NCBI RefSeq assembly: GCF_006345805.1
Contig: NC_042997.1
Span: forward strand, 69,502,001-69,566,000
From: Octopus sinensis
Taxonomy: Eukaryota
Length of the DNA stretch: 64,000 nt
Direction of reading: 5' to 3'
Part shown: piece after piece, positions 1 through 64,000 of the stretch
Position numbering within the stretch: the first letter of the stretch is position 1
How the letters are laid out: each line of letters starts with the position of its first letter
The notes under the pieces: generated by a model
What the model saw: the letters and a program-made list of their open reading frames with translations, nothing else
The model's database searches: none
Told to the model about the DNA's origin: nothing
Made by a program: the position numbers and the translations under genes

Positions 1-340
1 TGTGTGTGTGTGTGTGTGTGTGTGTACAGAGAGACACGGAGACAGATAGACAAACAAACAGATAGATAGATAGATGCATGCATACATACATACATCCATA
101 CATACATATAAATATATATGTATATATATATATATATAAAGTTAATCCAAATATGAAAACACAACAACGCGAGGACGTGGAACAAATATAGTATTATTGG
201 ACGCTCAGGAAGGAAGGGAAGAAGGAGGGTTTAACGTTTCGAGCGGAGCTCTTCGTCAGAAACATAGGAAAAGGAAAGATCCAGAGAAGGGAAGACGGAG
301 GGAAAAAATCGCCAGCGGTACACACGCGGTCACATTTTGA

Positions 341-408
<68 letters not shown>

Positions 409-518
409 ACATACATGCATACATACATACATACTTATATACATACATGCATACATACATGCATACATACATACCACATACATACATACATGCATACATA
501 CATACATACATACATACA

Positions 519-550
<32 letters not shown>

Positions 551-592
551 CACATACATACATACATATATGTGTGTGCGCGTGTGTGTGTG
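1..592. repeat. Compound microsatellites (TG)n, (GATA)n, (CATA)n, (TA)n around a ~200-bp non-satellite insert
   Basis: Directly visible simple repeats; they produce the spurious MYVC/IHTY ORFs. Confidence 0.95.
229..263 (-). ncRNA. Minimal type-I hammerhead ribozyme-like motif (Penelope-type) within a short repeat at ~138-342
   Basis: Minus strand reads GTTT-CTGACGA-A-GAGC-TCC-GCTC-GAAAC-GTT-AAAC: CUGANGA and GAAA core boxes, 4-bp stem II, 4-bp stem I (GTTT/AAAC), palindromic AACGTT in place of stem III. Confidence 0.6.
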
Positions 593-799
593 AACAACAA
601 ATTCAAACTCCTGCGTGTACTGGTACTTTCCAGTTTCCTTTGCGCATGATAGACATGTATTATCATGTCAAAGAATCAAAGATTGAGAGCAACAGAAACT
701 GGAAGCAGCCGCAATGTTAAGCGTTTCTTACATGGTCCACAACAATAATGAGCAGATTTGCAAAACCATTCAACTTCACAGTAGTCCACTGAAGTTCTC

Positions 800-1118
800 T
801 GAGACTCCCTTCGGTCATGACTGACCATGGGATTGCACCTAGGAAGTAACCCTCCGAAGCACAAGTCCGAGCAAGGTTGTTTATGGAAGACCAGCAGTCG
901 CCCATGCATATCGACCTCCCCTCTCCATGCCACCAGTGTTATCCGATACAGCTTGGCACCTCTGACGTCGCAACTCATTTCTACAGCTGAGCGAACTGGA
1001 GCAACGTGAAATAAAGTGTCTTGCTCAAGAACGCAACACCCACCCCGTTCCGGGATTCGAACTCACAACCTCGCGATTGTAAGCTCGACGCTCTAACCAC
1101 TGAACCATGTGTCTTCAC
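800..1118 (-). mobile_element. tRNA-derived SINE (family 1)
   Basis: Minus-strand head TGGTTCAGTGGTTAGAGCG...GAGTTCGAATCCC (pol III A/B boxes); body similar to 12799-13135. Confidence 0.85.
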
Positions 1119-1811
1119 TACTGAAGATCTCACAATGTGAACAAAAGAAAAATGAGATAGTTTAGTTAGATAACAAGATCCAATGGCCTTAGTAGAACCA
1201 TCTTCAGCGTACCATGGAGAAATAAAGGTAGATAAAGGCAGAGCTGGACAGAAACATGAAGGAGTGAAATGGCAAGTTGTCAAAGATGTCCGCAGCTGTG
1301 GATACACCAGTAAACAAATCGAAAAACAAAAACTTATATATAATTTGTCTCGATGGAGTCCTGCGACATCATCGGAAGAAGGGGAGCCAAAACGAGACAA
1401 GTTCTAGATATTCTAAATATTGAACAATGTAGTTCTATATGACCCAATGATGAAGAAGTTTACTTCATAACCACGTAGTACCAGGTTCGATTCCATTGCG
1501 TGTATCCTTGAAAAGATGCAATTTACAACAGTCTCAAATTGACCAACACTTAAGCGAAAGTTGTGTAGAAGCCTGTCAATTCACCAAAGTACAAAGGAGT
1601 ATGATGTAAATATTGGTGGTGTTCTTCCATGTTCTTCAATATCTCCAACATTCAATTCAAACATTATTCTCTACTGACTCTTATCAAGTTGCTGAAATAA
1701 CACTATCTCCTACTCTCTCTCTTTCTCTACTCTTTATCTCTGTCCCATCTCTTTCCCATTCTCGTTTCTTAGCACACACACGCGCACGTGCTTGCGCACG
1801 CACATGTTTAT

Positions 1812-1853
<42 letters not shown>

Positions 1854-2519
1854 TCCTTCGTTTTTAAACGATATCACGAATCACAACTGTCTTCAAACAA
1901 AACAACTTGGTTTATTTTTAAAACATGGTGGCCTCTATTTTCAAACATTTACAAGCATGTTCTTTTCATTTCTGCTTAGCATTTTGTTTTTCAGCTCAAA
2001 CCGTCATTATTATTGTCTTTGGTAGTTTTCTTCTTCTTATTTTTCTTTCATTCAGTTATTTATTTGTCATTTTGTTTTCTCAGAGACAATATTTTCTGAG
2101 ACAAATTTATCTTACCTTAAATACAGCCAGGCATTCTTTCTTTCACCAAATTCTTATTCTTTTGCTTTTGTACTTTTTCATTTTCTTATTGGCCTTTTCT
2201 CATTTTCTCTTTCTCAGTTTTCCTCCTCTCTTCCCTCACTGGTGGTTTATCTATGCCTAGTTTCTTAATTCAGAATATTTCTTGGTAGATTTCTCTGGAG
2301 GTATCTTCGTTTCCTCTACGAGAGCGATTTTTTTATTTTCCAGTTATATATCAAAACACAGGCTTTGTTCTCTTTGCTCTCCCCATGTCTTTTCATACAT
2401 TAGGCACTCGTGGCCGATTATTCTTTATAGTTCAGTAGAATTCAAACCACTTTCTTATAAACACCGGCTGAAGAGACAATCAGTTGTCATAAAAGTATAT
2501 CTCTGAAGGATACCTATAT

Positions 2520-2912
2520 TCTTTCTTTTATTCTTTTACTTGCTCCAGTCTGCGGCCATGCTGGAGCACCACCTTAAGGGGGTTTAGTCGAACAAATCTA
2601 CCTCAGGACTTATTCTTTGTGAGCCTAGTACTTATTCTGTCTTTCTCGTTTGCCGAACCGCTAAGTTACGGAGACGTAACCAACAACGGTTTCTAAGTGA
2701 TGTGGAGGAGGGAGACAGACACAAACACACAAATACATACATTTACATATACAACGGGCTTCTTTCAGTTTCCGGTAACTAAATCCACTCGCAAGTCTTT
2801 CGTCGGCCTGGGGCTATGGTAGAAAACACTTACCCTAGGTGCACACAGTGAGACTGAACCCAGGATAATGTGGTTAGGAAACAAGCTTCTTACTACACAG
2901 CCACGCCTGCAC
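2520..2912 (-). mobile_element. tRNA-derived SINE (family 2)
   Basis: Minus-strand head GGCGTGGCTGTGTAGTAAGAAGCTTG...GGGTTCAGTC; similar to 7820-8180 and 12640-13350. Confidence 0.8.
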
Positions 2913-3105
2913 CTATTGCTTGTTTGAGATTCACTTTCGGCTTATTTTATCCTGAAAGACATTGGCCGTAGTTCGGACAATCGTGATTAATCGTAAAGAA
3001 CTTTTGGTGGATAAATGCATCGTTTACAAAAATTTATCTACTGTGTATAGTTTATGAGTATCTCACTACCTTGTATGTCGCGCTACCTGTGTGTGTGTTT
3101 GTGTG

Positions 3106-3145
<40 letters not shown>

Positions 3146-3241
3146 TGTATGTTTTCATGTATACATGTGTGTGTATGCATGTGTTACCATGTTTTCTTCA
3201 CTCTCTTTCTCTTTCTTTCTTTCTCTCTATGTCTGTCTTCT

Positions 3242-3279
<38 letters not shown>

Positions 3280-3593
3280 TCTCACTATTGCTCTACTTTT
3301 TTTAAAGTGTTATTTTCCCCCTTATTTACATTATTTACTGATAAATAACTCAAATGACAGTTATTTAGCGACATGAATAGAGCATTTGATATAATATCTT
3401 TTGATAATAAGTTAGATTCCGTGTTAATAAGTTAGATCCCACCAAGTTCTTTCTTCTGGAGTCGGTAAAATAAATTATCTAATAAGTTCTGATGTTGATC
3501 TAATCGAATACGCAACTCCATGAATTTGTCAACTTTTGTCTAATCGATATTTCTAAAATGTCTTTCTTTGATTCCCATGGTTTTAAACACCCC

Positions 3594-3630
<37 letters not shown>

Positions 3631-4144
3631 ATGTATGTATGTATGTATGTATGCATGTATGTATGTATGTATGCATGTATGTATGCATGCATGTGTGTAT
3701 ATATGTATGGATGTATCTTTTCTTCTCACTTACTCACTCCCTCACTCACTCACTCACTCAATCACTCACTCACTCAATCACTATCCTTCTTATTATTTAG
3801 CTAAGTCAATAAAAGTTTTCACATGAATTTACGTTATTGTTATAAAATTTCCATTTTCTTGGATTTCAAAGGAGAGAGGGCATGTTATTGATGAGTTAGC
3901 AAGCAACGATGAAATGACTTTGACAACCAAATGTTTGGTTGTTTAGCCAACAAATTAATTTGTTGGTTAAACAATCAAACAAACGATCGATTAGTCAGTT
4001 GGTTAGATATTTAACCAACTGACTAACAATAAAGATATTAGTTACAGAATTTAGCGAAAAGTTTAAAAGAATTGTCAGACAGAGAAATTACGATAAATGA
4101 TCATGTATGCATTTCAATTTTCGATGTTTTTATTTTAAGAATTA

Positions 4145-4533
4145 GGATCTTTACCTTTTGACCGACAGATTTAAAAAATAATTTTTGTAACTAAACACTT
4201 TCAAACTTCGTATACTTGTAGAATGTGTCACATAAAGCAGCTTTTACTCTTGACGTTGTTGAGAAAATTCTGTATTTTGGAAGTTATTTTTTGTTAAAGT
4301 TGTTGGAAGTTGTTGTTGACAAACAACAGCAGTAATTTTATTCAGCTGAATACACGTCATTGATTGGTTGAAATTACCGAAATATGACAACTTTAACAAA
4401 AAATAACTTCCAAAATACAGAATTTTCTCAACAACGCAAAGAGTAAAAGCTGTTCTACAAGTATACGAAGTTTGAAAGTGTTTTTTTACAAAAAAATTAT
4501 TTTTTAAATCTGTCGGTCAAAAGGTAAAGATCC
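4145..4533. mobile_element. MITE with long TIRs and 8-bp TSD (Merlin-like)
   Basis: Ends GGATCTTTACCTTTTGACCGACAGATTT... and ...AAATCTGTCGGTCAAAAGGTAAAGATCC; inverted identity extends over 100 bp; flanked by AAGAATTA at 4137-4144 and 4534-4541. GG termini with an 8-bp TSD fit Merlin. Confidence 0.85.
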
Positions 4534-4959
4534 AAGAATTATATTAGCTGGTTAATTTTAGAGTGATGATAGGTTAAGAAAAGAAGGCGATAAAACAATA
4601 GAGTAACGATGTTTTGGTTTTTATATGTGAGTTCAAACTCAGGAGACTCGGTGGTGTAGCTGTACTACTAAAAAGACAGGTTAGTCGTGGTTGGATTGCA
4701 TTGATAATAGGACAGCTCGATTAAGGTTGACATAGGGCTAAGCAACACATACTACAATACCAGCAAATACAGCAACACGAAGAAGAGAAGGGAAAGGAGA
4801 TAATGAGGAACTACCCCATTATCTCCTACTTCTCTCCTTACCTTTATGTTCATCTCCTCCTGCTCCTGCTCCTCCTACGTTTCCCTCTCTTTCCCCCGTT
4901 GTTAAAATATTCTATTGAAGAACATACACTGAAGTAGGCAAATAAATAAATAAATAAAT

Positions 4960-5015
<56 letters not shown>

Positions 5016-6084
5016 AGAAAGAAGAAGGAAGGAAAGGTATGTCATGTCACATTATAAAGAATAACACCGTCCACCACAATAACAACAGAAGTAGCGGCAG
5101 AAGTGGTAAGAATAAATCCGAGACAAAAACAAGAATATGTAAAAGAAAAAAGAAAAAACACGAAATCAAACCATTAAACAATTCAAAACAAAGAACATAA
5201 AAGAAGCAGAACACTAAATTAAACAAAAGTCAAGGTGTTTAGCGTCGTCACCGAAATCCTCAAAAGCCGATTCCAAACTACCCTAAACTGTCACTTCCTT
5301 CCCACTTTCAATGCCACCCGTCAACACGACCAGATATTTTGTTATCGTTCGATCGTCTGGACCATATGCGTGTGTGTGCGTATGTATGTGTGTGTGAGTG
5401 TGTGTGTGCATGTGTGTTTGTGTGTATGTCTGTGTGTCTGTGTGTGGGCTTGTGTCATAAGATGGATGTAATTATTACTGACTGGACGTTTAACGGTTTC
5501 GTGTCTTAAGAAAATAAAAACAATTTCGTTGCTGTTGCTGTTACTGCTGTTATTGCTGCTGCTGTTGTTGTTGTTATTGTCGTAATTTTGTCGTTGAATG
5601 GTGGTGGTGGTGGTGGTAGTGTATTGTTAGTATGGGGTCGGAGACAATGACTGTTGATATTGTTAGTGTAGTACTGTTAACACTAACGATGTTGGCGGTG
5701 TTGATGTTTATAGCATGTTGCTGTGAATACTGTGGTAGTTTAGCCCAGAGTTAGTACTGATCAGGCATATCTCTATTCAAAGGCATTCCAGCCATAACAG
5801 TCCAATCGTGTTTATAGCATGTTATATCTCGGACTACGTTTTTAAATGTGTCCTGATTTAAAAGCAGCGGATGTTTGGGGAAGAATGATTTTAACGCCGC
5901 TTAATGAGAGCAACAACAACAATCCGGACAACGAAAGGAGTTTCTCTCTATGATCGATCATGTGTGTGTGTGTACGTGTGCGTGCGTGTGTGTCTGTCTG
6001 CCTCTCTCTGCCCCTCTCCCCTTCTCTCTCCCTGCCCCTCTCCTCTTTCACTCTTTCTCTCTCTCTCTCTCTCTCTCCCTCTAA

Positions 6085-6280
6085 GCACCGGACAAGCTGC
6101 TTAGCGGCATTTCGTCCGTCTCTACGTCTTAAGTCCAAATTCCATCGAAGTTGACTTTAACTTTGCTTTTCATCCTTTCGGGGCCGATGAAAGAAATACC
6201 ACTTTACTACTGAAGTAGATTTAATCGACTTGGCCCCTTCCACGAAACTGCTGACCACGTGCCAAAATTTGAAAACATAA
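6085..6280 (+). mobile_element. Degenerate SINE (family 3) fragment
   Basis: Segment ...AAATTCC...GACTTT...GCTTTTCATCCTTTCGGGG...AATTTGAAA; degenerate relatives near 10670-10810 and 14385-14470. Confidence 0.5.
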
Positions 6281-6425
6281 CTAAACATAAAAGCAAACAC
6301 ATTCACTCACACACTTACATACATACATACATACATACATGCATACATACATATACATACATACATACATACATACATACATACATACATACATACATAC
6401 ATACATACATACATACATACATACA

Positions 6426-7248
6426 TTATTATGGCTGCTCCCTCGTTATCGAGTATGGCCATTGCACGAAGCTTAACTGTTACTGGTGCTGTGATCGAAT
6501 GTGACTTTTTAGCCCAGCTAAAGATCTACAATGTCTTGTACAAAATTGGCAACTAAAACCTTTACTGGTAATAGCCGGCTGTAGTTGTAACTGGACTTCA
6601 TGTACCTTTACATGTCGTTTAAGTCCTCCTGCCGAATTACACTCTCTTCCACATGCCCGACAGATATGATTAGTATGGTGTGTTACGCCACCCCCAGTGG
6701 CCAGGTTGTCACTCATCTGTCTCGTTTTATGACTACGAAGATGATTCATGAGTCCAGCTTTACTGAGGCAGGGTCTTGCACAGACATTGCATGTCAGAAT
6801 CAAAGGAAGACCCTTCCCTTCTGGAAGTGTAACAGCGATGCCCTTCCTGACATCCCTCCTTACTTTCTCATATGCAACTCGAGATTTCTCAAACGTGGCT
6901 GTCCCCCTCATGCACAATCCTTCTCCACCTGCTACGATCAATAGCTATGCCTTCCCATGTGTCAGGAGAGATGCAAACATCTCTTAAGGAAGCCTTCAGT
7001 AAGTCCTTATACCTCTTTTTTGGTTTATGTGGAGGTCGTTCTCCTTTAACTAACTCTCCATAAAAGAGTTGTTTTGTCATCCTTGAATCCTTCATTCTGA
7101 CCAATTGACCACTCCATCTGAGCCTTTGCTTTAACACAAGATCTTCTATACGTTCACACCGAGAACCTTCGAGTATTTCAAGATCACTGATGCGGTCCTT
7201 CCACTTAATGCTATAGATCCGTCTGAGGCACATCTGATGGAAACGTTC
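6426..7248 (-). mobile_element. 5'-truncated RTE-clade LINE 3' fragment with three C2H2 zinc fingers
   Basis: Translation ERFHQMCLRRIYSIKWKDRISD...RLRWSGQLVRMKDSRMTKQLFYGEL...DRSRWR is a typical RTE post-RT region. After a frameshift come three CxxC...H...H fingers. Flanked on both sides by (CATA)n. Confidence 0.85.
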
Positions 7249-7352
7249 CATACATACATACATACATACATACATACATACATACATACATACATACATA
7301 CATACATACATACATACATACATACATACATACATACATACATAAATAAATA

Positions 7353-7399
<47 letters not shown>

Positions 7400-7402
<3 letters not shown>

Positions 7403-7779
7403 TATATAAAATCCGTTCTGTCTGTCTGTGTGTGTGTGTCTTCTCAGATCTCGGGCATCCTCCATCCGATTGCGCTCAAATTTGATATGTATATACCGAC
7501 GGTATCAGGGCGTGTATAAGTCTTTAAAAAATTACAAAAATCGATTCCAGGTGAGCATGCGATCGATAAAGCTGTTTTTGTCCTGCTTTTCTTCCGTCAA
7601 CCTGTACATAACTGCACCTTCCATTTTTTGTTGTTTTTGTATTGCTTAAAGGCACGTTTCTTTCCTGCCAAACTTACTGTTTAAACCTATGGGACGGTCG
7701 GACAAGTTGTTTCGAAAATATTTGGTTTAAATGTTTAACAACTCAGCACCGTCCATTGGACGGGGGGTGGCGTTTTCTC

Positions 7780-7780
<1 letters not shown>
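7400..7780 (+). mobile_element. Non-autonomous Helitron (microsatellite-bearing)
   Basis: Starts A|TCTTATATAAAATCC followed by (CTGT)n/(GT)n; ends with the perfect hairpin CCGTCCATTGGACGG (7749-7763) and CTCG|T (variant of CTAG); inserted in (TA)n. Confidence 0.7.
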
Positions 7781-7819
<39 letters not shown>

Positions 7820-7822
<3 letters not shown>

Positions 7823-8180
7823 TCTACTTGTTTTAGTCATATGACTGCAGCCATGCCGGCGCACCGCTTTGAACGGTTTTTACCGGACAAATCCACCCCA
7901 GGACATTTTTGTAAGCCTAGCACTTATTCAATTGGTCTCTTTTGCTGAATCGCTCAGCTACGGGGACTTGAACACACCAACACCGGCTATCAAGAGCTGA
8001 TGGGCGGGAAAAACGCACACAAATATACGACGGGCTTCTTTCAGTTTCCGTCTACCAAATCCACTCACAAGGGTTTGGTCGGCCCGAGGCTATAGTAGAA
8101 GACACTTTCCCAAGGTGCCACGCAGTGGGACTGAACCTGGTACTATGTGGTCGGGAAGCAAGCTTCTTACTACATAGCAC
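7820..8180 (-). mobile_element. tRNA-derived SINE (family 2)
   Basis: Collinear similarity to 2520-2912 (GGGCTTCTTTCAGTTTCCG, CAGTGGGACTGAACC, AAGCTTCTTACTAC). Confidence 0.85.
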
Positions 8181-9482
8181 ACTGAGAATATATTTAACTT
8201 GGCGCTCTACTATTTGATTTTGATAGTTTTAGCTTTGAGTCTTTCTGCTCAGCACATTAAGTGACAAGTTTCTTCCACAGGGTTTGGACATCTACTACTC
8301 TTGAGCATCCATTCTATGCAATTTTCATAGTCACCTTGAAATGTCCCTCACCAAGTGGTCTTTGGGCTGGTCCTTTTACACTTGATGTCAGGTGGTTCAC
8401 AAATTATGCCTATATTCGCATGCCGTTGAACAGCTTGACAGAGAATGTGGCCAACCTGGCTACATCATAGCTTTGATGCAACCTTTTGCAGTGATCGTGA
8501 CCTTCTTCATCTCAGAATCTTATCTGTGACGATTAATACTATTTTAACACTAAAAAAGAGTGGGGAGGGTTAGTATAGTCACAAAAGCCATACATTTTCC
8601 TTTGAGGAAACAGGCGCTAAGTTCTATCCCAATACTTTACAGGTACTTATATTAACGATCATAGAACAACGAGAAACGAAATCCAGCCTTGGTGAGATAT
8701 GAAGTTAAAATGGTACGTGAAAAAACACTAGCATAGGCAGAACAACGAATGCTTATAGAATATAAACAATACGCTAGTGGTTGTCATGTTTAACCCGAAC
8801 TGAGCTCTGATCAAATGGATCAGCCTCGACCATCACATATTTTAATTCAGGTTCACATTTTCAATGAAAAGGACAAAAGAAATTATACGTGATCTAGCTG
8901 CTAGTTCTGTGGGTGTTAACTCTAGCTCAATACTAATCTAACAAACCTATGATCAACAAATTCTCCTCCTAACCATCCCAGTTTTCTTTCCTTTGTGCGG
9001 GTGAACTCAGAGATTATGGCAGTTGATGGTAGCAGTGCCATTTATCACTAGATTGCGCCTGAACTCCCCATTATTTTCATACACATTATCAAATGCACAC
9101 TTTTTAAGATATTAGGATGTAATCTAAGGGAGACTGTGATTTTAGAGTATCAGTAACAGCAAATATGCGTTCCTACAAAAGCCAACGAAAAAACTTGATC
9201 TAGTACAAATAGCATTCAAACCTCCATTTGATTGTGTATTCTCTGATGCATTAAGCTTAAAGAAAAATGAATGTATATTACCGAAAGGTTCAGAAATGGT
9301 GTATCCTCAAGCAAAACGGATTTAATTATCGAAATCTGCATCCCAAGGAGAAGGTTTTCGGTAAATGGTAATAAAAAATATAATTTGATGCGAGAAATAA
9401 CTAAAATATCAGATCGCCAAATTCCTTCTCTGTATCTTTCCTGTCTGTCTATCTTTCTATCTGTATTTTACGCTCCCCCGCC

Positions 9483-9522
<40 letters not shown>

Positions 9523-12500
9523 TACATTCCCTCTCACCTTTTTCTCTGTATATGTATATCTCTCACGCATACAGCTTCCCCACATTACATGTAACTGGTT
9601 TCATTTTGTTTAAAACTTCGTAGTCGTAGTGCGTTTGCATTCGTTTAGTGATAGACAGCTATCGCGCAGAAAATACTAGCTTCCAGATCTTGTTTTCTGA
9701 TTAGGTAAAAATTATTTAACTTTAAACAGTTGTAATATTTTTCTAAAAATTTTCTGGATTGTATGAATCGCAAAATCCGATTCAGTGTGAAAAATTACAT
9801 CAATATATCAATTTGAAAATTATGACTTAACTTTAAGAATTTGAAAATCTGTGACACCAGCAGCAGAAAAGATCTCCACTCTATTTGTCTCTCTGACTTT
9901 TACACACTTCTCACTAAACTTTTCTCCCTCTCTAAATTTATTTATTACACTCTCTAATTTTTAACTATATATGTATATATCTCACACTGATTTATGTATG
10001 TTTGAATATGTGTGTGTGTACATGTGTGTATGTCAGTGTGTGCGTATGCCTCTGTGTAGAGAATTTCATTTGGGCGACACAAATGAAAGTCTCTCAGAGA
10101 GCATCAACAGTGAGTTCAGGAGACACTCGACAGAAAGAATAGACTCAATGATATACGAACACGAACCTCCATTGCATGGTTTCATGAGACTCCCGAGCAT
10201 AGGATGCATCGATTAGAACCTCTGTAAATGATGCACACAAGAGCCTCTGTAAATGATGTTCCATTTCAGTTCAAATAATTTTGATTTCCAGTGAGTCTTA
10301 GTTTTGCCATGCCCATCAACAGATCATAAGGTTAAACATTTTCGGTTGTCGGATTATACCTTGAAAAGCCCTACTTCTTCGATACATATATAAAGCTTCG
10401 ATCAAAAGTGGAACCCCCACGAGGATGCTTGATATGCAAAAAGTACTGACAAGATTTCCCATAAATTACTGTTTGCTGCCCCAACGTATTCCTAAATATA
10501 TTTTTTCTGAAGAAAATTAGGATAATCTCTGAGCTTGAACTTATTTGTCGGTGGTTTTGGTCGATCAGAGCTGACGTGGAGCTAAACAAAAATAATAGAA
10601 ACAACAACCTTTACAAAGCTGATTGCTAGGGCCTAAACCTTAAGGTAGGGTATTGGTAGATTCAACAGAGTGTCAGACAATGACAGACATTGATTTGTGA
10701 TATTTGTTTCGGCTCATTATGTTCTGAACTCCCTCCAATCTCAGCTTTGCATTTTAGCATTCTAGAGTCAATTAAACACCAGCCAAAAGCCATGACCTTG
10801 TGGAATTATCAGAGAACTGATAAAAATTCATGACGGATTTGACTCAAAACCTTATGTTCTCCGATTTGTATCTTTTTCCTAACCGTTTAGTCTGTGACTG
10901 ATGGACCATGATTCTTGGTTTCTTTAATTTTTTTTTCTCCAGAGCCTTCAATCCAACAATGGTTAGAAAAAGTGAAGTGGTTAGAAAAAGTAAACCGGAG
11001 AACTAACCAGAGCGCTTGCAACATACTGAACTCCGCTAAAGGCACCAAAGAAACAAATGAAGATATTACACTGGGCGGCAGGCTAAGTCTGCCTCTGAAG
11101 AACTCAGAAGGCAAAGAACCGGAATAGATACTGTAAGGCATCTCGTCCTACGCTCCAATCCATCCCTCCGGACAGATACTTTTATCGACCTGTAGTTTCA
11201 TTCTCCCAAAGTCACAAACAATTACCCCTATATTTTTGTCTTCCTTTTCCAACCATTTCAATTAACTAGAAAGTTTTTATGTATCTCATTCGGTACATGA
11301 CCTCATAATTTATCTATCTGGATCTATGCTATTTGGCCACTTGAGTTATTACTTGCTAAAATTCCCCTGTATTTCTTTATATGTAAAAAAAAAAAAACAT
11401 CGTTGATTGATCAAAGTAGGTTTGACGGACTGTGGTGAGCTGATGACGTTCAATAAAATCGAAACATGTTCCGAGTTATCTCTTCTAACACGCAAAATAA
11501 TTTTATGAAAATCCTTTTTAATATCTTGAAAGCGTTTCCCCTTTGATCACAGAGTCACTAACCGTTATCGAAAATTTTCTTTCTTCGGCTAAGAGGGAAA
11601 TTGAGAATATTTTGAGCACGTGGGTCAGTAATGATATCTTAATTAGCTAAATTTGTACCAATATATACAAAGAGTTCTGGAAATGATAAAACATCAGGCC
11701 AGCCCTCATCGAGCATAAAAAACCTTCCAGCACTAACCAACTCGTCTTACAGTGTATCTACGATTATATTATTCAATGTTTCCTCCTTTCAGTTATAAAT
11801 CAAATTGATTTTGATTTGAAGATGTAACTGTTGTTTCTTTTATAAGCGACTCTATAGAGGCTCCCGCACTGACACTTTCCTCCGTAGGATCAAGCTGATA
11901 AAGGAACTATCAACATCGTTGTTACTTCGCTCAATGTCGTTCCACTGTTAGTCAAGTTTTCACTTTTCCCTCTGGCACTGAGCATCTGTGACCATCGCAT
12001 TGTGCAATACATTCTTTTTGCATAACAATGGATTGTGTGATTAAAGAGAAATTTAGCTGCAATTTCTAGCAGACCTAGTGACCACGTACAAGTTTGCCAC
12101 GTTGTCCCCATGGTAGTAGTGTTGATATTGTTACTGGAGATGGATTCCCGTGGTATAGATTACATTTGGTCCAAATCGCCAGCCTTGAAAAAACAAAAAA
12201 GAGCAAGTGTTAAATGAAAGTAAAACAAAACAAAACTTCTTAAAATAATAAAATAAAAAACTTAACAAAAGCAGCCATTGAAAAACCAAAAAAAAAAAAT
12301 GCGAAATAGAAAACAAACAAATACTTCACAAGTATAAACATCATGTTGCTTGGACAATAACATTCCCGCCGCACATACTCCTCGTGTTCTTCTCTTTACA
12401 ACGGTATTGGCGGTGCTGCTGAAGTACTGTTGCTGTTGTTATTGCTACTGATGCTATTGCTGCTGTTTCTGTCCGGATCAGCCCTGATGGAGCAAATCAG

Positions 12501-12639
12501 TTATCAAAAGCAGTCCATGTCTGTGTGCTAGCCCGAATAGTTTACTGCTTTGCTTTCTATATATTCTGCATATGATTAGTATTGCTAGCAGGACTGGCAT
12601 ACACCCACGTTGGTGTTTCTTTATGATGACTAGATTGTG

Positions 12640-13350
12640 AGGCATGGCTGAGTGGTGAAGCAGTTCGCTTTGAAACCATATGCATTCGGGTTCAGTTCCA
12701 CTGCGAGGCACTTTGGGTAAGTGTCTTTTACTATAGCCTCGGGCCGACCAGATCCTTGTGAGTGGATATGGTAAACGGAAACTGAAGAAGTGTGTGTGTG
12801 AAGGCGAATGGCTCAGTGGTTAGAGCATCGAGTTTACAATCATATAGTTGTGAATTCGATTTCTGGACCGGGCTGTGTGTTGTGTTCTTGAGCGAGACAC
12901 TTTATTTCACGTTGCTCCAGTTTATTGTAGAAATGAGTTGCGACTTCACTGGTGCCAAGCTGTATCGGCCTTTGCCTTTCCCTTGCATAATATTGGTGGC
13001 GTGGAAATGGAAGGGTGGTATGCATGGGTTACTTCTGATCTTCCATAAACAACCTTGCCCAGACTTGTGTCTAGGAGGGGAACTTTCTAGGTGCAATCTC
13101 ATCGTCATTCGTGTCCGAAGGGATGCTTTACCTTTATATGTGTGTGTTGCCGCTTGGCAACCGGTGCGGTGAGTTTATGTCCCTGTAACTTAGTGGTTCG
13201 GCAAAGGAAACATAGAATAAGTACCAGGGGAGAACTCCCCCGCCGCAAAAAAAACACATAAGTACTTGTGTGATTCGTTCGACAAAAATTACTCGAGGCG
13301 ATGCCCCCGCTTGGCTGCAGTCTAATGACTCAAGTAAAATGTAAAAGATA
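12640..13350 (+). mobile_element. SINE family 2 interrupted by a family-1 SINE
   Basis: Head GGCATGGCTGAGTGGT...GGGTTCAGTTCC at 12640; the body resumes at ~13140 after the insert. Confidence 0.8.
12799..13135 (+). mobile_element. tRNA-derived SINE (family 1), nested
   Basis: TGGCTCAGTGGTTAGAGCATCG...GAATTCGATTTC head; reverse-complement homolog of 800-1118. Confidence 0.85.
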
Positions 13351-13367
13351 AACGATAATAGATTAGA

Positions 13368-14160
13368 TATCAGGATGACATAAATTCGTTCGATCGTTTT
13401 TTCCGTTTATTTTAATCTTTATTTTTCATCAACAGTTTTTTTTTAAATCACCCAATAAATGTATTCGTCATCGTTCACAACTTCTTGCCAATATTCCACT
13501 GCTTTGTAAAGGACTTGATGGTAGAAATCATCGAGTCTTGACTCGAAGAATTCCCCCAATCCACGATTTAGCACCCCGTCGTTGTTAAACGAAACGACTC
13601 GCAGACTGTTGGAGAGCAACTGAAAACGGTCGAAATCTGATGGCGCTATGTCAGAAGAACGTCCCAACCAATCTTTGAAATAGCATTTTTTATCAAATTA
13701 GCGACGAGGGTAGGGCAGCCAACTACACCGTGTGGCTGGTCGGGTCGTATCAGCTGACTTGCTTTGTTTAGAGAGAGCATTTGCGGAACTTGAAGCTCTG
13801 CATTGCTCGTATTGTTGTTTTCAAGCATTTCGTTGTGGATTATCATTTCCAAATCTAACCAGACACAGATAATTGTCATGCGTAGACACCAAAGTGTTAC
13901 CTGTTTGACTGTACTTGGTCGTTCTTTCCTTTACTTCAAAGACACGATCGCTGGTGCCGATGCGGTAAAGAAATCTGTATCCACTAGCCCAATGTTGAAC
14001 GAGCCCATTAATGTCGATAGAGAAGCCCTGGTGGTGAACAAAAGCTGTTGAGGAAGATTAGAGCTACAAACTACCATAAAGTACTGCAGTGAATGTATTT
14101 TCACGCTAATTTAAATAACATTGGAAAGATACGAACGAATCTATCTGACTGCCCAACATA
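13368..14160 (-). mobile_element. Degenerate, internally deleted mariner transposon
   Basis: Fragments ICVWLD...NAE, GWDVL, SDIAPSDF and FFESRLDDFY...WQEVVNDDEYI resemble the mariner transposase C-terminus (YSPDLAPSD); degenerate TIRs share ATTCGTTCG next to TA. Confidence 0.75.
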
Positions 14161-14889
14161 CTTTTGTCCGTTGTCCAATAACTAAAACACATTATAAGAA
14201 TAAAAGAATAAGAAAGAAACGTAACCTCTGTCAGTACCCGAGTACTACTGTAATCACTGCTGCCATTCTGTTGATGTTTTAGCCTCAGTTCTGCCTAGAT
14301 CGGACAAACCTGTAATTAATTGTACTCTAACCTTGACCAACCTTCTTTTTAGAGAAACCTCAGACTACATTAAAGCAGCCGATTGGTAGCATCATTAGAC
14401 TATCGGACAAATGCCTTGCAGCAATAGTTCAAGGCCTTTGATTTCTGAGTTCAAATCCTTCTGGAGTCGGTGTTCAATCAAGTACTTGAATCAAATCTTC
14501 TCTTCCCCCACTTTCTTTCTTTTCCTTTTCTCCCTATTTCTCTCTCTCACTCTCTTTCTTTCTCACCCCACTCTATCCCAAAATTAGCTACACTGCAGTG
14601 TGTAGGAATACTCGGACTGTTCCTTGCTTTTAACAAACAAGACCGTACTGCCTCTTCTGAGCACACAAATCTATCCAAAGAAACCAGACATGGTGGACAC
14701 GGATGGACTGCTGCAACGATACAGAACAGCTAAGAAAGGGCCAACTTTATCCTTTTTTTTAAGATGGTAGTAATTACTTTGATGGAAATTTGGTTTCTAT
14801 TTCTAACAGACACAGCAACGTATCGAGACTCCATTGTTAGCACATTTTTTTCTTTATTTATTTGATGTCTGAAGTGTTGTTAATCGTTG

Positions 14890-15790
14890 TTATGATGATG
14901 GTGGTGGCTTACGGTGATGGTTGGATGTGAGGTTGTCTTTCAGATGATGAAGATGATAATAGCAACGACAAATAATGGCGATGTTGGCGGTGTGGTTGAT
15001 GCGATAGTAGTGGTGGTGGAGGTGATGGTGGTGATGATGGTGGCAGTAGATGTAATGATGGTGATGGCGTTGCTAAGAGTGGTGGTTGTGGTGATGGTCT
15101 TGTTTAATAGATGATGATGGGGTGGGGTAATGATGATAGTAATGGTGGTGGAGGGATGAGGATGATGATGATGCTGATGGCGTCCGTGTGTTATATTTAG
15201 GACGAAGTGATGAAGTGATTCGTTGTTTCTGTGTTCTATTTGTTATAGTGAAAAGTGGTGTTGCTTATTGTTTTAAGAAAGTGATGACAGGACAGTTAAG
15301 AAGGGGGATGATTGGTGATGACGGAGGAGGGATAGGAGCTGGAGGGGAGGTGGGTGAAGGTAATGTTGACGGACGATTGTTGGCACTAATAAGTGAGTGG
15401 AAGTGGTGGTGGAGACGGTGAAGGTTGCGGTGGTTGAGTGATGTGGTGGTGATGGCTGTGAGGCTGACAGGAATGTGACGGTTACAGTGGAGTAGTGTTG
15501 ATGATGGTCACGGTGTTAGTGATAGTAGTGGTGGTAACTGAGGTGCTAGTGGTGGTGGTTGTGATGGTGGTAGCGGTCTGGTAGCTATAGTTGTGTGGTA
15601 GTAGTATTAGTTATGGTGGTGGTGGTGTTGGTGGTGGTGGTGTTGTTTGTTGTTGTTGTTGTTGTTGTTGTTGTGTTGTTGTTTTTGGTGGTGGTGGTGG
15701 TGGTGGTGGTGGTGGTGATGGTGGCGGTGGCGGCGGTGGTGGTAGTGGTGGCGGTGGCGGTGGTCTTGTCGGTATTTATAGTATTGGTGC
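14890..15790. repeat. Low-complexity (GGT/GAT/GTT)n tract
   Basis: Directly visible degenerate trinucleotide repeats. Confidence 0.9.
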
Positions 15791-16362
15791 TGCACTATGA
15801 CTGAGTTTGAGAACTTTCTCCATTTGTTACAGGAGTGTTGCTGATTTTGAGTGAGCTTGGCCTATTAGGAAGCTAACAGTAATTTATTCAAGCAAAATCG
15901 ACACCAGCATTTACTGTTTTACGCCTGGTACTTAATTCTATCGGGCTATTCCGAACGGCTTATATACGAGGGCGTAAACAAACCAACGACGGCTGTCAAG
16001 CGGTTGTGAGAGACAAGCACAAAAAGCTAGAGCTACTGAACTCGCAATCTCCCCGCTACTTTATTCATTGGATCAACTGGGCTCCTTCTTCAGTATTGAG
16101 AGATTTATGAAGTAACATCTGAAAAGAGAGAACACATCGATGGGTATTCAACGGTGGAAGCCATTGTAATATTATTATAAAGGAAAACTTTCAGGCTATC
16201 GACTGAAGATTTGGGTTTCTAAATTAAGCAACTAACTATACATTCACCAGTTTATTTCCTCAAATTATATTAAGCTAGTAAACTATGTGATAGAAGTTAC
16301 TAATAACGCACACCAGCACAATACATACATACTTACCTACATGTGTGTGTGCATGCGTGCCT

Positions 16363-16401
<39 letters not shown>

Positions 16402-19129
16402 TGTGTACTACAACAAAAGAGGCTCAGTGCAGTTATTCAGCTTGAGAAATGACTGCAGAGAGGCTCACTAATTGGATTATATATTGCTATTAGTGTCACG
16501 CTATATCCAACGAGTTTCCAGATTATGTTGGTGTGTCAAATATTTAACGCCAATCTAACTGCACTATGCACATTAGCACGCCCTCGTGTCAATAATGTAC
16601 TTTTTCTATACAGCTTTGAGTAACTAATTCTTGCTAAGATGGTAACCAGGATTCTGCAGAGGATTTGACGAAACTCAGATACCTGTAATAAATCGTCCTG
16701 CTGAAACTTAGTGTATATTCCCAATGTTTCAATTTATAATATTTTATACGCACGAAATATATATTTATAGAACATTATAGGAAAATATTTTGATTAAGAT
16801 AATCTCTTAGGCTCCTACTTGTAAATACCTTCGTAAGTAGTATTTTTATAATTTATATTCTTAATTGTTGTTTTTGTCGTCATCAAGTTTTTAATCTCTA
16901 GACCGAACCAGACCTGATTAAAAATAACCGGTAGCATACTACTACAAATCAATTTTATTTCTCGTTTTTCTCTTTCATAGTTTAACTTGTTTCCTGCAAG
17001 TTTTTGCATAGCACCTCAATTTCAAAGTGATAAATACTTGTTAATAATATCCGTTTACGTAAATGACACCCGTCATTGTTAGTTACTCATATAACTTTTA
17101 TTACTTACTACACTCCTCACTTTTAAGGATTTATGTCTTTAAAATATTTCTTATTACAACCGAATAACGACCTTTACTTAGTCCCTTCAAATGCCACTCA
17201 TGTACTTCATCATCTCAACTGTTTTTCTCGTCCCTTGATACAGTTATTTTTCTATAATCTATTCTCTTGTGTCCGTGAAGATGTTATCACCCTACTCTCC
17301 GCCCTAACCTTTCAAACATAGCGTTACACACTAGCAACCACATATCAAGTCTACAAAGCCTCTATGAAAAGAGAGCTTAGAAATATTCTAAAATAGAATC
17401 ATGATAATCTTGTGCCTTTCAACAACACAAAGACACCATTACTGCACATATCCAGGAATCGATTTCCTATCTCGCTTGTCAATGATGACATTCGCCCAAA
17501 ATCCTCATGCAATAAAACGTAAATTATGAGACCACATAAACATTCTAACAGAAGGGCATATGGTGTTTCTGTAATACGTTAAACAGAATTTCTGCCATTA
17601 CATACAGTATTACCACCAAATATACAGACGGATATACAGTAGTGATTCCCAAAGCACTATTATAACCTATCATTCTCCTGAGACAAACTTAAAATCACAC
17701 CCACAGAAATAGCAGCAGTAGCTTTTGGGAGCCCACGCAACATAACTGAGTCAATTGAGGATCCATAATAATGTTTTAAGGGCCCCTGAAAAAATTTGGC
17801 TTTAGATTTATGTATTGGTATGTTTGGAAGAAACAGCTAGGTTTTTCAAACATTTTACACAAGTTAATGTGTGAAAAACAAAATAGGAATTGTGAAAACA
17901 AAATAGGAATTTTGAAAAAGTATGTATAAGAATAGTTTTTAAACATCGAATGGCTATGGGAATCCACCAGAGTAACATAGTAATCAAAGGAGTCCATAGA
18001 TAAAAAGAAAAATTGTTGAGAAATCCTGTACTATCCCTTAGTTTTGGCGTTCCTTTTATAACAAAAATAATATTGAATGGCATGTACTAAATACTCTTAC
18101 GGTAGGGCCCAATTTATAATATTGGGAGTTGAAAGTCTTCGATAGAGTGTTATAAAACAAATGTCTTAGCATGGGAGATAACTATAATAAAATCGTATAA
18201 TTGAAATTTTTGAAAAATCAGTGCAACACAGATTGTTAAAGTAGTAAAAACGATATGTTTCAATCTTATTAAACGGGACTCTAGGAGTATTTAGTAGGCA
18301 GAGCTCTATTCTGAAAAACATTCTTTCAAACATATTGATGAAATTGATAATCCTCACATTCTCTCTGTTTTTCTATATATTGGTTTATTTCACTTGTGTG
18401 AAATATACATCCCTGGAGAAGTGTAATAAGACCGCATATAGACAGTGCTTTCACCAGTTTTCCTTAAAAATAACACCCACTCATTTGTATCGTGTTTATT
18501 ATCCAAAATTTCAGCTAGTTTGTTTTATTGAATTTCTTCCATTTCAATAAACCCCAGAGGGGTATTTTGTCTACTAACAGCCAGAAAAACTACAGTGAAT
18601 CAAATATTTTCAATCTACTGTATTACATATGTGAAGATTTCCCACTCAGTATACCATACATGCGAGACCCAAACACATTATGCATTTGCAAGTGTACAAA
18701 CTGTTTATAGTAAACGGATAGTGTTTTACACAAAAATATTACTTTTGACTGGACATACTTTGAGAATACCAACTATATCAGTGACAATTTCCTTGTATCA
18801 TAAAAGCAAACTTTCAACAGGAGAACTAAAATTTTTCAATGACTCCAATTATATATTTGTATATTCAGACAAAGGAAAATATCGTTCATATAAAAAATGT
18901 ATTATACATTCTGATTATTTTTTATCTAAAAGCAACAAAAAATATAGGAAATCGTTGTTTCTTACAGATTAATTTACAACCCTTGTCGGTTAGGACAATC
19001 AGCTACAATATATATCAGATTTCACCAATTGTCGAGTTTAAAATAAATTGTCCCCAGTGTTGTTGTACAAAACAACTTAAAATTGAATGTATGCGAGTCT
19101 ACATTGACACATTACAGTATATATTACAG

Positions 19130-20100
19130 TCCGCTACCGTCGTTGACCCATCACCCTCCCCAAGCAGCGGCGAAAAGTGCTGCTGGAAAGCAACACACAT
19201 CTGTTCAGAACCGAGTAGTACGTGCCCGTCCTGATTCGTCAAAGACTTGATCGTGGTTTTGTTTCCACTTTGCGTCTCTACCGTTCGGGCCCATCGAACG
19301 GCTTTAGTTCCTTCGTGTTTTAGTGCACAGGCTTTAGCTCTGACAACGGGCCCTTCATTTTCGCCGCAAAGAGCCATTCGTTAATACGTCGCTTGCAATA
19401 CCTTTACTAATAGCCTCTTCTAGTTTATAAACTAGTTTTCCCTCTAATCTATTTCTTTCTATTGCTGAATCTTTGATAAATGATATTGAGTCTCCTCTAA
19501 TCGCTCTCTTCAGAGCGATCCACCACCGGTTGTTGACGATAGCCACCGTCAACTGCCGCATAACTAGTTTGCTAATCTGGTTCCTCTAGTCATTGTGAGC
19601 CGGTAAGGACGCATTCAAATTTCAGTGACGGGTCCTATCTAAATCGACTGAGCATATCACAAATTTGTGATCTGTGTAGCCATCCAATTTAAATTATGGA
19701 CAACCTATGCTATCCCTATTCTCTGACCTAACAAATATTCTATCTAAATACGATCTGGATGACCTGCTGTTGTTGCTCCATGCCCGCTCTGGCACATCAG
19801 GGAAGTCCAGTCGGTACCTGTCAGAAAGCTGGCAAGTCCTGAGCAAGTTCTCGAGTCTTTTACATCCCCTTGTACTAAACCCGTGCAGTCCTTCTGTACG
19901 TAGTACTAAAGTGAGAGATATTCCCAAGAATGTTTCTAGACGCCTGAAGAAATATGGCCTTCCAGCCCCTTAGGGGCGTAAACTGCCACCAGTCTAAAGG
20001 CGTCACCTTCGCTGCCATTCACATCCAGCATCACCACCCTACCATCCGGGTCAAGGAAGGTAGCCCTTACTTGGAGATCGAAGGATTTCCGGAGTAGCAC
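19130..20100 (-). mobile_element. Tx1/L1-group LINE ORF2 fragment (APE endonuclease + linker), decayed
   Basis: YRLDFPDVPERAWSNNSRSSRSYLDRIFV, NNRWWIALKRAI and MCVAFQQHF are homologous to ORF2 of the element at 21.3-26.4 kb. Confidence 0.85.
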
Positions 20101-20208
20101 TGCTACACCGCCACCCGCTCCCGATGGACAACAAGACGAGAATACCTCGTAGTCCTTGAAAATTTACATTATTTACATTCGACAGATATACCCTCCAGCC
20201 TTCTCCAG

Positions 20209-20301
20209 GGCATATGGCGTAGTGGTTAAGAGCGCGGGTTACTAACTTCAAGATTCCGAGTTCGACTCCAAGCAGTGACCTGAACAATAATAATAATAAT
20301 G

Positions 20302-20333
<32 letters not shown>

Positions 20334-20345
20334 ATAAAGACAATG
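20209..20345 (+). mobile_element. Short tRNA-derived SINE with (AAT)n tail
   Basis: TGGCGTAGTGGTTAAGAGCGCGG...GAGTTCGACTCC followed by an (AAT)n tail; no proper acceptor stem. Confidence 0.75.
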
Positions 20346-20724
20346 ACGATGACAATTTGATACTCCTGGGTTATTCATTAGTTATTAAATTTAAGGTAGA
20401 GTTGTTTCAAAGTGCGACCTATTGTGTTGCCACCAATACAAAATAAGCCTGCAAATATAACATCGGTCTGAGTATGACTGTGTATGGAAGGTCATACTGG
20501 TTTTAGTATACATAGTCAAGGGATGCACATATATGTGCTCAAATATATGCACGCATACGACATACACGCACACAAACACACACATTCACATACGAACACA
20601 AATTCATTTGCATACACATGCGCATATCTATGTATATAAATATATATGTTGCTTTGCATGTGTGTGTATGTGTATGTATGTGTGTGTTTATGTTTGTGTT
20701 TAATTTCATGTGTGTGTATATGCG

Positions 20725-20765
<41 letters not shown>

Positions 20766-20782
20766 TATATACATATAATATA

Positions 20783-21260
20783 CTAGCATTAAAGACCCGT
20801 CGTTGCCGAGTCATAGTGCTAGTGCATGTATATATGTGTATAATATGTGTACATATTACATGTACATCTATATATATACATCTACACATAAAATTCAAAT
20901 ATAAAAGTATATCTTTAAATATCGCTAGTGATACACAATACTCAAAATATATAACAGACTGGAATTGTTAGCCCGTCTCTTGTAATTCGATCAATTGTAT
21001 CTTGTTCTCCCTCTTGTATAGAAGTGTGGCTACAATCCAGCCTACCTCTACTTTCATTTAAAATTTTTTTCCGGGACGTCCTTCGTCCCAGATATAATGT
21101 AAAAATAAAAATTTCCACTTTGCAAGTTCGAGTCGAGTACTCCCTTGCACGCTCCGTTGACTCGAACCTGCTTCTGTTGTGGCGAATTGCCGCCTCTGAT
21201 TAGATAACTTTTCATAGTCGCACCAAAGACAACAATTTTCGAAGGTGCTTTCCTCCATGT
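20783..21260 (-). mobile_element. Non-autonomous Helitron, 3' portion (host of the retroelement array)
   Basis: Minus strand ends ...GACTCG-GCAACGA-CGGGTC (hairpin, 20794-20812) TTTAATG-CTAG|T at 20783, next to TA-rich satellite. The internal extent up to 21260 is inferred. Confidence 0.75.
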
Positions 21261-21499
21261 GATTTTATTATTACCACAAGGGGCGAACATAGATGGGACA
21301 ATACAATCTGGGTCAGACAAACGAATGGGTTTTTACACTAAATCGAATTTTAAAATTTTCATGAATTACAATAAATGGACAGAAATCGAATGATGGGACA
21401 GACCGGAAGACGTTACGGGTGGAGTGGGTGCGGGTTTAGCTCGGACCCCCACGAGCCCCGCCTCCCACTGATACTTTTGGTTGCACTTGGTATTACATT

Positions 21500-24400
21500 T
21501 ATGTGTATCTTTCACTCGCAACTTTCGTGCTACATCCTTCCATCGTTCTTCATACACTCTCCTAGTCAGGCATATTCTTTCCAGCCCTATTTTTTCAGGT
21601 GAAAGATGAAATAGTTCATCAAACCAGGGCCGGAGATGAACTTGCCTGACTGTAAACCTTTCATTCTCGTCTTCCATATCACCTCTTTCGCAATTGCTAC
21701 TACAACGAGAAAACGAAACTTACCTCATTCACGGGAAATCCGGTGGGTCAATTTTTGTAATCGACTCAGTCGACAGCTGTACTCTTCGTGTACCTGACAA
21801 CAGGTGTTCGGCATAAAACCCCACCTCAGACACGTCGGACAATGAACAATCGCGGTGCGGGACGGTTTCCCTATCCCGCCCGCATCTTGGACATATCGGA
21901 CTGTCTTGGCCACCGTGCCTTGCGAGTTTATCCCGAACAGGTAGAGCTCCTTCTGTAGCATTGCCATGCCAGGACTTTGTGGAAGTTGTCCAGTGTCCTC
22001 GCTCGAACGTACGTCGGAACAGACTGGCCAGCTGATTATCGTCGAGACCTAGGTTTCCCCCAAGGTATCTTCACATTCCGCCTCTACCAACCCTCTATAG
22101 AGGAATGTGGTGGAACCCCCACCGCAGGCGTTGCCCGAGCGACGGAATAGCAGGAGAGCCTTGCGACACTCCGTGTACCAAGTACCAAGTTTCGATCTAC
22201 GATTCAGCCAGGTTCCATCCACCGAAACTAGTGAACTTGGGAAACATCAGGTTTTGCTAGCGAAGACCACACCCGTTCACCATCCAGGTAGAGCCACAGA
22301 TGTCTTAACCTCAGCGCATGTCTGCGCATCATCAGCCAAGGCATCCCTAGCCCACCCTTAAACGGTTGTTGACAGCAAGTAGAGCGTTTCACAAGTGGTT
22401 TCCCGCCCTTCCACAAGAAGTAGAAGAGCTGTCTTTCCAACTTGATCAACCACGAATCAGGGCAAGGAACGACGGAAAGCGGTAGGTGATAACCGATGCG
22501 ATAAACACATGGCCACCTCCGCCCTCCCTTTCAGGGATAGCCACCGCCAAGACCAGGTCTTGGCTACTGCAGCCACCTTGCTCGTTACCTCGCCCCAATT
22601 CTTCTCTATTTGGAGGTCTGGACCGAACCAGACCCCTAGCAGTTTAATCGGACCTCCGTCCAACGTCCACGACGCTGTCAGGAGGCATCGACTTGCCTCT
22701 CCAGGTGCCGAGTTGCAAGCCGACTGACTTTTCGCGATTAACTTTTGCTCCTGTCACCGTCTCGTAAACCTCTATGGCCTTGCCTACTTTACATAGGTGG
22801 TCCATTTCGGTTACGATGATGGTGATGTCATCCGCGTACGCTGACACTGATTTTCCATTACCTGGCTGTCTCGGGATGCCGCTCAGTTTTCGCAGTAATG
22901 GCTCAAGAGCCATCACGTACAAAAGCGGGGAGAGCGGACACCCTTGACGAACCGAGCGTTTGATTTTGAACGGCTTCGACAAGAAGCCGTTCACCGAACT
23001 ACCGAGTCGATGTTATCATAAATTTGGATAATCCACCTGAGGAAGCCAGGCTCAGCCCGAACTGTGCCAGGGCAGACACAAGGTAACGATGGTCGACCCT
23101 ATCAAAAGCTTTAGATTGGTCTAAATGGAGCACAGTGCCCACCCCTTGCCAGAATCACTATTAACCCCTCTATAGTGTACCGCATTAGATGGAGATTATC
23201 CTGAATGGATCTGCCCGGAACGGCACATGTCTGTGCCTCTCCGATCAGACCATCCGCGACACGCGCCAATCTTTTCGATAACACTTTGGCCAAAATCTTC
23301 AACTCTGTGTTTAGCAGAGTGATGGGCCTGAAATTATCAATGCACTCCCCCTTGCTCGGGTCCTTTCTGACGAGAGTCACTACCCCGGCGCACAGATCTG
23401 GGTATAAGCCCGTTCTGCTGCCAGTTCGCATAGACCTCCGCCAGTAGGTGCCCGAACAAGTCTGGCATACTCTTATATAACTCATAGGGTAGACCATCCA
23501 AACCCGGCGCCTTGCCCGCGCCGCAGTCCGTCATTGCCTCAACCACCCTCAGGCAGGCTTCACAGCCCTCCGCATCTCGCCCCGATGAGCGCGGCAGCCC
23601 GTCGAGTAGGTCCGTAAAGGCCCTCCTCCCTATCCAGTCCGCCGCACTCACCGAAAAGCTGAGCGAAGTGCTCCTGAAAGGCCTCACACATCTCCTCGGG
23701 TTCGTTTATCAACTCACCTTGTTGGTTCGTCAAAGATCGAATCGTGGCATCGTTACCATGCCGAGCTTCCACCACTCCCCATCTCACGGCGTTGATTCAT
23801 CACATCCCATGGCCAATGCCTGAGCCCCAATGTGTGTTGGCCTCGAGGTGCTGGTTAACACCAGTCTCTTGGACGCCACCTGAGCCACAGAGCCAGTTTT
23901 CCATGGCTTCCTCTAATTCCTTAACTAGAGTAGTTTCCCTTCTAGCCTCTCTAGCCACTACTCCTATGCTATATCTAATAGACTCAAACTTGATGGCTCG
24001 TTGAGGGCGTACCACCATTTGTTATTAATGATGGTACCAGATAGTGCCCTCTGAATTATATTCCTAATCCGGTCTTTGTACTCCTTAATCGCCAAAAGGG
24101 ACGTATTAAGTTCCCAGTAACCGGATCCTCTATTTTAACCTTATCTATGTCAAGCTACAAGTGACCATTTTATGATCACTGTACTGATCGGGTTAAAACT
24201 GTGGACACTTAGCTATTTTACTGTCTACTTTCTAATTAGTATTCTATCTAAATATGACCTGGAAGATCCGTCGCTGTTTGACCATGTCCACAATGGAGCG
24301 TTCGGAAATTCCAGCCTATAAGGATCTGCTAGCTCAAAGCGGCTTAGCAGTTCCATGAAGCCACTGTTGCCTTTTCTATCTGGACACGAGCCAACATAAT

Positions 24401-24852
24401 CTACATCCGCTTTGCAAATTGTGTTAAAGTCTCCTAGCACCACTAATGAATGCGAAGTACCAAGTACAAGAAGTTTTCTAGTTCACGAAAATAATCACTT
24501 TGCCCTGTATGGTTGGGTGCGTAAATTGCAACCAGTCTGATAACTTTACGTTACTGAACGTCAAATCCATGACGACCAGCCTACCTTCTGGATCTGCAAA
24601 AATTAACTTTTTCTCAGAAACCCGGTTTCTTTTAATAGGACCAACACCCCACTCCCGCCTGTAGGACTGCCAGGAGAGAAAAAACTCTCGTAGCCGTCAA
24701 ACAGCGGGAGTAGACCTCTTGGCCCTCTAACCGGGTTTCTGTAGCAACAATAACATCTAAATTACGCGACTGATATCATGCAGGAAGCGACCTTGCTTCC
24801 AGTCTGCTCCCAGGCCGCGCACATTCAAACAACCAACATAAATGTAATCCAT
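21500..24852 (-). pseudogene. LINE ORF2: APE endonuclease, reverse transcriptase, C-terminal Cys/His motif
   Basis: Starts MDYIYVGCLNVRGL at 24852; APE motifs VLGDFN, SYLDRIL, YSDHKMV; RT motifs KAPGLDGLPYE, NFRPITLLNTELKILAK, SVRQGCPLSPLLY, YADD, IKLLGVWF, GGLGMP. Split over many frames by small indels. Confidence 0.9.
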
Positions 24853-24865
24853 TACTTACCTTATA

Positions 24866-26230
24866 TCAGTGGTTCGGTTTTTCTTGTTCTTCTAAACTCT
24901 TTTCTGGGCCTCGTGGGGGAGTCTGACGTAGGCCCTCGAATATATGTGGAGATGTCACATCATCCAATCTAAGTGGGCCTACGTCATGGAAGAATTCTGA
25001 CTTTATCCGCCCGTAATCCTTCCGGCCTATTCTGTAAATTACAAAGTCGTTTTTTTTTACTCTCACGCTTCCTTGCCACTTGGCCATGCCAACACGTTTC
25101 CGAGTCTGCTATTTGCTGCCTTTACGGCCATATATGAGTTCATTGACTCTTTTTTGTTTTTTAAAATTACTCTGGGAGGGGTGGTTTCCGTTTTTCTTTT
25201 TTTTTTCCGATAATTTTTTCCCACCCCTCCTCATTTATCTTTTCCTCGCTCTTTTTTTTTCCGCCGCTGGTTCTGCTGTCACCGTCACCTCCACACCTTC
25301 AGTCTTCCCTCTGGGCCGTCTGACGCTGCTTCTGTGACACATGTCTTTTTTCTTTTTGGCTTAGGTGCTTCCGGCGTTTGGGTGGGGTTGGCATTCCGCC
25401 CTACATGCCCCTTCTTGCCGCAGCCGAAGCACCTCGGTTTCCTGCCCTCCACGAACACTGTTATTTTCTCGTCTTCACTAATCTTTACCGTTTCTGGATT
25501 TCTTCCAGTGTTTGCACCTCCGCCTGAATGGCTATCACTATTTTTGCCTTTCCAAAAATCCTCTTCCTCACTGTGGCCTGGAGGATGTTTATTTTTTCTC
25601 CAGACCTACCATCACTGCTGCCACCAGACATTCAGCATCAGCCTCTGGCGGTATGTTGTTCATGAAATTTTGACGTCCTTTTCCTTTATACAATGGTAGT
25701 AAGACAATGTTTCCGCTTTGATCGGCTCCATCGATAGTTTCTTCGCTATATCCTCCGTAGTAAAACGCACCTCCACTGTGCCGTATCTTTTTCCTCTGTT
25801 TATATACGTTATTTTGTCCATAAACGGTTTTAGACAAGACTCTATTTTTTTTCTTCGATTTTTTGGATCATTTTTTTCGTGTGTCGTAAGTTTTATATAT
25901 TATTCTTTTTTTCTCTATATCGTCATGTATTTGTATGTTGTGGCCACAGTCACTTCTGTGCCTTCTTTTTTTTACGCAGTCTGCAAATTTTTTTAAATTG
26001 TCTATATTATTTTTCTTTTTTCCTAGCCACTTCAGCGAATTTTTTTGCTGGAGTTGATGCTGGTACTGGTTTTTCCATTTTCTTGGGCGACGCCGCCTCT
26101 TTTTTCTTCGGCGACAGCGCCTCTTTTTTTCTTGGCGACAACGCCTCTTTTTTACTTGGCGACAACGCCGGGTATTCATCCTCGCTCGTCACGGGCGAAG
26201 AGAATAAGTGATGGGGGACTCCATCATGAA
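24866..26230 (-). pseudogene. LINE ORF1 (gag-like, CCHC zinc knuckle, N-terminal SPKK-type repeats)
   Basis: EALSP(S/R/K)KK repeats; RGKRYGTVEVRF at ~25770-25800; VFVEGRKPRCFGCGKKGH at ~25400-25460; homologous to the array-unit ORF; frameshifted; start approximate. Confidence 0.8.
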
Positions 26231-26452
26231 CAAATGGCTTATAACAAGCCTTTGGTAAATCCAAATTAATTGTAGTTTTCCCCCACTGAGGGGAACACCA
26301 ACGCGAAGTCTTCGCGCGAAGGCTGGCTTCGTCCGTTAGACAACAATAGACAAAACAGGTAGATCAACAGTATATAATAACAGAGATAATAGTACGAGAG
26401 CAAAATTATATATCAACTTACTAATAACGCAAAAAATTGATTTCCGCCGTGT

Positions 26453-29400
26453 TGTTTTTTATTCCCACTAGGGGCTACATAGATGGGACAATACAATCGG
26501 GAAAATGAATAATGAATTATGAAGTTTGTACAATGTGGTGCAATGCCCACTCGATCCCCGTAATCGAGCGGTTACATTTCGTCATTTATTTTTATTCGTC
26601 AACAATTTTTCAAATAAAACATTTTATACATTTTCAACATACATTTCAAAAAGTTTTACAAAGTTCAACATTTCTTTTTTTTTTTTTTCCGAATTTAAAG
26701 TTCTTTTATCATTTCCAAATTAAAGTTTTCACAATACCTTTTCTTTTATATATACTCCATTATGTCTACCAAATCTGAGTAAATTTCCATCGTTCGAGGC
26801 ACCTTGGAAGTCGGCATTTCATATGTTTTAACACGTTCTCGCCAGCTGCCTCGATGAACGCCTCGGCGTCGTTCTCGTGGACGAGTGCACCTGTTTCTTT
26901 CCATTCGGTGCCCATCCTGACCCACGTATATCCGTTTGTTTCGCTTATTAAATTTCCATCTCCTGACAGTGCTTTGATGGATCAACGTTCCATAGTATTT
27001 GAATTTTCTATTCGTACCTGCGTTTTCTCTAGTTTTTCTCTTAGGACTTACTTCCTCTTTTTCTCCTCCCTCGGTTTCTCTCTTTCTCTCTTTTTGCTTT
27101 CTCTTCTTTCTTTTCTTCTCTTGTCTTTTTGGCTCTTTGTCTGCCGTCTCTCTACCCTGTGCCTTAAGTTCCTTTCATGTTGTTTCTTTTCCTTTTTGCA
27201 TACCATCTTTTCCTTTCTTTGGTTCTGTTCCTTCTCTTGTTCTTTTCCTGCTTTTTCTCTTTCCTTTAATGTACTTTCTTTTCTTTCTCTTGCTTCTGCC
27301 TTGGCTCCTTCTCCTCTACTTCTGCACCCTGTGAATTTTGCTCCTTTTCTACTATCTTCTTCCCTTTGTGTTTCATTTTCCTTCAGTGCGCTGTTACTTC
27401 CCTTCTCTTGTTGTTTCTCCGTTATTTCCTTTTCCTTGTTTTCGCTGTTCTTTCCTTCGTGTTCGTTTTCCTTCTCTCCACTTTGTGTCTTTTTGCTCCG
27501 CTGTGAATTCATACAGCGGACATTCCTTTTTTATGTGCCCTCTTGAACCGCACAGGTAGCAATTCGGTTTTCTGCCTTCCACTATTACACTAATTGTTTG
27601 TTTTCTATTTCTATTTGGAAGGGAAATCTTTCGATGTCTTCAATTGTGGCCATCAGCCACAACTCGACTCCGAATCCCTTCCAATTTACAACGTTCGTCT
27701 CCTAATTGACCCTATTTCTACTTCCTCTTTTGCTGCCCCAATAATGGCTGTTACCAGCATTTCTGTTTTAATATTGGGGGCACCTTTGGGACTCTTACCC
27801 GTACCCCTCGTCTTCCTTTATACGTCGGCCACATGGTGAAATTTTCCGCTTTCAGGACAGTGGAAGCCAATGAGGCCGCCACTTCCTTTGTTGCGCATCT
27901 CACCTCCACCGTACCATATTTCTTCCTCTGTCTACAAAAGTCGCTTTTTTCATGATTCCCCAGACATTTCTCTATTCTTCAATCGTCACTCTCACCAGTT
28001 TTCTCGTGTTTCTATCTTGCGTTCTATACGTTATCGTCTTGTTATTTTTTCTTCTATTGTTTCCACAGGCGGGACCAGCTTCACGCTGTCACCCTCCCTT
28101 TTGACGAACTTCTCGTATTCCTTCAATTGTTCTTTTCTAAAGAACACTTCTTTTATCTAAGTGACTCGTCACTTTTTGTTGTGGCGACCCCCGCGTAAGT
28201 CTCCATGACTTGAGGGTCGACACACCTTCTATAAAAGGTTCAAACACGCAGTGGCAAACGCCTCGCGCGATTCAATTTTTGACAATTTTTTTAACAGTTT
28301 TTTCCAAAGTTTCACATGCAAAAAAATAACTCACAACACATTGTGTAAATTTCCGCCGTGGTTGTTTTATTATTACCCCTAGGGGCTACATAGATGGGAC
28401 AATACAATCGGGAAAATGAATAATGAATTATGAAGTTTGTACAATGTGGTTGCAATGCCCACTCGATCCCCGTAACGAGCGGTTACATTTCGTCATTTAT
28501 TTTTATTCGTCAACAATATTTTCAAATAAAACATTTTATACATTTTCAACATACATTTCAAAAAGTTTACAAAGTTCAACATTTCTTTTTTTTTTTTTTT
28601 TTTTTTTTTTCCGAATTTAAAGTTCTTTTTTCATTTCCAAATTAAAGTTTTCACAATACCTTTTCTTTTATATATACTCCATTATGTCTACCAAATCTGA
28701 GTAAATTTCCATCGTTCGAGGCCACCTTGGAAGTCGGCATTTCATATGTTTTAACACGTTTCGCCAGCTGCCTCGATGAACGCCTCGGCGTCGTTCTCGT
28801 GGACGAGTGCACCTGTTTCTTTCCATTCGGTGCCCATCCTGACCCACGTATATCCGTTTGTTTCGCTTATTAAATTTTCCATCTCCTCACAGTGCTTGTG
28901 ATGGATCAACGTTCCATAGTATTTGAATTTTTATTCGTACCTGCGTTTTCTCTAGTTTTTCTCTTAGGACTTACTTCCTCTTTTTTCTCCTCCCTCGGTC
29001 TCTCTTTCTCTCTTTTTGCTTTCTCTTCTTTCTTTTCCTTTCTTGTCTTTTTGCTCTTTGTCTGCCGTCTCTCTACCTGTGCCTTAAGTTCCTTTCCTGT
29101 TGTTTCTTTTCCTTTTTGCATACCATCTTTTCCTTTCTCTTGGTTCTGTTCCTTCTCTTGTTCTTTTCCTGCTTTTTCTCTTTCCTTTAATGTACTTTCC
29201 TTTTCTTTCTCTTGCTTCTGCCTTGGCTCCTTCTCCTCTACTTCTGCACCCTGTGAATTTTGCTCCTTTTCTACTATCTTCTCCCTTTGTTTTCATTTTC
29301 CTTCAGTGCGCTGTTACTTCCCTTCTCTTGTTGTTTCTCCGTTATTTCCTTTTCCTTGTTTTCGCTGTTCTTTCCTTCGTGTTCGTTTTCCTTCTCTCCA

Positions 29401-32400
29401 CTTTGTGTCTCTTTTTGCTCCGCTGTGAATTCATACAGCGGACATTCCTTTTTTATGTGCCTCTTGAACCGCACAGGTAGCAATTCGGTTTTCTGCCTTC
29501 ACTATTACACTAATTGTTTTCGTTTTCTATTTCTATTTGGAAGGGAAATCTTTCGATGTCTTCAATTGTGGCCATCAGCACACAACTCGACTCCGAATCC
29601 CTTCCAATTTACAACGTTCGTCCTCTCCTGCTGACCCTATTTCTACTTCCTCTTTTGCTGCCCCAATAATGGCTGTTACCAGCATTTCTGTTTTAATATT
29701 TGGGGGCACCTTTGGACTCTTACCCGTACCCCCGTCTTCCTTTATACGTCGGCCACATGGTGAAATTTTCCGCTTTCAGGACAGTGGAAGCCAATGAGGC
29801 CGCCACTTCCTTTGTTGCGCATCTCACCTCCACCGTACCATATTTCTTTCCTCTGTCTACAAAGTCGCTTTTTTCATGATGTCCCCCAGACATTCTCTAT
29901 TTCTTCAATCGTCACTCTCACCAGTTTTCTCGTGTTTCTGTTTATCTTGCGTTCTACGTTATCGTCTTGTTATTTTTTCTTCTTGTTTCCACAGGCGGGA
30001 CCAGCTTCACGCTGTCACCCTCCTTTTGACGAACTTCTCGTATTCCTTCAATTGTTCTTTTAAAAACACTTCTTTTATTCTAAGTGACTCGTCATTTTGT
30101 TGTGGCGACCCCCGCGTAAGTCTCCATGACTTGAGGGTCGACACACCTTCTATAAAAGGTTCAAACACGCAGTGGCAAACGCCTCGCGCGATTCAATTTT
30201 TGACAATTTTTTTAACAGTTTTTTTCCAAAGTTTCACATGCAAAAAAATAACTCACAACACACTTGTGTAAATTTCCGCCGTGGTGTTTTATTATTACCC
30301 ACTAGGGGCTACATAGATGGGACAATACAATCGGGAATGAATAATGAATTATGAAGTTTGTACAATGTGGTGCAATGCCCACTCGATCCCCGAAATCGAG
30401 CGGTTCATTTCGTCATTTATTTTTATTCGTCAACAATATTTTCAAATAAAAACATTTTATAACATTTTCAACATACATTTCAAAAAGTTTTACAAAGTTC
30501 AACATTTCTTTTTTTTTTTTCCGAATTTAAAGTTCTTTTATCATTTCCAAATTAAAGTTTTCACAATACCTTTTCTTTTATATATACTCCATTATGTCTA
30601 CCAAATCTGAGTAAACTTCCATCGTTCGAGGCCACCTTGGAAGGCGGCATTTCATATGTTTTAACCACTTCTCGCCAGCTGCCTCGATGAACGCCTCGGC
30701 GTCGTTCTCGTGACGAGTGCACCTGTTCTTTCCATTCGGTGCCCATCCTGACCCACGTATATCCGTTTGTTTCGCTTATTAAATCTTCCATCTCCTCACA
30801 GTGCTTGTGATGGATCAACGTACCATAGTATTTGAATTCTATTCGTACCTGCGTTTCTCTAGTTTTTCTCTTAGGACTTACTTACTTCCTCTTTTTTCTC
30901 CTCCCTCGGTTCTCTCTTTCTCTCTTTTTGCTTTCTTCTTTCTTTTCCTTCTTTGTCTTTTGCTCTTTGTCTGCCGTCTCTCTACCCTGTGCTTAAGTTC
31001 CTTTCCTGTGTTTTCTTTTCCTTTTTGCATACCATCTTTTCCTTTCTCTTGGTTCTGTTCCTTCTCTTGTTCTTTTCCGCTTTTTCTCTTTCCTTTAATG
31101 TACTTCCTTTTCTTTCTCTTGCTTCTGCCTTGGCTCCTTCTCCTCTACTTCTGCACCCTGTGAATTTTGCTCCTTTTCTACTATCTTCTCCCTTTTGTTT
31201 TCATTTTCCTTCAGTGCGCTGTTACTTCCCTTCTCTTGTTGTTTCTCCGTTATTTCCTTTTCTTGTTTTCGCTGTTCTTTCCTTCGTGTTCGTTTTCCTT
31301 CTCTCCACTTTGTGTCTCTTTTTGCTCCGCTGTGAATTCATACAGCGGACATTCCTTTTTTATGTGCCCTCTGAACCGCACAGGCACAGGGCAATTCGGT
31401 TTTCTGCCTTCCACTATTACACTAATTGTTTTTTCGTTTCTATTTCTATTTGGAGGGAAATCTTTCGATGTCTTCAATTGTGGCCATCAGCCACAACTCG
31501 ACTCCGAATCCCTTCCAATTTAAACGTTCGTCTCCTTAATTGACCCTATTTCTACTTCCTCTTTTCTGCTCCAATAATGGCTGTTACCAGCATTCTGTTT
31601 TAATATTTGGGGGTACCTTTGGGACTCTTACCCGTACCCCTCGTCTTCCTTTATACGTCGGCCACATGGTGAAATTTTCCGCTTTCAGGACAGTGGAAGC
31701 CAATGAGGCCGCCACTTCCTTTGTTGCGCATCTCACCTCACTCCCCGTACCATATTTCTTTCCTCTGTCTACAAAAGTCGCTTTTTCATGATGTCCCCAG
31801 ACATTTCTTATTTCTTCAATCGTCACTCTCACCAGTTTTCTCGTGTTTCTATCTTGCGTTCTATACGTTTCTTCGTGATGTTATTTTTCTCTTCTATTGT
31901 TTCCACAGGCGGGACCAGCTTCACGCTGTCACCCTCCCTTTTGACGAACTTCTCGTATTCCTTCAATTGTTCTTTTCTAAAGAACACTTCTCTTATTCTA
32001 AGAGACTCGTCACTTTTTGTTGTGGCGACCCCCGCGTAAGTCTCCATGACTTGAGGGTCGACACACCTTCTATAAAAGGTTCAAACACGCAGCGGCAAAC
32101 GCCTCGCGCGATTCAATTTTTGACAATTTTTTTAACAGTTTTTTTCCAAAGTTTCACATGCAAAAAATAACTCACAACACACTGGGTAAATTTCCGCCGT
32201 GGTGTTTTATTATTACCCACTAGGGGCTACATAGATGGGACAATACAATCGGGAAAATGAATAATGAATTATGAAGTTTGTACAATGTGGTGCAATGCCC
32301 ACTCGATCCCCGAAATCGAGCGGTTACATTTCGTCATTTATTTTTATTCGTCAACAATATTTTCAAATAAAACATTTTATACATTTTCAACATACATTTC

Positions 32401-35400
32401 AAAAAGTTTTACAAAGTTCAACATTTCTTTTTTTTTTTTTCCGAATTTAAAGTTCTTTTATCATTTCCAAATTAAAGTTTTCACAATACCTTTTCTTTTA
32501 TATATACTCCATTATGTCTACCAAATCTGAGTAAACTTCCATCGTTCGAGGCCACCTTGGAAGGCGGCATTTCATATGTTTTAACACGTTCTCGCCAGCT
32601 GCCTCGATGAACGCCTCGGCGTCGTTCTCGTGGACGAGTGCACCTGTTTCTTTCCATTCGGTGCCCATCCTGACCCACGTATATCCGTTTGTTTCGCTTA
32701 TTAAATCTTCCATCTCCTCACAGTGCTTGTGATGGATCAACGTACCATAGTATTTGAATTTTCTATTCGTACCTGCGTTTTCTCTAGTTTTTCTCTTAGG
32801 ACTTACTTCCTCTTTTTTCTCCTCCCTCGGTTTCTCTCTTTCTCTCTTTTTGCTTTCTCTTCTTTCTTTTTCCTTCTCTTGTCTTTTTGGCTCTTGTCTG
32901 CCGTCTCTCTACCCTGTGCCTTAAGTTCCTTTCCTGTTGTTTCTTTTCCTTTTGCATACATCTTTTTCTTTTTTCTTTTCTTTGTTTTTTTTCCTTCTCT
33001 TGTTCTTTTCCTGCTTTTCTCTTTCCTTTAATGTACTTTCCTTTTCTTTCTCTTGCTTCTGCCTTGGCTCCTTCTCCTCTACTTCTGCACCCTGTGAATT
33101 TTGCTCCTTTTCTACTATCTTCTTCCCTTGTTTTCATTTTCCTTCAGTGCGCTGTTACTTCCCTTCTCTTGTTGTTTCTCCGTTATTTCCTTTTCCTGTT
33201 TTCGCTGTTCTTTCCTTCGTGTTCGTTTTCCTTCTCTCCACTTTGTGTCTCTTCTTGCTCCACTGTGAATTCATACAGCGGACATTCCTTTTTTATGTGC
33301 CCTCTTGAACCGCACAGGTAGCAATTCGGTTTTCTGCCTTCCACTATTACACTAATTGTTTTTTCGTTTTCTATTTCTATTTGGAAGGGAAATCTTTCGA
33401 TGTCTTCAATTGTGGCCATCAGCCACAACTCGACTCCGAATCCCTTCAATTTACAACGTTCGTCTCCTTAATTGACCCTATTTCTACTTCCTCTTTTGCT
33501 GCTCCAATAATGGCTGTTACCAGCATTTCTGTTTTAATATTTGGGGGCACCTTTGGGACTCTTACCCGTACCCTCTCTCCTTTATACGTCGGCCACATGG
33601 TGAAATTTTCCGCTTTCAGGACAGTGGAAGCCAATGAGGCCGCCACTTCCTGTTGCGCATCTCACCTCCACCGTACCATATTTCTTTCCTCTGTCTACAA
33701 AAGTCGCTTTTTTCATGATGTCCCCCAGACATTTCTCTATTTCTTCAATCGTCACTCTCACCAGTTTTCTCGTGTTTCTATCTTGCGTTCTATACGTTAT
33801 CGTCTTGTTATTTTTTCTTCTATTGTTTCCACAGGCGGGACCAGCTTCACGCTGTCACCCTCCCTTTGACGAACTTCTCGCCTTCAATTGTTCTTTTCTA
33901 AAGAACACTTCTTTTATTCTAAGTGACTCGTCACTTTTTGTTGTGGCGACCCCCGCGTAAGTCTCCATGACTTGAGGGTCGACACACCTTCTATAAAAGG
34001 TTCAAACACGCAGTGGCAAACGCCTCGCGCGATTCAATTTTTGACAATTTTTTTAACAGTTTTTTTCCAAAGTTTCACATGCAAAAAAATAACTCACAAC
34101 ACACTTGTGTAAATTTCCGCCGTGGTGTTTTATTATTACCCACTAGGGGCTACATAGATGGGACAATACAATCGGGAAAATGAATAATGAATTATGAAGT
34201 TTGTACAATGTGGTGCAATGCCCACTCGATCCCCGTAATCGAGCGGTTACATTTCGTCATTTATTTTTATTCGTCAACAATATTTTCAAATAAAACATTT
34301 TATACATTTTCAACATACATTTCAAAAAGTTTTACAAAGTTCAACATTTTTTTTTTTTTTTTTTTTTTTTCCGAATTTAAAGTTCTTTTATCATTTCCAA
34401 ATTAAAGTTTTCACAATACCTTTTCTTTTATATATACTCCATTATGTCTACCAAATCTGAGTAAATTTCCATCGTTCGAGGCCACCTTGGAAGTCGGCAT
34501 TTCATATGTTTTAACACGTTGCCAGCTGCCTCGATGAACGCCTCGGCGTCGTTCTCGTGGACGAGTGCACCTGTTTCTTTCCATTCGGTGCCCATCCTGA
34601 CCCACGTATATCCGTTTGTTTCGCTTATTAAATTTTCCATCTCCTCACAGTGCTTGTGATGGATCAACGTTCCATAGTATTTGAATTTTCTATTCGTACC
34701 TGCGTTTTCTCTAGTTTTTCTCTTAGGACTTACTTCCTTTTTTCTCCTCCCTCGGTTTCTCTCTTCTCTCTTTTTGCTTTCTCTTTCTTTTTCCTTCTCT
34801 TGTCTTTTTGGCTCTTTGTCTGCCGTCTCTCTACCCTGTGCCTTAAGTTCCTTTCCTGTTGTTTCTTTTCCTTTTGCATACCATCTTTCCTTTCTCTTGG
34901 TTCTGTTCCTTCTCTTGTTCTTTTCCTGCTTTTCTCTTTCCTTTAATGTACTTTCCTTTTCTTTCTCTTGCTTCTGCCTTGGCTCCTTCTCCTCTACTTC
35001 TGCACCCTGTGAATTTTGCTCCTTTTCTACTATCTTCTTCCCTTTGTTTTCATTTTCCTTCAGTGCGCTGTTACTTCCCTTCTCTTGTGTTTCTCCGTTA
35101 TTTCCTTTTCCTTGTTTTCGCTGTTCTTTCCTTCGTGTTCGTTTTCCTTCTCTCCACTTTGTGTCTCTTTTTGCTCCGCTGTGAATTCATACAGCGGACA
35201 TTCCTTTTTATGTGCCCTCTTGAACCGCACAGGTAGCAATTCGGTTTTCTGCCTTCCACTATTACACTAATTGTTTTTTCGTTTTCTATTTCTATTTGGA
35301 AGGGAAATCTTTCGATGTCTTCAATTGTGGCCATCAGCCACAACTCGACTCCGAATCCCTTCCAATTTACAACGTTCGTCTCCTTAATTGACCCTATTTC

Positions 35401-38400
35401 TACTTCCTCTTTTGCTGCCCCAATAATGGCTGTTACCAGCATTTCTGTTTTAATATTGGGGGCACCTTTGGGACTCTTACCCGTCCCCTCGTCTTCCTTT
35501 ATACGTCGGACGCCACATGGTGAAATTTCCGCTTTCAGGACAGTGGAAGCCAATGAGGCCGCCACTTCCTTTGTTGCGCATCTCACCTCCACCGTACCAT
35601 ATTCTTTCCTCTGTCTACAAAAGTCGCTTTTTTCATGATGTCCCCCAGACATTTCTCTATTTCTTCAATCGTCACTCTCACCAGTTTTTCTCGTGTTTCT
35701 ATCTTGCGTTCTATACGTTATCGTCTTGTTATTTTTTCTTCTATTGTTTCCACAGGCGGGACCAGCTTCACGCTGTCACCCTCCCTTTTGACGAACTTCT
35801 CGTATTCCTTCAATTGTTCTTTTCTAAAGAACACTTCTTTTATTCTAAGTGACTCGTCACTTTTTGTTGTGGCGACCCCCGCGTAAGTCTCCATGACTTG
35901 AGGGTCGACACACCTTCTATAAAAGGTTCAAACACGCAGTGGCAAACGCCTCGCGCGATTCAATTTTTGACAATTTTTTTAACAGTTTTTTTCCAAAGTT
36001 TCACATGCAAAAAAATAACTCACAACACACTTGTGTAAATTTCCGCCGTGGTGTTTTATTATTACCCACTAGGGGCTACATAGATGGGACAATACAATCG
36101 GGAATGAATAATGAATTATGAAGTTTGTACAATGTGGTGCAATGCCCACTCGATCCCCGAAATCGAGCGGTTACATTTCGTCATTTATTTTTATTCGTCA
36201 ACAATATTTTCAAATAAAACATTTTATACATTTTCAACATACATTTCAAAAAGTTTTACAAAGTTCAACATTTCTTTTTTTTTTTTCCGAATTTAAAGTT
36301 CTTTTATCATTTCCAAATTAAAGTTTTCACAATACCTTTTCTTTTATATATACTCCATTATGTCTACCAAATCTGAGTAAACTTCCATCGTTCGAGGCCA
36401 CCTTGGAAGGCGGCATTTCATATGTTTTAACACGTTCTCGCCAGCTGCCTCGATGAACGCCTCGGCGTCGTTCTCGTGGACGAGTGCACCTGTTTCTTTC
36501 CATTCGGTGCCCATCCTGACCCACGTATATCCGTTTGTTTCGCTTATTAAATCTTCCATCTCCTCACAGTGCTTGTGATGGATCAACGTACCATAGTATT
36601 GAATTTTCTATTCGTACCTGCGTTTTCTCTAGTTTTTCTCTTAGGACTTACTTCCTCTTTTTCTCCTCCCTCGGTTTCTCTCTTTCTCTCTTTTTGCTTT
36701 CTTCTTTCTTTTTCCTTCTCTTGTCTTTTGGCTCTTTGTCTGCCGTCTCTCTACCCTGTGCCTTAAGTTCCTTTCCTGTTGTTTCTTTTCCTTTTTGCAT
36801 ACCATCTTTTCCTTTCTCTTGGTTCTGTTCCTTCTCTTGTTCTTTTCCTGCTTTTTCTCTTTCCTTTAATGTACTTTCCTTTTCTTTCTCTTGCTTCTGC
36901 CTTGGCTCCTTCTCCTCTACTTCTGCACCCTGTGAATTTTGCTCCTTTTCTACTATCTTCTTCCCTTTGTTTTCATTTTCCTTCAGTGCGCTGTTACTTC
37001 CCTTTCTTCTGTTGTTTCTCCGTTATTTCCTTTTCCTTGTTTTCGCTGTTCTTTCCTTCGTGTTCGTTTTCCTTCTCTCCACTTTGTGTCTCTTTTTGCT
37101 CCGCTGTGAATTCATACAGCGGACATTCCTTTTTATGTGCCCTCTTGAACCGCACAGGTAGCAATTCGGTTTTCTGCCTTCCACTATTACACTAATTGTT
37201 TTTTCGTTTTCTATTTCTATTTGGAAGGGAAATCTTTCGATGTCTTCAATTGTGGCCATCAGCCACAACTCGACTCCGAATCCCTTCCAATTTACAACGT
37301 TCGTCTCCTTAATTGACCCTATTTCTACTTCCTCTTTTCCTGCTCCAATAATGGCTGTTACCAGCATTTCTGTTTTAATATTTGGGGGTACCTTTGGGAC
37401 TCTTACCCGTACCCCTCGTCTTCCTTTATACGTCGGCCACATGGTGAAATTTTCCGCTTTCAGGACAGTGGAAGCCAATGAGGCCGCCACTTCCTTTGTT
37501 GCGCATCTCACCTCCACCGTACCATATTTCTTTCCTCTGTCTACAAAAGTCGCTTTTTTCATGATGTCCCCCAGACATTTCTCTATTTCTTCAATCGTCA
37601 CTCTCACCAGTTTTCTCGTGTTTCTATCTTGCGTTCTATACGTTATCGTGATGTTATTTTTCTCTTCTATTGTTTCCACAGGCGGGACCAGCTTCACGCT
37701 GTCACCCTCCCTTTTGACGAACTTCTCGTATTCCTTCAATTGTTCTTTTCTAAAGAACACTTCTCTTATTCTAAGAGACTCGTCACTTTTTGTTGTGGCG
37801 ACCCCCGCGTAAGTCTCCATGACTTGAGGGTCGACACACCTTCTATAAAAGGTTCAAACACGCAGCGGCAAACGCCTCGCGCGATTCAATTTTTGACAAT
37901 TTTTTTAACAGTTTTTTTCCAAAGTTTCACATGCAAAAAATAACTCACAACACACTTGGGTAAATTTCCGCCGTGGTGTTTTATTATTACCCACTAGGGG
38001 CTACATAGATGGGACAATACAATCGGGAAAATGAATAATGAATTATGAAGTTTGTACAATGTGGTGCAATGCCCACTCGATCCCCGAAATCGAGCGGTTA
38101 CATTTCGTCATTTATTTTTATTCGTCAACAATATTTTCAAATAAAACATTTTATACATTTTCAACATACATTTCAAAAAGTTTTACAAAGTTCAACATTT
38201 CTTTTTTTTTTTTTCCGAATTTAAAGTCTTTTATCATTTCCAAATTAAAGTTTTCACAATACCTTTTCTTTATATATACTCCATTATGTCTACCAAATCT
38301 GAGTAAACTTCCATCGTTCGAGGCCACCTTGGAAGGCGGCATTTCATATGTTTTAACACGTTCTCGCCAGCTGCCTCGATGAACGCCTCGGCGTCGTTCT

Positions 38401-41400
38401 CGTGGACGAGTGCACCTGTTTCTTTCATTCGGTGCCCATCCTGACCCACGTATATCCGTTTGTTTCGCTTATTAAATCTTCCATCTCCTCACAGTGCTTG
38501 TGATGGATCAACGTACCATAGTATTTGAATTTTCTATTCGTACCTGCGTTTTCTCTAGTTTTTCTCTTAGGACTTACTTCCTCTTTTTTCTCCTCCCTCG
38601 GTTTCTCTCTTTCTCTCTTTTTGCTTTCTCTTCTTTCTTTTTCCTTCTCTTGTCTTTTTGGCTCTTTGTCTGCCGTCTCTCTACCCTGTGCCTTAAGTTC
38701 CTTTCCTGTTGTTTCTTTTTTTTTGCATACCATCTTTTCCTTTCTCTTGGTTCTGTTCCTCTCTTGTTCTTTTCCTGCTTTTTCTCTTTCCTTTAATGTA
38801 CTTTCCTTTTCTTTCTCTTGCTTCTGCCTTGGCTCCTTCTCCTCTACTTCTGCACCCTGTGAATTTTGCTCCTTTTCTACTATCTTCTTCCCTTTGTTTT
38901 CATTTTCCTTCAGTGCGCTGTTACTTCCCTTCTCTTGTTGTTTCTCCGTTATTTCCTTTCCTTGTTTTCGCTGTTCTTTCCTTCGTGTTCGTTTTCCTTC
39001 TCTCCACTTTGTGTCTCTTTTTGCTCCGCTGTGAATTCATACAGCGGACATTCCTTTTTTATGTGCCCTCTTGAACCGCACAGGTAGCAATTGTTTTTTT
39101 TCTGCCTTCCACTATTACACTAATTGTTTTTTCGTTTTCTATTTCTATTTGGAAGGGAAATCTTTCGATGTCTTCAATTGTGGCCATCAGCCACAACTCG
39201 ACTCCGAATCCTTCCAATTTACAACGTTCGTCTCCTTAATTGACCCTATTTCTACTTCCTCTTTGCTGCTCCAATAATGGCTGTTACCAGCATTTCTGTG
39301 TTTTAATATTTGGGGGCACCTTTGGGACTCTTACCCGTACCCCTCGTCTTCCTTTATACGTCGGCCACATGGTGAAATTTCCGCTTTCAGGACAGTGGAA
39401 GCCAATGAGGCCGCCACTTCCTTTGTTGCGCATCTCACCTCCACCGTACCATATTTCTTTCCTCTGTCTACAAAAGTCGCTTTTTTCATGATGTCCCCCA
39501 GACATTTCTCTATTCTTCAATCGTCACTCTCACCAGTTTTCTCGTGTTTCTATCTTGCGTTCTATACGTTTCGTCTTGTTATTTTTTCTTCTATTGTTTC
39601 CACAGGCGGGACCAGCTTCACGCTGTCACCCTCCCTTTTGACGAACTTCTCGTATTCCTTCAATTGTTCTTTTCTAAAGAACACTTCTTTTATTCTAAGT
39701 GACTCGTCACTTTTTGTTGTGGCGACCCCCGCGTAAGTCTCCATGACTTGAGGGTCGACACACCTTCTATAAAAGGTTCAAACACGCAGCGGCAAACGCC
39801 TCGCGCGATTCAATTTTTGACAATTTTTTTAACAGTTTTTTTCCAAAGTTTCACATGCAAAAAATAACTCACAACACACTTGGGTAAATTTCCGCCGTGG
39901 TGTTTTATTATTACCCACTAGGGGCTACATAGATGGGACAATACAATCGGGAAAATGAATAATGAATTATGAAGTTTGTACAATGTGGTGCAATGCCCAC
40001 TCGATCCCCGAAATCGAGCGGTTACATTTCGTCATTTATTTTATCGTCAACAATATTTTCAAATAAAACATTTTATACATTTTCAACATACATTTCAAAA
40101 AGTTTTACAAAGTTCAACATTTCTTTTTTTTTTTTTCCGAATTTAAAGTTCTTTTATCATTTCCAAATTAAAGTTTTCACAATACCTTTTCTTTTATATA
40201 TACTCCATTATGTCTACCAAATCTGAGTAAACTTCCATCGTTCGAGGCCACCTTGGAAGGCGGCATTTCATATGTTTTAACGCGTCTCGCCAGCTGCCTC
40301 GATGAACGCCTCGGCGTCGTTCTCGTGGACGAGTGCACCTGTTTCTTTCCATTCGGTGCCCATCCTGACCCACGTATATCCGTTTGTTTCGCTTATTAAA
40401 TCTTCCATCTCCTCACAGTGCTTGTGATGGATCAACGTTCCATAGTATTTGAATTTTCTATTCGTACCTGCGTTTTCTCTAGTTTTTCTCTTAGGACTTA
40501 CTTCCTCTTTTTCTCCTCCCTCGGTTTCTCTCTTTCTCTCTTTTTGCTTCTCTTCTTTCTTTTCCTTCTCTTGTCTTTTTGGCTCTTGTCTGCCGTCTCT
40601 CTACCCTGTGCCTTAAGTTCCTTCCTGTTGTTTCTTTTCTTTTTGCATACCATCTTTTCCTTTCTCTTGGTTCTGTTCCTTCTCTTGTTCTTTTCCTGCT
40701 TTTTTCTTTCCTTTAATGTACTTTCCTTTTCTTTCTCTTGCTTCTGCCTTGGCTCCTTCTCCTCTACTTCTGCACCCTGTGAATTTTGCTCCTTTTCTAC
40801 TATCTTCTTCCCTTTGTTTTCATTTTCCTTCAGTGCGCTGTTACTTCCCTTCTCTTGTTGTTTCTCCGTTATTTCCTTTCCTTGTTTTCGCTGTTCTTTC
40901 CTTCGTGTTCGTTTTCCTTCTCTCCACTTTGTGTCTCTTTTTGCTCCGCTGTGAATTCATACAGCGGACATTCCTTTTTTATGTGCCCTCTTGAACCGCA
41001 CAGGTAGCAATTCGGTTTTCTGCCTTCCACTATTACACTAATTGTTTTTTCGTTTTCTATTTCTATTTGGAAGGGAAATCTTTCGATGTCTTCAATTGTG
41101 TGGCCATCAGCCACAACTCGACTCCGAATCCCTTCCAATTTACAACGTTCGTCTCCTTAATTGACCCTATTTCTACTTCCTCTTTTGCTGCTCCAATAAT
41201 GGCTGTTACCAGCATTTCTGTTTTAATATTTGGGGGTACCTTTGGGACTCTTACCCGTACCCCTCGTCTTCCTTTATACGTCGGCCACATGGTGAAATTT
41301 TCCGCTTTCAGGACAGTGGAAGCCAATGAGGCCGCCACTTCCTTTGTTGCGCATCTCACCTCCACCGTACCATATTTCTTTCCTCTGTCTACAAAAGTCG

Positions 41401-43750
41401 CTTTCTTCATGATGTCCCCCAGACATTTCTCTATTTCTTCAATCGTCACTCTCACCAGTTTTCTCGTGTTTCTATCTTGCGTTCTATACGTTATCGTGAT
41501 GTTATTTTTCTTTCTATTGTTTCCACAGGCGGGACCAGCTTCACGCTGTCACCCTCCCTTTTGACGAACTTCTCGTATTCCTTCAATTGTTCTTTTCTAA
41601 AGAACACTTCTTTTATTCTAAGTGACTCGTCACTTTTTGTTGTGGCGACCCCCGCGTAAGTCTCCATGACTTGAGGGTCGACACACCTTCTATAAAAGGT
41701 TCAAACACGCAGCGGCAAACGCCTCGCGCGATTCAATTTTTGACAATTTTTTTTTAACAGTTTTTTTCCAAAGTTTCACATGCAAAAATAACTCACAACA
41801 CACTTGGGTAAATTTCCGCCATGGTGTTTTATTATTACCCACTAGGGGCTACATAGATGGGACAATACAATCGGGAATGAATAATGAATTATGAAGTTTG
41901 TACAATGTGGTGTAATGCCCGCTCGATCCCCGAAATCGAGCGGTTACATTTCGTCAATTAATTTTGTTCGTCAACAATATTTTCAAATAAAACATTTTTT
42001 ACATTTTCAACATACATTTCAAAAAGTTTTACAAAGTTCAACATTTCCTTTTTTTTTTTTTTTTCAGAATTTAAAGTTCTTTTTATCATTTCCAAATTAA
42101 GTTTTCACAATACCTTTTCTATTTATACACTCCATTATGTCTACCAAATCTGAGTAACTTCCATCGTTCGAGGCCACCTTTTAAGTCGGCATTTCATATG
42201 TTTTAACACGTTCTCGCCAGCTGCCTCGATGAACGCCTCGGCGTCGTTCTCGTGGATGAGTGCACCTGTTTCTTCCCATTCGGTGCCCATCCTGACCCAC
42301 GTATATCCGTTTGTTGCGCTTATTAAATCTTCCATTCCTCACAGTGCTTGTGATGGATCAACGTTCCATAGTATTTGTATTTTCTATTCGTACCTACGTT
42401 TTCTCTAGTTTTTCTCTTAGGACTTACTTCCTCTTTTTTCTCCTCCCTCGGTTTCTCTCTTTCTCTCTTTTTGCTTTCTCTTCTTTCTTTTTCCTTCTCT
42501 TGTCTTTTTGGCTCTTGTTTTCTGCGTCTCTCTACCTGTGCCTTAAGTTCCTTTCCTGTTGTTTCTTTTCCTTTTTGCATACCATCTTTTCCTTTCTCTT
42601 GTTTCTGTTCCTTCTCTTGTTCTTTTCCTGCTTTTTCTCTTTCCTTTAATGTACTTTCCTTTTCTTTCTCTTGCTTCTGCCTTGGCTCCTTCTCCACTAC
42701 TTCTGCACCCTGTGAATTTTGCTCCTCTTCTACTATCTTCTTCCCTTTGTTTTCATTTTCCTTCAGTGCGCTGTTACTTCCCTTCTCTTGTTGTTTCTCC
42801 GTTATTTCCTTTTCCTTGTTTTCGCTGTTCTTTCCTTCGTGTTCGTTTCCTTCTCTCCACTTTGTGTCTCTTTTTGCTCCGCTGTGAATTCATACAGCGG
42901 ACATTCCTTTTTATGTGCCCTCTTGATCCGCACAGGTAGCAGTTCGGTTTTCTGCCTTCCACTATTACACTAATTGTCTTCTCGTTTTCTATTTCTATTT
43001 GGAAGGGAAATCTTTCGATGTCTTCCATTGTGGCCATTAGCCACAACTCGACTCCGAATCCCTTCCAATTTACAACGTTCGTCTCCTTAATTGACCCTAT
43101 TTCTACTTCCCTTTTGCTGCTCCAATAATGGCTGTTACCAGCATTTCTGTTTTAATATTTGGGGGTACCTTTGGGACTCTTACCCGTACCCCTCGTCTTC
43201 CTTTATAACGTCGGCCACATGGTGAAATTTTCCGCTTTCAGGACAGTGGAAGCCAATGAGGCCGCCACTTCCTTTGTTGCGCATCTCACCTCCACCGTAC
43301 CATATTTCTTTCCTCTGTCTACAAAGTCGCTTTTTTCATGATGTCCCCCAGACATTTCTCTATTTCTTCAATCGTCACTCTCACCAGTTTTCTCGTGTTT
43401 CTATCTTGCGTTCTATACGTTATCGTGATGTTATTTTTCTCTTCTATTGTTTCCACAGGCGGGACCAGCTTCACGCTGTCACCCTCCCTTTTGACGAACT
43501 TCTCGTATTCCTTCAATTGTTCTTTTCTAAAGAACACTTCTTTATTCTAAGAGACTCGTCACTTTTGTTGTGGCGACCCCCGCGTAAGTCTCCATGACTT
43601 GAGGGTCGACACACCTTCTATAAAAGGTTCAAACACGCAGCGGCAAACGCCTCGCGCGATTCAATTTTTGACAATTTTTTAAACAGTTTTTTTCCAAAGT
43701 TTCACATGCAAAAATAACTCACAACACACTTGGGTAAATTTCCGCCGTGG
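26453..43750 (-). mobile_element. Tandem array of 9 type-A ORF1-only non-autonomous retroelements (~1.92 kb each)
   Basis: Units end at ~28361, 30284, 32202, 34125, 36051, 37976, 39900, 41824 and 43750. Each has a 5'UTR, one ORF (METYAGV...CYLCGSRGHIKKEC...DIMEYI), a 3'UTR and the LINE-like 3' end; no EN or RT. Confidence 0.93.
36344..37820 (-). CDS. Type-A ORF1-like protein (~490 aa consensus), representative copy A6 with indels
   Basis: ORF 37023-37820 (265 aa) plus ORF 36344-36586 reconstruct an N-terminal domain, CX2CX4HX4C knuckle, K/E-rich tract and C-terminal domain. Confidence 0.7.
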
Positions 43751-46700
43751 GATTTTATTACTACCCACAAGGGGCGAACATAGAGGGGACAATACAATCG
43801 AGGAACTTAAAATAAGAAAGCGAAATGACAAGAAAAGGAAAAAATTAAAAGTAAAAAATGACATATGAAAGAATATTTACAATGAGATGTAAATGCCCAC
43901 TCGATCCCCGAAATCGAGAGGTTACATTTTCGTCACATATATTTTACAATATTTTCTTTTTTTTTTTTTTTTTTTCTTCTTTCTTCTCTCTCTTCTCACA
44001 ATTTTATACGTATTCCATAATACCTTTCAAGTCTCTAAAGTCAATCACTGAGCCCTCAGGCAGCCGCTCTTTCATTCGAACACCCGTGTAAAAAATTACA
44101 CTCTCTCCAGCTGCTCTGAGGAACTCAGCGACTCTTTCTTCGGGGATCAGAGCAGTCTCCTGCCACTGATCAGTCATCCTGTTGACCCACACATGTCCCT
44201 CCGTACTACATGTCAATTCCTTCATTTCAGGGGTGAAATGGAAGGTTATTAACTTGTAGTAATCTTGTTTTCGTCCTACGTTTTCCCTCGTTTTTCTTTT
44301 CGGGCTTACTTCTTCCTTGTTCTCTCTCTTTGTTTCTCTCTTTCTCTCTTTTTGCTTTCTTTTCTTTCTTTTCCTTCTCTTGTCTTTTTGGTTCTTTGTC
44401 TGTTCTCTCTTTCTCTCGTGTTTTATGTTCCTTTTCTTTTTCTTTTTGTGTGCCGTCTTTTTCTTTTCGTTTGATTCTGATCTCTCTCTTGTTTTTTCCT
44501 GTTGTTTCTTTTTCCTTTTTCTTTTCCTGACTCTGTTTTGGTTCCATTTCTTTCTTTTTTTTATTTTTTTTTCTTCTTCGTTGACTTATTATTTCCTTTC
44601 TCTTGTTGTTTTGTCTCCTTTTCTATGTTTTCTTTTTCATTTACCTTATTCTTCCTTTCTTCAAGTTCCTGCTCGTACTCCGCTATGAATTCGTATAGCG
44701 GGCACTCTTTTTTAATGTGCCCCCTTGTCCCGCACAAGTAGCAGTTTGGCTTTCTACCCTCTACAATTACACTGAGGGTTTTCTCGTCTTCGATTTCTAT
44801 TCTGTAGGGGAACCTTTCAATGTCCTCTTTTGTGGCCATCAAACACAGTTCTACCCCATATCCTCTCCAGTTTACTGCATTGGACTCCTTAAAGGATTCC
44901 ACCTCCACTTCCTCTTCTGCTGCTCCCAGAATAGCTGTTGCCAGCCACTCTGTTTTTATTTCTGGGGGTATATTCGGGATTTTAACCCGGACCCCTCTTC
45001 TTCCCTTGTATGAGGGCCACATTATGAATGTTTCGCGCTCTTAGAACAGTGGTAGCCAGTGAGGCTGCAATTTCTTCCGTTGCACATCTCACCTCCACCG
45101 TACCAAATTTTTTCCTCTACTCACGTAGGTCGATTTATCCATTATGTCTCCCAGACATTTTTCGATCTCTGCTATCTCCACTCTTGCCAGTTTCTTTGTA
45201 CTTTTGTCCTGGGTTCTATACGTTACAGTTTTGTTTTCTTTGTCCTCTTTTGCTTTCGCGGGGGGGATTAGCTTCACGCTATCACCCTCCCTTTTGAATA
45301 GCTTTTCGTATTCTTTGAGTTTATTCTTCTCAAAGAAAACATCCTTACGACTATCGAGCAATCATTACTTCTCTTTCCGTGACCCCCGCGTAAGTCGCCA
45401 TGACTAGAGGGTCAATTCACCTTCTTCGGAAGGTTTCCACACGTAGAGGCAAACGCCTCGCGCGATAATATTATCAATTTACACAACAAAATTCCTGTCT
45501 AGTCACAGATAACAACACATGGGTAAATTTCCGCCGTGGATTTTATTACTACCCACAAGGGGCGAACATAGAGGGGACAATACAATCGAGGAACTTAAAA
45601 TAAGAAAGCGAAATGACAAGAAAAGGAAAAAATTAAAAGTAAAAAATGACATATGAAAGAATATTTACAATGAGATGTAAATGCCCACTCGATCCCCGAA
45701 ATCGAGAGGTTACATTTTCGTCACATATATTTTCACAAATTTTCTTTTTTTTTTTTTTTTTTCTTCTTCTCTCTCTTCTCACAATTTTATACGTATTCCA
45801 TAATACCTTTCAAGTCTCTAAAGTCAATCACTGAGCCCTCAGGCAGCCGCTCTTTCATTCGAACACCCGTGTAAAAAATTACACTCTCTCCAGCTGCTCT
45901 GAGGAACTCAGCGACTCTTTCTTCGGGGATCAGAGCAGTCTCCTGCCACTGATCAGTCATCCTGTTGACCCACACATGTCCCTCCGTACTACATGTCAAT
46001 TCCTTCATTTCAGGGGTGAAATGGAAGGTTATTAACTTGTAGTAATCTTGTTTTCGTCCTACGTTTTCCCTCGTTTTTCTTTTCGGGCTTACTTCTTCCT
46101 TGTTCTCCTCTCTTTGTTTCTCTCTTTCTCTCTTTTTGCTTTCTTTTCTTCTTCTTCCTTTCTTGTCTTTTTGGTTCTTTGTCTGTTCTCTCTTTCTCTC
46201 GTGTTTTATGTTCCTTTTCTTTTTTTTTTGTGTGCCGTCTTTTCTTTTCGTTTGATCTGATCTCTCTGTGTTTTTTCCTGTTGTTTTTTTCCTTTTTCTT
46301 TTCCTGACTCTGTTTTGGTTCCATTTCTTTCTTTTCTTTTATATCTTTTTCTTTCGTTGACTTATTATTTCCTTTCTCTTGTTGTTTTGTCTCCTTTTCT
46401 ATGTTTTCTTTTTCATTTACCTTATTCTTCCTTTCTTCAAGTTCCTGCTCGTACTCCGCTATGAATTCGTATAGCGGGCACTCTTTTTTAATGTGCCCCC
46501 TTGTCCCGCACAAGTAGCAGTTTGGCTTTCTTACCCTCTACAATTACACTGAGGGTTTTCTCGTCTTCGATTTATTCTGTAGGGGAACCTTTCAATGTCC
46601 TCTTTTGTGGCCATCAAACACAGTTCTACCCCATATCCTCTCCAGTTTACTGCATTGGACTCCTTAAAGGATTCCACCTCCACTTCCTCTTCTGCTGCTC

Positions 46701-49700
46701 CCGAATAGCTGTTGCCAGCCACTCTGTTTTTATTTCTGGGGGTATATTCGGGATTTTAACCCGGACCCCTCTTCTTCCTTGTATGAGGGCCACATTATGA
46801 ATGTTTCCGCTCTTAGAACAGTGGTAGCCAGTGAGGCTGCAATTTCTTCCGTTGCACATCTCACCTCCACCGTACCAAATTTTTTTCCTCTACTCACGTA
46901 GGTCGATTTATCCATTATGTCTCCCAGACATTTTTCGATCTCTGCTATCTCCACTCTTGCCAGTTTCTTTGTACTTTTGTCCTGGGTTCTATACGTTACA
47001 GTTTTGTTTTCTTGTCCTCTTTTGCTTTCGCGGGGGGGATTAGCTTCACGCTATCACCCTCCCTTTTGAATAGCTTTTCGTATTCTTTGAGTTTATTCTT
47101 CTCAAAGAAAACATCCTTCACGACTATCGAGCAATCATTACTTCTCTTCCCGTGACCCCCGCGTAAGTCGCCATGACTAGAGGGTCAATTCACCTTCTTC
47201 GGAAGGTTTCCACACGTAGAGGCAAACGCCTCGCGCGATAATATCAATTTACACAACAAAATTCCTGTCTAGTCACAGATAACAACACACTTGGGTAAAT
47301 TTCGCCGTGGGATTTTATTACTACCCACAAGGGGCGAACATAGAGGGGACAATACAATCGAGGAACTTAAAATAAGAAAGCGAAATGACAAGAAAAGGAA
47401 AAAATTAAAAGTAAAAAATGACATATGAAAGAATATTTACAATGAGATGTAAATGCCCACTCGATCCCCGAAATCGAGAGGTTACATTTTCGTCACATAT
47501 TTTACAATATTCTTTTTTTTTTTTTTTCTTCTTTCTTCTCTCTCTTCTCACAATTTTATACGTATTCCATAATACCTTTCAAGTCTCTAAAGTCAATCAC
47601 TGAGCCCTCAGGCAGCCGCTCTTTCATTCGAACACCCGTGTAAAAAATTACACTCTCTCCAGCTGCTCTGAGGAACTCAGCGACTCTTTCTTCGGGGATC
47701 AGAGCAGTCTCCTGCCACTGATCAGTCATCCTGTTGACCACACATGTCCCTCCGTACTACATGTCAATTCCTTCATTTCAGGGGTGAAATGGAAGGTTAT
47801 TAACTTGTAGTAATCTTGTTTTCGTCCTACGTTTTCCCTCGTTTTTCTTTTCGGGCTTACTTCTTCCTTGTTCTCCTCTCTTGTTTCTCTCTTTCTCTCT
47901 TTTTGCTTTCTTTTCTTTCTTCTTCCTTCTCTTGTCTTTTTGGTTCTTTGTCTGTTCTCTCTTTCTCTCGTGTTTTATGTTCCTTTTCTTTTTCTTTTGT
48001 GTGCCGTCTTTTCTTTTCGTTTGATTCTGATCTCTCTCTTGTTTTTTTCCTGTTGTTTCTTTTCCTTTTTCTTTTCCTGACTCTGTTTTGGTTCCATTTC
48101 TTTCTTTTCTTTTATATCTTTTTTTTCGTTGACTTATTATTTCCTTTCTCTTGTTGTTTTGTCTCCTTTTCTATGTTTTCTTTTTCATTTACCTTATTCT
48201 TCCTTTCTTCAAGTTCCTGCTCGTACTCCGCTATGAATTCGTATAGCGGGCACTCTTTTTTAATGTGCCCCCTTGTCCCGCACAAGTAGCAGTTTGGCTT
48301 TCTACCCTCTACAATTACACTGAGGGTTTTCTCGTCTTCGATTTCTATTCTGTAGGGGAACCTTTCAATGTCCTCTTTTGTGGCCATCAAACACAGTTCT
48401 ACCCCATATCCTCTCCAGTTTACTGCATTGGACTCCTTAAAGGATTCCACCTCCACTTCCTCTTCTGCTGCTCCCAGAATAGCTGTTGCCAGCCACTCTG
48501 TTTTTATTTCTGGGGGTATATTCGGGATTTTAACCCGGACCCCTCTTTTCCCTTGTATGAGGGCCACATTATGAATGTTTCCGCTCTTAGAACAGTGGTA
48601 GCCAGTGAGGCTGCAATTCTTCCGTTGCACATCTCACCTCCACCGTACCAAATTTTTTCCTCTACTCACGTAGGTCGATTTATCCATTATGTCTCCCAGA
48701 CATTTTTCGATCTCTGCTATCTCCACTCTTGCCAGTTTCTTTGTACTTTTGTCCTGGGTTCTATACGTTACAGTTTTGTTTTGTTTTCTTTGTCCTCTTT
48801 TGCTTTCGCGGGGGGGATTAGCTTCACGCTATCACCCTCCCTTTTGAATAGCTTTTCGTATTCTTTGAGTTTATTCTTCTCAAAGAAAACATCCTTCACG
48901 ACTATCGAGCAATCATTACTTCTCTTTCCCGTGACCCCCGCGTAAGTCGCCATGACTAGAGGGTCAATTCACCTTCTTCGGAAGGTTTCCACACGTAGAG
49001 GCAAACGCCTCGCGCGATAATTATCAATTTACACAACAAAATTCCTGTCTAGTCACAGATAACAACACACTGGGTAAATTTCCGCGTGGGGATTTATTAC
49101 TACCCACAAGGGGCGAACATAGAGGGGACAATACAATCGAGGAACTTAAAATAAGAAAGCGAAATGACAAGAAAAGGAAAAAATAAAAGTAAAAAATGAC
49201 ATATGAAAGAATATTTACAATGAGATGTAAATGCCCACTCGATCCCCGAAATCGAGAGGTTACATTTTCGTCACATATATTTTACAATATTTTCTTTTTT
49301 TTTTTTTTCTTCTTCTCTCTCTCTTCTCACAATTTTATACGTATTCCATAATACCTTTCAAGTCTCTAAAGTCAATCACTGAGCCCTCAGGCAGCCGCTC
49401 TTTCATTCGAACACCCGTGTAAAAAATTACACTCTCTCCAGCTGCTCTGAGGAACTCAGCGACTCTTTCTTCGGGGATCAGAGTCTCCTGCCACTGATCA
49501 GTCATCCTGTTGACCCACACATGTCCCTCCGTACTACATGTCAATTCCTTCATTTGGGTGAAATGGAAGGTTATTAACTTGTAGTAATCTTGTTTTCGTC
49601 CTACGTTTTCCCTCGTTTTTCTTTTCGGGCTTACTTCTTCCTTGTTCTCTCTCTTTGTTTCTCTCTTTCTCTCTTTTTGCTTCTTTTCTCTTCTTCCTTC

Positions 49701-52647
49701 TCTTGTCTTTTTGGTTCTTTGTCTGTTCTCTCTTTCTCTCGTGTTTTATGTTCCTTTTCTTTTTCTTTTTGTGTGCCGTCTTTTCTTTTCGTTTGATTCT
49801 GATCTCTCTCTTGTTTTTTTCCTGTTGTTTCTTTTTCCTTTTTCTTTTCCTGACTCTGTTTTGGTTCCATTTCTTTCTTTTCTTTTATATCTTTTTCTTT
49901 CGTTGACTTATTATTTCCTTTCTCTTGTTGTTTTGTCTCCTTTTCTATGTTTTCTTTTTCATTTACCTTATTCTTCTTTCTTCAAGTTCCTGCTCGTACT
50001 CCGCTATGAATTCGTATAGCGGGCACTCTTTTTTAATGTGCCCCCTTGTCCCGCACAAGTAGCAGTTTGGCTTTCTACCCTCTACAATTACACTGAGGGT
50101 TTTCTCGTCTTCGATTTCTATTCTGTAGGGGAACCTTTCAATGTCCTCTTTTGTGGCCATCAAACACAGTTCTACCCCATATCCTCTCCAGTTTACTGCA
50201 TTGGACTCCTTAAAGGATTCCACCTCCACTTCCTCTTCTGCTGCTCCAGAATAGCTGTTGCCAGCCACTCTGTTTTTATTTCTGGGGGTATATTCGGGAT
50301 TTTAACCCGGACCCCTCTTCTTCCCTTGTATGAGGGCCACATTATGAATGTTTCCGCTCTTAGAACAGTGGTAGCCAGTGAGGCTGCAATTTCTTCCGTT
50401 GCACATCTCACCTCCACCGTACCAAATTTTTTTCCTCTACTCACGTAGGTCGATTTATCCATTATGTCTCCCAGACATTTTTCGATCTCTGCTATCTCCA
50501 CTCTTGCCAGTTTCTTTGTACTTTTGTCCTGGGTTCTATACGTTACAGTTTTGTTTTCTTTGTCCTCTTTTGCTTTCGCGGGGGGGATTAGCTTCACGCT
50601 ATCACCCTCCCTTTTGAATAGCTTTTCGTATTCTTTGAGTTTATTCTTCTCAAAGAAAACATCCTTCACGACTATCGAGCAATCATTACTTCTCTTTCCC
50701 GTGACCCCCGCGTAAGTCGCCATGACTAGAGGGTCAATTCACCTTCTTCGGAAGGTTTCCACACGTAGAGGCAAACGCCTCGCGCGATAATTATCAATTT
50801 ACAACAACAAAATTCCTGTCTAGTCACAGATAACAACACACTTGGGTAAATTTCCGCCGTGGGTTTTATTACTACCCACAAGGGGCGAACATAGAGGGGA
50901 CAATACAATCGAGGAACTTAAATTAAGAAAGCGAAATGACAAGAAAAGGAAAAAATAAAGTAAAAAATGACATATGAAAGAATATTTACAATGAGATGTA
51001 AATGCCCACTCGATCCCCGAAATCGAGAGGTTACATTTTCGTCACATATATTTTACAATATTTTCTTTTTTTTTTTTTTTTTCTTCTTTCTTCTCTCTCT
51101 TCTCACAATTTTATACGTATTCCATAATACCTTTCAAGTCTCTAAAGTCAATCACTGAGCCCTCAGGCAGCCGCTCTTTCATTCGAACACCCGTGTAAAA
51201 ATTACACTCTCTCCAGCTGCTCTGAGGAACTCAGCGACTCTTTCTTCGGGGATCAGAGCAGTCTCCTGCCACTGATCAGTCATCCTGTTGACCCACACAT
51301 GTCCCTCCGTACTACATGTCAATTCCTTCATTTCAGGGGTGAAATGGAAGGTTATTAACTGTAGTAATCTTGTTTTCGTCCTACGTTTTCCCTCGTTTTT
51401 CTTTTCGGGCTTACTTCTTCCTTGTTCTCCTCTCTTTGTTTCTCTCTTTCTCTCTTTTTGCTTTCTTCTTTCTTCTTCCTTCTCTTGTCTTTTTGGTTCT
51501 TTGTCTGTTCTCTCTTTCTCTCGTGTTTTTATGTTCCTTTTCTTTTCTTTTTGTGTGCCGTCTTTTTTTTCGTTTGATTCTGATCTCTCTCTTGTTTTTT
51601 CCTGTTGTTTCTTTTTCCTTTTTCTTTTCCTGACTCTGTTTTGGTTCCATTTCTTTCTTTTCTTTTATATCTTTTTCTTTCGTTGACTTATTATTTCCTT
51701 TCTCTTGTTGTTTTGTCTCCTTTTCTATGTTTTCTTTTTCATTTACTTATTCTTCCTTTCTTCAAGTTCCTGCTCGTACTCCGCTATGAATTCGTATAGC
51801 GGGCACTCTTTTTTAATGTGCCCCCTTGTCCCGCACAAGTAGCAGTTTGGCTTTCTACCCTCTACAATTACACTGAGGGTTTTCTCGTCTTCGATTTCTA
51901 TTCTGTAGGGGAACCTTTCAATGTCCTCTTTTGTGGCCATCAAACACAGTTCTACCCCATATCCTCTCCAGTTTACTGCATTGGACTCCTTAAAGGATTC
52001 CACCTCCACTTCCTCTTCTGCTGCTCCCAGAATAGCTGTTGCCAGCCACTCTGTTTTTATTTCTGGGGGTATATTCGGGATTTTAACCGGACCCCTCTTC
52101 TTCCCTTGTATGAGGGCCACATTATGAATGTTTCCGCTCTTAGAACAGTGGTAGCCAGTGAGGCTGCAATTTCTTCCGTTGCACATCTCACCTCCACCGT
52201 ACCAAATTTTTTTCCTCTACTCACGTAGGTCGATTTATCCATTATGTCTCCCAGACATTTTTCGATCTCTGCTATCTCCACTCTTGCCAGTTTCTTTGTA
52301 CTTTTGTCCTGGGTTCTATACGTTACAGTTTTGTTTTCTTTGTCCTCTTTTGCTTTCGCGGGGGGGATTAGCTTCACGCTATCACCCTCCCTTTTGAATA
52401 GCTTTTCGTATTCTTTGAGTTTATTCTTCTCAAAGAAAACATCTTCACGACTATCGAGCAATCGAGCAATCATTACTTCTCTTCCCGTGACCCCCGCGTA
52501 AGTCGCCATGACTAGAGGGTCAATTCACCTTCTTCGGAAGGTTTCCACACGTAGAGGCAAACGCCTCGCGCGATAATTATCAATTTACACAACAAAATTC
52601 CTGTCTAGTCACAGATAACAACACACTTGGGTAAATTTCCGCCGTGG
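43751..52647 (-). mobile_element. Tandem array of 5 type-B ORF1-only non-autonomous retroelements (~1.78 kb each)
   Basis: Units end at ~45539, 47310, 49089, 50862 and 52647. ORF MATYAGV...CYLCGTRGHIKKEC...GIMEYV is a diverged paralog of type A. Confidence 0.93.
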
Positions 52648-53202
52648 GTTGAAAAATCTTCTTTTTTCTCTACATTGTATACTTTATAGACAATAGGCTT
52701 TTCTTTAATTTAATTTTTATTATCCATCTGGACTATTCCATTTCTGCCGCTAATTTTATTTTTAATTTATTCTCATTCATGTGAAACACTTATTCAAGTT
52801 CAAGTCATTGATGCAATTTTATACCAATTGCTATTTTTACTTTGTTATGTTACGATTATATTATACTTTAATTTGATTGTAATATTACTTACTACATATA
52901 TTCAATTGTTATTATTATTTTTATTGTTAAAGTGAAAGTATCTGACATAAAATAGAGAATGTTTTTGTTTCACTTTTAACACGTAATACTGAAATAGTGG
53001 AGAAGATATGATATTGCTATGGGCTCGCTCTAGGCAAGAAGTTGACACTTTTTTCCCATGAAATACATGGACCCTAAGTAAGCATGTGTAAAATTTGAAT
53101 GAAATGGTTGAGTAGTTCTCAAGTTTTAGGGAAAACACAGGAGACAAACATGACAGACAGATAGGCAGACAGACACACATTCTCAGTTTTATATATATAA
53201 AG
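52648..53202 (-). mobile_element. Non-autonomous Helitron, 5' portion
   Basis: Minus strand begins CTTTATATATATAAAACTGAGAATGTGTGTCTGTCTG (A|TC intact in the duplicate at 56778), with a (CTGT)n tract; flanked by (TA)n. Confidence 0.75.
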
Positions 53203-53868
53203 TATATATATATATATATATATAATAAAAATAAGCAGTCAATAATGTCTCCTCTTTGTTCCTTATTTTGATTATAATTATATACTCACCCCACAGATTT
53301 TTATGGATAAACACCATACAGAATTCTGGTGCATCTAAATTAAGTACCATATTCATTTGAATCTAAATTTTGTGCGAAACTTAAATAGAATATATATATC
53401 ATATATATATATATAATATATATATAGATCTATGATATTATATATAATATATCGTTGTTATTTTAAAAGTGACGAAAGCCCAAAATGTTGCTTTTCCAGA
53501 AAACGAAAAAATAGTTTTACCATTCCATAGCAAAATTTTGTGTTATTTGCATCTGAAGCAGCTGGAGATACGACAGTTTGACCAAACGAACTAACTATTA
53601 CAAGCAAAAATAAATACCGAAAAGAAATCGCGTTTGGCCCAATTTTGGACATAGAGAGAGGAGGAGAGATAGGGACAAAAGAGACACAGCAAAGTGAAGC
53701 AAGCAGACATGAATGTAGTAAGTTTGTCGTGTAGGAAACGATTCCTGTTGCACTAGCGTGCCGGAAGCAGATCAAGTATTTGTACACGGATGTATATGTA
53801 TATGTGTGTCTTATATACTAACTATATATATATATACATATGTGTTTAAACATATGTGATAGATAGAC

Positions 53869-53936
<68 letters not shown>

Positions 53937-54036
53937 NNNNNNNNNNNNNNNNNNNNNNNNNNNNNNNNNNNNNNNNNNNNNNNNNNNNNNNNNNNNNNNN
54001 NNNNNNNNNNNNNNNNNNNNNNNNNNNNNNNNNNNN
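53937..54036. other. Assembly gap (100 N)
   Basis: Run of N. Confidence 1.
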
Positions 54037-56214
54037 AGACATTTTTCGATCTCTGCTATCTCCACTCTTTCCAGTTTCTTTGTACTTTTGTCCTGGGTTC
54101 TATACGTTACAGTTTTGTTTTCTTTGTCCTCTTTTGCTTTCGCGGGGGGGATTAGCTTCACGCTATCACCCTCCCTTTTGAATAGCTTTTCGTATTCTTT
54201 GAGTTTATTCTTCTCAAAGAAAACATCCTTCACGACTATCGAGCAATCATTACTTCTCTTTCCCGTGACCCCCGCGTAAGTCGCCATGACTAGAGGGTCA
54301 ATTCACCTTCTTCGGAAGGTTTCCACACGTAGAGGCAAACGCCTCGCGCGATAATTATCAATTTACACAACAAAATTCCTGTCTAGTCACAGATAACAAC
54401 ACACTTGGGTAAATTTCCGCCGTGGGATTTTATTACTACCCACAAGGGGCGAACATAGAGGGGACAATACAATCGAGGAACTTAAAATAAGAAAGCGAAA
54501 TAACAAGAAAAGGAAAAAATTAAAAGTAAAAAATGACATATGAAAGAATATTTACAATGAGATGTAAATGCCCACTCGATCCCCGAAATCGAGAGGTTAC
54601 ATTTTCGTCACATATATTTTACAATATTTTCTTTTTTTTTTTTTTTTTCTTCTTTCTTCTCTCTCTTCTCACAATTTTATACGTATTCCATAATACCTTT
54701 CAAGTCTCTAAAGTCAATCACTGAGCCCTCAGGCAGCCGCTCTTTCATTCGAACACCCGTGTAAAAAATTACACTCTCTCCAGCTGCTCTGAGGAACTCA
54801 GCGACTCTTTCTTCGGGGATCAGAGCAGTCTCCTGCCACTGATCAGTCATCCTGTTGACCCACACATGTCCCTCCGTACTACATGTCAATTCCTTCATTT
54901 CAGGGGTGAAATGGAAGGTTATTAACTTGTAGTAATCTTGTTTTCGTCCTACGTTTTCCCTCGTTTTTCTTTTCGGGCTTACTTCTTCCTTGTTCTCCTC
55001 TCTTTGTTTCTCTCTTTCTCTCTTTTTGCTTTCTTTTCTTTCTTCTTCCTTCTCTTGTCTTTTTGGTTCTTTGTCTGTTCTCTCTTTCTCTCGTGTTTTA
55101 TGTTCCTTTTCTTTTTCTTTTTGTGTGCCGTCTTTTCTTTTCGTTTGATTCTGATCTCTCTCTTGTTTTTTTCCTGTTGTTTCTTTTTCCTTTTTCTTTT
55201 CCTGACTCTGTTTTGGTTCCATTTCTTTCTTTTCTTTTATATCTTTTTCTTTCGTTGACTTATTATTTCCTTTCTCTTGTTGTTTTGTCTCCTTTTCTAT
55301 GTTTTCTTTTTCATTTACCTTATTCTTCCTTTCTTCAAGTTCCTGCTCGTACTCCGCTATGAATTCGTATAGCGGGCACTCTTTTTTAATGTGCCCCCTT
55401 GTCCCGCACAAGTAGCAGTTTGGCTTTCTACCCTCTACAATTACACTGAGGGTTTTCTCGTCTTCGATTTCTATTCTGTAGGGGAACCTTTCAATGTCCT
55501 CTTTTGTGGCCATCAAACACAGTTCTACCCCATATCCTCTCCAGTTTACTGCATTGGACTCCTTAAAGGATTCCACCTCCACTTCCTCTTCTGCTGCTCC
55601 CAGAATAGCTGTTGCCAGCCACTCTGTTTTTATTTCTGGGGGTATATTCGGGATTTTAACCCGGACCCCTCTTCTTCCCTTGTATGAGGGCCACATTATG
55701 AATGTTTCCGCTCTTAGAACAGTGGTAGCCAGTGAGGCTGCAATTTCTTCCGTTGCACATCTCACCTCCACCGTACCAAATTTTTTTCCTCTACTCACGT
55801 AGGTCGATTTATCCATTATGTCTCCCAGACATTTTTCGATCTCTGCTATCTCCACTCTTGCCAGTTTCTTTGTACTTTTGTCCTGGGTTCTATACGTTAC
55901 AGTTTTGTTTTCTTTGTCTCTTTTGCTTTCGCGGGGGGGATTAGCTTCACGCTATCACCCTCCCTTTTGAATAGCTTTTCGTATTCTTTGAGTTTATTCT
56001 TCTCAAAGAAAACATCCTTCACGACTATCGAGCAATCATTACTTCTCTTTCCCGTGACCCCCGCGTAAGTCGCCATGACTAGAGGGTCAATTCACCTTCT
56101 TCGGAAGGTTTCCACACGTAGAGGCAAACGCCTCGCGCGATAATTATCAATTTACACAACAAAATTCCTGTCTAGTCACAGATAACAACACACTTGGGTA
56201 AATTTCCGCCGTGG
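54037..56214 (-). mobile_element. Partial plus one complete type-B unit after the gap
   Basis: Near-identical to type-B units; junction motif ends at ~54425 and ~56214. Confidence 0.9.
54677..56076 (-). CDS. Type-B ORF1-like protein (~466 aa), near-intact copy
   Basis: 392-aa open frame 54677-55855, with ATG (MATYAG) at 56076 separated by one 1-nt deletion near 55917 (TGTCTC here vs TGTCCTC in other copies). Confidence 0.8.
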
Positions 56215-56948
56215 GTGAAAATCTTCTTTTTTCTCTACATTGTATACTTTATAGACAATAGGCTTTTCTTTAATTTAATTTTTTATTATCCATCTGGACT
56301 ATTCCATTTCTGCACGCTAATTTTATTTTTAATTTATTCTCATTCATGTGAAACCACTTATTCAAGTTCAAGTCATTGATGCAATTTTATATCAATTGCT
56401 ATTTTTACTTTTGTTATGTTACGATTATATTATACTTTAATTTGATTGTAATTATTACTTACTACATATAATTCAATTGTTATTATTATTTTTATTGTTA
56501 AAGTGAAAGTATCTGACATAAAATAGAGAAATGTTTTTGTTTCACTTTTAACACGTAATACTGAAATAGTGGAGAAGATATGATATTGCTATGGGCTCGC
56601 TCTAGGCAAGAAGTTGAACTTTTTTCCCATGAAACTACATGGACCCTAAGTATGGCATGTGTAAAATTTGAATGAAATTGGTTGAGTAGTTCTCAAGTTT
56701 TAGGGAAACACACAGACAGACAAACAGACAGACAGATAGGCAGACAGACACACATTCTCAGTTTTATATATATAAAGATATATATATATATATATAATAA
56801 AAATAAGCATCAATAATGTCTCCTCTTCTTGTTCCTTATTTTGATTATAATTATAATCACCCCACAGATTTTTATGGATAACACCATACAGAATTCTGGT
56901 GCATCTAAATTAAGTACCATATTCATTTGAATCTAAATTTTTGCTGAA

Positions 56949-56990
<42 letters not shown>

Positions 56991-57435
56991 ATATATTATA
57001 TATATATATATATATATCGTTGTTATTTTAAAGTGACGTAAGCCCAAAATGTTGCTTTTCCAGAAAACGAAAAAATAGTTTTACCATTCCATAGCAAAAC
57101 TTTTGTGTTATCTTGGCATCTGAAGCAGCTGGAGATACGACAGTTTGACCAAACGAACTAACTATTACAAGCAAAAATAAATACCGAAAAGAAATCGCGT
57201 TTGGCCAAATTTTGGACATAGAGAGAGGAGGAGAGATAGGGACAAAAGAGACACAGCAAAGTGAAGCAAGCAGACATGAATGTAGTAAGTTTGTCGTGTA
57301 GGAAACGATTCCTGTTGCACTAGCGTGCCGGAAGCAGATCAAGTATTTGTACACGGATGTATATGTATATGTGTGTCTATATATACATATATATATATAT
57401 ATACATATGTGTGTAAACATATGTGATAGATAGAC

Positions 57436-57517
<82 letters not shown>
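56215..57517. repeat. Second copy of the Helitron 5' part and flank (duplicate of 52648-53936)
   Basis: Near-identical collinear sequence ending in the same (GATA)n tract; Helitron 5' A|TC at 56778. Confidence 0.92.
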
Positions 57518-57823
57518 CAGCAATGTCAGAACGTAAGGTGTTGATAAAACATATTTAATTTCTTAGACTGCATTTTCTTGTTTGGGAACATCCTTCGTTA
57601 TTTTCGTCTGTAAAAGTATTCACTAATTAAACTTCAGTATCCTTTTCACTGCGAATAACTGCAAGTCTCCATTGTGTCTAATTTGAGAACATTCAGGACC
57701 AATAAATTAAGTAGCTTTCAAATTCGAGAATTAAATATATTTCTTTACTGAATTTACCCTTATTTTATGATTACCTATCTCAGAACGAGGTTCGAGGAGA
57801 CTATACTTATAATTATTATTATT

Positions 57824-57878
<55 letters not shown>

Positions 57879-58399
57879 AGTGTATGCCATCATGGTGACA
57901 CTGGGGTCAAATATACGAAGCCCAGTATACCCATCATGACTACCCGTCTGATAAGGGTACGCCAGGCATATGCATCACAACCATATGTGCGTGACATGGT
58001 GATCTCATATCAAGATAAATTGCACATGACCTTGCAGGTAGGGCCCAGTAAGAAATTTCTTCTGGTCGAGTAGCCCATCCCGCTCAAAAGGTCCCTGAAT
58101 AAAGATTGTCTAAGGATGTTGAACGAACCACCCATGTTTCCAAAGGTGAATCATCCAAACCTCTAAGAATTCCTTTCAACACACGGCTATGATACTTCCC
58201 CACTACTCCTGATCATGATCAGAGATGCACATATCGTCAGCTACTAAGGGACATGGTCAACTGGTTAAGGTCAAACAACTGACAAAGATATCTGAATATT
58301 TGCTGTAGCCCATCCGTTATACCAAGGCAAAACAATGTACATGATAACACTCCCAATCAGTTAAGATCAGAAGCCATGAGAGCCATTGTGTGGAACTCC

Positions 58400-60318
<1,919 letters not shown>

Positions 60319-60322
<4 letters not shown>

Positions 60323-62250
60323 AGTTTACTTCATGCCTGGACGGCCTACCACGGCTCTCCGTAACGGGCGCGAGATTCTATGAAGTGCCGATTACTGCCA
60401 CTGAAATAGTGAAGGCGATGAGCGATTGCACAAGTCGCAAATCGCCCGGTTTGGATGGTCTGCCCTACGAATTCTATATATTTATGCCAGATTTGTTTCG
60501 CATCCTCTTGGCAGACGTCTACATTAACTGGTGGCAAAACGAGAGAATTCCTAATGCTGTTGTCCGGGATGTGGTAACACTTAAGAGAAAGGACGTTGAC
60601 AACAGAGACGTGCTAGGAAATTTTCGGCCCATAACTCTGCTAAACACAGAGTTTAATATTTTGGCTGTCCTTGAAGTTGTCGGTTTCGGGCTTGTTTTCA
60701 GAGGTTGGTTTACTGCAATGCACAGTGGTACCTGCTCGGTGGTCAAAGTAAATAGCCACCTATCGGAACCGTTTAGTATCGCACGTTCGGTCCCTCTAGG
60801 CTGCCCGCTCTCACCTCTTCCTTATGTGCTGACACTCGAGTCACTGCTACGTAAGCTGGAACAGTCAAGAGGCCTCTCTTTCGAAATTGGACTCGAGAGG
60901 GCAATGTCGGCGTACATGGACGACGTCACCGTCATGGTGTCGGACGCCTCCGAAGTGGAGATGGTCGGTTTCATTGTAAGCGAATAGGAGTCGGTTACAG
61001 GGGCCAAAATCAACGCCGACAAGCCGGTGGGATTGCGACAGGGTACCTGGGGAGGCAAATCAATGCTGTCGGGTGCTGGACTGACGGACTAGTTAAACTA
61101 CTTGGCTCTGGTTTGGTCCCGACTTTCAGGTGGATAAGAAATGGGAAGAGGTAACAAACAGGGTGGCCTGTCTTACCCAGAAATGGGCAGAGAGGAATTA
61201 TCTCTGAAAAGTCGGACGGAGATGGCGAATACCTACATTGCCTCTATCGCTATTTATCGTGTGAACGTCGAGCCTTGCCCCAGTTACTGCTTCATTAGAT
61301 TGGAGCGTATCCTAGTAATTTTCTTGTGGAAAGGAATGGTCAGGCGGTCGGTCTGCTGCCAATTACCTTTGCGTGGCGGCTTAGGCACACCATGGCTTTT
61401 GATGCGCAGACACGCACTCAGGTTGCACCACCTACAACGGTTTCGAGAAAGTGAACGTGTGTGGGCTAGTTTGTAAGACACGCATTTCTGCTGCTCATCA
61501 CCTTAACGGGGCTGCAGCACTGGGTAACGGATAGGTCGAGACTGGGTGCCTGGCACTTAGAATGTCGTCAGGCGCTCACTGTCCTCTACAAGTCGGGCAA
61601 TAGGATGTTCCACTTTAGCTATATGCAGAAGATTAGTAACGGGAAGCGCAACGACGTCTTCGGGGAGACCCTAGGCGTCGACGAAGACGAACTGGCAAGT
61701 CTATTCCGGAGGACTTTCCGGTCGGGTACTATTATGGATAATTTTTAAATGTCTTTGGCCTGGCAGTGCTACTGGGGGAGGCGCTACCGGTTTGAGATAA
61801 ATTCTGTAGGCACGGATGTGCTGTCAGACGAGCTTGTCCGAGGTGCTCGCAGAGCGACGAAACTGTAATGCATGCACTAGTTCAGTGCCCGGGCATTGCT
61901 GATTTGTGGAGTTATGTCGAACAGCTGCTGTCGCGTGTGGGACGGATCCCTCTGTCAGCCGAATCCATAACATTGATTGTCCTGCCGCCCTCCTTTAATC
62001 GGGCAAGCAAAGCAGATTTTCCGGTGGCTGTGGCAAAAGAGGATGTCTTGTTGGCGAGGCAGAAAGGAATGAGGACAGAAACACTCCTCTTTGGTAAAGC
62101 CCTCATTGACTTTTTCAAGTTCCACTTGAAAAGGAAAGGGAGGGTGGAGAGGGAGGGGCTGTCCCCGAGTGAATTTATGAAAAGGTGAGTGAAAGTTGCG
62201 AAAATGACAAGAGTGAATGGTACCACTCCCAGTGTAGACCTGTGAGTCGG
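60319..62250 (+). mobile_element. Tx1/L1-group LINE RT and C-terminal fragment, decayed with internal deletion
   Basis: KSPGLDGLPYE, NFRPITLLNTE, GCPLSPLPY, AYMDDVT, GGLGTPWLLMRRHALRL, HALVQCP; homologous to ORF2 at 21.5-23.7 kb. Confidence 0.88.
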
Positions 62251-62384
62251 AAGAAAGGAGTTGGAGATGGCACTCGTCCTAGGTATTCAGGGTGATCTTG
62301 GATGGTGGAGTTCCTCGATTATCCCTAGAGATCCTCCTGTACCAGAGGGGGGGGGGCATCACTATCACTTTCCCCCCTCTTCTT

Positions 62385-63252
62385 CTAGTGTCGTATTCTA
62401 TGTACAGCAGACTGTTAGAAGTGAGTTTTTTGAACGATCTTGTGTACTTTGCCTCCGGAATGTCACGCAAGAGCATTCAGCAAAAGTCCCCCATGATGCT
62501 GAGGTTCCATTTGCCTTGGTAGTTGCTCTCAATCTTAGTAATATCTTGTTGGAACCTTTCACTATGCTCATCACTCACTGCTCTGAGCTTCGGCGGGAAG
62601 AATTTGAAGTAGGAGTGAAGAAGGTGAATTTTGAGCGACATTCGGCATCCCATATCCTCATAAGATTCTAACAACTTCTCGATACACTCTTGGTAATCTA
62701 GTACCCGTGTTACTAAGGAAGCCATGGCAGACTGACTTAAATGTTTCTCATGCTCTCAGTTCTTTTAAGGTAATAAGCTTCTCAAAGTCCTTATCCTTCA
62801 ACACCTCTCGGATCTAAGGTCCAACGGAGATGGCCTTCCTGAGCGTAGCAGAACTGCATGCACAAGTGTTGGAGGGTAGCGCAGTTTTGTCCATGGCCTT
62901 CACGAAATTCTTCATTAAACCAAGCTTGAAATGAAGAGGAGAACGAAGCATCTTGTTCATGTCCACCAGAGTAATATCCTAAATGAACCAGGACTACTTG
63001 ATTCGAGCATGTAGATGATCTAAAGTTACTATATGCTATTATATATCTGTTTCTTTATAAACATAAATCAGTCATCAAATATCTTACGCACCCTGTATAT
63101 GGTTGCGTGAATTGTTGCAAAACCATAAAAATGTACATCTGAAAAACTAGGGGTGATGAGTGAAAACTGGTTTTGTATCTGAAATCAGCACCCAAAAATT
63201 AGACTAGAACAACTATTTTTATGTTTGCTTCAATTTCTTTGTAAACCAGTGT
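62385..63252 (-). mobile_element. Decayed Chapaev3 (CMC)-like DNA transposon fragment
   Basis: PLHFKLGLMKNFVKAMD and MSLKIHLLHSY..FFP....VSDEHSERFQQDI...YQGKW motifs; possible CAGTG terminus at ~63250. Family name from recalled motifs. Confidence 0.6.
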
Positions 63253-63404
63253 TATTATTATGCTGGTCTTTTCAATAATTTCTTTCTATTTTCGCCATTC
63301 TTCTCTATCACATAGTGTGCAGTTGTATTGACATACGAAGCTTACATAGAAACATACATCAATACACACATATACATATAATACACGCGTGTATGTCTGT
63401 CTGA

Positions 63405-63656
63405 AGGTAAGGATAAAGTTACCTTCCTGAGTAATGTCGTTGCATAAGGACCGGTTTCCATGACGTATAAATTTCCCACCTGGTCGGGACGCCGGTCCGT
63501 CGCAGGACTACTCATTTTTGCCAGCTGAGTAGACTGTAGCAACGTGAAATGAAGTGTTTTATTCAAGAGCAGAACGCACTGCGTGCTCCAGGAACTGAAA
63601 CCACAATCTTACGATCATGAGTCCAACAGCCTAACCACTGAGCCACACGCTTCCAC
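63405..63656 (-). mobile_element. tRNA-derived SINE related to the family 1 head
   Basis: Minus-strand GCGTGTGGCTCAGTGGTTAGG...GGTTTCAGTTCC; shares CAGCTGAG...GCAACGTGAAAT with 800-1118. Confidence 0.75.
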
Positions 63657-64000
63657 TGTCTGTCTATTCTTATTATGAAAACGGTAAAACCCTCGATGCA
63701 CTATTATATCTCATGTGTGTAGAATCTTTATAAATTTCTCTCTCTCACACTCTCTCCCTTTCTCTCTCTCTCTCTTTCTCCACGTATTTCTCTCTTTCTG
63801 TCTCCAGCGATACACACACACTCGCATACACACACACAGACGTGTGTCAGGTACAAATAAATGCCAATTATTTCGACCTCATAGAATTAAAAGACTCTTT
63901 TGTTGTTTTATTTTGAGTTCTTATTTTTTTTTTTTACCTTTCCTCTCCAAGAATTTTTTCTTCTCTTTCTCTGGAACTGTTGAATTAATTGCAGTAAACA

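Follow-up and report, generated by a model that had tools for sequence, protein, structure and literature searches.

The last 48 nucleotides of an octopus LINE are shared with a set of ORF1-only elements and with a SINE, and comparison of these sequences indicates that the common tail is probably an RNA signal bound by the reverse transcriptase of the LINE family, which would use it to copy all three kinds of element. The analysis started from a 64,000-nucleotide stretch of Octopus sinensis DNA (NC_042997.1, positions 69,502,001 to 69,566,000), hereafter the window, and was extended to copies elsewhere in the genome. The LINE and its parts are located in the window as follows.

21261..21308, minus strand: shared 3' tail of the LINE, 48 nt, without poly(A), with a possible 4-bp hairpin and 5-nt loop
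21261..26440, minus strand: full-length L1/Tx1-group LINE, 5.2 kb, its reading frames interrupted in this assembly
21499..24852, minus strand: LINE ORF2 region with APE endonuclease, reverse transcriptase and zf-RVT, from Pfam on pieces and on a near-intact sister copy (locus L069); many frameshifts, limits approximate
24870..26227, minus strand: ORF1 region of the LINE, containing a single CCHC zinc knuckle; approximate limits

The first 14 nt of the tail are found as 16 exact copies in the window, all on the minus strand (100 shuffles give a mean of 0.5 and a maximum of 3). These represent one LINE, nine type A and six type B elements. The tail measures 48-49 nt in the three types and is 88-90% identical between them (LINE-A 44/50, LINE-B 45/50, A-B 43/49). 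Element ends in the window lie 2-4 nt past AATAAA and poly(A) is absent. The tail of the window LINE has one G fewer than that of other LINE copies, which is an error or a private change. Alignment of the last 48 nt of the LINE with those of A or B yields scores of 69-77 against a shuffled maximum of 22-23, whereas 14 of 14 blocks compared from the LINE upstream of the tail (7 versus A, 7 versus B) fall inside the shuffled range. The preliminary description, which had quoted the three tails and noted the absence of a long poly(A), is borne out on both counts, the LINE tail reading from 21308 to 21261. It had also proposed to ask whether the tail is better conserved than the rest of the UTR, and this is indeed the case. 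Its statement that the adjacent UTRs are largely unalignable holds for the LINE compared with A or B, but not for A compared with B, since these two have a further UTR block in common (score 65) and are 71% identical across about 1.3 kb.

The LINE itself is in poor condition in the window. Its longest open frame is at most 139 codons, and alignment with the near-intact sister copy requires 85 gap openings. Pieces of it match Pfam RVT_1 and Exo_endo_phos, with zf-RVT below its cut-off. Sister copies elsewhere in the genome carry open ORF2 frames of 1,132 and 1,121 codons and match RVT_1, Exo_endo_phos and zf-RVT. Many of the differences among the window units are indels (3-49 per unit), a pattern suggestive of uncorrected read errors. 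The closest solved relative of the LINE ORF2 is L1 ORF2p (E 2.5e-64), R2 being far behind (2.9e-25), and the best named match is an Argonauta protein (63%). A CCHC zinc knuckle in ORF1 is a hallmark of the Tx1 clade, and such a knuckle is present in the ORF1 frames of the LINE and of families A, B, D and E (see below). The LINE thus displays an APE endonuclease and an L1-group reverse transcriptase in ORF2, a CCHC knuckle in ORF1 and a preference for a target sequence. Because no match among the 120 listed bears the name Tx1, this label is provisional, being derived from the domain layout, the ORF1 zinc knuckle and the target preference. A search of the ESM Atlas returned only CCHC and ZCCHC3-type look-alikes (0.89-0.92), which is a lead; no literature linking ZCCHC3 with Tx1 was found. 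An older, diverged reverse transcriptase fragment akin to the LINE, with an RT-like frame and 64-71% nucleotide identity, lies on the opposite strand at window positions 60274-61424 (plus strand).

Upstream of the LINE, in the orientation of the elements, lie the type A and type B units.

26454..43750, minus strand: nine type A units in head-to-tail order, each about 1.92 kb long and encoding ORF1 only, with tails starting at 26498, 28409, 30332, 32250, 34173, 36099, 38024, 39948 and 41872
43751..52650, minus strand: five type B units in head-to-tail order, each about 1.78 kb long and encoding ORF1 only, with tails starting at 43799, 45587, 47359, 49138 and 50910
54037..56215, minus strand: sixth type B unit (tail at 54474) and the start of another, on the far side of an N gap; probably the 5' end of the array assembled a second time

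Types A and B contain a single open frame of 471-504 codons with a zf-CCHC match and without a reverse transcriptase or endonuclease match. The best named matches of the type A ORF1 are Octopus proteins (75-98%). Three further ORF1-only families, C, D and E, were detected in the genome by their ORF1 matches and have the same tail core; in D and E many tail positions differ but the core is retained. The dN/dS ratio of ORF1 is 0.11 between A and B and 0.13 between D and E, so ORF1 of these families is under purifying selection. Compared with the LINE, the ORF1 of A and B is only 33-36% identical, synonymous sites are saturated, and the LINE and A/B sequences occupy separate long branches. Besides the tail, nucleotide similarity between the LINE and A or B amounts to a weak match of 35-53 nt. 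A direct origin of A and B by internal deletion of the window LINE is therefore rejected. From these comparisons they appear to be old, selected ORF1-only families rather than fresh deletions; they may descend from an older or unseen parent LINE. For the same reason, passive inheritance cannot explain the tail: conservation is confined to it, while ORF1 has diverged to the extent just described. No bias towards A-to-G editing was seen in the window units (45 A>G versus 53 G>A in the A units, 14 versus 12 in the B units). At locus L120, the 5' end of a type D element (about 8140-8260 in element orientation) displays, by eye, an A-to-G cluster relative to other D copies that could be RNA editing written into DNA.

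Dispersed copies offer a view of how these elements insert. A 22-mer from the tail has 447 exact matches in the genome (control 0), and the loci of the first 100 listed matches were fetched, giving 49 clusters besides the window. Outside the hot spot described below, target duplications are present at 15 of 23 loci: in five of six type A copies, nine of 13 LINE copies (two of these cases being unsure, as they are set in simple or tandem repeats) and the single B+LINE pair (1/1), but in none of three lone type B copies, a count that speaks against the tail-signal reading. The clear duplications are 16-17 bp long, judged by eye, in both type A and LINE copies. Four of the five type A copies with a target duplication are truncated at the 5' end. 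Target duplications and 5' truncation are established marks of target-primed reverse transcription, which type A cannot carry out alone. Dispersed type A copies bear the marks of LINE-driven insertion.

A SINE of about 231 nt ends in the same tail core, with 35 of 42 positions as in the LINE. It is short, dispersed and highly repeated, a 35-mer from its tail having 28,438 exact copies in the genome, and long target duplications flank four of the 15 copies whose head was found. The sequence AGGTA follows 18 of 30 SINE matches (6 from one array). As for its head, A and B box-like motifs can be picked out by eye, and a relaxed ARAGORN search gives weak folds in 11 of 15 copies, only some of them in the head; with default settings ARAGORN finds no tRNA in seven SINE loci. 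A known RNA family as target or tail was also considered and set aside, as Rfam gives no match in the window or the SINE and the window contains no tRNA. The SINE was not found under a published name in the paper texts and supplements searched. None of the 20 loci fetched, out of 26 listed with a SINE-like tail ending, has the SINE as last element at the Helitron hot spot. Because the SINE thus uses a different site, its partner is probably a sister LINE within the family rather than this particular LINE subfamily. Tandem SINE arrays with a period of about 186 bp, in which an internal part of the SINE follows each copy, occur at loci L160-L165 (G000:C1:8970300-8971452), and A or LINE copies have inserted into the SINE at loci L061, L064 and L081.

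In an alignment of 21 tails, chosen by hand to span the LINE, ORF1-only and SINE families, the tail motif recurs throughout and 20 of 67 columns are invariant. For this set RNAalifold returns a 4-bp stem with a 5-nt loop (-4.25 kcal/mol), the centre of the loop taking all four bases. The preliminary description had suggested an analysis of folding and covariation across genomic copies; its outcome is divided: of 84 stem cells 82 pair, yet none of them by a compensatory change, and the folding of individual tails does not exceed that of shuffled sequences (z -1.05 to 0.75). A strong RNA structure, as opposed to this weak hairpin, is unsupported. As the stem is almost invariant and lacks compensatory change, the hairpin is a candidate structure, and the signal may be one of sequence rather than of fold.

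Could the tail instead be a signal that every transcript requires for the formation of its 3' end or for RNA stability, with an enzyme that is itself relaxed? The L1 group is described as generally relaxed (PMC3747384), and the LINE, A, B, D and E tails all have AATAAA at their extreme end. Against this, the listed junctions are free of copied poly(A), save for short A runs at a few, and some 40 nt upstream of AATAAA are conserved as well. Moreover, the SINE has the tail although many of its copies are devoid of AATAAA, and SINEs are Pol III transcripts. We regard this explanation as improbable. As it contains AATAAA, a tail bound by the reverse transcriptase could also serve in 3'-end formation.

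Another proposal is that the tail has no special function and is common to these elements through recent exchange, by template switching or gene conversion between array neighbours. The elements do lie head to tail at one site, and a few copies (loci L084, L117 and L076) carry the tail variant of another family; the mixed tails at L084 and L117 mean that exchange occurs. Yet the families retain their own diagnostic tail variants across many loci, the boundary of similarity is the same in all of them, including the dispersed SINE that was not found in these arrays, and the divergent D and E keep the core despite their many tail differences. Exchange as the general cause is thus quite improbable.

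The site at which the arrays accumulate is itself part of a repeat, represented in the window by three segments.

20783..21260, minus strand: 3' arm of the host non-autonomous Helitron, with the target sequence, an ORF1-like fragment, a terminal hairpin and CTAG
52651..53203, minus strand: 5' arm of the same Helitron, first copy
56216..56778, minus strand: 5' arm, second copy, starting with TC after A, followed by a CTGT repeat

The repeat interrupted by the array is about 1.1 kb long and has 1,641 search candidates in the genome. Thirteen empty copies that were aligned, together with the ends in the window, have TC at the 5' end, a CTGT repeat near it, and a hairpin and CTAG at the 3' end, and are placed between A and T. 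Such termini are features of non-autonomous Helitrons (PMC4344730), and on these grounds the host repeat is classed as one. Of 50 tail clusters, 22 abut a Helitron arm at one and the same site (21 of 49 taken in genome order, and the window); among the other 28, the array ends lie beyond reach in five, and one cluster occupies a different site of this repeat. That second site, at locus L094, is about 300 bp deeper in the Helitron. When Helitron copies are found by flank alone, 10 of 30 are filled, the window's own among them. Exact junction counts give 355 empty versus 104 filled (78+26), the empty and filled patterns differing slightly in length. The insertion site falls within a decayed ORF1-like fragment of the Helitron (tblastn against the 13 copies, E 1e-5 with B and 2e-8 with the LINE). 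Most type D insertions (loci L121-L140) have one common 5' junction with a short target deletion, although the Helitron arms around them resemble each other no more than empty arms do. In some Helitron copies (loci L040, L044, L046, L052, L053 and L055) a 5' module of about 150 bp is duplicated, and the copy at L053 also has a different 3' end. At loci L101 and L106 a different flank, common to the two, follows the last tail, which suggests that related LINE and B copies have another repeated target.

The frequent occupancy of this site might in principle reflect the spread of a Helitron already loaded with elements. As the main route, such hitchhiking is rejected because the inserts are younger than their Helitron hosts: the LINE inserts diverge by 0.6% and type D by 1.8%, compared with 6.8% and 5.6% for the respective downstream arms, and in every pair compared (28 LINE pairs, 136 type D pairs) the inserts are closer to each other than the downstream arms are. 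Divergence among filled Helitron arms is as large as among empty ones, and the filled arms form no cluster on the tree of either arm. The test rests on the distances, since both trees are star-like with little support. Single hitchhiking events may have taken place.

Between successive units of the array there is always a target-like spacer; one example is given here.

26441..26453, minus strand: target-like spacer

One spacer variant occupies 17 of the 18 junctions in the window, and the Helitron's own sequence is seen only at the 3'-most. A spacer change in the same direction is found at loci L089/L090, L091, L092 and L112-L114, and solo full-length copies outside the Helitron (loci L079 and L099) still start with part of the spacer. 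The spacers suggest that new elements land at the 5' junction, in which case the LINE, being most often last, would usually be the oldest. Its position relative to A and B is common but not fixed (A>LINE 13, B>LINE 4, LINE>A 2, LINE>B 3). Mixed junctions are not confined to this assembly, as a contig from a sequencing run with another organism code has a type A tail joined to a LINE 5' end. The Helitron 5' arm and its unique flank occur twice (52641-53936 and 56208-57503, 95.6% identical over 1.3 kb) on either side of a 100-N gap, so that the sixth B unit is probably an assembly repeat. Unequal crossing-over may have added to the long A and B blocks. The further idea that the tail acts as DNA, rebuilding part of the endonuclease target at the junction so as to attract or stabilize insertions while the A and B blocks expand by unequal crossing-over, would suit the frequent arrays, the homogeneous blocks (A units 94-98%, B units 98%) and the unequal recombination between target duplications proposed for bivalve SINE arrays (PMC11481361), but is very unlikely given that the spacer patterns point to reuse of the 5' junction rather than of the tail side, that solo and truncated copies outside arrays keep the tail, and that unequal crossing-over may explain block length, not the tail.

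These considerations favour the tail as a signal read by the LINE enzyme, for which the following scheme can be drawn. ORF2p from any active LINE copy would bind the tail, probably through the small hairpin and its flanks. It would then nick the target and prime reverse transcription immediately behind AATAAA, always at the same point, which would keep poly(A) from being copied. With each insertion a target-like spacer would remain at the 5' junction, there to serve as the landing site of the next element, and the arrays would grow towards their 5' side. The preliminary description had seen in the tail a cis signal for trans-mobilization by the neighbouring ORF2. The first part of this claim is well supported by the comparative data, namely the tail-limited conservation, the same duplication length, the 5' truncation, the common target and the absence of ORF2 from A and B. 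The second part is unsupported, as the frames of the window LINE are interrupted in this assembly and the open ORF2 frames lie elsewhere; A and B are close to this LINE because their target site is the same.

It is tempting to extend the scheme to a guild of three tiers organized by one tail: LINEs that make the enzyme, old ORF1-only helpers that give ORF1 protein in return for being copied, and the mass SINE. The endonuclease would once have attacked relatives at the place of the present hot spot, hence its location within a scrap of ORF1 from the family itself, and a Helitron would have captured this scrap and spread it as a decoy absorbing over 40% of insertion loci. Taken together, this chain of propositions is unlikely to hold in full and is put forward as speculation.

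Each ingredient of the octopus system has a precedent. That stringent LINE reverse transcriptases recognize their 3' tail had been taken as established; this is true of L2, R1 and R2-type LINEs but not of the L1 group, which is a stated exception, with three SINEs bearing L1 tails among more than 800 LINEs (PMC3472496), and in which tail sharing is described as rare (PMC3747384). In L2 LINEs of the zebrafish, the 3' stem-loop is bound by ORF2p (PMC4176376). Eel UnaL2 and zebrafish ZfL2 resemble the octopus elements in having the partner tail at the very 3' end, to which the octopus tail may add a candidate short stem-loop; they belong to the L2 clade, with tested binding and a clear stem-loop (PMC4176376, PMC3747384), whereas the octopus LINE is of the L1/Tx1 group and has a 4-bp hairpin without covariation. 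In the L1 clade, LINEs with a SINE-shared 3' end are recorded for a monocot L1 lineage with ZmSINE2/3, where the tail is about 45 nt and compensatory changes are reported in the stem, and for Chlamydomonas L1-1_CR with SINEX-3, which ends in poly(A) (PMC3747384, PMC3472496). Both are cases from green plants or algae; the octopus LINE is from an animal, prefers a target and lacks poly(A).

The closest parallel to the hot spot is that of the crocodilian Tx1-Mar LINEs and SINEU, described in a paper that also cites Tx1L in Tx1D (PMC4494074). There too, a common target lies inside a non-autonomous DNA transposon, and insertions are in tandem with the target duplication between them and were shown not to hitchhike. 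SINEU, in contrast, has a poly(A) end, and that paper reports no LINE with the same 3' end as SINEU-1 (PMC4494074). The octopus partners have a 48-nt tail in common and lack poly(A); furthermore, ORF1 is encoded by the passengers found at the octopus site, which belongs to a Helitron carrying an ORF1-like fragment. With regard to A and B, HAL1, HeT-A and Ag-Sponge likewise encode ORF1 only and depend on the ORF2 of a partner (PMC5786205, PMC5753468). These are from the L1, Jockey and CR1 clades. The octopus A and B are not deletion products of the adjoining LINE, and at least five such families (A-E) coexist in the octopus with a common sequence tail and a hot spot. Papers on octopus repeats (PMC13282606, PMC8967140, PMC9115989) describe L1-Tx1 as present and recently active and, in the portions available, give no partners, tails or targets. 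The combination of these ingredients in an animal L1/Tx1 element was not found in the open-access literature searched; the octopus families may already be deposited in Repbase.

An animal LINE of the L1/Tx1 group with a short sequence tail and no poly(A) would make it possible to test directly whether strict recognition is the ancestral state of the group. The 48-nt handle, together with a duplication of ~16 bp and a preferred site, makes a compact system for binding and insertion assays. For the octopus itself, this LINE would identify the family that is the likely partner of one of the most abundant repeats of its genome.
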